DNA of 64,000 bases from Myxococcales bacterium (GTDB taxonomy: Bacteria; Myxococcota_A; UBA9042; JABWCM01; BTVJ01): NCBI GenBank assembly GCA_045863395.1, contig BTVJ01000034.1, positions 16,152 to 80,151 of the forward strand, given 5' to 3'. Made by a program: the position numbers and the translations under genes. Below are positions 1 to 64,000 of the stretch, one piece after another; position 1 is the first letter of the stretch, and each line of letters begins with the position of its first letter. Under the pieces are notes generated by a model, which did no database searches, was not told the DNA's origin, and saw nothing but the letters and a program-made list of their open reading frames with translations.

Positions 1-765
1 GAGCAGGGCGGGCGGCACGGCCTCCACGCCAAACCACTTCGCATGGAGCCGCGCGTACTCTCCGCTGGCGGCCAGGTCCCTCAGAGCCGCATCGACGGCC
101 GCGACCAGCGAGGCATCGTCGGGACGCATTGCGATGCCGTAGCTCTCCGCGCTGAGCAGCCCCCCCACCACGTCGAGCTGGGAGAAGGTCCGCGCGATCA
201 TGTAGCGGGTCACGGGCGCGTCGTTGACGACGGCGTCGATGCGCTCGTTGACGAGATCCAGGAACGCGAGGTCGATGGTGTTGTAGGCGCGGACCGTCAC
301 GCCCGGCAGCTTCTCGCACAGGATCTGCGCGGTCGTGTTGATCTGGACGCCCACCGTGCGCCCGGTCAGGTCGGCCTCCGACGCGATCCTCGCATCTCCC
401 CTGCGGACGGCGATGATCTGCCCGGCCTCATAGTACGGCAACGAGAAGGCCAGCGTCTGTTGCCGCTCGGGCGTGATGGTGATGGCGCTGACCACCGCAT
501 CGAAGCGATCGAGGAGCAAGGACGGGAAGATGCCGTCGAAGGAGGCGTTGACCCACCGCACCCGCACGCCGAGCCGCCCGGCGACCGCCTCCAGCAGATC
601 GATGTCGAAGCCCTCGTAGGCGTCGCCGACCTTGCTCTCGAAGGGGGGGTAGGTGGCGTCCGTGCCGACGATCAGCTCGCCGGAGGCGCGGATCTCGTCC
701 ACGCTCCGCGCTGCGGCTGGCAGCGCGAGCAGGACCGCTGCGAGCACCCCGATGAGGCGCGTCAT
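1..765 (-). CDS. Polar amino-acid ABC transporter substrate-binding protein (runs off the left edge; possibly fused to a permease)
   Basis: Not in the ORF track because it has no stop in the window. Manual translation from ATG at 765: MTRLIGVLAAVLLALPAAARSVDEIRASGELIVGTDATYPPFES...GFDIDL...FDAVVSAITITPERQQTLAFSLPYY...YGIAMR, typical SBP_bac_3 motifs plus a signal peptide. Confidence 0.9.
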   Translation of the reverse strand, partial: MTRLIGVLAAVLLALPAAARSVDEIRASGELIVGTDATYPPFESKVGDAYEGFDIDLLEAVAGRLGVRVRWVNASFDGIFPSLLLDRFDAVVSAITITPERQQTLAFSLPYYEAGQIIAVRRGDARIASEADLTGRTVGVQINTTAQILCEKLPGVTVRAYNTIDLAFLDLVNERIDAVVNDAPVTRYMIARTFSQLDVVGGLLSAESYGIAMRPDDASLVAAVDAALRDLAASGEYARLHAKWFGVEAVPPALL

Positions 766-818
766 GGGCCACTCCGAGAGAGGTTGCCGACCCTGGAGAT
801 CCGTCCGTGGACCCGGGC

Positions 819-904
819 GACCCTACGCGGGGCCGGGCGAGCCGTCAAGGGCAGCGCGGGGACGCGCAGCCGCCCTTGACACGGTGCGCCGCGCCTCCCA
901 CCCT
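819..904. promoter_or_regulatory. Divergent sigma-70-like promoters
   Basis: Minus strand TTGACG-N17-TAGGGT toward the ABC gene; plus strand TTGACA(876-881)-N17-CACCCT(899-904) just before ATG 913. Confidence 0.45.
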
Positions 905-912
905 TCCGACCC

Positions 913-3132
913 ATGAAGTGGCACATCGCGACCCTGTTGGCCCTCACCGCGCTCCTCGCCTGTGGAGACACGGCGACGACGTTGCCCGGCACCTCGACCG
1001 GGACCGACGCGGGCTCCGCGGACTCGGGGGCGTGGAACCCCTTCGGCGGCGGCCGCGCCGACGGGGGCCCCGCAGCGGACGTCACCTCCCTGTGCGGGAC
1101 CTGCCCCGCGGAGCGCCCCATCTGCCACATCGCCTCCTGCCTGTGCACGGGAACGAGCTGCGGCGCCGGCGCCGTCTGTGAGGGTGGCGCGTGCGTCCCC
1201 TGCGACACCGACGACCGGTGCGGGCCATCCTGCACGAGCTGCGCCCCCATCGGAGGCTTCTGCAGCGCGGGGGGCTGCGTCCAGTGCGACGACGCCCACC
1301 CATGCGACAACGGCAACGGTTGCGCCGGCGGGTCCTGCGAGGGGTGCGACACGGCGGAGCGCTGCGGCCCCGCCTGCGAGCCCTGCGGCGGCGAGGCGCC
1401 GGTATGTCAGGGCGGCAAGTGCGCATGCACCGAGGCATCCTGCCCCGTCGGCACCTGGTGCGACGGAGCCTGCGCTCCATGCACGGCCGATGCCCACTGT
1501 GGCTTCGAGTGCATCGACTGCACTGGCACGCCCACCCCAGTCTGCAAGAACGGCCAGTGCGTGTGCACGGCCGACGGCCAGTGCGGTACGGGGCAGTGGT
1601 GCAGCGGAGGCGCGTGCGTCCCCTGCTCCCCCACCGACGCGCTGCACTGCGGCGCCACCTGCGCGGTCTGCGGGGGAGCCGCCCCCGTCTGCAAGGACGG
1701 CCTCTGCGCCTGCGCGTCGTCGGCGGACTGTGGCCCGAGCTACACGTGCATCGGCGGCGGCTGCCAGCCGTGCAACACGGACGCCCGCTGCGGCGCCGCG
1801 TGCCTGCCGTGCAGCGGCGCGGCTCCCGCCTGCAACGGGCTCCAGTGCACCTGTACGGACGCGTCGTGCGCCCCCGGCCAGTGGTGCGACGGGACCGTGT
1901 GCCAGAGCTGCGGCCCGAGCGACCCCCTGCACTGCGGCCCGCTGTGCGGCGTCTGCGGCGACGACACGCCCGTCTGCCAGGGGGGCGTGTGCGTATGCAC
2001 GGAGGACGCGCACTGCGGCGCGGGGGCGTGGTGCAAGGGCGGCGTCTGCTCCCCCTGCGCCAACACCGACCCGCTCCACTGCGGCCCATCCTGCGCCCTG
2101 TGCCCCGCGGACGCCCCTGTGTGCCTGGGCGGGTCCTGTGGCTGCACGGAGGGCTCCTGCCCAAGCGGGACCGCCTGCGAGGCGGGCACCTGCAAGCCTT
2201 GCAACAGCGCCACGAAGTGTGGCCCCGCGTGCCAGCCGTGCGGCGGCGCCACCCCGGTCTGCGACGGCAAGGGCTGCGTTCCGTGTACGGCCGACGCCCA
2301 GTGCGGCGCCGGCAAGGCCTGCATCGGCGGGACCTGCGAGCCCTGCGGCCAGTCCGATCCGGCCCACTGCGGCCCGAGCTGCGCCGTCTGCACCGGAGCG
2401 ACGCCCGCGTGCCAGGGGGGCGCCTGCGTGTGCGAGGGCGACTCCTGCGGACCGGGCGCCCTGTGCGCGGGCGCGTGCGTCCCCTGCAACACGGCGGCGG
2501 CCTGCGGCCCGGCGTGCGGAGCGTGCTCGGCCTCGACCCCCCACTGCGCCGCCAGCGGCTCCGGCTGCGTGGAGTGCGCGGCGGACGCCCACTGCGCGGG
2601 CGGCCTCTCGTGTCAGGGAGGCAAGTGCGTCCTGCCGTGCGCGCCGTCCTGCTGCGCGGGCGACTCGTCGCCCAACGCCAAGAAGTGCTCCACGGCCATC
2701 GTGGTGGGAAGGCCCGCCGCCGCGGCGCTGGCGACCTGGTCGGGCGACACCACGGGGGACGGCAACGACGACGACGTCTCGTCGAGCCTCGGGAGCTCCT
2801 GCTGGGACGCCAAGTACGACAACTTCTACCGCATCTACTTGATTGCGGGCGAGTCGATGACCGCGACGCTCACCCCCAAGGCCTCGGCCTTCGACGCCAT
2901 GCTGAAGCTCTACAAGGGCACGGGCTGCAAGGGCGGCGGCGACGAGCTGATCGCGTGCACCCACTCCAAGGGCGACGGCGGCGTCGAGACCTTCACCTGG
3001 GTCGCGACCAGCACCGGCTGGTTCACGGTGGTGGTCGATGGCCGCATGGCCTTCGAGGAGGACCTGGACTACGGCCCCTATACCTTCGCGATCAAGCTGG
3101 CGTGCATCGACGCTGGCTGCGGCTGCCAGTAG
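913..3132 (+). CDS. Cys-rich tandem-repeat lipoprotein with C-terminal PPC-like beta-sandwich domain
   Basis: Lipobox LLAC; about 10 repeats of roughly 45 aa (C.PC.T..HCGP.C..C.G.TPVC.GG.C.CT.DA.CG.G.WC.GG.C); C-terminal D.FYRIYL.AGE...TLTP...FDAMLKLY...IAC...VETFTW...GWFTVVVDG...GPYTF. Confidence 0.85.
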   Translation: MKWHIATLLALTALLACGDTATTLPGTSTGTDAGSADSGAWNPFGGGRADGGPAADVTSLCGTCPAERPICHIASCLCTGTSCGAGAVCEGGACVPCDTDDRCGPSCTSCAPIGGFCSAGGCVQCDDAHPCDNGNGCAGGSCEGCDTAERCGPACEPCGGEAPVCQGGKCACTEASCPVGTWCDGACAPCTADAHCGFECIDCTGTPTPVCKNGQCVCTADGQCGTGQWCSGGACVPCSPTDALHCGATCAVCGGAAPVCKDGLCACASSADCGPSYTCIGGGCQPCNTDARCGAACLPCSGAAPACNGLQCTCTDASCAPGQWCDGTVCQSCGPSDPLHCGPLCGVCGDDTPVCQGGVCVCTEDAHCGAGAWCKGGVCSPCANTDPLHCGPSCALCPADAPVCLGGSCGCTEGSCPSGTACEAGTCKPCNSATKCGPACQPCGGATPVCDGKGCVPCTADAQCGAGKACIGGTCEPCGQSDPAHCGPSCAVCTGATPACQGGACVCEGDSCGPGALCAGACVPCNTAAACGPACGACSASTPHCAASGSGCVECAADAHCAGGLSCQGGKCVLPCAPSCCAGDSSPNAKKCSTAIVVGRPAAAALATWSGDTTGDGNDDDVSSSLGSSCWDAKYDNFYRIYLIAGESMTATLTPKASAFDAMLKLYKGTGCKGGGDELIACTHSKGDGGVETFTWVATSTGWFTVVVDGRMAFEEDLDYGPYTFAIKLACIDAGCGCQ

Positions 3133-3238
3133 GTCCGCCGGAGGGCGCGGGCCTGGCGCCGTGCCGAGGGTGGCGCGAGGACCCCGCACCGCCTATGCTG
3201 TTCCTCGGCAGCGCCGTTCCACAGCAGGAGGCAATCCC

Positions 3239-4798
3239 ATGAAGCAATTGTGGCTGGCCACACTGGCCGTGGTGCTCGCGTGTGAGGGCGCGCAGATCCC
3301 CGACGATGGCGACCAGGCCATCGTGGCCGTAGACCTGGAGGCGCTGGCCAAACCCCTCGCCCAGGAGGGCCTCCTCCCGAGCCTGATCGAGATCACCGTG
3401 GACGGGGAGACCCGGGCCCAGGCAACGCTCCCCGCCCCGACGGGCCTCCTCGCGGGGCACGTGGCGCTCGGTGTGTCCGCCGGTGAGCCACTTGCGCTCG
3501 TCGTACACGCCACCTGGGGGGACGGCGCCGCCGCCTCGACCCAGCCCTTCACGGTCACCGCCCTGCCCGACGAGGTAGTGCTGCTCCCCGTGCTCCTGGA
3601 GCGGGGCGCGCCCGCCCCTCTCATCGTCGGCGCCGAGACCCGCGTCCGCCTGCCCCTCGGAACGCGCCTGGCCATCGAGTGGCTCGACCGCCAGACGGAG
3701 CAGGGGCCAGACGCACCGGCGGCCACCATTGCGCGACTGCTGCGGGACCCCGCGGTGGTCTCCGTCGCTCCGTTCGGGGAGGCCCCCTCGCCCGTGGACG
3801 AGGTGGGTGCGCTCGTCACGGGGGAGCGGGCCCTGGCCGCGGTCGACACGGGAACCACCGCCGAGCTCACCAGCCGCGCGGGCGTGTCGCCGGCCGCTGC
3901 GCCTCGTTCGGCAGCGCGGCCAGACCTCGTCGCCAGCACCGAGCGAGCGGCCACCACGAACGCACCCGACAGCCGGATCACGTCCTGGCGCCTCCTCCGT
4001 GTGACCATGGGCGCTCCCCGAGCGACCGGCGATCTCATCTACTACTACTCATACTGCGACTGCGGGCGCCCCGCACCGGACCGCGCCTACACCCTCACGA
4101 GCCCGGACGGGCGAACGCTGAAGGGCATGAGCGACCGCCACGGCTTCGTGCTGGTCCCACGGGCCGGCGAGGGGCGCCTCGACTTCGGACCCACGCAGCG
4201 GCCTCGCCCCCGAGGCTACGCCTACGTGGCCGGCGATCCGGCGACCCACGAGGCGATGCTCCAGGCGCTGGGCGCCAGTGACGCCAACACGATCCTCACG
4301 GCGCTCCTCGACCTGCGCACGGAGCCTCTGCCCGAGGCCTACCACCCGCTCGTGGGCCTCCTCGAGCACGCGGAGCTGTCCGTGCGCCTCAACGCGGCGG
4401 TCGCGCTGTCCCGGTACGGAGACGAGGCCCTCGCGCCGCTGGTGGCGTGCCGTGTCGCGCGCTTGAGTCACGGGGACGCGGCCTCCCACGTCGAGACCCT
4501 GGGGGCCCTGCGCCACCCGAGCGCCGTCCCGGCGCTGCTGCCGCTGCTCGACGCCGATGACGTGGCCGTGCGCACAGCCGCCGCCTGGGCCCTCGGCTTC
4601 ATCGGCGACCCGCGCGCCCTCACGCCGCTGGAGTGGGCCCTCTCGGACCCGGACGCCGCCGTACGGGCCGAGGCCGCTCTCGCAGTGGGCCGCATCGGCG
4701 CCTTCGGCACCCTGGAGGCCCTCGAAGCAATGCTGGACGACGGGAGCGCCGCGGTCGTGCCGCGGGTGCAGGAGGCCATGGCCCTGGCGACCTGGTAG
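3239..4798 (+). CDS. Putative lipoprotein with C-terminal HEAT/PBS-lyase repeats
   Basis: SD AGGAGG before ATG 3239; VVLAC lipobox; repeats VRLNAAVALSRYG, VRTAAAWALGFIGD, VRAEAALAVGRIG. Confidence 0.75.
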   Translation: MKQLWLATLAVVLACEGAQIPDDGDQAIVAVDLEALAKPLAQEGLLPSLIEITVDGETRAQATLPAPTGLLAGHVALGVSAGEPLALVVHATWGDGAAASTQPFTVTALPDEVVLLPVLLERGAPAPLIVGAETRVRLPLGTRLAIEWLDRQTEQGPDAPAATIARLLRDPAVVSVAPFGEAPSPVDEVGALVTGERALAAVDTGTTAELTSRAGVSPAAAPRSAARPDLVASTERAATTNAPDSRITSWRLLRVTMGAPRATGDLIYYYSYCDCGRPAPDRAYTLTSPDGRTLKGMSDRHGFVLVPRAGEGRLDFGPTQRPRPRGYAYVAGDPATHEAMLQALGASDANTILTALLDLRTEPLPEAYHPLVGLLEHAELSVRLNAAVALSRYGDEALAPLVACRVARLSHGDAASHVETLGALRHPSAVPALLPLLDADDVAVRTAAAWALGFIGDPRALTPLEWALSDPDAAVRAEAALAVGRIGAFGTLEALEAMLDDGSAAVVPRVQEAMALATW

Positions 4799-4804
4799 CC
4801 GAGA

Positions 4805-6954
<2,150 letters not shown>

Positions 6955-7015
6955 CGCCGGGAGCAGCACGCTCCCCTGCGGCAACACCGCTCGATCACGC
7001 CGTACCGCTGCGCCG

Positions 7016-8017
7016 TCAGCGCTTCTTCTTGGCCCCCCGCTTCTCGCGGCGCCGCCGCTCGGCCCGCCGCTCCAGCTCACGGCGGCGGCGCTCTGCCAGC
7101 GCCTCGAGGAAGACGCGACCGGCCTCGGCGGCGCGACCTTGCAGCTCGAGGGCGCTCGCCAGGGCATCGCGCATCCCCTCGGCCTCGGCGTCGTCCTCGG
7201 CCAGGGCGATGGCGCGCACCGCCACCCGCTCGGCGGTGGGCCCGTCGCCCAGCTCTACATAGACCTCGGCGACGTGCCCCACGAGCGGCGCCGAGTCTCC
7301 GTATGCGGCCAGGGCGGCGGAGAGAGCCGTCCGCGCGCGGTCCGGCTCCCCGTTGTTGGCGAGCAGGCTCGCGAGCGCCACGGGCCCGAGCCCATGGGAG
7401 TCGAGCGCGGGCTCCAGAGCGGTCGCCGCTTCGACCCATGGCTCCACCTCCGTGAGTCCGCGGGCCGTTGCGAGCCGCTCCAGCACCCAGTCTCTGAGGT
7501 CGATGTGCAGCTCCATGTCCAGCGCATCGAGGATGTCCGGCGAGCTGTCCGCGGCCGCCACCAGTCGCCTCAGCACGGCGAGCACGTGGTCCGGCCCCCC
7601 CTTGCGCGCCGCCCGGATCAGCGCCTCGACCGCGTCGGCCTCGGTCTCCAGGGAGGGCTCTTCGGGCAGCAGCCGTGCCCACAAGGCGCGCGCCGCCAGC
7701 CACGGCAGGTACGCGTCCCTCTCGTCGGTGACGGCCGCCCGTGCCTCCCAGGCGTCCGAGACCTCTCGCGGCCCAGGCTGCCCCTCCGCGGCGGCGCGGA
7801 ACCCGGCCTCGTCCGTGTCAATCCCAACCAGCCGAAGATACTCGAAGATCGCCTCCGTCGGCGTGTCGTCGAAGCCGTCGACGAACCACCCTCTGCCAGA
7901 TTGGCGGTCCTCCTCTGCCCGCTGCCGGAACCCTCTGAGCTGATCGTCGGGGAGGCGCGGAAGCTCCCCGCGCACCGCCGCCCGCCACGCCTTCCACTCC
8001 CTCGTCCGCCTCGACAT
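7016..8017 (-). CDS. Hypothetical helical protein with C-terminal TPR-like repeats and a basic tail
   Basis: SD AGGAGG before ATG; Ala/Leu/Glu-rich helices; LAEVYVELGD.PTAERV-type TPR pattern. Confidence 0.7.
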   Translation of the reverse strand: MSRRTREWKAWRAAVRGELPRLPDDQLRGFRQRAEEDRQSGRGWFVDGFDDTPTEAIFEYLRLVGIDTDEAGFRAAAEGQPGPREVSDAWEARAAVTDERDAYLPWLAARALWARLLPEEPSLETEADAVEALIRAARKGGPDHVLAVLRRLVAAADSSPDILDALDMELHIDLRDWVLERLATARGLTEVEPWVEAATALEPALDSHGLGPVALASLLANNGEPDRARTALSAALAAYGDSAPLVGHVAEVYVELGDGPTAERVAVRAIALAEDDAEAEGMRDALASALELQGRAAEAGRVFLEALAERRRRELERRAERRRREKRGAKKKR

Positions 8018-8117
8018 GCTCCACCTCCTGGGGTCCGGGCGACTCTAGCGGGAAACGCCACCACCGTCGAGCCCGCCAGTTGCGCCACCTGACGGGCCCG
8101 CGCTATTGTCGGACCCC

Positions 8118-8960
8118 ATGACGGAGCTCCCCGACTATCACCACCGCTTCCACGCCGGCAACGTGGGCGACGTGTGGAAGCACTGCGTCCTGGTCGCGGC
8201 CATCGAGGCCCTGGCTGGCGACCGCCCGGTCCACCTCATCGAGACGCATGCGGGCGAGGGGCGCTACCCGCTCGGCCCCACGGGCGAGTGGACCGAGGGC
8301 ATCGGGCGCCTGCGGGTGGCCCCGCCGGGCTCACCACCCGCGGTGACGCGGTTCATCGCTCTAATCGACAGGCTGGGTGGCCAGCGCACCTACCCGGGAT
8401 CACCGGCCCTCGCGCTGGCGCTCCTCCGCCCGCAGGATCGCCTGCTCCTGCACGAGCTGCGCCCCGAGGCGGCGGTCGCCCTGCGCCGCGCGGCCGACGA
8501 CCCGCGCGCCACGGTGATCGAGGGCGACGGCCTCGCCGGCCTGGAGCCCGCCCTGGCCGCCGTCCCCCCCGACGCGCTCCCCCTGGTGCTCGTCGACCCG
8601 CCCTGGAGCACCAAGCCCGAGTGGCTCACCGTGCCGGACACCCTTGCCCGCGCGCTGCGAGCCCACCCGCGGGCGGCCGCGCTGCTGTGGTACCCCATCA
8701 AGAGCCTGACCCGCCCGAACGCCATGTTGGCCCGCCTCGGCGCCGCCGGAGTGTCGGGGGAGACCGTGGAGCTGGTGACGACCCCGCTGGAGCTGAAGCG
8801 CAACCGGCTCAACGGGAGCGGCGTCGCGCTCATCGGACTTCCACCGGCGCTCCTGGCGACGGTCACGGGCGCCGCCCCCTCCCTGGGCGCGGCCTGCGCC
8901 ACGCATGGGCGCTGGTCCATGCGCGCCCTGCGCTTCTGCCCGCCGGTTGTGGCGCCCTGA
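8118..8960 (+). CDS. rlmJ: 23S rRNA (adenine2030-N6)-methyltransferase RlmJ
   Basis: YHHRFHAGNVGDVWKH, ETHAGEGRY, YPGSP, HELRP, VLVDPPW, LWYPIK, LNGSGV. Confidence 0.93.
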   Translation: MTELPDYHHRFHAGNVGDVWKHCVLVAAIEALAGDRPVHLIETHAGEGRYPLGPTGEWTEGIGRLRVAPPGSPPAVTRFIALIDRLGGQRTYPGSPALALALLRPQDRLLLHELRPEAAVALRRAADDPRATVIEGDGLAGLEPALAAVPPDALPLVLVDPPWSTKPEWLTVPDTLARALRAHPRAAALLWYPIKSLTRPNAMLARLGAAGVSGETVELVTTPLELKRNRLNGSGVALIGLPPALLATVTGAAPSLGAACATHGRWSMRALRFCPPVVAP

Positions 8961-8982
8961 GCGGCTCTGCTATAACCCCCGC

Positions 8983-10005
8983 ATGACGCCCACCCGAACA
9001 TCGCTGCTCCTCCTCGTTGCCCTCGCCGGCTGCGCGTCCACGAGCGCGACGGTGCCCCCACCGCCTCCAGGCCGCCTCACGCCAACGCCCATGCCGGACT
9101 CCTACGTGGAGGTCCCGGTCACCGAGGCGGTACGCCAGGCCGCGGCGCTCGCCCGTGAGGGACGCTTCGAGGAGGCCGAGCCACTCCTGAAGGATGCGGC
9201 GGAGGCCGAGCCCCCGGACCCGCTCGCCCTCTACAATCTAGGCACCCTGCGCCTGCGCCTGGGCGACCCCCAGGGGGCGACGATCCTGCTGGCCCGCGCC
9301 CTGGACCTGGCCCCGCGCCTCTATGGCGCCGCCAACAACCTCGCGGTGGCGCAACTCGCCCTGGACGAGACCGAGGCCGCCCGCCGGGCCCTGGCCCAGG
9401 CCGCGGCCATCGCGCCGGACCGCCCCGAGCCCTTCTCCAACCTGGGCCTGATCTGCCTCCGGGAGCTGGACTTCCCGTGCGCCGTCGAGTCGCTCAGCAA
9501 GGCGCGCGCGCTGGCCCCCGACAACGTCACGGTCCGCACGAACCTGGCCCACGCCTTCGCCCGCCAGGACCCGCAGGCCGCCGAGGACGAGTACCGTGAG
9601 GTGCTCCGCCGCGCGCCGAACCATGTCCCAGCCCTGGGCGGGCTGGCCACGATCCTCATCGGGCGCCAGGACATCACGGGGGCAGACGCCCTCGTGCGCC
9701 GCGCTCTCGAGCTGGACCCTCGCGACGTGGTGACCCGGGTGAACGCCGGCGTCGTCGCCGAGAACCGGAACCAGCCCGCCGAGGCGGAGGCACACTACCG
9801 CGCGGCGCTGGAGGTGGACCCCACGAGCCCCGTCGCCTGGTACGACCTGGGCCACCTCCTGGAGCGCATGGGCCGGGTCGCCGACGCAAAGGCCGCCTAT
9901 GAGACCTACCTGGACCATCCGAAGGACGTCATGGAGGCGTCCTACATCCGCTATCGCCTGAGCCGCCTTGCGGAGCTGCCCCCCGGAGGGGCACCGCAGC
10001 CCTGA
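8983..10005 (+). CDS. TPR-repeat lipoprotein
   Basis: Lipobox LAGC; multiple TPRs (ALYNLG...ARALDLAP, PFSNLG, AWYDLG...KAAYETYL). Confidence 0.88.
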   Translation: MTPTRTSLLLLVALAGCASTSATVPPPPPGRLTPTPMPDSYVEVPVTEAVRQAAALAREGRFEEAEPLLKDAAEAEPPDPLALYNLGTLRLRLGDPQGATILLARALDLAPRLYGAANNLAVAQLALDETEAARRALAQAAAIAPDRPEPFSNLGLICLRELDFPCAVESLSKARALAPDNVTVRTNLAHAFARQDPQAAEDEYREVLRRAPNHVPALGGLATILIGRQDITGADALVRRALELDPRDVVTRVNAGVVAENRNQPAEAEAHYRAALEVDPTSPVAWYDLGHLLERMGRVADAKAAYETYLDHPKDVMEASYIRYRLSRLAELPPGGAPQP

Positions 10006-10009
10006 CCCC

Positions 10010-11286
<1,277 letters not shown>

Positions 11287-11290
<4 letters not shown>

Positions 11291-12444
11291 CCAGCCGGCC
11301 CACACCTCCGCCGGACCCCGTGCCCTTCGGCCGCTACACGCTCCTCGAGCGCCTGGCGGTGGGCGGCATGGCGGAGATCTACCGCGCCCGGCTCACGGGG
11401 ATCGGCGGCTTCGAGAAGCCGGTCGCCATCAAGCGCATGCTCCCCCAGTACACGTCCGACCGCGGCTACGTGGACATGCTGCTCGACGAGGCGCGCATCA
11501 TGGCGCTCCTCGACCACGCCAACATCGTCCAGATCCTGGAGGTAGGCCAGGTCGGCCACCACTTCTACCTCGCCATGGAGCTCGTCGATGGCGCCGACCT
11601 CTACCGCACCCTGCGCACGCTGCACGAGCGGGGCGCCCAGCTCCCCATGGAGGCGGCGGCGTTCATCGTGCGCGAGGTGCTCACCGGCCTCCACTACGCC
11701 CACAACCGCACGGACGCGGACGGCAAGCTGCTCCACATCGTCCACCGCGACGTGAGCCCGCAGAACGTGCTCCTGTCCTGGGAGGGGGACGTCAAGCTCA
11801 TCGACTTCGGGATCGCCAAGGCGGACGCGCGCCTGACCACCACCGGCAGCGGCATCATCAAGGGCAAGTTCCAGTACATGTCCCCCGAGCAGGCCCGCGG
11901 CATGCCCTTGGACGTGCGCACGGACGTCTTCTCGGCGGGCATCCTGCTCTGGGAGGCGCTGACCGCCTCCCCGGTCTACGAGGACGAGGGGGAGGACTCG
12001 CTGATCAACAAGGTCCGCGAGGCCAACATCCCGGCACCGACGACGGTCCGCCCCGACGTCCCGCACATGCTCGAGGGCATCGCCATGCGCGCCCTGTCGG
12101 TGGACCCGGACGAGCGCTTCCAGACCGCGGCGGAGTTCCACCGGGCGCTGACGGCGTTCCTCGGCACCCGCGCCGTGGAGTTCACGCGGCTCGACCTCTC
12201 GGTGCTGCTGGCGGAGCTCATGCGGGGTCAGCGCCGCACCGACATCACGGCCCCGTTCTCGGCCCATGATCGCCAGCTCTCCCACGCGGACGACGACCTC
12301 GCCATGCCGCGCACGGAGCGCCGCCTGCGCGACGAGGCGCAGATGCTGGAGGACCGCTGGATTCGCGCGCTGCTGGCAGTCGCAGCAGGCACCATCGTGG
12401 CGACGGTCATGGCCATCGCTTGGGTGATCCTCACCTCGCCATGA
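11287..12444 (+). CDS. Hanks-type Ser/Thr protein kinase with one C-terminal TM helix
   Basis: FGRYTLLERLAVGGMAEIY, VAIKR, HRDVSPQNVLL, DFGIAKA, KGKFQYMSPEQ, DVFSAG; hydrophobic C-terminus; GTGA overlap with the glyA stop. Confidence 0.95.
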
Positions 12445-12457
12445 GTGGGGGAGCGGC

Positions 12458-12486
12458 TTGACACCCACCCGCACGGCTGCTAGCGT
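12458..12486 (+). promoter_or_regulatory. Sigma-70-like promoter upstream of a small ORF
   Basis: TTGACA(12458-12463)-N17-TAGCGT(12481-12486), preceded by TGC. Confidence 0.6.
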
Positions 12487-12538
12487 CTCCAAGCCAAGCA
12501 TCTGAAACAAAAGCGCAATTCACGCAGGGAAGCAACGC

Positions 12539-12661
12539 ATGGAGCCACGAGACCCGAAGAACCGCCCCTACCGGGTCGCGACCTACGTGGTGTTCATGCT
12601 GTTCGTGCTGGTGTTCTGCGTCCTGACCACCATCAGCGTGGTCAGAGGGGTGTTCCCGTAG
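12539..12661 (+). CDS. 40-aa single-pass membrane microprotein (not in the ORF track)
   Basis: MEPRDPKNRPYRVATYVVFMLFVLVFCVLTTISVVRGVFP*; basic N-terminus then a hydrophobic stretch; almost all codons end in G/C; AGGGAAG before ATG; own promoter. Confidence 0.7.
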   Translation: MEPRDPKNRPYRVATYVVFMLFVLVFCVLTTISVVRGVFP

Positions 12662-13154
12662 GGACGACGCTCACGGCCGATCTGAGCTCAGCGACCCGCG
12701 CGGCGGGCCAGCCCCGCGTGCCAAGGGTGATGCGCCGCTCCTCCACGCCCGTCGGCTCCAGGTGCACGTCCAGCCGCACGGCGGGGAGGGCGTCAGGCAC
12801 CCGATCCGCCCACTCCACCAGGCACAGCGCGCCCGCGTCCAGCCAGTCACGCCAGCCGATGGCCTCGAGCTCGTCCTCGTCCGTCAGGCGGTAGAGGTCC
12901 AGGTGGAAGATGGGGAGCCGCCCCTCGTAGACCAGCGCGAGCACGAACGACGGGCTGCGCACTGGGATCTCGGGCGGGACCCCGAGCGCCCGGGCGAGGG
13001 ACCGCACGAAGAAGGTCTTTCCCGCCCCGAGGGTGCCGGTGAGCGCCACGACGTCGCCGGCCCGCAGCACCCCCGCCAGCGCCTGTGCGACGGCAGACGT
13101 GCCGTCCTCGTCGGTCACCGTGACCTCCAGGCCGCTGTCCAGCGCCTGGCTCAC
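12642..13154 (-). CDS. tsaE: tRNA t6A37 biosynthesis ATPase TsaE
   Basis: GDVVALTGTLGAGKT (Walker A), SPSF, HLDLYRL, LVEWAD. Confidence 0.95.
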   Translation of the reverse strand: MSQALDSGLEVTVTDEDGTSAVAQALAGVLRAGDVVALTGTLGAGKTFFVRSLARALGVPPEIPVRSPSFVLALVYEGRLPIFHLDLYRLTDEDELEAIGWRDWLDAGALCLVEWADRVPDALPAVRLDVHLEPTGVEERRITLGTRGWPAARVAELRSAVSVVPTGTPL

Positions 13155-13712
13155 TCAGAAGAGGACGGACATGAAGAGGCGCGCGTCGAAGTACGGCTCG
13201 ATTGCCATCTCGCTGTCCTCGTAGAAGTTCCAGCCGAGCCACCCCCGCAGCTCCGCCCCGATGCCGTAGCTGCCCAGGAGGGCGACGATGCCCACCATGG
13301 CGCCCGGGTCCAGAGGCGCCCAGGAGGAGACCGCGTTGTCCACCGTGTCCGCCCCCGAGTACCCGTCCAGGCCCGACCGGATGGCGCCACCCACATAGGC
13401 TCCGAACACGCGGCTGCCGAAGCCGTACCCGAACTCCCACGTCAGCCCGATGTTGCTCAGGTCTTTGTAGACGTAGTCGACGGCGAAGTCGAGGCTGAAG
13501 GCCGCGAAGAGGCCCTCCTCCAGCAGGCTGGATCCCGTGTGGATCCCGACGGAGAGGAGGTGCCCCTCCGCGTTGGCGCCCCGCCGGTCCTGACGGAGGT
13601 AGCCGTAGCCGGCGAACATGCCGATGTCGCTCTCCGCCTGAGCCGGCACGGCGGTCAGCCCGAGGATGGCCACCAGGGCTCCCGCAACCGATGCACGAGT
13701 GAAGCGCTTCAT
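13155..13712 (-). CDS. Putative small outer-membrane beta-barrel protein
   Basis: Signal peptide ending AQA; alternating aromatic/Gly strands; terminal Phe (ARLFMSVLF). Start may be 13712, 13721 or 13724. Confidence 0.65.
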   Translation of the reverse strand: MKRFTRASVAGALVAILGLTAVPAQAESDIGMFAGYGYLRQDRRGANAEGHLLSVGIHTGSSLLEEGLFAAFSLDFAVDYVYKDLSNIGLTWEFGYGFGSRVFGAYVGGAIRSGLDGYSGADTVDNAVSSWAPLDPGAMVGIVALLGSYGIGAELRGWLGWNFYEDSEMAIEPYFDARLFMSVLF

Positions 13713-13730
13713 GGCACCCATCACCTCCGT

Positions 13731-16004
13731 CTACTGGCACACTGGCTGGAGCGCGCAGTCCTGGTCGTCACAATCGATGAACCCGTCCCCGTTGTCGTCG
13801 GCCCCGTCGTCGCACGCGGTCTCCATGCAGGCAGGGTATAGATCGCAGAGGGGATCGGCGCAGTCAACCTTGCCGTTGCCGTTGTCGTCCTGGGCGTTGG
13901 TGCAGTCCTCGGCAGCAAGGATCTCTACATCGTCGATGAACCACCCGGTGCCGCCCGACCATGGAGCCGGCGAGTCCCCGATCCACCACCGCGCGCCGAA
14001 GACCCCGATGATCGCCCCCGAACCGACGGGGACCACGCGACGACGCCACGCCCCTCGGTCCTCCGGGAGCATCGTCAGGCCAAACTCCCACTTCTCGCCG
14101 CTCTTTCCGATCACCGTGAAGCCGCGCGAGACCTCGGCCCCCTCCGCCGGCTCGGGCAGGTCCACATACTCCATCCATGTGACCGAGACACTCGCGAACC
14201 CGGGATCCCAGCAGCACAGCTCCGCCGTCACCCGCTGCCCGGTGGCTCCAGCGGACACGCCGGCCTGGGACCCATCGTTGAAGTTGAGCGTGGCCTTGCC
14301 CGACCACGGCGTCACGGTCGCGGGCGTCCCGTCCACCGTGAAGGCGTAGGGGTTGCCGGCCTGAGACATGGCCCCGAACCCGGGCCCGGGCCCCGTATCG
14401 AAGGTGACCAGCGCTGGGAGCGAGTTGACCGCGTCGCACACGGCGCCCCCCACGACGACGCAGCCCGGCTGGGCGCAGTCGGCGGCCCCGTCGCCGTCGT
14501 CGTCCTTGCCGTTGGCGCAGCTCGCCTCGGCCGGGCACTGGGCCGCGGACCACGAGCTCTTGCACGACCCGGCGTTGCAGGTGTCGACGGTGCACGCATC
14601 ACCGTCGTCACAGGCGTCGGTCCCGACGCACACACCCGCCTGGCAGGAGGCTCCGGTGAAGCAGTCGCCGGCCAGCTCGCAGTAGCTCCCATCCCCGACG
14701 GGCGAGCTCTTGCACCCCTCCGCCGGCTCGCACCAGTCCGACGTGCACGGGTTGCCGTCGTCGCAGGCCAGCTCTCCGGCAGCGCCGCAGTACCCAGAGG
14801 TGCACGTCTCCCCTACGGTGCAGGCGTTCCCGTCGTCGCACTTCGCGCCGTCGCCCACCGGAGTCCCGGCGCTGCACCACCCGCTCTGGCACAGGCTCCC
14901 ACCCGTGCAGGGGTCGCCGTCCTCGCACGGAGACCCGTTGGACTTCGGCACCCCGATGGAGCACTCCAGCCCCTCACACAGCGCCTTCTCCCAGCAGGGG
15001 TTCGACGCCGGGCACTCCGTACCCTGGGGTGCGGGGGTTGCGGTGCAGCCCGCGCTCGGCGAGCAGGACTCCACGGTGCACGGATTGCCGTCGTCGGGGC
15101 AGTCGACCGAGGTGCCGCCAGCGCACTGCCCCTCGCTGCACACCGTCCCCTCCGTGCATGGGTCCCCGTCGTCGCACGCGCCGTCGTCACCGATGGGGAC
15201 CCCACCGCCGCACTTGCCCCCGGCGCAGGTGGTCCCGCCCGTGCATGGGTTGGCGTCGTCGCACAGGTCGCCCTCGCCGACCGGCGTCCCGGCGCAGGAG
15301 CCCGTCGCGCAGGAGTCGTTGACCGTGCAGGGGTCTCCGTCGTCGCACCCGGTGCCTCCCAGCGCCTGGTTGACGCAGCCGCTCGACGAGTCGCACCAAT
15401 CCTGCGTGCAGGGGTTGCCGTCGTCGCAGCTCTTTGCGGCGCCGGGGTTGCAGTAGCCGCTTTCATCGCACGTCCCTCCCTGGTAGCACTTGTCGGCGTA
15501 GGCGCAAGTCGTCCCGGCCGTCTTGGGCTGGTAGGTGCAGCCGCCGAGCTTGTCACAGGAGTCATTCGTGCACGGGTTGGAGTCGTCGCACACGGTGGTC
15601 TGGCCCGGGACGCAGGCGCCCGCCTTGCACTGGTCCCCCTGGGTACAGAAGTTGCCGTCGTCGCAGTACGCGCCGTCGCCGGCTGGGGTGGATACGCAGG
15701 CGCCCGTGTTGGGGTCGCACGCCTGGGTGACACAGGCGGTGCCACCTTGGCAGGTCACCCCCTCCTGGTACACGCACAGGCCGCCGATGCACCGCTCCTG
15801 CGCAGAGCAGCGGTCCGTGGGACGGAACCCGGCGCACTCGGTGTCCTGGGTACACGCCTTGGCCGGGTCCCCGGGCTGCCCCGGGGTAGCGGGCTCCGCA
15901 GAGCCGCCGCCCGAGTCGTCCCCCTCGTCGTCCGAGGATGCCACGCTCAGCCAGAACACGCTGAGCAGGACCATGACCTCGCCTGTCAGTCGGAGTTTTC
16001 GCAC
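13731..16004 (-). CDS. Secreted Cys-rich repeat protein (CDDGNPCT repeats) with a beta-sandwich domain
   Basis: More than 10 CDDG(N/D)PCT-type repeats, C.NG.DDDG.G..DC motifs, and a Trp-rich domain ending GWFIDDVEI. Confidence 0.85.
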   Translation of the reverse strand: MRKLRLTGEVMVLLSVFWLSVASSDDEGDDSGGGSAEPATPGQPGDPAKACTQDTECAGFRPTDRCSAQERCIGGLCVYQEGVTCQGGTACVTQACDPNTGACVSTPAGDGAYCDDGNFCTQGDQCKAGACVPGQTTVCDDSNPCTNDSCDKLGGCTYQPKTAGTTCAYADKCYQGGTCDESGYCNPGAAKSCDDGNPCTQDWCDSSSGCVNQALGGTGCDDGDPCTVNDSCATGSCAGTPVGEGDLCDDANPCTGGTTCAGGKCGGGVPIGDDGACDDGDPCTEGTVCSEGQCAGGTSVDCPDDGNPCTVESCSPSAGCTATPAPQGTECPASNPCWEKALCEGLECSIGVPKSNGSPCEDGDPCTGGSLCQSGWCSAGTPVGDGAKCDDGNACTVGETCTSGYCGAAGELACDDGNPCTSDWCEPAEGCKSSPVGDGSYCELAGDCFTGASCQAGVCVGTDACDDGDACTVDTCNAGSCKSSWSAAQCPAEASCANGKDDDGDGAADCAQPGCVVVGGAVCDAVNSLPALVTFDTGPGPGFGAMSQAGNPYAFTVDGTPATVTPWSGKATLNFNDGSQAGVSAGATGQRVTAELCCWDPGFASVSVTWMEYVDLPEPAEGAEVSRGFTVIGKSGEKWEFGLTMLPEDRGAWRRRVVPVGSGAIIGVFGARWWIGDSPAPWSGGTGWFIDDVEILAAEDCTNAQDDNGNGKVDCADPLCDLYPACMETACDDGADDNGDGFIDCDDQDCALQPVCQ

Positions 16005-16154
16005 CTGCTCCTCCCTTGGGATGATTCGCCGGGCAGCATGGCGTCAGGTTTGGGGCGTGTCAAACGGCGTCCTCGACCGGCGGTCGAGAGCCAAGGTGCC
16101 TGCCGCCCGGCACCGACACCACCCAGGCGCCACGGGTTCCGGGATGAGGCAGGC

Positions 16155-16649
16155 GTGAAGCATCGGCAAGAGGAGAGGTCAGCTCCGAGCCGCCCGCACG
16201 TCCTCCCCATCGAGGAGCTCGTCCACCCCTGGCCCCTGCTCGCCGTGGTCGTGCTCGCGCTCAACGACCACTGGCTCAAGGGCGCCGGGCTCCTGCCCGG
16301 CTGGGTGACGGGAAAGCTCTCGGACGTGGCCGGCCTGTTCTTCTTCCCTCTTCTGCTCACCGCTGTCTCCCGCGTGGCGTCGCGCCTCTTGCGCCACCCG
16401 GACGCCCTGACCCGGCGGCGGCTGGGCGTCGCCATCGCGTTGACGGCGGCAGCGTTCACCGCCATCCAGCTCTGGCCGGCCGCCGCCGGCGCCTACGAGT
16501 GGCTCATGCCGCGCCTCGATCCGACCGGGCTCGTGCGCCAGGTCCGCGTGACCATGGACCCGGCGGACCTCCTCGCCCTGCCGGCGCTGCTCCTGACCTG
16601 GCTCCACGGCCGTCGCTTCTTCGAAGCGGCGCCTCCCGACCGCCCATGA
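16155..16649 (+). CDS. Conserved hypothetical membrane protein
   Basis: LLAVVVLALNDHWLKG...VTGKLSDVAGLFFFP...DPADLLAL; several TM segments; probable GTG start. Confidence 0.75.
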   Translation: MKHRQEERSAPSRPHVLPIEELVHPWPLLAVVVLALNDHWLKGAGLLPGWVTGKLSDVAGLFFFPLLLTAVSRVASRLLRHPDALTRRRLGVAIALTAAAFTAIQLWPAAAGAYEWLMPRLDPTGLVRQVRVTMDPADLLALPALLLTWLHGRRFFEAAPPDRP

Positions 16650-16847
16650 TGCCCCGGTATTCACGGGGCGACGAAAAAGATGCGCCCGGCCCGGCAGCGC
16701 CGGCACCGGAAGCGTGCTTCCGGGAATTTGCTTTCTTCACGCGCCCTTGCGATTTTCTTTGGGCGTGGCATGAATGCGGGAGGAACCCGGCCGTTGATGC
16801 GCTGTCAGCTCACGGCACTCTGCGCGTCAGAGAGCATTCGGCGGTGG

Positions 16848-16905
16848 TCAGGGGCAGGGTGCAGCCCCTGATTTTCCTTGACGCGTCGCGGGCATCTCAT
16901 AAAGT
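16848..16905 (+). promoter_or_regulatory. Inverted repeat plus sigma-70-like promoter of the lipoprotein cluster
   Basis: TCAGGGGC-N8-GCCCCTGA (16848-16871), then TTGACG(16878-16883)-N16-TAAAGT(16900-16905). Confidence 0.45.
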
Positions 16906-16943
16906 GCACCCTCATTCGGACGGCACCACGGAGGAAAACGACA

Positions 16944-17807
16944 GTGAAGATCACACGGGTCAATGCACGCGGAATCGGCGGTCTCACGACATGGATGGCA
17001 GTTGCCGGCTTGGCCCTCGGCGCCACGGCCTGCCAGATCCAGGCGGAGGACAACTCCAACTCCAACAACAACAATGGCAGCGACGCCGGTGAGGTGAGCC
17101 AGAGCCCGGACGAGATCCCGGACTCCACGCTGGCCATCTCGGGCAAGGTGCTCGACTCGACGAACCTCGCCCCCATCCAGGGAGCGATCGTCACGACAGA
17201 GCCCGCCATCGGTCAGATCGTGACCAACGCCGAGGGCGCCTACGTGTTCACGGGAGACCAGGGCACGGCCATCCAGCTCGGCACCAACTACCGCATCACG
17301 GCGACCCGCCCCGGCTACGTCCAGAACAGCGCGTTCGTGACGGTTCAGCCGAAGCACAACCGCAACGTGGACATCCTTCTGACCAAGGGCGCCGAGGAGT
17401 TCATCATCAAGGCTTCCCCGACGAGCCTCAGCTTCACGAAGGGTGACTTCGACGGCAACGAGGCGTACAATCAGGTCACCCTGAAGCTCGACAGCGCCGC
17501 TCCGACCGCCGTGCAGCAGGCGTTCACGGTCAACGTGCCCATCCAGCACCAGAAGTGGCTCTCGGTCATCCCCAACACGGGCACGGTCGGCGGCACGCCG
17601 CTGACGCTCAACGTGAAGGTCGACAAGTCCACCATCACGGACACCAAGATCGGTTCCTTCGACATCGTGGGTGAGGGCAGCGGCCAGCTCACCATCCAGG
17701 TCTCGGTCAACCTCGGCGCGACCACCGGTGGTGGCGGCGGCGGCGGTGGCGGCGGCGAGGCCGACGCTGGTGGCGGTGGCGGTGCGGCCGACGCTGGCGC
17801 CCCCTAG
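16944..17807 (+). CDS. Lipoprotein with carboxypeptidase-regulatory-like domain, BACON-like Ig domain and Gly-rich tail
   Basis: SD GGAGG then GTG; ATAC lipobox; ISGKVLDST...PIQGAIVTTEP...TNAEGAY...YRITATRPGY; SPTSLSF...WLSVIPNTG...LNVKVD. Confidence 0.8.
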   Translation: MKITRVNARGIGGLTTWMAVAGLALGATACQIQAEDNSNSNNNNGSDAGEVSQSPDEIPDSTLAISGKVLDSTNLAPIQGAIVTTEPAIGQIVTNAEGAYVFTGDQGTAIQLGTNYRITATRPGYVQNSAFVTVQPKHNRNVDILLTKGAEEFIIKASPTSLSFTKGDFDGNEAYNQVTLKLDSAAPTAVQQAFTVNVPIQHQKWLSVIPNTGTVGGTPLTLNVKVDKSTITDTKIGSFDIVGEGSGQLTIQVSVNLGATTGGGGGGGGGGEADAGGGGGAADAGAP

Positions 17808-17927
17808 CGCAGCAGCTCACTGGTAGCCTGAATCCTCTGCGACCCGTGGGGCGCCGGCCCTGTCCAACGTGGCAGTGTCCGGCGCCTCGCGGCGCAGACC
17901 TCGCCTCCTGCCCTCGGGGTGAACCCC

Positions 17928-19481
17928 ATGATGCACCGTGCTCTCAGAGCTTGTCCGCTACTGGCCATCGGGCTGGCGGCCCTCCTGGTGGCGGGGTGCC
18001 CGGACAAGTCCGACGATGGCGGCGATGGCACCACCGGCCCCGGAGGCGGTGGCGGTGGCGGCGGCGACACCGTCGCGCCCAAGCCGGTCACCGACTACTC
18101 CAAGTTCAGCACCACGACGCTCACTGGCTTCGTGTTCAACGCCGTGAGTGGCAAGCCCATCCAGAACGCGACCGTGTCGACGGAGCCACCGACCGAGTCG
18201 GTGCAGACGACCTCCACGGGCCTGTTCTCCATCAACATCGGCCACGCCTTTGGCGTCGTCACCATCAAGGCTGCCGCAAACGGGTACCGGCAACAACAGC
18301 AGACGTGCATCAACCTCAAGCCCGGCCTCAACACACTCGCGGACATCTCTCTGGTGAAGACGGACTCCGCGACGGATGGGGACTGTGTCCCGCCGTGCAC
18401 AGGGTCCACGACCTGCGTCTCCGGCGTGTGCATCTCCGCGTGCAACCCGCTGTGCGGCTGTGGGGACCTGTGCGATCCGACGGCGCCCTCCCCCTGCCTT
18501 CCGGACCCGAACTTCGTGTCGTCGGCCATCTGCGAGAACAACTCGCACCCCGCCGGCAAGACCATGTGTGAGTGCGACCTGGGCTACGTGCCGGCCGGCG
18601 ATGGGCGCACCTGCCTGCTGCCGGGCAACATCGAGGACTGCGGCAGCAACGCCATCGCCACCGCGACGGGGTGCGAGTGTGAGAACGGCTACCTGCCCGA
18701 CGTGAAGGGCGACGGCTGCATCCCCGCCGACGAGGCCGCCGCTCCCGGCTCCCTGGCCGGCAACACGGTCGTCCGCGAGTGGCCGACCCCCGGCCCATCG
18801 CCGCGGGGCATCGCCTTCGACGGCCAGACGCTGTGGCTAGGCGACGCCGCCCACGAGGTCATCTACCGCGTCCAGCCGGACGGCAGCGTGATCAAGGACT
18901 TCGACATCGGCGCCTATGCAAAGGCCCTGCGCGACATGACCTTCGGCAACGGCTACGTCTACTTCACGGTGACCACGGGCGCGGATGGTGCAGGGCTGCC
19001 GCAGCTCATCCGTATGAGCGCCACCGACGGCACGATCAAGCACATCGATACGGCGAACAACTTCCAGACCACCGAGGGGATCACCTTCGATGGTGCCTAC
19101 CTGGACTCGCTGGAAGGGCTGACCATCAAGCGCCGGTCACCAGACCTGGGGTCCAATGTGTTCCCGACGAACGTCGTCCTGACCGGGGGCGGCTCGTCGC
19201 AGGGGCAGTATACGGTGGTGGACGGCGTGCGCTTCCTCGCAAACACGCAGAACCAGTTCATCGGGTGGGTGGGGACCCGGTACGACGGCAACGACTTCCT
19301 GGCCCAGTTCGTGACGCTCAATGCAGTCCACAAGACGCAGAGCGCCGAGCTCGGGCGCCTCGAGCTGCCCGTGGGCGGGAGCCACGTGGCGGGCATCGAG
19401 CTGTTCGGCACGCGCATGTGGGTCGTCGCGGCCGGCAGTGGCAAGGACACCCCCAAGGTCGTGGAGGTCAAGCTTGACTAG
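17928..19481 (+). CDS. Lipoprotein with carboxypeptidase-regulatory-like domain, EGF-like Cys repeats and a C-terminal beta-propeller
   Basis: VAGC lipobox; LTGFVFNAVSGKPIQNATVSTEP; CECDLGY and CECENGY; PGPSPRGIAFDGQTLW and EGITFDGAYL blades. Confidence 0.8.
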   Translation: MMHRALRACPLLAIGLAALLVAGCPDKSDDGGDGTTGPGGGGGGGGDTVAPKPVTDYSKFSTTTLTGFVFNAVSGKPIQNATVSTEPPTESVQTTSTGLFSINIGHAFGVVTIKAAANGYRQQQQTCINLKPGLNTLADISLVKTDSATDGDCVPPCTGSTTCVSGVCISACNPLCGCGDLCDPTAPSPCLPDPNFVSSAICENNSHPAGKTMCECDLGYVPAGDGRTCLLPGNIEDCGSNAIATATGCECENGYLPDVKGDGCIPADEAAAPGSLAGNTVVREWPTPGPSPRGIAFDGQTLWLGDAAHEVIYRVQPDGSVIKDFDIGAYAKALRDMTFGNGYVYFTVTTGADGAGLPQLIRMSATDGTIKHIDTANNFQTTEGITFDGAYLDSLEGLTIKRRSPDLGSNVFPTNVVLTGGGSSQGQYTVVDGVRFLANTQNQFIGWVGTRYDGNDFLAQFVTLNAVHKTQSAELGRLELPVGGSHVAGIELFGTRMWVVAAGSGKDTPKVVEVKLD

Positions 19482-21105
19482 GCAACGACTGTCCGGGGTT
19501 GGGGCGCTCGCCCTGCTGCTGGCGGTGGCCCAGGCCGCGCCCAACCTCGGCTGCGACACCATCTTCCCCGCCCGGGACCTGAGCGACGCCGGAGTGACCA
19601 GCGGCGGCAACGGTGGGGGCGGCGGATCCGTCGACAACAACAGCAACATCGTCTACCCGTACAGCCAGGGGTGCAACTGCGCCCAAGGGTACGCCTGCAC
19701 GGAGAGCAGCGGGTGCCAGAGCTACACCTGCTTCGCCTCGGGAGCCACGTGGTTCGACGCACAAGGCAACTGCGCGCGGCAGGGCATGCAGCTCGCGTTC
19801 ATCCAGGACGACACCCAGAACAAGTTCGTCGCCAGCGCGTGCGCGGAGGCGGGGGCCGAGAAGTGGTGGATCGGCGCCCAGGACATCGCGACGGAGGGAG
19901 CCTTCTTCTCCGAGGGTGGCGTCGCGCTCAGCTTCACGAGCTGGTCCGAGGGCTCCCCCAAGGCCGGTGGCTCCGGAGGCGCACAGAACGACTGCGCGGT
20001 GATGGACAAGGATGGCAAGTGGCAGGATGTGAGCTGCAACGACAAGTTCGCCTACGCCTGCGTGACCCCGACGAGCGGCGTCCAGAGCGTGGCGAGCGGC
20101 ACGGGCTGCTTCAACCCGGGGATGGCCGTGGGGTGCGGCATCGGCCAGACCTGTACCACGACCAGCGGCAACCAGCCGGTAAACGTGTGCCTGCGCTCTT
20201 GCGAGGGGGCGTCGGAGTGCACCGAGGAGACCCGCTGCACCTCGACGGACAAGGGCAAGTTCTGCCTCAAGCGCTGTGAGACGACGGCTGATTGCGTCTC
20301 CGATGGTTTCTCCCTGCGGTGCATCCACGTGGGTGGCGGCGACGGGGTCTGCTGGACGCAGGGCTCGAAGTCGGGCGAGGTGGTCACCAAGCCGGTGCTC
20401 GTGCTCGACCGCATCGAGATCAACGCGGCGGGTGGGGTGATGCCGGGCGCTCAGATCTCGCTCGGGATCTACGTGAAGAACCAGGGCGAGGGCGACGCCA
20501 CCGACGTCACGGCGACCGTATCCCAGAAGGACGCCTTCACGAAGGGGCTCGTCAACGAGAGCGGAGGGCCGGCCTTCATCGGCGCGGGGCAGGAGGGCGT
20601 GCTCGTCGTGAGCCCGCAGTTCAGCCTCGCGAACAACCTGCCCTTGAACCAGCCCGTGGGCTTCCAGATCACGCTCAACGACGGGGCCTCGGGGCTCCAG
20701 TGGACCATCCCCTTCGAGATCACCGCGTTCAAGAGCGCGGCGCTGGTGTGGGTCTCGGAGGTGCAGATCACGTCGACGGACAGCGGTGACCAGACCCTGT
20801 CGCCGGGCGAGTCAGGCTCATTCGTAGCGTATGCCGAGAACCTGGGCTTCGCGGCAGCCTCCGGGGTCACGGCGAAGGTGGCGGTCAAGAGCGGCAAGGC
20901 GACCATCTCCAACGTGTCCGCATCGGCGCTCGGGTTCGGCGACCCGACTACGGTCGTGGTTCCGGCCCCGCCCCAAGGGTTGCTGCAGGGCACGCTGGCC
21001 ATCGACCCAAGTCAGCCCGCGGCGGACCCGATCCTATTGAAGTTCACGATCACCGAGTCCGGGGGGACCGAGTGGATCCAAGACGTCGCTGTGCCCCTCC
21101 AGTAG
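19474..21105 (+). CDS. Secreted protein with a C-type-lectin-like domain, Cys-rich segment and two CARDB/Ig-like domains
   Basis: CF...TWFDAQGNC..QGMQLAFI...WWIGAQD.ATEG.F...SFTSW...DCAVM...GKWQDVSC...YAC; PGAQISLGIYVKNQG and LSPGESGSFVAYAENLG. Probable TTG start overlapping the previous stop. Confidence 0.8.
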   Translation: MTRQRLSGVGALALLLAVAQAAPNLGCDTIFPARDLSDAGVTSGGNGGGGGSVDNNSNIVYPYSQGCNCAQGYACTESSGCQSYTCFASGATWFDAQGNCARQGMQLAFIQDDTQNKFVASACAEAGAEKWWIGAQDIATEGAFFSEGGVALSFTSWSEGSPKAGGSGGAQNDCAVMDKDGKWQDVSCNDKFAYACVTPTSGVQSVASGTGCFNPGMAVGCGIGQTCTTTSGNQPVNVCLRSCEGASECTEETRCTSTDKGKFCLKRCETTADCVSDGFSLRCIHVGGGDGVCWTQGSKSGEVVTKPVLVLDRIEINAAGGVMPGAQISLGIYVKNQGEGDATDVTATVSQKDAFTKGLVNESGGPAFIGAGQEGVLVVSPQFSLANNLPLNQPVGFQITLNDGASGLQWTIPFEITAFKSAALVWVSEVQITSTDSGDQTLSPGESGSFVAYAENLGFAAASGVTAKVAVKSGKATISNVSASALGFGDPTTVVVPAPPQGLLQGTLAIDPSQPAADPILLKFTITESGGTEWIQDVAVPLQ

Positions 21106-21115
21106 CAGGCTCGCC

Positions 21116-21544
21116 GTGATCATCCGCGACCTTCGCTCCCCCGAGGACATCGCCGCGCTGCACGACCTCCGCCTGCGGGTGCTCCGCCCTGGGCGCCCAC
21201 CCGAGGCGGCGGTGTGGCCTCTCGACGACCACCCGGACGCGCTCCACCTCGGCGCCTTCCATGGGACAACGTGCGTCGGCATCGCGAGCGTCGTCCCGGA
21301 AGATGGGTGGCGCCTCCGAGGGATGGCCGTGGAGCCGGACCTTCAGGGCACGGGCATCGGCGCAGCCCTGGTTCGCGCCCTCCAGGAGCGCTTCGGGCAG
21401 GCGGGACGCGTCCTTTGGTGCAACGCTCGGACCTCCGCCGCCGGGTTCTATGTCCGCCTCGGCTTCGTGATCGAGGGGGCGCCGTTCGAGCTCCCCGGCA
21501 TCGGCCCTCACGTCGTCATGCGGTGGGCACTGCCCGTGCGCTGA
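21116..21544 (+). CDS. GNAT family N-acetyltransferase
   Basis: LRLRVLRPG, WRLRGMAVEPDLQGTGIG, LWCNARTSAAGFYVRLGF, GIGPHVVM. Confidence 0.92.
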   Translation: MIIRDLRSPEDIAALHDLRLRVLRPGRPPEAAVWPLDDHPDALHLGAFHGTTCVGIASVVPEDGWRLRGMAVEPDLQGTGIGAALVRALQERFGQAGRVLWCNARTSAAGFYVRLGFVIEGAPFELPGIGPHVVMRWALPVR

Positions 21545-21605
21545 GAGGCGGGGGCTCCGGAACGCGCAGGCCCTCTGCGAGAGCGCGGACTCCGCGCGCC
21601 TTCGG

Positions 21606-21633
21606 TTGACTCCCCTCCACCTGCTGCTACGAT
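21606..21633 (+). promoter_or_regulatory. Sigma-70-like promoter
   Basis: TTGACT(21606-21611)-N16-TACGAT(21628-21633) with an extended TG. Confidence 0.5.
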
Positions 21634-21788
21634 TCCACTGGGCGGCATACCCGCGGGAGCCGCAACTCACAGACATGGTGTGGTGTACGTCACGCGGTGC
21701 CCCGGGGGGCGCCGCCGAGGTCGATCCCCCGGGCCGACGTGACGCACACCCTCGCAAGGCCTCGCCGCCGACCTTCAGGGGAACGCGT

Positions 21789-24700
21789 ATGACTCGTGCC
21801 CGCACATGGCTGCTCCTCGCGCTGGGCGCGGCCGCAGGCTGTGGCGGTGGCGAGGGCGCGTTCTTCGCCGCTCTGCAGGACGCCATCTCCGCCGGCCCCG
21901 ATGCCTCCGTCGCAGTCGCGGCAACCCCGGATGTCCATGCCACCGAGGAGGATGTGTGGGTCATTGGGAGAGCCGACGTCTCGGGGGCCGACGTCGGCGA
22001 CGTGCCAGGGGAACCCAGCTCCGTCGTCTTGGACGCCGTCATCCCGTCGCTGGGTTCGACCGGGGGCGGTGAGATCGTCGCCGTCACCGGAACAGGGTTC
22101 CTGCCCGGAGCCACGGTGCTCTTCGGGGGGACTGCGGGCGCATACACCTTTGTCGAGTCGGAGGGGCGCCTCCTCGTGATGACCCCCGCGCACGCTCCGG
22201 GCAGGGTGGATGTGGAGGTCGTGGTGCCAGATGGCGACCGGGGGCTCCTCCCGAGCGCGTTCGAGTTCGCGAGCCCCGTGCACATCGACGCCGTCGCGCC
22301 TCCGGTGGGGCCCGTAGCGGGGGGGACGCCCATCGAGGTGCTCGGGTCTGGCTTCCTTCCGGGCTCGGTGCTCTTGGTCGGGGGGCTGCCCGCGATCTCG
22401 CCGCTCGTCATTGACGAGGGCCGCATTCAGGCGATCACGCCGCCCGGGGTGCCCGGACCCGCTGACATCCACGTGTCGACGCCCTCGGGCGGCGGAAAGA
22501 AGGATGGCGGCTTCTTCTATACGAGCGCGCCCGAGGTCGATGCGCTGGACCCGTGGAGTGGGACGGCCTTCGGTGGCACCAAGCTGCGCCTCGTGGGGGC
22601 GGCGATGCCGGCGGGGACCGAGGTCTGGCTCGCGGGAGAGCCCGCGACCGTGGTGGAGCCAGGGGACGGCACGTCGATCACCGTGTTGACGCCGGGCGGG
22701 CCTCCCGGGCCGGTGGACGTCGTCGTCGCCAACGAGCATGCGGCGACGCTGCTCCCGGGCGCGTACACCTATACCGCAGAGACTACGGCTCCGACCCTGT
22801 GGAACCTCTGGCCGCACCAGGGCTCCCAGGCTGGTGGCGAGGTGGTGACGCTCACCGTGACGGGGCTTGGGGATGCAGAGGATCTGATCGTGCGCTTTGG
22901 GGCCGTGCCGGCCACCGTTGTGTCGGTCAGCGCGCAAGCCAACACCATCGTGGCGAAGACGCCGGCCTTCCCGGCACCTGGGCCCGTGGACGTCACGGTC
23001 CAAGCGGGCACACAGGAGAGCACGCTGAAGGCGGCTTACCTGGTGCTCGCGCCGCTGGTCGTTACGGGGATCACCCCAGGGACGGGCCCATCGGAGGGCG
23101 GCACCCCCATCGTGGTCAGCGGGCAGGGCTTCGGACCTGCGTCGGAGCTGCGGGTGGGCCCCCTGCCCGCGAGCGCGGTCGCGGTGGTGGACGACCAGAC
23201 AATCCAGGCCGTCACGCCGGCTGGGAGCGCCGGCTACGCAGACGTACACGTCGTGGACGGCGACCGGAAGGCGACGCTGACCGGAGGCTTCCTCTACACG
23301 GGAGCCGACGGCCTGGTCGTCCACGCCCTGGAGCCGACGGCGGGCGCCATGGCGGGCAGCACGTATGTAGAGATCTACGGGAGCGGCTTCGTGCCAGGCA
23401 CGCAGGTCCTGTTCGGGGACACGCCCGCCGCCTCGGTCACGGTGGTCTCGCCCGTGGTGCTCGCCGTCTACAGCCCACCGGGCTTCGTGGAGACAGTGGA
23501 TCTGACGGTGATCACCCCCGCGGCGACCAAGGTGCTGTCCGGGGCGTGGACGTGGTTCAACCCGCTGAGCGACAAGGGGGGGACCTGGGGAGGGCAGATC
23601 GACGGCTCCGTGAACGTGTCGGTGCTGGACGGCATGACCGGAGGGCCGGTCGGCGGGGCCGTGGTGGTGCTGGGGGCGGGCGAGAAGGCGTGGGTCCGCA
23701 TCGCGGACGACAACGGGCAGACGACGTTCAGCAAGAAGGGGCTCTTCGGGCCGGTGCAGATCACGGCCACCAAGGGGGCTCCCCCCATGAAGTACAGTGC
23801 CTACAGCCTCGTGGACTACGACGCAAAGAACGCCACCATCTACCTGATCCCCGAGATCCCGCCCCAGCCGGGTGGAGGAGGAGGCGTCACCGTGCCGGCC
23901 CAGGTCTCGGGCCGCGTCTTCGGGATGGACAAGTACATCCTCCCGCCTCCGGGAGACTGCGCAAAGAAGATCGCCAGCGGCCAGGTGTCCGCATACTGCC
24001 AGCCATGTCAGGACACCGCCGAGTGCACGGCCGTCGGTGCCGGCCCCGGGTGGGTCTGCGCCGAGCTGCTCCAGCCCGACTGGACGCTGGCGCCGTTTTG
24101 CACCACGGCCTGCTCCGTGAACGCCGACTGTCCGACGGGCTACGTCTGCGGCGCCGCGGGCGGGGCCTCCCACTGCCACCCGGCTCCACCGCAGAGGGCC
24201 GCGTTCTGCATGACGAGCAAGGAGAACCACTTCGGCTACCAGCCGCTGTTCGACGCCACCCAGCGCGTGGACGAGGAGGGCAACTACTCGGTGACAGCGC
24301 GGGTAGGGGAGCTGGCCATCGTCTGCTGGGGCGGCTGGGTCGACGAGCTCGGGGCGTTCACGCCGTCGGTGATGGGTGTCAGGCGCCATGTGTTCACATG
24401 GTCGGGCGGGCTGATCGATGGTCAGGACGTCACGCTGAACATCCCCGCGCAGCACACGCTCCGCGCACGATTCCTGGAGCCCCCGACCCACCCGAGCGGC
24501 CTGAGCTCGCCCTACTTCAAGTTCAGCCTGCAGCTCGACGGTGAGGATGGCTACATCCAGGTGCCGGAGGCTCCCCTCGACCCCAAGGGCCCACTGTTCG
24601 AGTTCCGGGGCTACCCGGAGCGGCTCGACGGGCCGCTGTTTGGGGCGACCTACAGCTTCTACACCTCGCTCTACGCGGCGACCACGACCGGGATGCCCTA

Positions 24701-25922
24701 TGGGGTCGTGTTCGCGCAGGGTGTGGCGGACATCGTGGGGGAGAGCGTGGTGGTGAGGAGCGAGGGCGGATGGACGCCGCTCGGGAAGGAGATCCGTCGC
24801 GACCTTGCCGGCATCTGGGGCGCTCCGGGGGGCGATCTGTGGGCCGTAGGGCCGGGTGGGCTCATCGTGCGCGGCGGGCCAGCCGGGTGGTGGCCGCAGG
24901 GGGCCATCGTCAAGTCGGACCTGAACGCCGTCTGGGGCTCGGCATCCGACGACGTCTGGGCCGTGGGCGCGGGTGGCGTGGCTCTGCACTTCGACGGGCT
25001 GCTGTGGTCGCTGGTGCCGACGGGGACTCTGGAGGACCTGCACGACGTCTGGGGAGCGGGCCCGTCGGACGTCTACGCAGTGGGGGACGGAGGCGTCCTG
25101 CACTGGGACGGGGGCTCGTGGACCCCTGTGCCGCTCGACCACACCAAGCTCCTGACGGGCGTCACGGGAGACGCGGGCAACCTGTGGGCCGTCGGCGCGG
25201 ACGGGAAGGTCGTCCACCGGAGCGGGCAGAGCTGGGTTGCGTCCTTCGTGGCGCCCGGGCAGTCACTCCACGCCGTCTGGGCCGGCGATGGCCTCGTCGT
25301 GGCGGTCGGAGACGGGGGGACGGTGCGGGTACGCAAGGGAGGGGCATGGAGTGAGGTGCCGGTTCCCACGACGGCCACCCTCCGCGGGGTCTGGGGGAGG
25401 GCCGCCAACGACGTGGTCGTGGTGGGCGATGGCGGCACGATCCTGCGGTGGGACGGCGTCGCGTGGCACGACGAGTCCGACCCGACCCTGGGTGTCGACC
25501 TGCGCGCCGTCTGGACAGGGCCCGAGGGGGGAGCGGCCGTGGGGCACTTCAGCGTGCTCATCGGTCCGTTCATGCCCTTCCCGAAGATCACGACGCCGAT
25601 GGACGGCGCCTCGCTGACAGACCACCGGATCACGTGGGACCTGCCAGCAGCCGCGGTGGACATCCACGGTGTGACGCTGAGCGCTGAGAACGGCTCGCCC
25701 GCCTGGCAGATGCTCGTTGACGGCGACGTGGACCGGGTGGACCTGCCGGACTTCCAGGCGCTCCAGGCGCTGGAGGTGCTGCCGCCAGGGGCGATTCGGA
25801 TGAACCTCACGCACATCCGCTTCAACGCAGCCACTCCCTTCGACCTGAACTCCTACATCAGCCAGGATCTGAGCCTGTACCGCCGCTTCACCTGGTCTAT
25901 CGGCCAGGTGGTCTCCTGGTAG
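21789..25922 (+). CDS. Large surface lipoprotein: 6 IPT/TIG repeats, Cys-rich segment, 7-blade VWG-repeat propeller
   Basis: AAGC lipobox; six P..G...GG..V.V.G.GF repeats; seven L..(V/I)WG....D(V/L)WAVG..G-type repeats near the C-terminus. Confidence 0.88.
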   Translation: MTRARTWLLLALGAAAGCGGGEGAFFAALQDAISAGPDASVAVAATPDVHATEEDVWVIGRADVSGADVGDVPGEPSSVVLDAVIPSLGSTGGGEIVAVTGTGFLPGATVLFGGTAGAYTFVESEGRLLVMTPAHAPGRVDVEVVVPDGDRGLLPSAFEFASPVHIDAVAPPVGPVAGGTPIEVLGSGFLPGSVLLVGGLPAISPLVIDEGRIQAITPPGVPGPADIHVSTPSGGGKKDGGFFYTSAPEVDALDPWSGTAFGGTKLRLVGAAMPAGTEVWLAGEPATVVEPGDGTSITVLTPGGPPGPVDVVVANEHAATLLPGAYTYTAETTAPTLWNLWPHQGSQAGGEVVTLTVTGLGDAEDLIVRFGAVPATVVSVSAQANTIVAKTPAFPAPGPVDVTVQAGTQESTLKAAYLVLAPLVVTGITPGTGPSEGGTPIVVSGQGFGPASELRVGPLPASAVAVVDDQTIQAVTPAGSAGYADVHVVDGDRKATLTGGFLYTGADGLVVHALEPTAGAMAGSTYVEIYGSGFVPGTQVLFGDTPAASVTVVSPVVLAVYSPPGFVETVDLTVITPAATKVLSGAWTWFNPLSDKGGTWGGQIDGSVNVSVLDGMTGGPVGGAVVVLGAGEKAWVRIADDNGQTTFSKKGLFGPVQITATKGAPPMKYSAYSLVDYDAKNATIYLIPEIPPQPGGGGGVTVPAQVSGRVFGMDKYILPPPGDCAKKIASGQVSAYCQPCQDTAECTAVGAGPGWVCAELLQPDWTLAPFCTTACSVNADCPTGYVCGAAGGASHCHPAPPQRAAFCMTSKENHFGYQPLFDATQRVDEEGNYSVTARVGELAIVCWGGWVDELGAFTPSVMGVRRHVFTWSGGLIDGQDVTLNIPAQHTLRARFLEPPTHPSGLSSPYFKFSLQLDGEDGYIQVPEAPLDPKGPLFEFRGYPERLDGPLFGATYSFYTSLYAATTTGMPYGVVFAQGVADIVGESVVVRSEGGWTPLGKEIRRDLAGIWGAPGGDLWAVGPGGLIVRGGPAGWWPQGAIVKSDLNAVWGSASDDVWAVGAGGVALHFDGLLWSLVPTGTLEDLHDVWGAGPSDVYAVGDGGVLHWDGGSWTPVPLDHTKLLTGVTGDAGNLWAVGADGKVVHRSGQSWVASFVAPGQSLHAVWAGDGLVVAVGDGGTVRVRKGGAWSEVPVPTTATLRGVWGRAANDVVVVGDGGTILRWDGVAWHDESDPTLGVDLRAVWTGPEGGAAVGHFSVLIGPFMPFPKITTPMDGASLTDHRITWDLPAAAVDIHGVTLSAENGSPAWQMLVDGDVDRVDLPDFQALQALEVLPPGAIRMNLTHIRFNAATPFDLNSYISQDLSLYRRFTWSIGQVVSW

Positions 25923-25927
25923 GCGCC

Positions 25928-28498
25928 GTGACCCTCCTCGCTCGCTCATGCTTGCTCTCGCTTGTCATTGCGGCCTCCTGTGCGGACGACGCCTCGGATG
26001 GCGCTGACGTGATGAGCGCACCCGGGGACGTCGTGGGCGACGTCGGGGACGCGCAGGATGGCGGAACGGACGTGGATCCGGCGGACGTGCCGTTCGCGGA
26101 CGGCGCGGCACCGGCGGATGTGCCCGAGACCGGCGAAGTGGGAGAGGTGGACGACGGAGACGCCTCGCCAGAGCCCGACGCCGGAGACACGCCGGCCATG
26201 GACGCAGGCGAGCCGGACGGAGACGCCGGCGGCTGCGTCCTGAGCAACGGCGGGGTCGAGACCTGCAACGGCGTCGACGACGACTGCGACGGCCAGGTGG
26301 ACGAGGACACCTGCGACGATGGGGACCCGTGCACGTTCGACGTGTGTATTGCAGGAGTGGGGTGTGGCATCGACCCATACGTGGTGATCTGCTGCGACAC
26401 GGCCGCGGACTGCTACGACGCCAACTCCTGCACCAACGAGGACTGCGTGGACGGCGTGTGCTCCTACGAGCTGAACCTCCCCGGCATCTGCTGCTTCTCC
26501 GACGCGGACTGCGACGACCAGAACGAGTGCACGGACGACCTGTGCATGGGGAGCTACTGCCAGCACTACGCCAGCAAGGCCCCTGGCTGCTGCTCCATCA
26601 CCGCGGACTGCAACGACGGTGACCCCTGCACGCTGGATCTCTGCGACCAGTACCACTGTGCCCACGCCAACACCTGCTGCACCAGCGACGCGGAGTGCGC
26701 TGACGGCGACGACAAGTGCACCATTGACCAGTGCCTGGAGCAGACGTGCGTCCACACGCCAACGCTGGCGCAAGGGTGCTGCATCGAGTCCATCTACGTG
26801 GGCGACTTCGAGGACGGGACGACGGAGGGCCACGCCATCTACAACTCCGTTCCCGGGACGGGGTGGCAGGTGGTGACGACCGGCAGGGCCGTCTCGGGCA
26901 ATGGCGCCCTCTACTACGGAAACCCATTCACCTGGACCTACGACACGGGCGCCCAGTCCAACCACGGGTCGGCGTCGGGGCCGGTCATGATCCTGCCGGC
27001 CGCCGTGGACGTGAAGATGCAGTTCATGCTGTGGATGGCCACGGAGGGGACGCTGGCGGTGGATCAGCTCACGGTCCGCGTGCTGCTCGTGGAGGGCGGG
27101 GTGGTCTCCAAGCTGCCCATCGTGTGGACCAAGGCGAAGCTCCCGCAGTACGCGACCTGGGTGCCGGTGCAGATCGACCTGAGCGCCTTCGCCGGGCAGA
27201 TGATCCGCGTGAGCTTCGACTTCAACACCATCGACGCCACCTTCAACAGCTTCGAAGGCATCTATCTCGACGACCTCTTCGTCGTCTCGACCTGCAAGGC
27301 GCGATCATGTGCTGGCCAGCCCGACTGCGACGACGGGCTCTCCATCACCGAGGAGAAGTGCGCCGGCGGGTTCTGCGCGTATCAGCTCTCGCCGGGATAC
27401 TGCGAGTACGACTTCCAGTGCAACGACTCCAACGACTGCACCACGGACAAGTGCGTCGCCAACGTGTGCACCTACTCGGAGTCGGACGGGTGCTGCCTGA
27501 CCGACGCAGACTGCGACGATGGGCTAGCGTGCACCATGGACACGTGCTACCCGTCCTGGCCAGTCAACATCTGCTCCCACCTGTGGAAGTCGGGGTGCTG
27601 CCAGAACGACGCGGTCGGCAAGGCCATCGGCTGTGACGACCTCGACCCGTGCACGACGGACACCTGCCCCGAGGATGGGAAGGCGTGTGTCCATACGCCG
27701 GTCCCGGACTGCTGCGTCAAGGACGCCGACTGCGAGGATGGCGACGCCTGCACCCTCGACATCTGCCAGGCATCGAGCTGCCTCCACGTGAACCAGTGCT
27801 GTGCGTCGGATGCGGACTGCGACGACGGGGACGACCTGTGCACCGCAGAGGCGTGTGTGGGTGGCAAGTGCAAGGTGTCACTGGTGTCGCTGCCCGGATG
27901 CTGCACGTCGACGATGCTCGCCGAGAGCTTCGACTCCCCGGGCGGGTGGACTCTGTCGCCAGTGACTCCGCCCGTCGGGGGCGTCTCCTGGAACCAGAGC
28001 TCGCTCCAGTCCCACTCACCGCCGTCCTCCGCGTGGTTCGGCGACCCGATCACGGGCACCTACGACGCCGCGGGCAAGACGGCCTATGGGGTGCTCCAGT
28101 CGGGGCCGCTGGATGTCCCAGTCGGGGCCTTCACCTGGGTCAGCCTCTGGTTCTGGCTCGGCAACGAGTTCGCGTTCGGCGGCTACCCCAACGCCGAGTG
28201 GGATCGCCTGCGCGTGGAGGTGCAGCTCTTGGATGCGCAGCAGCAACTGGACGGGCCCCCCAAGGTCCTCTGGGACTCGGCGTGGGGGACCCCCACGTGG
28301 TGGACCGAGGGTGCGCAGGGGAAGCCGACGGGACCCAAGTGGACCTCGCTGGACCAGGTGGATCTCACGCCCTTTGCGGGCAAGCGCCTCGCGCTCCGGG
28401 TGGTGTTCGACAGCCTGGATGGCGACGCCAACGGCTACCCGGGGGCGTTCGTCGACGACGTGATCGTGACGCGGACCTGCGGGCCGCAGCCGAAGTAG
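25928..28498 (+). CDS. Cys-rich repeat lipoprotein with two MAM/adhesin-like beta-sandwich domains
   Basis: AASC lipobox; ETCNGVDDDCDGQVDE; many CC..DADCDDG..CT.D.C repeats; two domains ending DLSAFAGQ...EGIYLDD and DLTPFAGK...PGAFVDD. Confidence 0.85.
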   Translation: MTLLARSCLLSLVIAASCADDASDGADVMSAPGDVVGDVGDAQDGGTDVDPADVPFADGAAPADVPETGEVGEVDDGDASPEPDAGDTPAMDAGEPDGDAGGCVLSNGGVETCNGVDDDCDGQVDEDTCDDGDPCTFDVCIAGVGCGIDPYVVICCDTAADCYDANSCTNEDCVDGVCSYELNLPGICCFSDADCDDQNECTDDLCMGSYCQHYASKAPGCCSITADCNDGDPCTLDLCDQYHCAHANTCCTSDAECADGDDKCTIDQCLEQTCVHTPTLAQGCCIESIYVGDFEDGTTEGHAIYNSVPGTGWQVVTTGRAVSGNGALYYGNPFTWTYDTGAQSNHGSASGPVMILPAAVDVKMQFMLWMATEGTLAVDQLTVRVLLVEGGVVSKLPIVWTKAKLPQYATWVPVQIDLSAFAGQMIRVSFDFNTIDATFNSFEGIYLDDLFVVSTCKARSCAGQPDCDDGLSITEEKCAGGFCAYQLSPGYCEYDFQCNDSNDCTTDKCVANVCTYSESDGCCLTDADCDDGLACTMDTCYPSWPVNICSHLWKSGCCQNDAVGKAIGCDDLDPCTTDTCPEDGKACVHTPVPDCCVKDADCEDGDACTLDICQASSCLHVNQCCASDADCDDGDDLCTAEACVGGKCKVSLVSLPGCCTSTMLAESFDSPGGWTLSPVTPPVGGVSWNQSSLQSHSPPSSAWFGDPITGTYDAAGKTAYGVLQSGPLDVPVGAFTWVSLWFWLGNEFAFGGYPNAEWDRLRVEVQLLDAQQQLDGPPKVLWDSAWGTPTWWTEGAQGKPTGPKWTSLDQVDLTPFAGKRLALRVVFDSLDGDANGYPGAFVDDVIVTRTCGPQPK

Positions 28499-28501
28499 GC
28501 G

Positions 28502-29653
28502 TCAGCGGCGCAGGCGGAGCCAGGTGCGGACCTTCTGGATGAGCCCCGGGCGGTCCGACTCGACGTCGTCTTCGTCCAGATCGATGACCTCCGCCACCTC
28601 GGCGTAGGGGACGTCGGGCGCCGCGTCGGAGCGCTCGATGCCGGCCGCGCGACGGATGGACCGCCACCAGGGGTCTCCGGTGCCGAGCTCCTCCTCGAAG
28701 AGCCTGCCCTCCTGACGGATCAGCTCTCGGGCCGCGTCGATGGCGCCCCGGCGCAGCGCCCCCTCGATGAGGTCGGCGGCCGTCTCCAGATGCAGGCCCC
28801 GCGCCTCTGCGTAGAGGGGAGAGCTCGGACCGATGTGGCGCACCAGGGCCAGCGCCTCCTCCAGCTCGCCGCTCTCCCGCGCCGCGACCACGGCGCCCAG
28901 GAGCTTCTGCTGGTGCGGCAGCGGGTCGGCAGCGCGGGCCACGTCCATGAGCTGCGCCACATCCGCGTCGGTGCGCACGCTCCGGGGCAGGTCCTTCAGG
29001 CGGCGGTGGACCTCGGCGACCTGGCCGGCGTCCGCGAGCACCGCGATGGCCATGATGTCTGCGGCGTAGCACAGGGCGCCCAGATCCGCCTCCATGGCGT
29101 CGGCGACCTCTGGGCTGTGGAGATCGGCGCGCAACGCCTCGATCTCTGGGTGGGCGCTTCGGGCGAGGACCTCCATGGCCAAGCGCCGGTAGGCGCGGCG
29201 CTCGCCCTGGTGGCCGCCGGTGCCGGCGAGGCGCCGCAGGGTCGCGACCTCCGGGGCGAGGTCCTCCGGCGCGTTGGGCCAGGCGTCCGCTAGATCCACC
29301 ACCGCGTGGACCACCGCCGCCGCCTCCTCCCAGGTCGGGACCACCTGGACGTCGAAGCCCACGCGGCCCCCCGCGGGGTCCTCGAGGAGCACATAGAACG
29401 GGAAGCCGCTGGCCGGGGGGGGCACCAGGTACCGATCCCCCGGCAGCGCGGGGCAGGCGGCCCCCTCCCCGCCTGCGACGACGAAGGCCCCCTCGACTGC
29501 CGTGCCCGGGAAGGGCCGGACGCGGATGACGAGGGGCCCCAGATCCTTCACCGCTGATCGGCGCCCCACCCACTCCAGGCGGGCAGCGACGCGGCCTCGT
29601 CCATGGACGGCCACCTGAAAGGACTGCCACCGGATCGTCAGCTCGGATGTCAT
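28502..29653 (-). CDS. Hypothetical protein
   Basis: SD GGAGG before ATG 29653 (MTSELTIRW...). The upstream part of the listed 620-aa ORF is out-of-frame overlap with the neighbouring gene. Confidence 0.7.
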   Translation of the reverse strand: MTSELTIRWQSFQVAVHGRGRVAARLEWVGRRSAVKDLGPLVIRVRPFPGTAVEGAFVVAGGEGAACPALPGDRYLVPPPASGFPFYVLLEDPAGGRVGFDVQVVPTWEEAAAVVHAVVDLADAWPNAPEDLAPEVATLRRLAGTGGHQGERRAYRRLAMEVLARSAHPEIEALRADLHSPEVADAMEADLGALCYAADIMAIAVLADAGQVAEVHRRLKDLPRSVRTDADVAQLMDVARAADPLPHQQKLLGAVVAARESGELEEALALVRHIGPSSPLYAEARGLHLETAADLIEGALRRGAIDAARELIRQEGRLFEEELGTGDPWWRSIRRAAGIERSDAAPDVPYAEVAEVIDLDEDDVESDRPGLIQKVRTWLRLRR

Positions 29654-29706
29654 GCCACCTCCCTCATCGACGGGGCCATCCTGCACCATGGGCTCCCACG
29701 CCGCAA

Positions 29707-32700
29707 TCAGAAGTTGGCGGAGCCGGTCGGGCCGAAGGCGCCACCTTCGCCGGGCTCTCCGACGCTGACGCCGCCGGAGCCTCCCAGGCCACCGGTCCCG
29801 CCGGGCTGGAAGGCATTTGATGCCTTGAGCGGGCTCAGGTCCAAGGGTCCTTGTCCAGCCGCGAACAGCGCGAAGCTCGGCCCCCCGCACCCTCCTCCTC
29901 CGCCTCCTCCGTGCCCGCCGCTGCCTCCGGCGCCTCCATGGCCGCCCTGCCCCGCGCACTGGGTCGTCGGGTTCGCCGCGCCGCTGGCACCGCCGGACGC
30001 CCCATCGCCGCCAGCACCGCCGACCCCTCCCTGGCCACCCGCCCCGCCCTTCCCTCCGTTGCCGCTGCGGATGGTGTTGTCGAGCAGCGTGGGCGCGCTC
30101 ACCGGCGGAGTGGTCCAGACGAGGAAGACCCCGAAGGACCCCCCGCCGCTCGACGCCGCGCCACCCGGGCCGCCGGCGCAGCCCCCGGCGCCGCCGCCGC
30201 CGCCGCTGCCGCCGAGGTCCGTGCCACCGTCCCCGCACGACGACAGCTCCACGCCGCCGCCCGCCCCGCCGCCACCGCCACCGCCCCCTGGCGAGCCGGG
30301 TCCGCCCGAGGTGGGCTGCGCCGCGACCCACTCCCCGGCAATGATCACGCCATCGCCGGCGCACGCCTGGCCGCCGAGGCCGCTCAGCCCCGGGACGCCG
30401 CTCTTCCCGTCCTCACCCACCCAGGTGTTGGGGGCCGGAGGCGAGATGCAGTTGGTGCACACCTGCGCGGACCACTTGAGGAAGTCCCAGCCGGGGACGC
30501 CGCCGGCCCCGCCCGGCCCCGCGTTGTTGGCACCCGGTGCCCCGCCCTCGCCAGGGGCGGGCGACTGCGTGATGGGCGGCGAGTAGGGCTGGGCCCCGCT
30601 CTCGTCGTAGTCCGGGCACACGGACGTTCCCCCGCCACCGCCCGACACGTCCACGGCGCCGCACGCCATGGTACCTCCGGCGCCGCCCGGGTTGGTCTTG
30701 CCGGCGCACTCCACGTGCTCCGTCGCCCCCAACCCGGGCTGCCCTGCCTCCCCGGCGGTCCCGCTGACCCCCGCGCTCCCCGGGAGGCCGTCGCCCCCGT
30801 TGCCTGCGTTGATCGTCGCGTTGGACACCACCACGCCCGCGTGGACGTTGCGGAGCATCACCGCGTAGCTGCTCTTTCCAGGCAAGGACGTGCTGTGGCC
30901 GAACACCGTGACTCCGTCGATGGCGGTTGGGGTAGCGGCTGTGCCGGGATCGAGGATGTTGACGGCGGCGGGGAGACCGGCGCTCGGCGCCACCCCCATG
31001 AGCACCGTCTCGTACAGGACGCGGTCGCGCACCGTGAAGTCCGCACTGTAGCCGCCGTAGACGCCCACGCCCGTCGCTGCGAGCACAGACTCCTGGTAGA
31101 CGCCCGTCGCCACGTAGACGTCCCGGAGGCCCAGCTCCACGGCCCGGTCGATGCCCCGCTGCACCGTCAGGACCGGCTCGTCCTGCGTCCCCGCCCCACC
31201 GTCCGAGCCGTTCTTGGCGACGAACACCGCGTTCTGGACCTCGCCGTCCACGCCGTCGCAGTCGCTGTCCACCCCGTCGGGGACGTCGTCCCCCGGCTGG
31301 ATCTGGCACTCACAGCCATCGACGGGGTTCCCGTTGACGTCCACCCAGCCGCCGTCACACTTCAGCGCGCACGCCGGGATCAGGGGAGCCGGGTCGCACA
31401 CCCCGACGCCGTTGTCTACCGGTAGCGCCGCGCAGTTGTTGTCGCACTTGCCGCAGTGGTTGTCGGACACGTAGCGACCCACGGCGTCCACGAAGGCCTC
31501 GTCCGCCGCACCGTTGCAGTCGTTGTCCTTGCCGTCGCAGACGTCCGCGGGGAGCACGCAGGGCTCCCAGCCACCCGGGCCGCAAGACTGGATTCCGACG
31601 CAGGTCGTGGCGGGGGTCGTCGGGTCCGCAGGGTCGGCCCAGGTCAGGGAGCACGCCTTCTTGAGGTCCGGGTTGGAGCCGTCGCAGGAGCACGTCCCCG
31701 ACGCGGGCTGACACTGGGAGCCGCCGTCCCACGGGAGGCAGGAGTAGCCGAAGGGGCAGTCGTCAGGGCCGCCGCACTCCTTTCCACAGTACTTGCCATC
31801 TCCCAGCGCCATGCAGCGTGCGCCATCCAGGAAGCAGTCCGTGTCCTTGGCGCAGGGCTGGCAGAGGCTCGTGGTCACCGGGATGCACTGGTACTCGTTG
31901 AGCTTGAAGAAGCCCTCGTCGCAGGACTCGATGACGCACTGGGGTGGGTCCTTGGAGGCATCGCAGATCGCGACCCCGTGGATGCCCGCCTGGGCGCAGC
32001 TCTTGTTGCACGTGCCGCAGTGGTCGGTCGCCGCGTAGAGATCGCCTGTGCGGAAGTCCTCATCCACGAGGCCGTCGCAGTCGTCGTCCTTGAAGTTGCA
32101 CAGCTCGGGGCTTGGTGACGGGGCATTGCAGAGCCACCCATTGACGCCAAGGCACACGTCCGTGCCCTGGCAGGCGCCGACGCTGGCCTCCTCCTTGACG
32201 CACGTCTGGTCGACGGGCAGGCCGTCATCCACGGTCCCGTTGCAGTCGTCGTCCACGCCGTTGCACTCCTCGGGGGCGGGCGCCGCGGCCGTGCACCCCA
32301 CCCAGCCCTGCGAGGGGTCACAGGTCTCGACGCCCCAGCAGGTCTTGCCCTCGTCCGTGACGGAGCAGGGGCGCGTCGCGCCGGCCTGGTCCCCAGCGCA
32401 GTCGCAGGAGCCGGTCTGCGGCAGGCAGACCGGACCGAGGCCCAGCGCGTCGGCGGACGGGTCCTGGGCGCAGGAGTAGCCCGGCGCGCAGGCTGCCGAC
32501 GAGCACGCCTGGGTGCAGAAGCGGCCGCCGGCCAGGTCCAGGCACACGCCGGAGCCGCACTGGTCGTCCGTCTGGCATGGGGCGCAGAGGCGCAGCGCGT
32601 CGGGGACACAGATGAACACCACGTCGGGCAACAGGTTGAGCACGCTCCGGCAGGCGAAGCCCTCGGGGCACTGGTCGGACAGGCACTCCCGCGTGCAGAT

Positions 32701-32973
32701 CGGCCCCTGCGGGCTGTCCACACAGAAGCCGCTCTCGCAGTCCGACGTGCCTGTGCAGGGGCAGAGGAAGCCCTTGAGGGGGCCGGCGCACTCCCCGGTG
32801 ACGTCGGGCTCAGGGGCGACCTCGACGGGGGCGTCCGCTGGCACTGACGAATCGGGCTGCGAAGGGCTCCCAGTGTCGGGCACATCGGTCGACACGACAT
32901 CGGCGGGGGCCGTGACGGGGTCGTCGGCGCAGGCGACACACACGAGGGCAAGGGCGATGAACGTCGAGCGCAT
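29707..32973 (-). CDS. Cys-rich lipoprotein with MopE-like metal-binding motifs, a DUF1565-like segment and a Gly-rich C-terminus
   Basis: CVAC lipobox; EECNGVDDDCNGTVDDG, ELCNFKDDDCDGLVDE, DVCDGKDNDCNG; VFVAKNGSD..AGT..EP..TVQRGI...DVYVATGVY; GGGGGGGAGG tracts. Confidence 0.85.
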   Translation of the reverse strand: MRSTFIALALVCVACADDPVTAPADVVSTDVPDTGSPSQPDSSVPADAPVEVAPEPDVTGECAGPLKGFLCPCTGTSDCESGFCVDSPQGPICTRECLSDQCPEGFACRSVLNLLPDVVFICVPDALRLCAPCQTDDQCGSGVCLDLAGGRFCTQACSSAACAPGYSCAQDPSADALGLGPVCLPQTGSCDCAGDQAGATRPCSVTDEGKTCWGVETCDPSQGWVGCTAAAPAPEECNGVDDDCNGTVDDGLPVDQTCVKEEASVGACQGTDVCLGVNGWLCNAPSPSPELCNFKDDDCDGLVDEDFRTGDLYAATDHCGTCNKSCAQAGIHGVAICDASKDPPQCVIESCDEGFFKLNEYQCIPVTTSLCQPCAKDTDCFLDGARCMALGDGKYCGKECGGPDDCPFGYSCLPWDGGSQCQPASGTCSCDGSNPDLKKACSLTWADPADPTTPATTCVGIQSCGPGGWEPCVLPADVCDGKDNDCNGAADEAFVDAVGRYVSDNHCGKCDNNCAALPVDNGVGVCDPAPLIPACALKCDGGWVDVNGNPVDGCECQIQPGDDVPDGVDSDCDGVDGEVQNAVFVAKNGSDGGAGTQDEPVLTVQRGIDRAVELGLRDVYVATGVYQESVLAATGVGVYGGYSADFTVRDRVLYETVLMGVAPSAGLPAAVNILDPGTAATPTAIDGVTVFGHSTSLPGKSSYAVMLRNVHAGVVVSNATINAGNGGDGLPGSAGVSGTAGEAGQPGLGATEHVECAGKTNPGGAGGTMACGAVDVSGGGGGTSVCPDYDESGAQPYSPPITQSPAPGEGGAPGANNAGPGGAGGVPGWDFLKWSAQVCTNCISPPAPNTWVGEDGKSGVPGLSGLGGQACAGDGVIIAGEWVAAQPTSGGPGSPGGGGGGGGAGGGVELSSCGDGGTDLGGSGGGGGAGGCAGGPGGAASSGGGSFGVFLVWTTPPVSAPTLLDNTIRSGNGGKGGAGGQGGVGGAGGDGASGGASGAANPTTQCAGQGGHGGAGGSGGHGGGGGGGCGGPSFALFAAGQGPLDLSPLKASNAFQPGGTGGLGGSGGVSVGEPGEGGAFGPTGSANF

Positions 32974-33044
32974 GGGCAAGCTCCGTGGCCTGGGGGGCCG
33001 GCTGGTGCGCCCAGGATAGCAGCAGCGCAACGCGGTCGGATAGC

Positions 33045-33887
33045 TCACCGCACGCGATGCACGGGCACCCGGAAGGCGCCCGGGCGCTGCGGGTCGGGCA
33101 CGGGGGGACCGGGGATGATGAGCCGCTCACCGCGCTCCAGGGCGTCCTGCAGCTCCAGCATGAGCTCCCGGTCCTCTGCCCCCACCGTGAGGTCGGGGGC
33201 CGGGCGCTCGATCACGGCGGTCGGATCGCCTGCCGCGGCCCGAATCCGCAGATCATCGATGGGCAGAAAGTACGTGACGGTCTCGGCCTCCGAGTGGGCC
33301 GGAGTCCAGGCGGTCATCAGCTCGATGGGCCCGAACCGCGTGTGGATGAACAGCGCCGACGAGTCCCACTGGGTCGCGCCATAGAGCGTCCGCGAGCGGA
33401 ACACCTTGAGGGCGATGGCCTTCGTGATGCTCCCGAGCCCCTTGAGGTCCTCCTCGGGCAGCGTGGGTGCGATGGACGCCAGGTTGTGCCCGAACCAGCA
33501 GCCCCGCGGATGCATGGGGATGGCGATGTACATGGAGTAGGGCACGAGGCCGCGGTAGTCGGCAGGGACGTCGTAGACCGCACGAGCATGCTCGGAGAGG
33601 TCCTCGGCGCGCCGCGCATAGCCGAAGATGGCGCCCGGCAGCTCCGAGCAGTCGAAGAAGACCCACCGGGGCATGGGCATGCCCTCGGGCCCGAACGTCG
33701 CCTGATCCAGGCGCTGGAGCAGCAGCAGAAAGCGCTCGCTCTCTACACGGAGTGGATCGATGACGTTCTCGTCCGGGATTGACATCCCGAAGGGGGAGCG
33801 ATCCAGAAACGGGAGATTGAAGGGAGTGGCGACCAGAAACGGCTCCAGATCACGAAGAATCGCGTCATTTCTCGTACGGATCACCAC
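33045..33887 (-). CDS. Uncharacterised protein, paralogue B of a tandem pair
   Basis: SD GGAGG 6 nt before GTG 33887; shares FGP.GMPMP.WVF.DC...PGA.FG, IAIPM, YG.TQW, GP....TA.TPAHS with the upstream ORF. Confidence 0.8.
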   Translation of the reverse strand: MVIRTRNDAILRDLEPFLVATPFNLPFLDRSPFGMSIPDENVIDPLRVESERFLLLLQRLDQATFGPEGMPMPRWVFFDCSELPGAIFGYARRAEDLSEHARAVYDVPADYRGLVPYSMYIAIPMHPRGCWFGHNLASIAPTLPEEDLKGLGSITKAIALKVFRSRTLYGATQWDSSALFIHTRFGPIELMTAWTPAHSEAETVTYFLPIDDLRIRAAAGDPTAVIERPAPDLTVGAEDRELMLELQDALERGERLIIPGPPVPDPQRPGAFRVPVHRVR

Positions 33888-34732
33888 GAGGCACCTCCCC
33901 TCGCGTCCTCTCGACGCAGAGGCACCTGGGTCGCGGCGCCCCGGATGAGGGGCGGCCCCACGATCCTCCAGCGAACGCCGGCCTCCACCTCCAACTGGAG
34001 GCGCCTGAGCATGGCCTCGTCGTCCACGTCGAGGAGGTGCGTGGCCAGAGGGCTCGACGGGCTCGTGTCCGCGCCTGCCAGCACGGCGGCCGTTCCATCG
34101 TCGGTGATGGCCGTGTGGAACGTGAGCGTCCGCGGCATGGAGTGGGCCGGCGTGTACGCGGTGATCACGTCCAGGGGGCCGAGCTGCGACAGCACCCGCA
34201 GCTTGGACGCCCGCCACTGGGTCGTCCCATACAGGTTGCGCGCGCGGAACATGGCGAGGCCGAGGATCATGGTGAGCTGCTGGAGCCCCTCCGGCGCCGC
34301 TCCCGGGGCCACCTGGTTGACGTCGCACAGGCTGTAGGTCAGCCAGGTGTCCGGCACCAGCATGGGGATGGCGATGAAGGTGCTGAGCGGCACGTCCCCG
34401 TCGTAGTCTTTCGGCACCTTGAGGCAGTGGCGCACCCACGGCTCCAGGGTCGACGCGGGCTGCGCAAAGCCGAAGACCGCCCCGGGCATGACGGCGCAGT
34501 CGTAGAAGACCCACTGGGGCATGGGCATGCCGACAGGCCCGAACGTCAGCTCGTCGAGCTGCCGGATCAGGTCCACGAAGGTCTGGTGTCTGCGGTGCTG
34601 CGGGTTCCTGCGGCTCTCCGGGGGGATGCTCACGCCCAAAGGCGCGAGGTCCAGGTCCTCGACGATGAGGTCCGTCGCGAGGACGAAGGGCCGGCAGGTC
34701 TCCACCACCCTTCGGTAGTGAAGCAAGGACAT
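33881..34732 (-). CDS. Uncharacterised protein, paralogue A of a tandem pair
   Basis: 283 aa with the same motifs as 33045-33887; its stop overlaps the start of the next gene. Confidence 0.8.
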   Translation of the reverse strand: MSLLHYRRVVETCRPFVLATDLIVEDLDLAPLGVSIPPESRRNPQHRRHQTFVDLIRQLDELTFGPVGMPMPQWVFYDCAVMPGAVFGFAQPASTLEPWVRHCLKVPKDYDGDVPLSTFIAIPMLVPDTWLTYSLCDVNQVAPGAAPEGLQQLTMILGLAMFRARNLYGTTQWRASKLRVLSQLGPLDVITAYTPAHSMPRTLTFHTAITDDGTAAVLAGADTSPSSPLATHLLDVDDEAMLRRLQLEVEAGVRWRIVGPPLIRGAATQVPLRREDARGGASW

Positions 34733-34761
34733 GGGAGCCTCCCGGTCTGGAGGGGGGAATG

Positions 34762-34794
34762 AAAAAAGGCGGGGACCGCACGCGATCCCCGCCT
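34762..34794 (-). terminator. Intrinsic terminator after the Cys-rich lipoprotein gene
   Basis: AGGCGGGGA/TCCCCGCCT stem followed on the minus strand by a T run (AAAAAA at 34762-34767). Confidence 0.8.
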
Positions 34795-34820
34795 CCTTCA
34801 GCTACGTTGACGTGACGCGA

Positions 34821-35474
34821 CTAGCAGTCGGGATCGGAGCCCGCGGAGCAGTTCGGGTCGCAGTAGCCGTCGCCCTCGCAAGCGATGGCGCCGCCCGTGC
34901 AGTCCGGGTCGTCCGCGCACGGGCTCGTCGTGCCGGGCTTCGCGTTGCAGTAGCCGGACTTCTTGTTGCAGCTCGGCTTGGCGCACTCCTTGCCGTTCTT
35001 CTTGCTGCCAGCGCAGTCCGGGTCCTGGTCCTTCGGGCACCAGGAGTCGCAGTGGCCGTCGCTCACGCAGGCCGACTTGAGGGAGCCATCGGGCGGCGTG
35101 CAGTCCGTGTCACACAGGCACACGGCGTCGGAGCACTTGGAGATGGCCTCGCACACCTTGCCGTAGTAGTTGCAGGAGCAGTTCGGGTCCCACTTGTTGT
35201 TGCCGCAGGAGCCCTCGCCGCAGGACGCGGCCGGGTTGCAGTCCGGGTCGGCCGTCAGCGCGCACTCGGCGCCGTTGCAGTAGCCGTCGTCGTCGCAGCC
35301 GAAGCCAGCGCCACCTCCGCCGCCACCGCCACCGCCGGTGTCCGTGGTGCCACCACCTCCGCCGCCCCCGCCCGTCGTGCCATCGGCGTCCGAGTCGTTG
35401 GTCACGTCGCAGCCCGCAAGGGCGGCCAGGACCAGCATCATGGCCGCGCTCACCGCCAGCGTTCTCAGCTTCAT
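34821..35474 (-). CDS. Small Cys-rich lipoprotein with DPDC repeats
   Basis: SD GGAGG; LAGC lipobox; Gly linker; repeated DG.C...C....DPDC. Confidence 0.85.
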   Translation of the reverse strand: MKLRTLAVSAAMMLVLAALAGCDVTNDSDADGTTGGGGGGGGTTDTGGGGGGGGGAGFGCDDDGYCNGAECALTADPDCNPAASCGEGSCGNNKWDPNCSCNYYGKVCEAISKCSDAVCLCDTDCTPPDGSLKSACVSDGHCDSWCPKDQDPDCAGSKKNGKECAKPSCNKKSGYCNAKPGTTSPCADDPDCTGGAIACEGDGYCDPNCSAGSDPDC

Positions 35475-35819
35475 TCCGTCTTCCTCCAGTCACATTGAGT
35501 GAATGGCTGCGCCCCGAGCCCAGCCACTCGCGACACACCCCGTTGGTATGCGCGCTTCCCCTGTCAGCCCACAGCGGCTTGCCGGACTATAGCCGAGCAC
35601 CTCCAAGGCTGCAAGCTCTCCGTCGTTCGTGAGGAAGGACGCTGCCACATGCGTTGGATCCGCGCGGAAGCAGGCGCTTTCTATTGCATCCACGCGCGCG
35701 TGTGTATACTCGCCCCAGTGCGCCGCATGGCCGCCGCCGAGGGCCCACCAGGGCGTGCTGCCGCCGCATGCGGTCCCACAGCCGCCCTGGTGCCGCGTCA
35801 CGAGAAGGAGTCCCTCCGC

Positions 35820-37964
35820 ATGCCAGGAAGCACCCTGGAGGTCCGAGCACACCTGGTGGAGTTCTGCCGTGCGCTGGCGCGCGCGATGATCGCGGCCCCC
35901 TGGTACTCGCCGAGCCACCCGGATGCCCGCAAGTCCATCGAGCAGGTGTGGCAGGTCCACCGAAAGCTCGTCGAGGGACAGTGGGGCTGCACCGAGGTGC
36001 ACGTGCTGAGCGCGGGTCCCTTCGACGTGGGCGCGTCCCCGACGGATGGCCTGGTTGCCGGCGTGGAGGCGGAGCCGGTGCCGCTCTCCGTGCTGCTGCA
36101 CGGGACCATGGGAGAGCACCTCCACCACCAGATGCTGGAGTTCCTCGGTCAGAACCACTTGGTCTCGCTCAGCTTCCGCCGTGGGCTGACCCGCTCCGAT
36201 CTCGAGCGGTTCATGATGGAGGTGGCCCAGCGGATCATGGCCGCACGACGGACCCGAGAGCCGGAGGGCGCAAAGGACCCGGAGCTCCCGAAGACGCGCC
36301 CTCACGGTCCGCCTCCTCCCCCCCTCGGCACCTCGCTCCGCGAGCTCGGGGTCGACTTCAACGGGACCGATGGCGGGCACATCGGCGCCCTTCACCTCGC
36401 TGAGCTTCAGGGCGAGCACGACGAAGGGACGCCTTGGCTCGTCCGTGTGTGCCTGAGCCGCACCGTGAGGGACCTCGCCATCGCCGCGGAGCGTGTGGTC
36501 GACGCAGAGCGCCTCCCCGTGGCGCGGCGCATCGTGACGGAGGGCTTCCTGGCAGCCGGGGCGTCCTGGCTGAGACAGGCGTGGCTCGTCGCAGCAGCGC
36601 GAGTGAACGCACCCGGGTTCGACGCGCCGCTGACGGCCGTAGCCGTCCGCAGCATCCCGGAGGGCGTGCGCGCATCCCTCGCCTGGGAGCTGATCGCCGC
36701 CATGGACGACCCGGAGGTGAGCCCAGAGGTCCAAGACCGGTCCCGCGCGCTCCTCGTGACCCTCGCCACGGGGATCCAGGTGGAGGCGGGCCCGGCGTCA
36801 GCCGACCTGTTGATGCTCCTGCACCGGCGGGGCATCGTCTCCTTCGAGGACCTCCCGGAGGTGCTCAAGGACCGGCTCCGGGTCCGCGGGTGGACCGACC
36901 AGTTCCTGGAGAACAGCGAGGCCTACCTCGCGCGGCTGCACGTCTTGGGGGAGCCAGCGGCGCTTCGGGACTACCTGACCGCGGTTCGCTTCATCTTCCG
37001 TGAGCTGCTCGCGCGGAGCCGGCACAGCGAGGCGCTGCTCGTTCTGCGGACCCTCCACGGGATCATCGACGACGAGGCCGAGCCACCGGAGCGCCGGGAG
37101 CTGGTGCAGGCGGCCCTCGACTGGATTCGGCGCGTCGACGTGGCGCCGACGCTGGCCGAGGCGGCCCGAACCGAGGACGGGGAGCAGCGACGGGTCATCC
37201 TGGCAATCCTCTTTGGCCTCGGTCCGCAGATGCTGTTCCCGCTGCTGACCCTGCTCGGCCACGTGCGCAACTCCCCCGCCCGCAAGGACGTGTGCGACGC
37301 CATCCGCGACATGGGGCCGTCCGTGGTGCCCATGCTCGTGGAGGAGCTGCTGCGCATCACCCACCCGTGGTTCCTGCACCGCAACATCCTGATGCTCCTG
37401 GGAGAGCTCGGCGCCACGGACGCAGCTCGGGAGGTGCGGCGGATGCTGGAGCATCCCCACATCCGGGTGCGCGAGCAGGCGGCAGCGACCCTGGTCGCGC
37501 TGCTGGGCGCGGGGGCGGAGCCGGACCTGGTGGGGGCGCTCGGGGACGGCGACCGGGATCTCCAGCTCCGCATCGTCCCGCTGTTGCAGGAGCTGGGGTC
37601 GTCGCACCCGCGCTTCCGCGAGTTCCTCCGTAGCCACATGGCCACGCTCCAGGGGCGCGAGGAGGCGGACGAGGCGCTGGTGTCCCAGTGCCTGGCGGCC
37701 GTGAGCACGCTCGCCATCGGATGGACCCCAGAGGAGCGGCTCCCCTTCGAGGAGGCCCTGGTCGAGGTCCTGGACCCGCCGCTCTCCCGCTCACTGCTGC
37801 GGCGAGCGCAGGGCCTCCGCCTCCCGACGCGGGTCCGCGAGCAGGCAGTGCGCGCGCTGTGCGCCGTAGCGTCCTCGCGCTCGCGACACCTGCTGGAGCG
37901 CCTCGCGCGCGACAGCACCCTCGGCGTGCGCCAGGCCGCAAGCGCGCGACTCGCGACCTTGTGA
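35820..37964 (+). CDS. HEAT-repeat protein
   Basis: SD AAGGAG; N-terminal WYSPSHP; PWFLHRNILMLLGELG, HPHIRVREQAAATL, VREQAVRAL, VRQAASARL. Confidence 0.78.
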   Translation: MPGSTLEVRAHLVEFCRALARAMIAAPWYSPSHPDARKSIEQVWQVHRKLVEGQWGCTEVHVLSAGPFDVGASPTDGLVAGVEAEPVPLSVLLHGTMGEHLHHQMLEFLGQNHLVSLSFRRGLTRSDLERFMMEVAQRIMAARRTREPEGAKDPELPKTRPHGPPPPPLGTSLRELGVDFNGTDGGHIGALHLAELQGEHDEGTPWLVRVCLSRTVRDLAIAAERVVDAERLPVARRIVTEGFLAAGASWLRQAWLVAAARVNAPGFDAPLTAVAVRSIPEGVRASLAWELIAAMDDPEVSPEVQDRSRALLVTLATGIQVEAGPASADLLMLLHRRGIVSFEDLPEVLKDRLRVRGWTDQFLENSEAYLARLHVLGEPAALRDYLTAVRFIFRELLARSRHSEALLVLRTLHGIIDDEAEPPERRELVQAALDWIRRVDVAPTLAEAARTEDGEQRRVILAILFGLGPQMLFPLLTLLGHVRNSPARKDVCDAIRDMGPSVVPMLVEELLRITHPWFLHRNILMLLGELGATDAAREVRRMLEHPHIRVREQAAATLVALLGAGAEPDLVGALGDGDRDLQLRIVPLLQELGSSHPRFREFLRSHMATLQGREEADEALVSQCLAAVSTLAIGWTPEERLPFEEALVEVLDPPLSRSLLRRAQGLRLPTRVREQAVRALCAVASSRSRHLLERLARDSTLGVRQAASARLATL

Positions 37965-38066
37965 CTGGAGATCCCGCCCTCCCGGTTGCGGCATCCACGA
38001 CCATTGCGGTAGAACCTGCGGGCCCGGGGACGGGCGATTGACAACCCCCTCTCGCAGGAGACGCCC

Positions 38067-40058
38067 GTGAGTTCTGGCACGGCCACCATCGCTCGACGCC
38101 CCGACAAGGCGCGCTTCCCCGGCAGGATCCTCTACCTCACCGAAGACACGACCCTGGTGCGTGCGCAGCTCGATGGAGCCGACCTCCCCTGGGACCCGCG
38201 CCACCCGGTGCACCTGATGAACAACATCTCCACCGACGAGATCACGCCGGGGTGGGTGTGCTTCTACTATGACGAGACCCTCGGGGAGTACGCGCACGTC
38301 GGGCTCCGGGGCGGTGTCGTCAAGCACATGGACATCAAGAAGGGCGGCTTCTCCGTCATCGTCAGCGGCATCTCGAAGGGGTGCGGGTCCAGCCGCGAGA
38401 CGGCGCCCTACGCGGAGCTGTGGGCGGGCGCGTCGCTGGTCATCGCGAAGTCCATCGAGAAGATCTACGGCCAGAACGCCCAGAACATCGGGCTGCTCAC
38501 GTCGACGGACTTCGGGCTCGTCCCGCGCATCCTCGCGGGGGAGGAGATCCCTCTTTCGGAGTTCACGCGCGGCCTCGACCCGATCTCCACGGCGATCATC
38601 GAGTACGGCGGGCTGTTCAACTACAACAAGGCGCGGCTCGCCGGCGAGGTGGCGCCCCCAGAGGTGACGACGGCGCCCCGCCCCATGAACCTCGTCGAGA
38701 AGATCATCGCCCGCAACGCCATTGCGGACGCCAAGGTGGGCAAGCTGGGCATCCCTGCGGTCGCCCCCGGGGACGCGCTCTTCGTGCGGACGGACGTCCG
38801 CTTCAGCCACGAGTACGTCACACCCATGGCCGAGGCCCTGTTCGTGCAAGCCTTCGGGCCCGGGGCGCGGGTGACGGAGCCCGAGAGCGTCACCGCCTTC
38901 CGGGACCACCTGACGTTCCTTGGCCAGGTGATGCCGGAGAGCCAGAAGAAGGCGGGCCTGCTGGAGCGAGCCGACGGCCTCGCCACCACGCAGCAGAGCT
39001 TCACGGACCGGCAGGGAATCCGGCTGTACGGCGAGGTCGAGGGTGGGGGCTCCGAGGCCATCTGCCACAACGCCGTGCTGGAGGACATCGCGCTGCCCAG
39101 CCAGGTGGTGCTGGGCACGGACAGCCACACCTGCACCGCCGGGGCGCTGGGCTGCTTCGCCTTCGGCGTCGGCTCCACGGACATGGCCAACGCCTGGTTC
39201 ACCCGCGACGTGCGCCTCGCGGTGCCGGAGACGGTGCGCTACGTCTTGACCGGTGAGCGCCCCGCGGATGTGTCGGCGAAGGACATCATGCTCGCCATCA
39301 TGGCGACGGACTTCATCCGCGCCGGCAGGGGCATCGGCAAGGTGCTGGAGTTCGCGGGGCCGGGGGTCGCGGCGCTGAGCATCGACGAGCGGGCGACGCT
39401 GACCAACATGGCCGTAGAGGCGGGCGCGTTCACGGGCATCATCGAGCCCGACGAGGTTGTCGTCGAGTACATCGCGCGGACCCGGGGCGTGGACCCGGGG
39501 GGCGTGCGCGCGCGGCTCCTGGTGGCGGACCCGGGGGCCACGTGGGCGGAGACCTTCGAGATCCGCCTCGAAGGGTTGCGGCCCATGGTCGCGACCCCCG
39601 GCGACCCCCGCAACGGGGTGGCCGTCACGGAGCTGGGTCCGGTCGCCATCGACATCGCCTACGGCGGCTCCTGCACCGGCGGCAAGATGGCGGACATGGA
39701 CATGTACGCGGCCGTGCTGGGGCGCGCCGTGGAGCAGGGGCGCCGCGTCGCGGAGGGCGTGGACCTCTACATCCAGTTCGGGAGCCAGCGCATCAAGGAG
39801 TACGCGGCCGGCCGAGGGTATATCGAGCTGTTCGAGGCGGCGGGGGCGCGCCTCGTCAACCCGAGCTGCGGCGCGTGCATCAAGGCCGGGCCCGGCGTGA
39901 GCCTCAACGACAAGCAGGTCACGGTGAGCGCCATCAACCGCAACTTCCCGGGGCGGAGCGGCCCGGGGCAGGTGTACCTGGCGAGCCCCTACGTGGTGGC
40001 GGCGAGCGCCATCGCGGGGCGCATCGCGACGCCTGCGGAGGTCGGGCTCGGGGACTGA
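38067..40058 (+). CDS. Aconitase-family dehydratase; fusion of a LeuD-like swivel domain (N) and a LeuC-like Fe-S domain (C)
   Basis: NISTDEITP, GCGSSRETAP, IAKSIEKIY..NAQNIG (small subunit); MNLVEKII, ICHN, GTDSHTC..GALG.FAFGVG, RATLTNMAVEAG, GGSCTGG, PSCGAC, NRNFPGRSG..VYLASP (large subunit). Confidence 0.9.
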   Translation: MSSGTATIARRPDKARFPGRILYLTEDTTLVRAQLDGADLPWDPRHPVHLMNNISTDEITPGWVCFYYDETLGEYAHVGLRGGVVKHMDIKKGGFSVIVSGISKGCGSSRETAPYAELWAGASLVIAKSIEKIYGQNAQNIGLLTSTDFGLVPRILAGEEIPLSEFTRGLDPISTAIIEYGGLFNYNKARLAGEVAPPEVTTAPRPMNLVEKIIARNAIADAKVGKLGIPAVAPGDALFVRTDVRFSHEYVTPMAEALFVQAFGPGARVTEPESVTAFRDHLTFLGQVMPESQKKAGLLERADGLATTQQSFTDRQGIRLYGEVEGGGSEAICHNAVLEDIALPSQVVLGTDSHTCTAGALGCFAFGVGSTDMANAWFTRDVRLAVPETVRYVLTGERPADVSAKDIMLAIMATDFIRAGRGIGKVLEFAGPGVAALSIDERATLTNMAVEAGAFTGIIEPDEVVVEYIARTRGVDPGGVRARLLVADPGATWAETFEIRLEGLRPMVATPGDPRNGVAVTELGPVAIDIAYGGSCTGGKMADMDMYAAVLGRAVEQGRRVAEGVDLYIQFGSQRIKEYAAGRGYIELFEAAGARLVNPSCGACIKAGPGVSLNDKQVTVSAINRNFPGRSGPGQVYLASPYVVAASAIAGRIATPAEVGLGD

Positions 40059-40136
40059 CGAGCGCGTGGCGAGGGGGGGCCGGCACGCCGCGCGAGCTGC
40101 TCGTGGCCTGGGGCGGGCGTGGCGTGCGTCCGGGGG

Positions 40137-40571
40137 TCAGTCGCGGGCGGCCCGTGCGTTGGCCAGGTCATCGATCTCTCTCTGCGCGGCCTTCGCCAGC
40201 TCTCCTCTCCACTCCTTTCGGGTGCGCGCCGCGATCTCGTCGTGGGCGAAGCGACGGCGGGCGGTGACGAGGTGCTCCGTCTTGCGCTCGAAGAGGTGCT
40301 GCTCGGCCATGAGGAGGCGATTCTCGGCCTCGTCGAGCTGCTGTCGCGTCGCGTCGCGCGCGGAGGCGACCACCTGGAGCCAGGCGCCCGAGAGCACTCG
40401 CTCCGAAGCCAACAGGCGGGACTCCTGGGTAGCGGACTCCTGCTCGATCTCGTGGATCTGCGCCTGCGTCTCGTCCACCTCCCGGTGGGCCTGGCTGACC
40501 GCGGACCGCGCCTTCTGCTCACGCACCTCGGAGATGCGCTGCATCCGCTTCGCAATCAGGTGACGGCTCAT
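40137..40571 (-). CDS. fliJ: FliJ-like flagellar export coiled-coil protein
   Basis: 144-aa coiled coil with R..REQKA near the N-terminus and QREIDDLA at the C-terminus; adjacent to the flg operon. Confidence 0.6.
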   Translation of the reverse strand: MSRHLIAKRMQRISEVREQKARSAVSQAHREVDETQAQIHEIEQESATQESRLLASERVLSGAWLQVVASARDATRQQLDEAENRLLMAEQHLFERKTEHLVTARRRFAHDEIAARTRKEWRGELAKAAQREIDDLANARAARD

Positions 40572-40760
40572 CTCGTCCCTCCGGGCAACAGCCCGTACAG
40601 CTTCGTCATGCAGGGCGCTCATCATAAGGCAAATCCTCGAGGATGCAATCTCGGCCTGCGTGCGGCCCAAGGCGGCGGTAGGCAACACGCACCCGGCAAA
40701 CCCTGCCCAGTCGTGCCGGGTTGGCGTGCCGCAGTGCGCGTGGATGGGGGCTGCGAGGTC

Positions 40761-40776
40761 GGGCACGGCTCTTGCT
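40761..40776 (+). promoter_or_regulatory. Sigma-54 (-24/-12) promoter of the flgF operon
   Basis: GGGCAC-GGCTC-TTGCT gives GG-N10-GC, matching TGGCAC-N5-TTGC(A/T), about 50 nt before flgF. Confidence 0.75.
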
Positions 40777-40824
40777 TTGGGCGCTCCGGCGCGGATTGAC
40801 CGCGTCGATGTACGAGGAGACGGA

Positions 40825-41562
40825 ATGGCCAACGGAATCTACGTCGCCGCGTCGGGAGCCATGGCCCAGCTCCGGCGCCTGGAGGCGGCCTCCAACAACC
40901 TGGCGCACGCCACCGAGCCCGGCTACAAGCGGGACGACGTGACCTTCGAGGATGTACGCGCGCAGCTCCGCCCCGAGGCCGACCCCACGTTGCCCCGAAA
41001 CCGTGACAAGCAGTTCGCGAAGGACAGCGGCACCAACTTCCGCATCGAGGCGGGCCCCATCACGCAGACCGAGAACCCCCTGGACGTGGCGCTGCACGGC
41101 GACGGCTTCCTGCGGGTGCGCACGCCGGACGGCGAGCGCCTGACGCGGGACGGGCGCCTGGCCCTCGACGCCGAGGGCACGCTCCGCACGATCCGCGGTC
41201 ACTTGGTGCTCGACGAGGGCGGCGGCGAGATCACCTTGCCGCCTGGAGCGATCCCGTCCATCGACCGGGCCGGCCAGATCACGGCGGCGGGCGTGCGGGT
41301 GGGGGCGCTGGGGGTCGCGCGGGTCACGGACCCGGCGGGCCTCTCCAAGCAGCCGGACGGAATGTTCGTGGCGCAGGGGCGCTTCGAGGACGCCTCCCGC
41401 GACGAGGTGGACGTCCTGCAGGGCTTCGTCGAGGAGTCCAACGTCAGCGCTGTGCAGGCAATCACGGAGCTGGTCGAGGTGCAGCGCACGTTCGAGGCGC
41501 TGCACCAGGTGATGAACGCCTACCGTCAGATGGACGAGCAGGCCACGCGGCTGATGCGCTGA
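40825..41562 (+). CDS. flgF: Flagellar basal-body rod protein FlgF
   Basis: GIYVAASGA...SNNLAH..EPGYKRD, TENPLDVAL.GDGF, TRDGR, QGFVEESNV, QRTFE. Confidence 0.9.
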   Translation: MANGIYVAASGAMAQLRRLEAASNNLAHATEPGYKRDDVTFEDVRAQLRPEADPTLPRNRDKQFAKDSGTNFRIEAGPITQTENPLDVALHGDGFLRVRTPDGERLTRDGRLALDAEGTLRTIRGHLVLDEGGGEITLPPGAIPSIDRAGQITAAGVRVGALGVARVTDPAGLSKQPDGMFVAQGRFEDASRDEVDVLQGFVEESNVSAVQAITELVEVQRTFEALHQVMNAYRQMDEQATRLMR

Positions 41563-41580
41563 GCCCCTTGAGGTGAGACG

Positions 41581-42381
41581 ATGATCCGATCCCTGCATAC
41601 GGCGGCGAGTGGCATGGAAGCGCAGCAGCTCCGCATCGACACCATCGCCAACAACCTGGCCAACGTGAACACCAGCGGCTTCAAGAAGAGCCGCGCCGAG
41701 TTCCAGGACCTCTTCTACCAGCAGCTCCGGGCGGCCGGCTCCGCGCAGACGACACGGGCTGCGGTCGTGCAGTCGGGCCCCCCTGTCGGGCTGGAGGTCG
41801 GCCAGGGGACGCGGCCGGTGGCGACGCAGAAGATCTTCAGCATGGGCGAGCTCATGCAGACCAACAACCCTCTGGACCTTGCCATCGAGGGCCAGGGCTT
41901 CTTCAAGGTGCTCCGGCCGGACGGAAGCTTCGCGTACACCCGGGCGGGCGCCTTCAAGACCAACGCGGACGGGGTCATCGTCACGGCGGAGGGGCAGCCC
42001 CTGGACCCGGTGATCACCATCCCGCCGGATACGGTCAACGTGCTCATCGACACCGACGGCACCATCAAGGCGCAGGGACCGGGGGACGTGGACGCGGTGG
42101 AGATCGGCAGCATCGAGCTGGTGCAGTTCGTGAACAACGCCGGCCTCCACAACCTGGGCCACGGCCTGTACACGGAGACGGAGGCCAGCGGCCCGCCCAT
42201 CTTCGGCAACCCGGGCGAGGACGGCCTCGGGCAGATCGCGCAAGGAATGCTGGAGTCGAGCAACGTGAAGGTCGTCGAGGAGATGATCGACCTCATCGCC
42301 GCGCAGCGCGCGTATGAGATCAACTCCCGCGTCATCCAGACCACCGACGAGATGCTGCGGCAGGTCACGACGCTTCGGTAG
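41581..42381 (+). CDS. flgG: Flagellar basal-body rod protein FlgG
   Basis: MIRSLHTAASGM.AQQ...IANNLANVNTSGFKKSRAEFQDL, YTRAGAF, QGMLESSNV.VVEEM.DLI.AQRAYEINS. Confidence 0.97.
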   Translation: MIRSLHTAASGMEAQQLRIDTIANNLANVNTSGFKKSRAEFQDLFYQQLRAAGSAQTTRAAVVQSGPPVGLEVGQGTRPVATQKIFSMGELMQTNNPLDLAIEGQGFFKVLRPDGSFAYTRAGAFKTNADGVIVTAEGQPLDPVITIPPDTVNVLIDTDGTIKAQGPGDVDAVEIGSIELVQFVNNAGLHNLGHGLYTETEASGPPIFGNPGEDGLGQIAQGMLESSNVKVVEEMIDLIAAQRAYEINSRVIQTTDEMLRQVTTLR

Positions 42382-42395
42382 CGCTTCGGAGTGTG

Positions 42396-43070
42396 ATGCA
42401 CAGGACTGTGCTCTTCCTCGCCCTGCTGTCATGGGGGTCGGCGCAGGCTGCGAGCATCGACCGCGAGCTGGAGTCGCGCCTCGTGGAGGCGGTGCGAGAG
42501 CGGGTGGGAGCGGGAGAGGTCCGGGTCCGGGACGTGCGTCCCTCGAACCGGAAGGCGCTTGCTGCCGCGGCGCGCGTCGTATCCGTGACGCTCCCGCCCG
42601 GCGAGAAGGGGACAGGGAAGGTGACGGCCAGCGTCACCGTCGCCAGCCGAGGGGGGACAGAGGAGGACCTGTGGGTCACGGCGCGGGTCGAGATCGCGGT
42701 GCCGGTGGTGGTGGCCGCCCGGGAGATTGCCCGGGGGGCGGCCGTCGGGGGGAGCGACGTGAGGGTGGAGACGCGCACGGACGTCCGGGAGGGCTTCGGG
42801 GACGTGGGCGAGGTCATCGGGAGGGAGGCGCGGCGCGCCATTCGCCAGGGGGAGGTGCTGGACCCGCGGCTCCTGACGCTGCCCATCGTGATCAGGCGAG
42901 GCGACGTCGTGAGCGCGGTGGTGATGGGGGCGGCGTTCCAGGTGCGGTCGAGGGCCGAGGCGCGGGAGAGCGGCGCCGTGGGTGACGTCATTCGGGTGCA
43001 GCTCACCGGAAGCAAGAAGGTGCTGCGGGGGCGGGTGGTGAGCGCCGAGATGGTGGAGGTGACGCAATGA
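42396..43070 (+). CDS. flgA: P-ring chaperone FlgA
   Basis: Signal peptide; SAF domain VVVAAREIARG; IRRGDVV...AEARESGAVGDVIRV..TGSKKVL. Confidence 0.92.
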   Translation: MHRTVLFLALLSWGSAQAASIDRELESRLVEAVRERVGAGEVRVRDVRPSNRKALAAAARVVSVTLPPGEKGTGKVTASVTVASRGGTEEDLWVTARVEIAVPVVVAAREIARGAAVGGSDVRVETRTDVREGFGDVGEVIGREARRAIRQGEVLDPRLLTLPIVIRRGDVVSAVVMGAAFQVRSRAEARESGAVGDVIRVQLTGSKKVLRGRVVSAEMVEVTQ

Positions 43071-43759
43071 GCATGCGGGGAGCGTGGCTGGGCATCGTCG
43101 CGGCGGGGCTGCTCGTCGGGTGCGTCCAGCACATCGGCGACTACGAGCCGAAGCGCAGGCAGTACAAGAGCCCGGTCGACTTCCAGCTCATCGAGGGGCC
43201 GCTGCACAACGGGTCGCTGTTCAACCCGAACCACCCGGGGTCGTTCTTGTTCGCGGACCAGCGGGCCATGTACCTGGGCGATCTCGTGACCGTGCGCATC
43301 AAGGAGGTCGCCGACGCCAAGCGGGCCGCCACGACCAAGCTGAGCCGCGAGTCCAACGTGAACTTCCAGATCTCGGCCTTCTTCACGCTGCTCGAGCAGA
43401 TCGACCCGGACCTCACGAAGAAGAACATGCTCAACGCCATGTTCTCCAACGGCTTCGACGGCATGGGGCAGACGGCCAGGACGGAGCACTTCGAGGCGAC
43501 GGTGCCGTCCATCGTGCGGGAGGTGCTGCCCAACGGCAACCTCTTCATCGAGGGGCAGCGGGTGATCCTCGTGAACCTGGAGGAGCACCACTTCTACATC
43601 AGCGGCGTGATCCGGCCGGTGGACATCCAGGGCGACAACAGCATCGAGTCGTCGCTGATCGCGGACGCGGAGATCGAGTTCACGGGGCGCGGGGTCATCA
43701 GCGAGAAGCAGTCCCCCGGGTGGCTGTCGCGGGCCCTCGACTACGCGTCTCCTTTCTAG
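43067..43759 (+). CDS. flgH: L-ring protein FlgH
   Basis: LVGC lipobox; GSLF, LFADQRA..GDLVTVRI.E, VLPNGNLFIEG, SGVIRPVDI..DN.I.S..IADA.I, PGWL. Confidence 0.96.
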   Translation: MSMRGAWLGIVAAGLLVGCVQHIGDYEPKRRQYKSPVDFQLIEGPLHNGSLFNPNHPGSFLFADQRAMYLGDLVTVRIKEVADAKRAATTKLSRESNVNFQISAFFTLLEQIDPDLTKKNMLNAMFSNGFDGMGQTARTEHFEATVPSIVREVLPNGNLFIEGQRVILVNLEEHHFYISGVIRPVDIQGDNSIESSLIADAEIEFTGRGVISEKQSPGWLSRALDYASPF

Positions 43760-43775
43760 AATTGAGGTCGGGACC

Positions 43776-44885
43776 ATGCGCACCTTCCTGATCGCAGTGG
43801 CACTGATGCTGGTCGCGGGTGAGGCCTGGGCGACGCGCATCAAGGACATCGCCCACGTGGACGGCGTCCGGCCGAACCAGCTCGTCGGGTACGGGCTCGT
43901 CGTCGGCCTCGACGGGACGGGGGACACCAAGCGCGCGACGATGACCACGCAGTCCCTGGCGGCCATGCTGTCGCGCATGGGCGTGCGCATCGACCCCGAG
44001 CAGCTCCACCTCAGGAACGTCGCCGCGGTCATGGTCACGGCGATGCTTCCGCCCATGTCGCAGCCGGGGTCCGCCGTGGACGTGGTGGTCAGCTCCATCG
44101 GCAACGCGCGGAGCCTGTTCGGGGGCACGCTGATGCTGACGCCGCTCAAGGGCCTCGACGGGCGGACCTACGCCGTCGCGCAGGGTCCGCTCCAGGTGGG
44201 CGGCTTCGGGGCCGAGGGGGCGAGCGGGAGCCGGTTCCAGAAGAACCACTTGAATGTGGGGCGGGTCGCGTCGGGGGCGCTGGTCGAGCAGAGCGTCCCC
44301 ATCACGATGGGAGACGGCGAATACATCATGATCCAGATCGATGCGCCGGACTTCACGACCGCCGAGGTGGTGGCCAAGGCGATCAACGACGCGGGTGGGA
44401 CCCTCGGCGGGGGCGCGAACATGGCGCTGCCCATGAGCGCCGCCGAGGTGCGGGTGACGGTGCCGGCGGCGCGGAAGGCGGCGCTCGCGTCCTTCATCGC
44501 GGCCATCGAGGTGTTGGAGGTGCAGCCCGACACGGTCGCCAAGGTCGTGCTCAACAGCCGGACGGGGACGGTGGTGCTCGGCGACAACGTGCGCATCTCG
44601 ACCGTGGCCGTGGCTCACGGGGGGCTGACCATCGAGGTCGGCGAGACGCCCCAGGTGTCGCAGCCGACGGCGCCCTTCGGGGCGGGGACGACGGTGCGGA
44701 CCACGCAGTCGACGGTGAAGGCTACGGAGCAAGGGGACTCGCTGAAGCTGGTGCAGGCGGGAGCAACGCTCGGGGACGTGGTCAAGGCACTCAACACGCT
44801 GGGGGCGACGCCGCGGGATCTCATCGACATCCTGCAGGCCATCAAGGCGGCGGGCGCGCTGCACGGCGAGCTGGAGGTCCTGTGA
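43776..44885 (+). CDS. flgI: P-ring protein FlgI
   Basis: RIKDIA...GVRPNQLVGYGLVVGLDGTGD, NVAAVMVTA.LPP, SL.GGTL.LTPL.G.DG..YA.AQG, ALN.LG.TPRDLI.ILQAIKAAGALHGEL. Confidence 0.98.
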   Translation: MRTFLIAVALMLVAGEAWATRIKDIAHVDGVRPNQLVGYGLVVGLDGTGDTKRATMTTQSLAAMLSRMGVRIDPEQLHLRNVAAVMVTAMLPPMSQPGSAVDVVVSSIGNARSLFGGTLMLTPLKGLDGRTYAVAQGPLQVGGFGAEGASGSRFQKNHLNVGRVASGALVEQSVPITMGDGEYIMIQIDAPDFTTAEVVAKAINDAGGTLGGGANMALPMSAAEVRVTVPAARKAALASFIAAIEVLEVQPDTVAKVVLNSRTGTVVLGDNVRISTVAVAHGGLTIEVGETPQVSQPTAPFGAGTTVRTTQSTVKATEQGDSLKLVQAGATLGDVVKALNTLGATPRDLIDILQAIKAAGALHGELEVL

Positions 44886-45478
44886 AGCTGGAGCCGACCG
44901 GGGTGCCGATGGTGGGGAGCCGCAGCGAGGTCGCGATGGACCGCGTGGAGGCCGCGGCGCGCGGCGCCGAGTCGCGGGAGGACCTCGAGCACGTCGCCAA
45001 GGAGTTCGAGGCGCTCATGCTCACGAAGCTGGTGGAGTCCATGCGCGCGACGGTGCCCAAGTCAGATCTGTGGGCTGGCGGATCGAGCCAGGGCATGTAC
45101 GACGGCATGATGGACGACGCACTCGGGCACCACCTGGCCAACAGTGGCGGGCTCGGCGTGGCGAAGGAGCTGATGCGGAGCTGGGGTCGCGGCACGGGGA
45201 GCGGAGAGATGGGGGGAGGGGGCATTGGGGAGCTTCGACAGGTCGAGCCATCGCGAGGGCGCTCGGAGCGGGGCGAGCGCCTGCCGCCGGACGAGCTGTC
45301 GCGCATCCTCCAGGCGTCGCGAGACCTGGGCGGGCGGGACGACGGCGAGACCCCCCTGTCGGAGCTGCCTCCCCCGACGCGGGACGAGTGGCTCTTCAGC
45401 CCCCAGGCGGAGCAGGTGTTGCGGGCGCTGATCAGCAACGACCCGGCGTCGCCCGGCGGGAGTGACGATGGACTTTAG
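44882..45478 (+). CDS. flgJ: FlgJ-like rod-binding protein without a muramidase domain
   Basis: LEHVAKEFEALML..LV.SMRATVP...MY.GMMD...LA..GGLGVA; directly after flgI. Confidence 0.85.
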   Translation: MKLEPTGVPMVGSRSEVAMDRVEAAARGAESREDLEHVAKEFEALMLTKLVESMRATVPKSDLWAGGSSQGMYDGMMDDALGHHLANSGGLGVAKELMRSWGRGTGSGEMGGGGIGELRQVEPSRGRSERGERLPPDELSRILQASRDLGGRDDGETPLSELPPPTRDEWLFSPQAEQVLRALISNDPASPGGSDDGL

Positions 45479-45506
45479 GCAGTTTGGCGGGGTTCGGGTG
45501 CGGCCG

Positions 45507-45536
45507 GTTAAGGACGGCGCTCCCAGGCCCGTTGTG
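45507..45536 (+). promoter_or_regulatory. Sigma-28-like promoter of flgM
   Basis: GTTAAGG-N16-CGTTGTG; the same elements and spacing recur at 48872 and 56898. Confidence 0.7.
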
Positions 45537-45574
45537 CCCCCTGACGAGCCCCTGCCTCGTCGGAGGAGAAGTCC

Positions 45575-45871
45575 ATGAGCACCACCCGACCCCTCGGCCC
45601 CAAGGGTCTGCCCGAGCTTGCGCCCACCCGCCAGACCGCAGTGACCGTGCCCGCCTCCGAGCCGCAGAGCGGCGACGAGGCCCCTGCGCACGTCGCCGAC
45701 AGCGTGGGGAGGGTGCAGCAGACGCTGATCGCTGGCCGCGAGCACGTCGCCCGGGCGGACGCGCAGTTGCTGGCGGAGCTGAAGGAGGCCATCAAGAGCG
45801 GCACGTTCAAGGTGAACGTGGACGAGCTGGCGGAGCGGCTGATCGCCGACGCCTTTGGAGACGATGGGTGA
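45575..45871 (+). CDS. flgM: Anti-sigma-28 factor FlgM
   Basis: 98 aa; C-terminal LAELKEAIKSGTFKVNVDELAERL; SD GGAGG. Confidence 0.9.
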   Translation: MSTTRPLGPKGLPELAPTRQTAVTVPASEPQSGDEAPAHVADSVGRVQQTLIAGREHVARADAQLLAELKEAIKSGTFKVNVDELAERLIADAFGDDG

Positions 45872-46368
45872 TAGCGGTCGGAGAGCTGGTGCAGGTGCTC
45901 GATGAGCAGACGGCGCTCGTCGACGAGCTGATCGAGGTTGCGGAGCGAGAGCGGGCGCACCTCATCGCGTTCGAGCCCCACCGGATCCAGGCGTGCGTGG
46001 AGGAGAAGCGGGCGCTGCTCGAGCGGGAGCGGGCGCTGGAGGAGCGGCGGCAGGTCGCGCTGGCGTCGGTGCTGGACGCGCTGGGCGTTTCTGCGGAGGA
46101 CGCGGAGACCGTGGACGACCTGGCCGCCCTGCTGCCCTCCCATGGGGGCGAATTGCGGGAGAGCGCTGCGAGACTGCGGGAGCGGGTCCAAGCGCTCGGC
46201 GCCCACCACGCCATCAATCAGGAGCACACGGAGCGCGCCCTGCGCTGGGTGAACGCCTACGTGGGCGTCCTGCGGGGGGCCGCCGAACCCACCCCCACCA
46301 ACAGATACGCGCCAAGCGGCCGCACAGCGACGGGGGGCACCGCGCCCACCGTCAACCGTCGCGCATAG
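45868..46368 (+). CDS. flgN: FlgN export chaperone
   Basis: Helical L..EQ.....L.E....ER..L...I...VEEK...N pattern; between flgM and flgK; GTGA overlap. Confidence 0.8.
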   Translation: MIAVGELVQVLDEQTALVDELIEVAERERAHLIAFEPHRIQACVEEKRALLERERALEERRQVALASVLDALGVSAEDAETVDDLAALLPSHGGELRESAARLRERVQALGAHHAINQEHTERALRWVNAYVGVLRGAAEPTPTNRYAPSGRTATGGTAPTVNRRA

Positions 46369-46379
46369 GAGCCCCCCAC

Positions 46380-47768
46380 GTGGCGATCACGACCATCCAG
46401 GAGATCCTGAGCCTCGGCAAGAGCGGCCTGAACGCGAGCAAGAACCTGCTCGGGCTCACGTCGCAGAACGTCGCCAACGTGGGGACGCCCGGGTACTCGC
46501 GGCAGCGCATGAACCTGGCGAACGCTGCGGTGCTGGGACTCGGCGTGGTCGCCGGGAACCCGCAAGCCGTGCGAAATGCGTTCACGTTCAAGGCGCTGCT
46601 CAACGCCAGCGGCAGCAAGGGGAGCTACGACGGGCAGCTCGCCGCGCTGAGCCTGGTCGAGCCGGTGGTCAACGAGCTGGACGGGGTCGGGCTCCAGGCG
46701 GCGCTCAACAAGTTCCTGGAGTCGCTCGGCCAGGTGAGCGCCAACCCGAGCGGCGACCCGGAGCGCATCCAGCTCATCCAGGCGTCGAAGGGCCTCGCGG
46801 GCCAGTTCAAGGTGGCGGCGCAGGGCCTCCAGGACGCGGCGAGCGGCGCGGCGAACCAGGTCAAGCAGACGGCGGAGCAGGTCAACCAGAAGCTGAAGGA
46901 CATCGCGAAGCTCAACGCGCAGATCGAGGGGCTGACCAGCACGAACCAGAACGCCAACGCCCTGATCGACCAGCGGGACAAGCTGCTGAGCGAGCTGTCT
47001 GAGCTGGTGTCGGTGCAGGTGGTCCACGAGGGCGACGGCACGGTCAACATCTTCGCGGCGGGCGGGCGCCCGCTGGTGGAGGGCCTCAAGGCGAGCGAGC
47101 TGGTCGTGTCGGGGCCCGACGGGGCCGGGGTGATCTCCGTTCAGGTCAAGAAGCCCAACGGGGTGCTGGTCGATCCGCTGGCGCCCTTCGGGGGCAAGCT
47201 GGGAGGGCTGATCGGTGCGTATGATCAGGAGATCCTCCCCGCCATCGAGAAGCTCGACGAGATGGCCTTCCAGTTCATGAACGCGTTCAACGCCCAGCAC
47301 CAGGTCGGCTTCGGCAAGGACGGGACGACCGGGCAGCTCTACTGGGAGCCGGTGGTCGTGCAGCAGGGCGCGGCCTTCAACGTGAAGCTGGCCGCGGCCA
47401 TCGAGACCAACCCCAACGCCATCGCGGCGGCGGGGGCGGCGGGGGACCTCCCCGGGGCGAACGACAACATGCTCCTCCTGATGGCCATCCAGGAGAGCCC
47501 GCTCATGGCCGACGGCAGCTCCGTCACCGGCGCCTGGCAGAACCTGGGCCAGCGCATCGGCTCCGCCATCAACACGGCGAAGGTTGGGGCGCTCACGGAC
47601 GGGGGCACCATCGACCAGCTCTACGCGCTGCAGCAGGCGGAGAGCGGCGTGAGCCTCGACGAGGAGATGGTCAACATGATGATCGCGCAGAAGAGCCTTG
47701 AGGCCGCGAGCGCGGTGATCCGGACGGCGGACGACATGTTCGACACGATCCTGTCCATTGTCCGGTAG
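46380..47768 (+). CDS. flgK: Hook-associated protein FlgK
   Basis: G.SGLNA......TSQNVANVGTPGYSRQR, L.DQRD.LL.ELS, GG.LGGL, SGVSLDEEMVNM...QK...A...VI...D.MFDTIL. Confidence 0.95.
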   Translation: MAITTIQEILSLGKSGLNASKNLLGLTSQNVANVGTPGYSRQRMNLANAAVLGLGVVAGNPQAVRNAFTFKALLNASGSKGSYDGQLAALSLVEPVVNELDGVGLQAALNKFLESLGQVSANPSGDPERIQLIQASKGLAGQFKVAAQGLQDAASGAANQVKQTAEQVNQKLKDIAKLNAQIEGLTSTNQNANALIDQRDKLLSELSELVSVQVVHEGDGTVNIFAAGGRPLVEGLKASELVVSGPDGAGVISVQVKKPNGVLVDPLAPFGGKLGGLIGAYDQEILPAIEKLDEMAFQFMNAFNAQHQVGFGKDGTTGQLYWEPVVVQQGAAFNVKLAAAIETNPNAIAAAGAAGDLPGANDNMLLLMAIQESPLMADGSSVTGAWQNLGQRIGSAINTAKVGALTDGGTIDQLYALQQAESGVSLDEEMVNMMIAQKSLEAASAVIRTADDMFDTILSIVR

Positions 47769-47828
47769 GGCGCTACGCTGGTAGGGCCTTAGGTCCGCAG
47801 GGGGACTACGAACCAAGAGGAATCGACG

Positions 47829-48716
47829 ATGCGCGTCTCCGACCCGATGTTCAAGCAGCTCACGATTCAGCAGAACGCGAAGAACGCCCAGGCGCTCTTC
47901 GAGGCGGGCGAGCCGCTCATGACGGGGAGGCGCGTCAACCGCCCGAGCGACGACCCCATCGCGGCGGCGCGCATCGCGGAGCTGGATCGGGCGCTGGCGA
48001 AGTTCGGGGCGTATGAGAAGGCGCGGACGATGGTCGAGCTGGACCTGACGACCATGGAGGGGACGCTCCAGACGGCGCAGTCGGTGCTCGGCCAGCTCAA
48101 GGAGCTCGCCGTCCAGATGGTGAACGACACGTACAACGCGGATGATCGCGCTGCAGCGGCAACGGCTGCCGCCGGGCTGAGGGACCAGCTCATCAAGCTG
48201 GCCAACACCCAGCAAGCCGACGGACGGTACCTGTTTGCGGGTGTCGCCGAGGGCGCTCCGGCCTATGACGTGGTGACTGGCGCCTACCAGGGGAGCGCCA
48301 TCAACCGCGAGCTGGAGATCCTGCCCGGCCTCTTCGTCGAAGGGACGCTGAATGGAGCACAGACTTTTGGCGGAGGACCCGGACCCACGGTGTTCGAGGA
48401 GATCGACGCCTTGATTGCCGGGCTCCAGGCCAATGATCAGGTCGCGATCCAACAGTCCATCGGGAACCTCGACACCGCCACGGCAACGGTCGGCATTGCG
48501 CAGTCACGCATTGGCGGAGCGCTCCAGAACCTGGACCTGGCAGCGGTAACGACGGACGACCTCAAGTTCAACCTGTTGTTGCGACGTTCCAGCGAGCAGG
48601 ACCCGGACATCGCCACCCAAGCCAGCATGTACTCTTCGGCCGAGCAGGCCCTCACCGCCTCCATCGAGCTGTCGAAGAAGCTCCTCACCTCGTCACTGCT
48701 GCAGTGGCTCAGATAG
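47829..48716 (+). CDS. flgL: Hook-associated protein FlgL
   Basis: MRVS, TGRRVNRPSDDP, LAN....GRYLFAG, SLLQWLR C-terminus. Confidence 0.93.
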   Translation: MRVSDPMFKQLTIQQNAKNAQALFEAGEPLMTGRRVNRPSDDPIAAARIAELDRALAKFGAYEKARTMVELDLTTMEGTLQTAQSVLGQLKELAVQMVNDTYNADDRAAAATAAAGLRDQLIKLANTQQADGRYLFAGVAEGAPAYDVVTGAYQGSAINRELEILPGLFVEGTLNGAQTFGGGPGPTVFEEIDALIAGLQANDQVAIQQSIGNLDTATATVGIAQSRIGGALQNLDLAAVTTDDLKFNLLLRRSSEQDPDIATQASMYSSAEQALTASIELSKKLLTSSLLQWLR

Positions 48717-48871
48717 ATGAATGCCAGGCGGTCCATTCAGCTCGTTGATGGGCCCCCCCGGTACCCTGGCGCCTCGCGAGGGCCGGAGCGTATGAGCCCA
48801 CGCTGCTGCGCTCACGAGCGCACCGGCTTCGGTGTGGATCACCGGTTCGTTGGCGCTTTTTTCCACTGGCA

Positions 48872-48901
48872 GTTAAGGTCTCCAGGGCGCGCCACGTTGT
48901 G
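48872..48901 (+). promoter_or_regulatory. Sigma-28-like promoter of fliC
   Basis: GTTAAGG-N16-CGTTGTG, with a T6 tract upstream. Confidence 0.7.
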
Positions 48902-48904
48902 ACC

Positions 48905-49015
48905 AGTACGGAACGAATGGAAGTTCCAACCCTTTGCGGAAGGCCGAGCGCTTGATCGGCCCAACGAAGCCCCGCAGTCGCCTACGGCACGCGGGTGACG
49001 AACCAGGAGGAGAGA
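48905..49015 (+). promoter_or_regulatory. fliC 5' UTR with GGA-loop hairpins (putative CsrA sites)
   Basis: GGAAC-GAATGGAA-GTTCC (48910-48927), CCT-TTGCGGA-AGG (48931-48943) and CAGGAGGA over the SD. Confidence 0.55.
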
Positions 49016-49849
49016 ATGGCCCTGTCACTTCAGACCAATGTGGCGTCCATCGGCGCCCAGAACAACCTGCGCAGCACCCAGCGCATGTTGGACCAGAGCA
49101 TCGCCCGGCTGTCGTCCGGCCTCCGGGTCCGCAGCGCTCGCGACGACGCCGCGGGACTCGCGGTGTCCGAGAACCTGCGCGCCCAGCTCAAGGGCTACAA
49201 CCAGGCCATCCGGAACGCGAACGACGGCGTGTCCATGGCGCAGACGGCCGAGGGAGCCCACCAGGCGGTCAGCGACATCCTCGTGCGCATGCGCGAGCTG
49301 GCGGTCCAGGCGTCGTCCGACGGCATCGGGGACTCGGAGCGGGCCTACCTGAACACCGAGTTCACGTCGCTCTACACCGAGATCAACCGCATCGCGAACG
49401 TCACCGAGTTCAACGGGATCAAGCTGACCGACGGAACGGACTCCACGTTGAGCTTCCAGATCGGGACCCGCAACAGCGCCAACGACCAGATCACCCTGTC
49501 GCTGTTCGACCTGACCAGCGCCGGTTCGGTGACTGGGAGCCTCTTCGCCCAGACAATCAGCGCCCAGGCCAACGCCTTCTCGGCGATCAGCGTCATCGAC
49601 ACGGTGCTCAACTCCCTGAACGACAGCCGCGCGAAGCTCGGCTCCGTCGCGAACCAGCTCACCGTGGCCATCGAGAACCTCGGCGTCACCATCGAGAACC
49701 TCTCGGCCGCGAACTCCCAGATCCGCGACTCCGACGTCGCCCAGGAGTCGGCGAACTTCGCGCGCGCGGCGGTGCTCCAGCAGGCTGGCGTGTCCATGCT
49801 CGCCCAGGCGAATGCCCAGCCCAACCTGGCGCTGCGGCTCCTCGGCTAG
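49016..49849 (+). CDS. fliC: Flagellin (short, 277 aa)
   Basis: MALSLQTNVAS, RLSSGLRV.SA.DDAAGLA, AIRNANDG.SM.QTAEG, RMRELAVQ, EINRI...TEFNG, RAKLG...N.L, ENLSAANSQIRD.DVAQE, LQQAGVSMLAQAN..P..ALRLLG. Confidence 0.98.
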   Translation: MALSLQTNVASIGAQNNLRSTQRMLDQSIARLSSGLRVRSARDDAAGLAVSENLRAQLKGYNQAIRNANDGVSMAQTAEGAHQAVSDILVRMRELAVQASSDGIGDSERAYLNTEFTSLYTEINRIANVTEFNGIKLTDGTDSTLSFQIGTRNSANDQITLSLFDLTSAGSVTGSLFAQTISAQANAFSAISVIDTVLNSLNDSRAKLGSVANQLTVAIENLGVTIENLSAANSQIRDSDVAQESANFARAAVLQQAGVSMLAQANAQPNLALRLLG

Positions 49850-49861
49850 TCGACGTCCTGA

Positions 49862-49888
49862 GCAGGGGAGGGCCCGCGCCTCCCCTGC
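49862..49888 (+). terminator. Strong hairpin between fliC and fliD (partial terminator or mRNA stabiliser)
   Basis: GCAGGGGAGG-GCCCGCG-CCTCCCCTGC, a perfect 10-bp stem with no U tract. Confidence 0.55.
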
Positions 49889-49918
49889 CCTGCACGCCCC
49901 TGCGGGAGGGCTACCCCC

Positions 49919-51259
49919 ATGGCATCACCAATCACCTCCAGCGGCTTGGCGTCGGGCATCGACACGAACGCAATCCTCGCCCAGCTCGTCCAGATTCAGA
50001 AGTTCCCCATCCAGAAGCTGCAGCAGCGGCAGAGCGACATCAGCACGAAGGCGGCAAAGCTGTCGGACCTGACTACGAAGCTGAAGGCTCTCGCGGACGC
50101 AGCGAAGAAGCTCGGCAACGTGGGCGACCTCCTCAGCTACTCGGCGACGACGGGGGACGAAGGCATCGCTTCGGTGACGGCCTCCGGAGCTGCGTCTCCG
50201 GCCACCTACTCGCTGAAGGTCCTTGGCTTGGCCAAGGCCGAGAAGAACCTCAGCGCCGGATTTTCGTCGTCCACGGACACCGTGGCCGGGGGAACGCTCA
50301 GCTTCTCCATCAACGGCGGGACTGCCAACGACGTCGTCATCGACGCGGGCGACTCACTGTCGACCGTGGTCAACAAGATCAATGGAGCGGACGCCGGTGT
50401 CACGGCGACCATCATCAATGACGGCCAAGGCACGCCCACCAGCTACAAGATCCTGCTGACCGCCAGCACGACGGGCTACACCGGTGCTGCCTCCGACGCG
50501 GTCACTATTGGCGACTCGGGCACCGGATTGACCTTCGCAGAGTCAGTGACCGCCACCAATGCCACACTGGAGCTCGATGACCAGCTTGTCACTCGCACCA
50601 CCAACTCCTTCTCCGATCTCGTCACGGGCCTGAGCTTCACCTTGAAGGGTGAGGGAACGACCTCGCTTCAGGTCGCGTCAGACCCGGACGCCGTTGTGGA
50701 CCGCGTGAGTGAGCTCGTAGACGCCTTCAACTCGGCAATGGGCGCGGTGTTGAAGGAGCTCAAGGTCACGTCCGACACAAAAAGGTCGGCGACTCTCGCG
50801 GGTGAGCCCTTCATGCGGTCGCTCCAGGCCGCGCTGTCTGCAATTGTCTCGAAGGACGTGGGTGACACGGGGGGCCCGTTCACGACGCTTGCCTCACTTG
50901 GCTTGGGCATGACACAGACGGGAACTCTGAAGTTGGACGAGGGCGCCTTCAAGAAGGCGCTGGAGACCAACGCCGCGTCGTTGGCCGGCGTGTTCACGAA
51001 GGAGTCCACGGGCGCGGTCGCGCTGTTCGACGACCTCGTGAGCCAGTACACCGACCCGGTCGATGGGGCGCTGACTCGGAGCGCCAAGACGCTCGCGTCC
51101 CGCAAGAGCAGCCTCTCGGACCGCATCTCCACTCTCCAGGATCGTGCCGACAGCTATGAGACGAGGCTCCGTAATCAGTTCATCGCGATGGAGCGCTCCA
51201 TCGCGCTCATCCAGTCACAGGGTGCACGAATGATGGCCATTCTGGGTTCCGGGGCATAG
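49919..51259 (+). CDS. fliD: Filament cap FliD
   Basis: GLASGIDT..I..QLV, Y.LKV..LAKA, IN.ADAGV.A.IINDG, TN.FSD.V.G..FTL, L.SLG......GTL.LD...F..AL, E.RL..QF.AME. Confidence 0.95.
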   Translation: MASPITSSGLASGIDTNAILAQLVQIQKFPIQKLQQRQSDISTKAAKLSDLTTKLKALADAAKKLGNVGDLLSYSATTGDEGIASVTASGAASPATYSLKVLGLAKAEKNLSAGFSSSTDTVAGGTLSFSINGGTANDVVIDAGDSLSTVVNKINGADAGVTATIINDGQGTPTSYKILLTASTTGYTGAASDAVTIGDSGTGLTFAESVTATNATLELDDQLVTRTTNSFSDLVTGLSFTLKGEGTTSLQVASDPDAVVDRVSELVDAFNSAMGAVLKELKVTSDTKRSATLAGEPFMRSLQAALSAIVSKDVGDTGGPFTTLASLGLGMTQTGTLKLDEGAFKKALETNAASLAGVFTKESTGAVALFDDLVSQYTDPVDGALTRSAKTLASRKSSLSDRISTLQDRADSYETRLRNQFIAMERSIALIQSQGARMMAILGSGA

Positions 51260-51268
51260 GAGGAGATC

Positions 51269-51664
51269 GTGTACGCCAAGCGCTACAAAGCAGCGGGCGC
51301 AGAGACCGCCGGGCCCGGAGACCTCGTCGTCATGCTCTACGACGGAATCCTGAAGTTCGCAGCGGCCGCGCTGGAGGCGCTTGGAGAGGCTGACCGGCCC
51401 CGCCTCACCCTCAGTACGAATCGCGCGATCGCGATAGTCGACTACCTTCAGGTCATCCTCGACTCCGAGCAGGCACCTGATCTGGTGGCCGCTCTGGATC
51501 GGACCTACACGCACTGGATTCGCTCCCTGGCGCGCGCCAGCGCGGAGCAGGATTCGGCCCCAATCCATGCGATCCTCCCCGACATTCAGGGCCTCCGGGA
51601 TGCATGGGCCGAGGCGGCGAAGGCGGTGACGCGGGATCAGCTCATGAATCGGTCCCTGGGTTGA
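51269..51664 (+). CDS. fliS: Flagellin chaperone FliS
   Basis: Y.....ETA.P..LVVMLYDGIL, RA.AIV..L...LD, L...Y, LRDAW. Confidence 0.92.
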   Translation: MYAKRYKAAGAETAGPGDLVVMLYDGILKFAAAALEALGEADRPRLTLSTNRAIAIVDYLQVILDSEQAPDLVAALDRTYTHWIRSLARASAEQDSAPIHAILPDIQGLRDAWAEAAKAVTRDQLMNRSLG

Positions 51665-51670
51665 CGGGCC

Positions 51671-51961
51671 ATGCGAGACTTGGTGCAGGAGTGGGTCGAG
51701 GTCTCCTCAAAGATCTTTGAGGCCGTGCGCGGAGGGGACGTCACGGTGGTGGAGACCCTCTGTGAGCTGCGTACAGATCTGCTGAACCGAATCGAGCAGG
51801 ACGCGTTGCGGAGCCCGCTTGACCAGATCGAGCGAAACGCACTCCGTGACGCGGAGTCCGATCTTCAGGGGCGAGTCTCCATCTTCCTCGAAGGAGCGCG
51901 CACAGAAGCCGCCGGAAACGCCATGAAGAGCAGGACCGTGAGAGCCTACGGTGACCGCTGA
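51671..51961 (+). CDS. Small helical protein in the FliT position
   Basis: 96 aa after fliS; L...R.DLL..I pattern and C-terminal RAYG. Confidence 0.55.
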   Translation: MRDLVQEWVEVSSKIFEAVRGGDVTVVETLCELRTDLLNRIEQDALRSPLDQIERNALRDAESDLQGRVSIFLEGARTEAAGNAMKSRTVRAYGDR

Positions 51962-52073
51962 GGTTACGACACCGGGGCCTCCGATCCACGTGGGGGTTCA
52001 TGGCACCCGTTGACGGTGGCACGCGGGAGCCTGGATCCAGCATCCTGGTGGCGCCAAACCACGAAGGCGATGA

Positions 52074-53135
52074 GTGATGACGAGTCTAGGAACAGCGATC
52101 ACGGAAGAGTCCCTCCGTCAGCTCGCCAGCGCCGGGGAGACCGTCACGGCGATTCGATGCGACCAGCGAGGAACGTCAGCCATTTCGGGTGCGCCGCTTC
52201 CCCCCGCCGGCCTGGCCTCCACCCATGCGCTCGTGCACGTAGACTCCACCGCAACCGACGAAACGCTCGCTGGGGCGCTGCACGAAGCCCTCGATTCATG
52301 CGTGGACGGGTCCCCGATCACCGTCGTAGCGGAGAACGGACGGCACTTCTCCGCTGTCGCCCTCCGCATGGCCGCCAGTCCACCTGCGCTAGGAGAGGTC
52401 GTGCCGGGTGTCCCTCTGGCCTCGGTTCGAGACCTGCTGGTCGACGCGGGCGTCACCGAGATCCGTGAGAGCGGCGTGTCCGCCGCCTACTTGCCGGAGA
52501 GCCTCGACCACATCAGGGGACGGGACCTGTGCCAGGATCAGAGTGTGGACAAGGCGCGCCTCTACAACCTCGCGCACGTGGTCGTGTTCGAGGGGCGACG
52601 GGGCTCCTGGCCTCCCAGCTCCTACGACTCGGAGCAGTTGGCAGCCTGGCTGGACTCCGGTGATGTCGAGGGTGCTCTCGGCTACATCAGACCATTCACC
52701 GACGTTCAGCGCTCTCGCGCTCGGCTCTGGAGTGATCTGGCCGTACTGCTCGAGGCGGCCTCCCTGCACGACGACGCCATTGCCTGCGCTCGGCGCGCGA
52801 CGTCCTGCGACGTCTTCCACGACGCAGCCCGCCTGAACCTCTTCGACCTGACAGGCACCACCGAGGCCACCGATGAGGGGGGGAGCTTCTGGGAGTCGGA
52901 CGCAGAGTCGATGGCACAGAAGGCGGCGTCCCTGGTTCGTTCCCTGTGCCCGGCCGACGCACTGCCCTTGGCAGAGCTGGCCGTGATGCGGTGCCCAAGT
53001 ACCGTGACACTGGGGACCCTGCGCATGGTACTGCGAGAGCTCGGCGAGATGTCGCGTGCGGGAGAGATCCCAGCACTGGCGCGCCTCCTGAGATTGATCG
53101 GCAGCGACGACGACACCGAGGCGACTGTTGAGTAG
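52074..53135 (+). CDS. Hypothetical protein with a weakly methyltransferase-like N-terminus and TPR-like C-terminus
   Basis: ITVVAEN.RH...ASVRDLLVDAGV; LWSDLAVLL......DDAIACARRA...AARLNL. Confidence 0.55.
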   Translation: MMTSLGTAITEESLRQLASAGETVTAIRCDQRGTSAISGAPLPPAGLASTHALVHVDSTATDETLAGALHEALDSCVDGSPITVVAENGRHFSAVALRMAASPPALGEVVPGVPLASVRDLLVDAGVTEIRESGVSAAYLPESLDHIRGRDLCQDQSVDKARLYNLAHVVVFEGRRGSWPPSSYDSEQLAAWLDSGDVEGALGYIRPFTDVQRSRARLWSDLAVLLEAASLHDDAIACARRATSCDVFHDAARLNLFDLTGTTEATDEGGSFWESDAESMAQKAASLVRSLCPADALPLAELAVMRCPSTVTLGTLRMVLRELGEMSRAGEIPALARLLRLIGSDDDTEATVE

Positions 53136-54765
53136 CGACGTGCTCACGAACGGCGAGGCACGCGCTGTCTACGTGGACCTCCTCATGGCGGTGAGGCGGA
53201 TCGAGAGCCTGTCCAGGCGACTCACCGAGGCGATCGGCTTCGAGGACGACCATCTCGCCGGGTTCCTGCACCTTCAGCAGGTGGATGCGCGGCGCAATCT
53301 GGCCGACGTCGCGAAGAGTCTGGAAGGCAACGCGCCGCAGAACGACCAGGAGACAGCCATCCTGAGTGCGGTATCGGCCTGCGCTGCCCAGATTGCCAAG
53401 GACGATTCACGGTACCAGTCCTGGCGGCTGTCGAGGTTCACCGGCAAACAGTTTGCGGCGGACTGGGTCGAGCAGGCGCTGGTCAATCTCCCTCGGCTGA
53501 TCGACCGACCCATGGCCGGAGCGCTGGCAGACTCATTCAAAGGTGTGCCCGCGGTAGTGGTGTCTGCCGGACCTTCCCTCGACCGAAACATCCGGCACTT
53601 GGTGCCGTTCCGCGATCAGATCGTGCTGATCGGGATGAACCAGACGGTCCGCGCATTACGCCGGATCGGGCTCGAGCCCGACTTCGTGCTGGCCCTGGAC
53701 GGGGCGGACCTCCGGTATCAGTTCGAGGACGCGGGGGCCAAGCCGTTGGCAGCCTCCGTCGTTCGGGTGTCCGTCCATCCATCCGTCCTCGAGGTTCCCT
53801 CAACCCACTTGTTCAGTTGGAGTGGAAACCTTCCACACGAGCGCTGGGTCGCCCAGGTGCTGGGGGGCGGCTCCAGAAGCATCATGGGCGGTGGCGGTTC
53901 CGTCGCACACTTCTGTTTGAGCTTTGCCCGCCTGATCGGCTGCGACCCGGTGATCCTCATCGGTCAAGACCTGGCGATCACGGGGGCCAGGTACTACGCA
54001 TCGGGGGCCGCCGACCACGATCACGAGCTGTCGCTGTCCGAGGACGGCCAGCGGATCGTGCACAAGACGTCGGAGAGGAAGGCGAGAGCCATCCCCAGGA
54101 CCGCCAACCGAACCGAGCTGCTGTGCGAGGTGGAGGGGTACTTCGGGGACGTCGTCCAGACGACCAGCGTATTCAGCCACTTCATTGACCAGTTTCGCGA
54201 GCTCCTTGAGTGGTTCAATGGTACTCCGCGGGTGATCAACGCCACGGAGGGAGGAGCGAGGATCCCCGGCACCGAGCAGATGGGGCTCCGCGAGGCACTC
54301 GAGCGCTTCTGCGTTGGACCCGTCGAGGTCGCACGAGTCGTCGAATCCCAACTCCAGAGCCGTGACTGGGAGAGCGCGGCGAGCGCGTGCTGCGAGGAGC
54401 TGCAGCTGCTCATCGATACGTGCACACTGACCAGGAGAGTGGCAAGCCGCTGGCGCACGTGCGCGAAGAAGGTGTGCGACCAGCCGCAGTCCGTCGAGGA
54501 CCGGGAGCGGCTCATCGCAGAGACTCGGCGGCTCGTGGGGGCAGCTCGCCCGCTGACGGAGGTCGCGGCACCGGCGCTGAGAGACGCCTTTGGCGCCGCC
54601 GCAGCGGCGTTTGCAGAGGCCCCGGGCTTCACCGAGGCCGTGCAAGTGTTCGAGCGCCTTCTCTCGGAGCTGGAGCGGTTCATCTCCCGCGTGGAGACGG
54701 CGGCTGAACAGAGTCTGACCGCCATCAGTGAACGCGCGACCCACGCAGCCCCCATGGCTCCATGA
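53128..54765 (+). CDS. maf: Maf-family (DUF115/MAF_flag10-like) flagellin glycosyltransferase
   Basis: PAVVVSAGPSLDRNI, PDFVLALD, GGSVAH....A..IGC.PVILIGQDLA, INATEGGARI.G. Confidence 0.88.
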   Translation: MSSDVLTNGEARAVYVDLLMAVRRIESLSRRLTEAIGFEDDHLAGFLHLQQVDARRNLADVAKSLEGNAPQNDQETAILSAVSACAAQIAKDDSRYQSWRLSRFTGKQFAADWVEQALVNLPRLIDRPMAGALADSFKGVPAVVVSAGPSLDRNIRHLVPFRDQIVLIGMNQTVRALRRIGLEPDFVLALDGADLRYQFEDAGAKPLAASVVRVSVHPSVLEVPSTHLFSWSGNLPHERWVAQVLGGGSRSIMGGGGSVAHFCLSFARLIGCDPVILIGQDLAITGARYYASGAADHDHELSLSEDGQRIVHKTSERKARAIPRTANRTELLCEVEGYFGDVVQTTSVFSHFIDQFRELLEWFNGTPRVINATEGGARIPGTEQMGLREALERFCVGPVEVARVVESQLQSRDWESAASACCEELQLLIDTCTLTRRVASRWRTCAKKVCDQPQSVEDRERLIAETRRLVGAARPLTEVAAPALRDAFGAAAAAFAEAPGFTEAVQVFERLLSELERFISRVETAAEQSLTAISERATHAAPMAP

Positions 54766-54846
54766 AGCGAACTCCCATCTGGTCAATTGGCCGTAGCACT
54801 TCCGCCAGGCGTCATCGAGTAAGACAGCGGGGCGCCACGGTGCGGC

Positions 54847-56121
54847 ATGCAACCCGATAGGTCCACTGTCCCGTCGGGAGGGGCACCACGCCTGTCGCTC
54901 TGCCTCATCGTACGCGATGAGGAGGCGATGCTCCCCGCGATGCTCGACTCCGTGGCCGGAGTGTGTGACGAGATCGTCGCGGTGGACACCGGGTCAGTCG
55001 ACGGTACGGCACGCATCCTTGCCGACGCCGGAGCCCGCGTTCACAGCGTGCCGTGGCACGACGACTTCGCGGAGGCACGCAACGCCTCACTCGACCTGGC
55101 TACGGGAGAGTGGATCCTCGTCATGGACGCTGACGAGCGGCTCCAACCAGAGTCGGTGAACGCGCTGGAGGCGACCATCGGCGCTCCGGACGTGGGCGCA
55201 GCTACCGTCGTCATGCGCAACGCCACCAGCGGGGGCATGGTTCGCGAGGCGCGCCTCCTTCGGCTCTTCCGACGCCACCCTGGCGTGCGGTTTCGTCATC
55301 GCATCCACGAGGACGTTGGTGAGTCCGTCGCCGCGGCGCTCCTGAGCATGGGACTGAGGATGGCACACCCTCCCGTGCTGATCGACCACCTGGGCTACGC
55401 CCGGAGCGTGGCGGCCGAGCGAGGCAAGCGCGACCGGGACTGGCGCGTCCTCTCGCTGCTCCTCGACGAAGCGCCCGATGATCTCTATGCGCACTTCAAA
55501 CGCCTGGAGCAGGCCCGGTTCTGGGGAGACCTCGAGCGCTGGCGAGCTGCAGCATCCGAGGCTACCGCTGCGTTGCTCCGGGCAACCCCCGAAGCCCTGC
55601 GCTCACTCCACGTGGCTGACGAGCTCGTCTCCCTGATCGCGACAACTCCCGGGGCCACCCTCCTGGCGGACCCTCTCACGTTCCTGAAGCGCACGTTGGC
55701 CCACCTCCCGGAGAGCGCCGTCGGCCAGTACTGGGTTGGCTTTCTCTGTGAGTCCGCACACCGCGCGGACGAGGCGGCCGCGGCATACCGGAAGGCCATC
55801 GCAATTGGGGGGGCGCGCGATCCTCAGTTTTCGCGCGTCCGTCCGCTGCTCGGCCTCGTCCGTGTCGACCTGGCCCGCGGTCACCTCAGTGGAACCATGG
55901 AGCGCGCCATGGAGGCGCTGCGCGAGGCCCCACTCGACGTCGAGGCGCTCGCACTGGTCCTGCTTTGCGCCACAATGCAGCGTGGTCCGCAGGGTGCGCG
56001 GGCGATGGTCGCCACGTTGAGGCTCGAGTACGGGCACTTGCCCGGATGGCGCGGGATTCTCGACAAGGCCGCGCGATCCCTGAGAATGCCCGAGCTCGCG
56101 GCGATGGTGGACGAGCGCTGA
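54847..56121 (+). CDS. GT2 glycosyltransferase with TPR C-terminus
   Basis: LSLCLIVRDEE..L...LDSV....DEIVAVDTGSVDGT, W.DDFAEARN.SL..ATGEWILVMDADE, RLFR, IHE, I.HLGY. Confidence 0.92.
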   Translation: MQPDRSTVPSGGAPRLSLCLIVRDEEAMLPAMLDSVAGVCDEIVAVDTGSVDGTARILADAGARVHSVPWHDDFAEARNASLDLATGEWILVMDADERLQPESVNALEATIGAPDVGAATVVMRNATSGGMVREARLLRLFRRHPGVRFRHRIHEDVGESVAAALLSMGLRMAHPPVLIDHLGYARSVAAERGKRDRDWRVLSLLLDEAPDDLYAHFKRLEQARFWGDLERWRAAASEATAALLRATPEALRSLHVADELVSLIATTPGATLLADPLTFLKRTLAHLPESAVGQYWVGFLCESAHRADEAAAAYRKAIAIGGARDPQFSRVRPLLGLVRVDLARGHLSGTMERAMEALREAPLDVEALALVLLCATMQRGPQGARAMVATLRLEYGHLPGWRGILDKAARSLRMPELAAMVDER

Positions 56122-56221
56122 TGCCCCGTGTCGTAGCGCAGTGAGTGGACCAGGGCTCTGAAGGATGCCCATGGAGGCGCACTTCAGGCGGACGTCGAGG
56201 CGGTCGCTCCTGGAAGGGTGG

Positions 56222-56866
56222 ATGAAGCAAGTGATCAAGGCGGTGGGAGTAGGAGCCGGCGGCCACGCCCGGGCGGTCATCGACGCGGCACGCCTGCATG
56301 GCGTCAAGGTCGTGGCCCTGGTGGACGCGGACCCGGCGCGCTTGGGGACGACCCTCGCGGGGGTACCCGTCGCCGGGGACGACAGCGCCCTCACCGGGCT
56401 GCGCGGTCAAGCGACGCACGCCTTCATCGGCGTCGGGACGGTGGGGCGCTCGGGGACCCGGGAGCGCCTGTTCGCGCTCGTCCTGGCGAGCGGCCTCGCA
56501 CCGCTCGACGTGCTGCACCCGGCCGCGATCCTGGCGGCCGACGCCATGTGGGGGTCGGGCGTTACCATACTCGCGCGCGCTGTGCTCAACCCCAATGCGC
56601 GGCTGGGCGCAAACGTCGTGATCAACACGGGCGCCATCGTCGAGCACGACTGCGAGGTCGGCGACCACGTCCATGTGGCGACGGGAGCCATCCTGTGCGG
56701 GGCCGTGCGCGTCGGGACGGGGGCGCACGTCGGCGCCGGCGCGGTCGTGCGTCAGGGGATCCGGGTGGGTGCGCGCGCCGTCGTCGGCGCCGGCGCGGTC
56801 GTAGTACACGACGTGCCCGACGACACAGTGGTCGTCGGGGTGCCGGCTCGTCCCTTGGCCGGGTGA
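56222..56866 (+). CDS. NeuD/PglD-family sugar acetyltransferase (LegH-like role)
   Basis: GAGGHARAV.D, hexapeptide repeats INTGAIVEHDC.VGDHVHVA.GA.L.G.V.VG, VGAGAVV..DVP....VVGVPAR. Confidence 0.9.
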   Translation: MKQVIKAVGVGAGGHARAVIDAARLHGVKVVALVDADPARLGTTLAGVPVAGDDSALTGLRGQATHAFIGVGTVGRSGTRERLFALVLASGLAPLDVLHPAAILAADAMWGSGVTILARAVLNPNARLGANVVINTGAIVEHDCEVGDHVHVATGAILCGAVRVGTGAHVGAGAVVRQGIRVGARAVVGAGAVVVHDVPDDTVVVGVPARPLAG

Positions 56867-56897
56867 GAGTCGCAGGCGCCAAGGCACGGGCCGCGCG

Positions 56898-56926
56898 GTA
56901 AAGGCTGCGGCCCCACGGCCCGTTGT
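56898..56926 (+). promoter_or_regulatory. Sigma-28-like promoter of the sugar-pathway operon
   Basis: GTAAAGG-N16-CGTTGT, same spacing as the flgM and fliC copies. Confidence 0.65.
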
Positions 56927-56971
56927 CGCTGGTGTGCCGGGTGCCCCGCAAGCGTTTCGTAGCGAGCAGAC

Positions 56972-58039
56972 ATGATCACCGGAAAGCGGCTTCAGACCAT
57001 CCTCGCCCCTCCGACAGCGCGACTCACCGAGATCATCGCAGCCATCGATCACGGTGCCGTCGGGCTATGCCTCATCGTGACATCCGACGGAGCGCTGCTG
57101 GGCACGGTGACGGACGGCGACGTGCGACGCGCCATCCTGCGCGGTCTGTCGCTGGATGAGGCAGCCAGCGCGGTCATGAACCCGCACCCGCTGTGGGTCT
57201 CCGAGACGACGAGCTTGCGCGCCACGGGCGAGCTGATGCGGCGGCGGAGCGTCTCGAGGGTTCCGGTCGTCGACGACGAACTCAAGGTCATCGGCCTGCG
57301 ACGCCTCGAGGACCTGATTGCGGCGCCTGAGGAGACCGCCGAGAACCTGGTCGTGCTGATGGCAGGGGGGCTCGGCAAGCGGCTGCGTCCGCTGACACAG
57401 GACATTCCGAAGCCCATGCTGCCGGTGGGCGGGCGCCCGCTCCTCGAGACGCTGGTGACGCGGTTCCGGGACCAAGGGTTCCGCAGGGTGCGCCTCGCCG
57501 TCAACTACAAGTCCGAGATCGTCGAGGGGCACTTCGGCGACGGCACGGAGTTCGGCGTCGACATCCGCTATCTGCGGGAGGAGGAGCCGCTCGGGACCAT
57601 CGGGGCCCTGACGCTGCTCGACGCTCCGCCGGCCTACCCGGTGGTCGTGATGAACGGCGACGTGTTGACGAAGGTGAGCTTCCGGGCACTGCTCGAGTAC
57701 CACCAGACCCACGGCTTCGCCATGACGGTGTGCGTGCGGCACTACGAGCTGCAGGTGCCGTACGGCGTGGTCGAGCTCGACGACACCCGTATCACCGCCG
57801 TCGAAGAGAAGCCGGTGAAGGGCTTCTTCGTGAACGCGGGCATCTACGTGGTTGACCCGGAGGTGGTCGCCGCACTGCCGAAGGGGACTCGCACGGACGC
57901 GACGGACGTGGTACAGCGACTGCTGGGCGAGGGGCTCAAGGTCGGCAGCTTCCCCGTGCGCGAGTACTGGATAGACGTGGGGTCGCACGCTGACTTCGAG
58001 CGCGCTGGACGGGAGTTCGGGGACGTGTTCTGGGAGTAG
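56972..58039 (+). CDS. CBS-domain sugar-1-phosphate nucleotidyltransferase (PtmE-like)
   Basis: LLGTVTDGDVRRAIL (CBS); MAGGLGKRLRPLT..IPKPML.VG, VNYK, E.EPLGT.GAL, MNGD, NAGIY, YWIDVG. Confidence 0.9.
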   Translation: MITGKRLQTILAPPTARLTEIIAAIDHGAVGLCLIVTSDGALLGTVTDGDVRRAILRGLSLDEAASAVMNPHPLWVSETTSLRATGELMRRRSVSRVPVVDDELKVIGLRRLEDLIAAPEETAENLVVLMAGGLGKRLRPLTQDIPKPMLPVGGRPLLETLVTRFRDQGFRRVRLAVNYKSEIVEGHFGDGTEFGVDIRYLREEEPLGTIGALTLLDAPPAYPVVVMNGDVLTKVSFRALLEYHQTHGFAMTVCVRHYELQVPYGVVELDDTRITAVEEKPVKGFFVNAGIYVVDPEVVAALPKGTRTDATDVVQRLLGEGLKVGSFPVREYWIDVGSHADFERAGREFGDVFWE

Positions 58040-58043
58040 GCGC

Positions 58044-59030
58044 TTGAAGATCGACGGGAAACGGGTCCTTGTGACGGGCGCAGGCGGGTTCATCGGGTCG
58101 CACCTCGTGGAGGCGCTCGTCGCCCGCGGGTGCGCGGTGCGAGCCCTGGCCCGCTACAACGGACGCGGCGACCGGGGGATGCTGGAGGTCATCCCTCCCG
58201 ACGTCCGCGAAGCCATCGAGGTGGTCCTCGGCGACGTGACCGATCCGTTCCAGGTCGACCGGGTGGTCGCGGGCTGCGACGTGGTGTTCCACCTGGCGGC
58301 GCTCATCGCGATACCGTTCTCCTACGTGGCGCCGGCATCCTACGTCGAGGCCAACGTCCGTGGCACACTGAATGTCCTCGAGGCATGTCGGCGCCACGGC
58401 GTCGAGCGGCTCGTGCACACGTCCACGTCCGAGACCTATGGCACGGCGCGGTACACGCCCATCGACGAGGCGCACCCACTGCAGGGGCAGTCGCCCTACT
58501 CCGCCACGAAGATCGCCGCCGACAAGCTGGCCGAGTCGTTCTACCGGTCATTCGAGGTACCAGTGGCGACCATTCGGCCGTTCAACACGTTCGGGCCGCG
58601 CCAGTCCGCACGGGCGATCATCCCGACGATCATCTCCCAGGCGCTCGCAAACAGAGTGGTCCGGCTCGGCAATCTGGCGCCGGTGCGCGACTTCACGTTC
58701 GTGCGGGACACGGCGGCCGGGTTCATCGCCGTTGCCGAGTGCGACCGGGCCATCGGCGACGTCGTCAACGTGGGCACCGGCAAGGGCATCGCCATCGGCG
58801 ACCTGGCGGCGCGCATCGTCGCAGTGCTGGGCGAGGACATCCCCGTGGAGCACGACGCGACGCGGCTGCGGCCCGACGCGAGCGAGGTCTTCGAGCTGCT
58901 TTGCGAGGCGACACGCGCGCGCGAGTGGTGCGGCTGGGAGCCACGGATCACCCTGGACGCGGGGCTCGCAGAGGTCGTCGCCTGGGTCGAGGGGCACCTC
59001 GACCACTACAAGACCGGGTACCAGGTGTGA
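58044..59030 (+). CDS. legB: NAD-dependent sugar 4,6-dehydratase, LegB-like
   Basis: VTGAGGFIGSHL, HLAALIAIPFSY.AP.SYV..N..GTLNVL, HTSTSETYGTA, QSPYSATK, RPFNTFGPRQSARA.IPTII.Q. Confidence 0.85.
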   Translation: MKIDGKRVLVTGAGGFIGSHLVEALVARGCAVRALARYNGRGDRGMLEVIPPDVREAIEVVLGDVTDPFQVDRVVAGCDVVFHLAALIAIPFSYVAPASYVEANVRGTLNVLEACRRHGVERLVHTSTSETYGTARYTPIDEAHPLQGQSPYSATKIAADKLAESFYRSFEVPVATIRPFNTFGPRQSARAIIPTIISQALANRVVRLGNLAPVRDFTFVRDTAAGFIAVAECDRAIGDVVNVGTGKGIAIGDLAARIVAVLGEDIPVEHDATRLRPDASEVFELLCEATRAREWCGWEPRITLDAGLAEVVAWVEGHLDHYKTGYQV

Positions 59031-60172
59031 GCGTGGGTGACACACCGTTTCTGGCGCTTCACGAGCCCCGCTTCGAGGGCCGTGAGTGGGAGTACGTGAA
59101 GGACTGCCTCGACACCGGCTGGGTGTCGAGCGCGGGAGCCTATGTCCACCGATTCGAGGAGGCCCTCGCCGCGGCAGCGGGGACACGCCATGCGGTGGCC
59201 GTCGTCAACGGGACGTCAGCACTGCACCTGGCGCTGATGGCCGTCGGCGTCTCGCGCAGTGATCTGGTCATCGTGCCGGCCCTCACGTTCATCGCGACGG
59301 CCAACGCGGTCAGCTACTGCGGCGCGTCGCCCGTGTTCGTCGACTCGGAGCTGCCGTCGCTCGGCATGAGCCCGGACGCGGTGGACGACTTCCTGCACAG
59401 GTGCGTGCCGGGGCCGCAGGGTCCGGTGCACCAACCGTCGGGGCGACGGGTCGCTGCCTGTGTGCCCATGCACACGTTCGGGCACCCGGTGCGCATGGAC
59501 GCCCTGGCGACGGTGTGCGAGCACTGGGGGGTGCCTGTCGTCGAAGATGCGGCGGAGGCCCTGGGCAGCACGTGGCGGTCCCGGCCCTGCGGATCACTCG
59601 GACGACTGGGCACGTTGAGCTTCAACGGCAACAAGATCGTCACGACGGGAGGCGGCGGCGCCATCACGACCAACGACGATGCGCTGGCGCACCAGATACG
59701 CCACTGGTCGACGCAGGCAAAGGTGCCGCACCCGTGGCGCACGATCCACGACGAGGTCGGCTACAACTACCGCATGCCGAACATCAACGCGGCGCTCGGG
59801 CTGGCACAGATCGAGCGCCTGCCGGACCTGGTGGCACGCAAGCGCTGCATTGCCTCGTGGTACGCAGAGGCGCTGGCGGACTCTGAGGCGGCGCTATGCG
59901 CTGAGCCTGACGGGAGCCACAGCAACTACTGGCTCGTGTGCGCGCTGGTGCCGGACGGGCGGCGCGACGAAGTGCTCGCCGACCTGCAAGCGGCGCGAGT
60001 CGGCGCCCGAAGTGTGTGGGACCTGCTGCCGGAGGCGGGCCTGCATCCAGGGGCCATCACGAACACCCACCCCGTGGCGCAGGAGCTCGAGCGTCGGCTG
60101 GTGTCGCTTCCATCTTCGCCTCAGCTCACACGGGCGGATGTGGAGCGGACTGTGGCCGCACTGAGGCGCTGA
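59027..60172 (+). CDS. legC: LegC-family PLP aminotransferase
   Basis: LHEP.F.G.E..YV..CLDTGWVSS.G.YV..FE, NGTSALH, PMHTFGHP, EDAAEALG, SFNGNKIVTTGGGG, TQAK, GYNYRMPNINAALG.AQ.E; GTGA overlap. Confidence 0.88.
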   Translation: MSVGDTPFLALHEPRFEGREWEYVKDCLDTGWVSSAGAYVHRFEEALAAAAGTRHAVAVVNGTSALHLALMAVGVSRSDLVIVPALTFIATANAVSYCGASPVFVDSELPSLGMSPDAVDDFLHRCVPGPQGPVHQPSGRRVAACVPMHTFGHPVRMDALATVCEHWGVPVVEDAAEALGSTWRSRPCGSLGRLGTLSFNGNKIVTTGGGGAITTNDDALAHQIRHWSTQAKVPHPWRTIHDEVGYNYRMPNINAALGLAQIERLPDLVARKRCIASWYAEALADSEAALCAEPDGSHSNYWLVCALVPDGRRDEVLADLQAARVGARSVWDLLPEAGLHPGAITNTHPVAQELERRLVSLPSSPQLTRADVERTVAALRR

Positions 60173-60322
60173 GGCGCTCGACACCGTGCAGGCATGCTCC
60201 CTCAAGCATCGCCGCTGTTGGAGCAGCGAGGGCGCGAGGCTGGCCTCTCCGCCGCCGCAAGCGTGCGTGGCGGCCACCTGCCGTTCAGGACGCGGGAGAC
60301 AACCACTTGGTGGCTCAAGAGA

Positions 60323-61027
60323 TCAGGGTCCAGGGCGTCGCGCCAGCAGCGCCTCGCAGACGGCGAAGTCTAGCGAGGTGTCGATGTCCAACGACTCCTC
60401 GGGGGTCATCGGGAGCGGGACGCAGCGCCCCGCCGTGAAGCGGCCCTCCCGGCGGAGCGCCTCGACGCGCGTGAGGTAGATCGCGCCGTTGGGGGCCCAG
60501 ACGGTCGTCAGGTCCTGGCGACGGCCCGGAGAGTGGGCGACCAGCAGGGGAGCGAGGGCGCCGTCCGGACTCTCGACGAGGCACCAGGCAGGGTGGTGCT
60601 TCGGGCGCACTACGCCCAGGACGCTGTCTGCCGCCGCGGTCTCCGCCAGCCTCCAGGCCTCTCGCAGGTGTTCCGCCGTCCGGAGGGGGGAGGTCGGCTG
60701 CAAGAGCCAGAGCCACTCCGGGTGCCATCGGCGGTGATCTTGGAGCCAGTCGAGCGCGTGGAGACCCACCGCCAGGCTGGTCGCCTCGTCGGTCGCCAGC
60801 TCCGCCGGGCGGAGGAACGGGACGTCTGCGCCGGCCTTGCGCGCCGGCTCGGCGATGTCCTCGGCGTCCGTCGAGACGACGAGGGCGTCCACGACCCCCG
60901 AGGCCAGAGCCGCCTCCACCGTCCACACGATCAGCGGCTTGCCGCAGAGAGGGCGCACGTTCTTGCCCGGCAGGCCCTTGGAGCCGCCGCGCGCCGTGAT
61001 CAGGCCGAGACGGAGTGGGACGCTCAC
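60323..61027 (-). CDS. neuA: Acylneuraminate cytidylyltransferase (NeuA/LegF-like)
   Basis: ITARGGSKGLPGKN, VSTD, PFLRPAELATD, LQPTSPLR, RRQD, NGAIY, DIDT..D; GTG start overlaps the upstream stop. Confidence 0.9.
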   Translation of the reverse strand: MSVPLRLGLITARGGSKGLPGKNVRPLCGKPLIVWTVEAALASGVVDALVVSTDAEDIAEPARKAGADVPFLRPAELATDEATSLAVGLHALDWLQDHRRWHPEWLWLLQPTSPLRTAEHLREAWRLAETAAADSVLGVVRPKHHPAWCLVESPDGALAPLLVAHSPGRRQDLTTVWAPNGAIYLTRVEALRREGRFTAGRCVPLPMTPEESLDIDTSLDFAVCEALLARRPGP

Positions 61028-62193
61028 CCGGGGAACTCCAGGTCCGCAAAGCCCTTGCGGAGCAGGGTCGGGCCCAACTCCACCGTGGTCAGCGCGGCGA
61101 CGATGCGCTCCGCTGCGTGACCGTCGCCATAGGGGTTGGGAGCCCCCGCCAGCGCCGCGCGGAACGTTGGATCCAGCGCCCGCGCGATGGCCGCCCCAAT
61201 GGCGTCGGTCGTCGGCGCTGCATCGATGACGTTTCGGCCGCGCAGGCGGCCCTCCTGCCGAGACCCGACGTTGACCGCCGGCAGACCGAAGCTCGGCGCC
61301 TCCAGCAGGCCCGACGACGAGTTGCCGACCATGGCCGCTGCGTGGCGCATCAGGCTGGCGTAGCGGCATGAGCCCAGGCTCTCGACGAAGCAGCGCCGCT
61401 CGGGCGCGCGAGCCACAAAGCTCCGAAGCACGTCGGCGACCGCGCGGCCGCCAGCATCGGCGTTCGGCGCCGTGACGACACAGGGGACGCCCAGCACCTC
61501 GAGGCTTGCCACGAGCACCACGGCCTGCGCAACCGCCGCCGTCGGCTCCTCCAGGGTCGGCGGGTGCCAGGTGACGAGCAGCGGCGGCTCCCGCAGGTCC
61601 ATGCCCAGGAACGCTCCGAGCTCCTCGCGCGACAAGGTCGCGTTCCCGAGGAGCTCGTCGAGGCCCGGGGCACCGCTCACGATTACGCGCCAGGGCTCCT
61701 CGCCCATCTGTAGGACGCGGCGCCGGAACTCCTCGGCTGCCACGAAGTGCAGGTGGCTGAGCTTCGTGAGTGCGTGCCGCGCCTGCTCGTCGATGGCCCC
61801 ACGCGTCACCTCACCGCCGTGGATGTGCGCCACCGGGAGCCTGAGCGGGAGCGCAGAGACCGCCGCGGCAAGCACCTCGAAGCGGTCGCCGAGGACGACC
61901 AGCAGGTCCGGGCGCAGCCGGGCCCACGCATCCGCGTACCCGAGGATCCCCACGCCGATGGACTTTGCGACGCCGCGCCCCGTGTCGGACGCCAGCAACA
62001 TCTCTACGGTCTCGACGGCGACGAAGCCGTCCTCCTCGATGGCGCGGTGGGTGTGCCCAAGCTCAGGCACGAGGTGCATCCCTGCGACGACGGGCAGCAG
62101 CTCCAGGTCGGGCGCCGCAACGATGGCCCGCATGACCGGGCGCAAGAGGCCATAGTCCGCGCGCGAGGTGGTGAGGACCGCGACGCGCCTCAC
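61024..62193 (-). CDS. neuC: Hydrolysing NDP-sugar 2-epimerase (NeuC/LegG-like)
   Basis: TSRADYGLL, GMHL...G.T, LGDRFE, HIHGGE.T.GAIDE..RHA.TKLSH.HF, GNSSSG..EAP, VNVG.RQ.GR, NPYGDG. Confidence 0.92.
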   Translation of the reverse strand: MRRVAVLTTSRADYGLLRPVMRAIVAAPDLELLPVVAGMHLVPELGHTHRAIEEDGFVAVETVEMLLASDTGRGVAKSIGVGILGYADAWARLRPDLLVVLGDRFEVLAAAVSALPLRLPVAHIHGGEVTRGAIDEQARHALTKLSHLHFVAAEEFRRRVLQMGEEPWRVIVSGAPGLDELLGNATLSREELGAFLGMDLREPPLLVTWHPPTLEEPTAAVAQAVVLVASLEVLGVPCVVTAPNADAGGRAVADVLRSFVARAPERRCFVESLGSCRYASLMRHAAAMVGNSSSGLLEAPSFGLPAVNVGSRQEGRLRGRNVIDAAPTTDAIGAAIARALDPTFRAALAGAPNPYGDGHAAERIVAALTTVELGPTLLRKGFADLEFPG

Positions 62194-63263
62194 AGCAGGT
62201 GGTCCCACTGCAGGAGCTCACCCGCGCGAACGGCCCGGCGCAGGCGGCGGCCGAGGACCAGGCGCTCGTCGGCCGGCGAGATGCCGGTCGCGGGGCGCAG
62301 AGCCGTGAGCATGGCCTCCGTCACCTCGGCTCCCGCCGAGGCGTCCGCCGCAAGGACGAGACTGCGACGGGCCACGAGGCGGGTGTCGAGCTCGGCCGGA
62401 ACGGGCTCCTTGCGACCGTGGCCGAGCGCCACCTCGATGGTGCGGGCGCCCTGCACCAACGCCACGAGCTCCGCCGGCTCCAGGCTCGCTCGGTGGTCCG
62501 GACCCGGCAGGGTCCGATCCAACGTGAAGTGCTTCTCGAGCAGCGACGCTCCCAGAGCCACCGCCGCAAGCGACACTGCTGTGCCCTGCGTGTGGTCGGA
62601 GAGGCCCACGGGCACCCCGAAGGCCACCGCGAGCGTCTCCATGGCGCGCAGGTTCGTCTCCTCGGGCGGCGCCGGGTAGCTCGAGACGCAGTGAAAGAGA
62701 GCCAGGTCGGTCGTGCCAGCCCCGCGGATCACCTGGACGGCCGCCTCGGCCTCGCCGAGCGTCGACATGCCCGTCGAGAGCAGCACGGGCAGGCCCGTTC
62801 TGGCCACGCGGCGCAGGAACGGGTGGTTCGTCACCTCGCCTGAGCCCACCTTGATGGCCGGAACACCAAGGCCGACGAGCAGCTCCAGGCTCTCCTCGTC
62901 GAAGGGCGTCGACAGGAAGAGGATGCCACGATCCTCGCAATGCCGCTGCAGCTCTACGTGTGCCTCAGGCGACAGCTCGAGGCGGCGCAGCATCACGGCC
63001 TGGCTCTCGTGGGCGCCGGTGGCCTCTCTCTGGTAGGCAGCCTTCGGGGCGGACGCGGTCACGAGGCGATCCGTGCGGAACGTCTGGAACTTCACGGCAT
63101 CGGCGCCTGCATCGGCCGCCACGTCCACGAGCGCGTGGGCGCGCTGCAAGTCGCCGTCGTGGTTGACTCCCGCCTCCGCAATGACGAAGCAGGGGTGGCC
63201 AACCCCAACTGGGTGGCCAGCCAAGGTGACGCGAGGCGACGGCTCTCGGTGATTGGTGCGCAT
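62190..63263 (-). CDS. neuB: Nonulosonate synthase (NeuB/LegI-like) with SAF domain
   Basis: IAEAGVNHDGD, GADAVKFQTF, FLSTPFD, KVGSGE.TN, LSTGM, HCVSSYP, GLSDHT.G, EKHFTLD..LPGPDH.ASLEP, RP.TGI.P. Confidence 0.95.
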   Translation of the reverse strand: MRTNHREPSPRVTLAGHPVGVGHPCFVIAEAGVNHDGDLQRAHALVDVAADAGADAVKFQTFRTDRLVTASAPKAAYQREATGAHESQAVMLRRLELSPEAHVELQRHCEDRGILFLSTPFDEESLELLVGLGVPAIKVGSGEVTNHPFLRRVARTGLPVLLSTGMSTLGEAEAAVQVIRGAGTTDLALFHCVSSYPAPPEETNLRAMETLAVAFGVPVGLSDHTQGTAVSLAAVALGASLLEKHFTLDRTLPGPDHRASLEPAELVALVQGARTIEVALGHGRKEPVPAELDTRLVARRSLVLAADASAGAEVTEAMLTALRPATGISPADERLVLGRRLRRAVRAGELLQWDHLL

Positions 63264-63281
63264 CAGTGACCTCGGGCGGAG

Positions 63282-63311
63282 AGGATAGCGCCGCCCGCGT
63301 TGGGGGGTCAA
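63282..63311 (-). promoter_or_regulatory. Sigma-70-like promoter of neuB-neuC-neuA
   Basis: Minus strand TTGACC-N18-TATCCT, preceded by GC. Confidence 0.45.
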
Positions 63312-63599
63312 ACTGGAGCGCAACTTGAGGCGGCGAGTGAACCGCCCTCTCCATGCCTTGCGTCCTCGACACTAGAACACTGTCCACCGGGGTCGCCAGT
63401 TCGTGCGCCGGCACCAGTGCTTCTGCTGGATCCAGGGCCACGCGAACGCTCGCCGAGGGGGGCGCCTGGGGGTTCGCCGCTACCCGCGGCCCCGGGGGCC
63501 GCGACCACCAAGTGACGGCGACGACATGGCAGATCGCCCCACCGGATGGGAGTCGGTGCTGGATCCAGCCAGGTCAAGCCGGGCGCCTCGATGTGCCGG

Positions 63600-63871
63600 A
63601 TTGGCACAGCTCCCACGACGACCTTCGAGCGCAGAGCCTCGAAGATCCCCTCCACCACGTCCCCGCCCGTTACGTCCGCCTGGTGGAAGGCGTGGCGACC
63701 CTTGGAGTCCAATTGAGGAGCAAACGTGGCCAGGTTCCCCCGGTTGCCGGCGCAGGTCAGCCCAGGTTCACCGCCCTTACGTCCGGGTGCGCCCGCGCGC
63801 CCAGGTGGAGGCACGTGGATGAGGCTGGCGCCGATGAAGCCCGCGCCGCCAGTGACAAACCAGGTGCCCAT
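63600..63871 (-). pseudogene. Truncated, degenerate dTDP-glucose 4,6-dehydratase (RfbB/RmlB-like) remnant
   Basis: WFVTGGAGFIGASLI...LTCAGNRGNL...HAFHQADV resembles the RfbB N-terminus (VTGGAGFIG...LTYAGNLENL...F.QGDI); similarity is then lost and no YxxxK catalytic region follows. Left boundary approximate. Confidence 0.65.
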
Positions 63872-64000
63872 GCTCTGCCCGGGTAAAGCCCGGACGGGCG
63901 TTCACCTGCTGGGAGCGTCTCGGCGGAGGCGAGCGCCGCACCCTGCTTGACAGGGTCAGCAACAAATAGCTGCACGCCCCTCATGGCCGCCTTCGGGCGG

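Follow-up and report, generated by a model that had tools for sequence, protein, structure and literature searches.

The window analysed here is a stretch of 64,000 nucleotides, which carries a run of late flagellar genes between positions 40137 and 51961. Its source is an uncultured wastewater relative of gliding myxobacteria. The interval opens with a gene absent from the list in the initial annotation, a fliJ-like export chaperone (40137..40544, minus strand; PF02050 E 3e-6 and TIGR02473 E 6e-6, both below cut-off) that is divergent from flgF, as it also is in genomes G040 and G449. The named genes from flgF to fliS all lie on the plus strand in the expected order, as open reading frames with family matches in profile searches, and the uninterrupted series of the initial annotation is borne out. 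They encode the proximal rod FlgF (40825..41562; TIGR02490 E 5e-52; start by codon model), the distal rod FlgG (41581..42381; TIGR02488 above cut-off), the P-ring chaperone FlgA (42393..43070; TIGR03170 above cut-off), the L ring FlgH (43067..43759; PF02107 E 4e-50), the P ring FlgI (43776..44885; NF003676 above cut-off) and the rod cap FlgJ (44882..45478). FlgJ matches PF10135 only (TIGR02541 at positions 8-94 of 294): profile searches detected its rod-binding domain and no muramidase domain. Then come the anti-sigma-28 factor FlgM (45575..45871; PF04316 above cut-off), the chaperone FlgN (45868..46368; PF05130 E 4e-19; start by codon model), the hook-filament junction proteins FlgK (46380..47768; TIGR02492 above cut-off) and FlgL (47829..48716; TIGR02550 above cut-off), a flagellin of 277 aa (fliC, 49016..49849; PF00669 and PF00700), the single copy found in the genome, the filament cap FliD (49919..51259; PF02465 and PF07195) and the flagellin chaperone FliS (51269..51664; TIGR00208 above cut-off). 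The proposed fliT-like gene is present as a plus-strand frame for a small helical protein of 96 aa (51671..51961) that has no match in Pfam or NCBIfam; since the Atlas entries most like it belong to FliT clusters (feature score 0.90, TM 0.79), FliT identity is kept as a lead. The FliJ, FliT and FliK assignments are weak.

Downstream, an ORF with a weak TPR match (52074..53135; PF13432 E 0.003), a Maf/PseD-like flagellin modification protein (53128..54765; PF01973 E 2e-31; NF050051 partial) and a GT2 glycosyltransferase (54847..56121; PF00535) are followed, also on the plus strand, by a NeuD-type acetyltransferase, a CBS-nucleotidyltransferase, a LegB-like dehydratase and a LegC aminotransferase (56165..60172; TIGR03570 and TIGR04181 above cut-off; TIGR04180 445 vs 475). 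On the minus strand lie a cytidylyltransferase, a NeuC-type epimerase and a NeuB-type synthase of the nonulosonic acid pathway (60323..63323; TIGR03568 and TIGR03569 above cut-off; TIGR03584 partial). From this proximity of maf and nonulosonic-acid genes to fliC, with the LegB and cytidylyltransferase matches below cut-off, we infer that the flagellin would be glycosylated by the Maf/legionaminic-acid genes. The Myxococcota-type motifs noted earlier among the neighbouring genes are present (HRDVSPQN at 11743, four CDDGNxCT and a MopE repeat protein), together with a TraA-like protein.

Two kinds of promoter had been proposed for this locus. The sigma-28-like sites, before flgM (45508..45533, plus strand) and before fliC (48873..48898, plus strand), share the sequence TTAAG-N17-CGTT and stand far above expectation: the pattern, itself derived from these two sites, occurs twice in the window (0.01 expected) and four times in the genome (0.07 expected). 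It is also found on contigs C3 and C5, the latter bearing rpoB, and comparable sites occur upstream of relatives' flagellins (strict pattern in 7 of 38 upstream windows, against 0 of 38 inside-gene controls). A canonical sigma-28 pattern has no match across the genome. The sigma-54-like -24/-12 site before flgF (40762..40775, plus strand) is well placed but within the chance count; with one found where 0.59 are expected, position is its sole support. FliA and FlgM are both encoded and the late genes share a predicted promoter, as in a FliA/FlgM regulon; the genome also encodes sigma-54 activators, two of them on contig C74, in agreement with the regulated system first suggested.

The search for motor, export, hook and fliA genes that the initial annotation had called for located them on this contig of the same genome. 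C74 encodes motAB, fliA, flhFG, flhAB, fliLMNOPQR, the two sigma-54 activators, flgBC, fliEFGHI, a fliK-like gene and flgDE. The MS/C-ring proteins FliF, FliG, FliM and FliN and the stator MotAB are all found there, and every family of the rod, P/L rings, hook, junction, flagellin and cap is present in the genome. FlhA, its sole FHIPEP protein, scores 861 bits with TIGR01398 (cut-off 772), the SctV model falling below its own cut-off; with the export gate FlhAB and FliPQR, this identifies a bacterial flagellum rather than a non-flagellar type III secretion system. The two halves sit on two contigs of a bin with 97% completeness and 3.46% contamination. In G030 both halves form one cluster, and G004 and G040 likewise join genes from both. 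Type IV pilus motors are also encoded, with five PilT-family ATPases above cut-off.

Directly after fliA on C74 lies a gene of the MepA/M74 endopeptidase family (C74:8310-9098; PF03411 E 2e-12). The H-x-S-H..D and H-x-H zinc-binding motifs align with those of MepA (PDB 1tzp), but the fliA-adjacent proteins form a separate clade (100/100). This clade occurs in 17 of the 24 filament-cap-positive genomes of the class and in none of the 83 cap-negative ones, and all 17 members keep the motifs. M74 genes in general were rejected as a flagellar marker, being present in 104 of 107 genomes of the class, with only one clade tracking the flagellum. Outside the class, 30 genomes with FlgI gave no equally strong match to this clade (best E 1e-51), and the listing of one literature search showed no flagellar role for MepA. 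Because FlgJ lacks a muramidase domain, passage of the rod is predicted to use the M74 endopeptidase, which may replace the missing activity.

The chemosensory genes comprise two CheA, both of the CheA-REC (ACF-like) type, two MCP receptors, two CheB and seven CheW matches. The F class is reportedly defined, by Wuichet and Zhulin in 2010, by a CheA without fused receiver domain together with its receptor set; general, not class-specific, HMMs found no such CheA in the 97%-complete bin. The CheA dimer domain PF02895 was not found in the genome, and a complete lack of chemosensory genes, considered on that ground, was rejected given the seven CheW matches and two systems. As only two CheA-REC systems and two receptors were found, swimming in this organism may be unsteered. 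CheW is lacking in 11 of the 24 flagellated class genomes. In families f1, f4, f14, f15 and f16, the FliM N-terminal peptide has lost its customary Asp in all genomes (11 of 11); we rejected it as support for a lack of steering, since G040, G341, G035 and G025 have CheA/CheW, and G013 and G005 have a near-canonical peptide without CheW.

To place the genome we used RpoB, as 16S rRNA was not assembled in the bin, with named-genome references from 1/64 parts of the collection. In this single-gene FastTree, the class falls in a 66-row clade (support 99) with Cystobacter fuscus, Haliangium sp. and Polyangia, which agrees with the proposed Myxococcota-related lineage; UBA9042 and UBA727 are candidates for the class. 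The genome itself is part of a distinct 25-row clade (96), outside the Cystobacter and Haliangium/Polyangia subclades, and is not nested among the fruiting myxobacteria (Myxococcia or Polyangia) in the RpoB tree. By FlgH and FlgI it belongs to a 15-row clade (99) of class members only. Across 58 genomes the two trees have 18 of 55 splits in common (shuffles: mean 0.23, maximum 2), and since the flagellar tree follows the RpoB tree, the flagellar genes were likely inherited vertically. There is local conflict, the genome being nearer family f10 by RpoB and nearer f4, f14, f15 and f16 by the flagellar tree; family f5 lies outside the class clade. FliD was not detected in 83 of the 107 class genomes, and FlgI, flagellin and FliD were not found in the closest order-mate (G001, 92% complete).

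The initial annotation had presented flagella in a myxobacteria-like genome as a surprise, but they were already published for cultured Myxococcota and tabulated for uncultured classes; at the phylum level the lineage was known to be flagellated (PMC2330069; PMC7188933; PMC12403147), and in our sample of 401 Myxococcota genomes, 167 have FlgI and 141 have flagellin. According to the available parts of PMC2330069 (Thomas et al., 2008), Anaeromyxobacter dehalogenans 2CP-C has a near-complete set with motAB and fliC, which its authors argue is an ancestral trait that most myxobacteria have lost; Anaeromyxobacter strain K swims, and in 2CP-C swimming is "not commonly observed" despite the cluster. 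In the same account, 2CP-C has one 55.7-kb cluster with embedded chemotaxis genes and no detected fliJ, flgN, fliT, flgA, flgJ or fliK, whereas the present genome has two loci, chemotaxis genes in neither, and those six genes or look-alikes. Unlike 2CP-C, it also belongs to a different class and has a mepA-like gene after fliA. Persicimonas caeni YN101, placed in class Bradymonadia of Myxococcota (PMC11509652, in part), is described in the available text as having a complete flagellar gene set and type IV pili, with close relatives without flagella (PMC7188933, 2020); it is cultured, its flagella were seen by electron microscopy and it moves by them. The present genome likewise combines complete flagellar genes with type IV pili, but is uncultured and known from genes alone. 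Table S2 of PMC12403147 (2025) records FliP in 5 of 12 UBA9042 and 3 of 3 UBA727 rows and, among the rows shown, in 9 of 13 for UBA796 and 13 of 26 for Polyangia, and Murphy et al. (2021; 10.1101/2021.07.06.451402) note "flagellar assembly" in other Myxococcota MAGs; the accessible portions of both tabulate or mention genes, with no inheritance, promoter, chemotaxis or M74 analysis. High expression of flagellum genes is stated for Bdellovibrionota and Myxococcota MAGs, the two not separated (PMC11937823, in part), and "flagell" was not found in its supplement.

The best account of the interval is that it supplies rod, rings and filament, one half of a full flagellar gene system in an uncultured Myxococcota class, and we consider it highly probable, judging from sequence, that this system, likely vertical in descent, builds a working flagellum. 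Four-tier polar regulons with sigma-54, FlhF/FlhG and FliA/FlgM, and Maf-dependent nonulosonic-acid glycosylation, are known from Vibrio, Aeromonas and Campylobacter, and the usual sigma-28 -10 element is CGATA. The present genome has the same regulator families and, likewise, Maf and neu/leg genes beside fliC, but differs in its CGTT element, its single-domain FlgJ and the absence of any detected flagellar-type Che system. The sigma-54 activators would induce the genes for the export gate, the rings, the rod and the hook, with the M74 endopeptidase encoded beside fliA predicted to open the peptidoglycan for the rod; the completed hook would export FlgM and release FliA, which would read the TTAAG-N17-CGTT promoters before flgM-flgNKL and fliC-fliDST. 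MotAB would drive the rotor, FlhF/FlhG would likely fix a polar position, and Maf would likely decorate the one short flagellin with a sugar of the legionaminic-acid type.

As a rival account, the cluster could stem from a chimeric assembly, from contamination of the bin or from recent acquisition out of a flagellated phylum. In its favour are the placement of the halves on separate contigs, the contamination level of the bin and, from fliD to the GT2 gene, a reduced GC3 (0.76-0.83) together with low codon scores. However, the aconitase-fliJ junction is spanned by contigs from studies P3, P4 and P5, those of P3 and P4 continuing to flgF, and because independent contigs bridge it, the chimerism feared near 40 kb does not apply (in run X15, no piece crosses 40 kb among the matches listed). 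The congruent flagellar and RpoB trees, the best flagellin matches, all from class members, the class-specific mepA-fliA pair on C74 and the promoter motif shared with C3 and C5 argue in the same direction; this explanation is already largely refuted and retains only the slightest probability. Measured against 790 chunks, the tetranucleotide distance falls between the 48th and 90th percentiles. RNA-library contigs cover the flagellar genes, as assembled contigs that attest the presence of sequence and are uninformative on transcription; in two such runs of one study, a long deep contig begins before flgM and flgA-J are thinly covered, a difference we set aside because contig depth cannot rank genes.

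Instead of swimming, the main use of the filament could also be to adhere, to attach to flocs or to sense surfaces, as the lack of a detected flagellar-type chemotaxis system, the sludge and biofilm habitat labels, the large glycosylation block and 16 PilZ matches might suggest. We regard this as unlikely, since intact genes with typical codon scores encode MotA, MotB, FliL, FliG, FliM and FliN, and since Persicimonas moves by its flagella (PMC7188933) and Anaeromyxobacter strain K swims (PMC2330069). It is very improbable that the genes are silent or decaying remnants about to disappear, as they have from most of the class's families: the many class genomes without FliD and the rarely observed swimming of 2CP-C would fit such a fate, but no stops or truncations were found in the flagellar ORFs scanned, the promoter motif is conserved among relatives and, among the differences listed, strain variation is concentrated at third codon positions (27 of 40 in flgA, 16 of 18 in flgL).

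In conclusion, the locus itself is ordinary, and it is of value as a carefully verified example of a broader trend. Flagella being already known in Myxococcota, the main interest lies in the M74 enzyme, a candidate flagellar cell-wall hydrolase of which our literature search found no earlier description, and in the apparent absence of a conventional chemotaxis pathway; the missing CheW in nearly half of the flagellated class genomes bears on why flagella persist without steering. A possible joint reading, somewhat less likely than not, combines a phylum-wide ancestral flagellum lost many times, a flagellar variant particular to this class in which a dedicated M74 enzyme opens the wall for the rod in place of the FlgJ muramidase, and a motor without a flagellar chemotaxis pathway in this genome and many relatives, which would be unsteered dispersal swimmers. 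About 35-42% of the sampled Myxococcota genomes have flagellar markers, which track the species phylogeny, and this supports the idea put forward in 2008 that the ancestors of myxobacteria were swimmers and that flagella disappeared in the fruiting lineages. If the flagellum is indeed ancestral and was lost many times, the non-flagellated fruiting myxobacteria would be the derived case.

The flagellar gene set of the genome that carries the window (G000; 8.77 Mb in 186 contigs, completeness 97.4%, contamination 3.5%) is real and intact, and it is likely ancestral. At 40137..51961, where the initial annotation had placed an intact late flagellar cluster, sequence and family matches recovered every gene it had named, in the order stated and with open frames: flgF, flgG, flgA, flgH, flgI, flgJ, flgM, flgN, flgK, flgL, fliC, fliD and fliS. 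A fliJ-like gene on the minus strand opens the interval, and the cluster ends with a 96-aa ORF that gave no HMM match; its resemblance to Atlas FliT clusters is no more than a lead. The genome has one flagellin gene, and by family searches FlgJ consists of the rod-binding domain only. A Maf/PseD-like gene, a GT2 gene and seven nonulosonic-acid genes of legionaminic type lie 3' of the cluster. From fliD to the GT2 gene (window 49919-56121), GC3 is lower (0.76-0.83) and codon scores are low, a pattern expected where a glycosylation block is often swapped.

A search of the rest of the genome located the motor, export and hook genes and fliA on contig C74, which carries motB, motA, flbD, a mepA-like gene, fliA, flhG, flhF, flhA, flhB, fliR, fliQ, fliP, fliO, fliN, fliM, fliL, two sigma-54 activators, a TPR gene, flgB, flgC, fliE, fliF, fliG, fliH, fliI, a MotE/FlbB-like gene, a fliK-like gene, flgD and flgE. 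FlhA exceeds the flagellar cut-off and is the sole FHIPEP protein of G000; five PilT-family ATPases also exceed their cut-off. The two loci are likely halves of one ancestral cluster, because in the genome G030 a single cluster unites the window genes with most of those on C74, and genes of both halves are joined in G004 and G040, the latter retaining the divergent fliJ. In families f4 and f15 (loci L300-L310, from G030, G004, G040 and G002) flgH is shifted ahead of flgF, and in G002 it directly adjoins flhF, flgFGA not lying in between.

Chimerism near 40 kb, which had been raised as a way in which the cluster could mislead, does not account for it, since the aconitase-fliJ junction is bridged in contigs of other sequencing runs: X5 (39922-41632), X10 (39736-40772), X13 (39771-40399), X14 (35664-41843) and X9 (35709-40605). 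X18, a more distant strain, has the adjacency unchanged, and X15 and X17 gave no bridging piece among the contigs listed; none of these eight runs is among the three flagged as possible sources. The stretch is present in 20 of the 24 runs listed, from nine studies labelled bioreactor, wastewater, sludge, aquatic, biofilm or plain metagenome, and tetranucleotide distances of the flagellar stretches fall at the 48th-90th percentile of 790 chunks. Strain differences lie at third codon positions in 27/40 cases for flgA (40 of 164 differences listed) and 16/18 for flgL (from 40 listed of 423). Short patches in flgA (42497-42822) and flgL (48215-48494) show dense differences in strains from other studies between near-identical flanks, which suggests allele exchange among strains. 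The aconitase-family protein itself (window 38067-40058) has its small-subunit (swivel) domain ahead of the large domain.

No 16S gene is assembled in G000, and the organism was placed by RpoB. The best named match, in a scan of 1/64 of the collection, was Cystobacter fuscus (72%); ten of the 120 best proteins were labelled, six as Haliangium, Myxococcales or Polyangia, one as Deltaproteobacteria and three as other phyla. A FastTree of 109 rows, of which the partial row G348 is a long-branch artefact, recovered the class of G000 as a 25-row clade (support 96), nested in a 66-row clade (99) that also contains Cystobacter, Haliangium sp. and Polyangia, and separate from each of these; two more groups of the phylum fell outside the 66-row clade without resolution. 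With this marker grouping G000 among named Myxococcota, we conclude that it belongs to an uncultured class of that phylum.

The cluster had been thought surprising on the premise that Myxococcota are non-flagellated. This holds for most cultured fruiting species; otherwise it fails, as flagellated Myxococcota have been published. A 55.7-kb flagellar cluster is described from Anaeromyxobacter dehalogenans, and swimming from Anaeromyxobacter strain K (Thomas et al. 2008, PMC2330069); the authors propose ancestral flagellar motility. Flagella of Persicimonas caeni were seen by electron microscopy (PMC7188933), and its class is assigned to Myxococcota (PMC11509652). Flagellar assembly is reported in uncultured MAGs (Murphy et al. 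2021), a 2026 preprint terms Myxococcota a motile phylum, and the rows shown of Table S2 of PMC12403147 give FliP in genomes of UBA9042 (5/12), UBA727 (3/3), UBA796 (9/13) and Polyangia (13/26). A literature search, with subscription papers mostly outside it, found no paper analyzing the phylum-wide pattern.

FlgI was found in 15 of the 41 relatives compared, G000 being included in this and the following counts. Among 401 phylum genomes with a completeness of at least 85% (cultured and uncultured not told apart), 167 have FlgI and 141 a flagellin match of E 1e-40 or better; of the 107 class genomes, 24 have FliD. An IQ-TREE of FlgH and FlgI (81 rows, many of them without FlgH) places G000 in a 15-row clade (99) exclusively of class members. 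Over 58 common genomes this tree shares 18 of 55 splits with that of RpoB (500 shuffles: mean 0.23, maximum 2), and the path lengths of the two trees have a correlation of 0.51 (2000 permutations: maximum 0.23). The trees also conflict: 37 splits differ, family f5 lies apart from the clade of the class in the FlgH and FlgI tree, and the nearest families of G000 are not the same. From these comparisons we infer that the flagellum was probably passed down vertically and lost repeatedly. Two f5 genomes, G013 and G005 (L016, L018, L334, L335), have FlgI, grouping outside the class, and a near-canonical FliM; FliD, flagellin at E 1e-40 and CheW were not found in them, and their system is possibly filament-less or separately acquired. 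Six further Myxococcota (G120, G260, G390, G380, G179, G089) have FlgI and flagellin and give no Pfam FliM domain match; in several classes FliM may have diverged strongly or be missing.

Upstream of flgM and of fliC stands the sigma-28-like motif TTAAG-N17-CGTT, found twice in the window (0.01 expected) and four times in G000 (0.07 expected), each time in an intergenic stretch 67-143 bases 5' of a gene. Because the pattern was built from the two window sites, its genuine tests are the two other genome sites and the relatives, in which a strict form precedes 7 of 38 flagellin starts and none of 38 inside-gene controls. The sigma-54-like site 5' of flgF is by itself within chance expectation. 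The two unlinked genes with the same sigma-28-like promoter encode a SprA-related (PF12118) protein (L312:5968-6849, contig C5) and a 388-aa protein without family match (L311:6133-7299, C3). With both strands of the 8.77 Mb counted, the pentamer TTAAG is found only 32 times, and four of these occurrences belong to the sigma-28-like sites.

The gene 3' of fliA on C74 (L006:8310-9098) encodes an M74 peptidase whose zinc-binding motifs can be aligned to those of E. coli MepA and whose N-terminus, judged by eye, has a hydrophobic, signal-like stretch. M74 genes of any kind occur in 104/107 class genomes. A subset scoring E 3e-70 or better (the next score being 1e-55, and the threshold chosen after the gap was seen) occurs in 17 of the 24 FliD-positive and none of the 83 FliD-negative class genomes by hand count, kin not being independent; seven FliD-positive genomes lack it. 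G035 has both FliD and this peptidase, and G336, of the same genus, neither. The 17 proteins (loci L359-L375) group in a single clade (100/100) when compared with 11 paralogues, and the gene directly adjoins fliA in 16, the remaining one lying at a contig edge. No match at that level was found in 30 FlgI-positive genomes of other classes, nor a flagellar wall-cutting role for M74 in a limited literature search. The clade is a candidate substitute for the FlgJ muramidase, predicted to cut peptidoglycan for rod passage.

As to steering, the only chemosensory systems found in G000 contain CheA with a fused receiver domain; there are two such CheA proteins, with genes for CheB and a hybrid kinase after each, and two receptors (loci L328, L329 and L330 on C26, C100 and C109). 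G000 also has CheR proteins with TPR matches and an orphan cheW-cheR pair, and its CheB total two; searches with relatives' CheA and receptor sequences found no more of either. We take both CheA systems to be of the ACF class. This class is termed non-motility in PMC9321776, and ACF systems may nevertheless control the flagellar motor, because Frz, an ACF system, governs Myxococcus motility (PMC9321776). By hand count, a CheW match is absent from 11 of 24 FliD-positive class genomes (6 of 15 that are at least 90% complete) and present in the other 13; the CheA dimer domain occurs in 210/401 phylum genomes. A compact chemotaxis operon could be missing from the G000 bin. The form of the FliM N-terminal peptide does not follow the presence of Che genes across genomes and lends no support either way. 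In other groups, bacteria with flagella and no chemotaxis are known.

On established flagellar biology, expression would be ordered by a cascade that runs from sigma-54 to FliA and includes the export of FlgM, MotAB would drive rotation, FlhF and FlhG would direct polar placement, and glycosylation would be Maf-dependent; M74 is the predicted wall-opening enzyme, and swimming is predicted to be unsteered. Gene content and order, motif positions, distribution and trees are the directly observed basis of this scheme. The flagellum of G000 adds to those already known in Myxococcota, and its main interest lies in the phylum-wide flagellar pattern, with two side findings, the M74 peptidase and steering.
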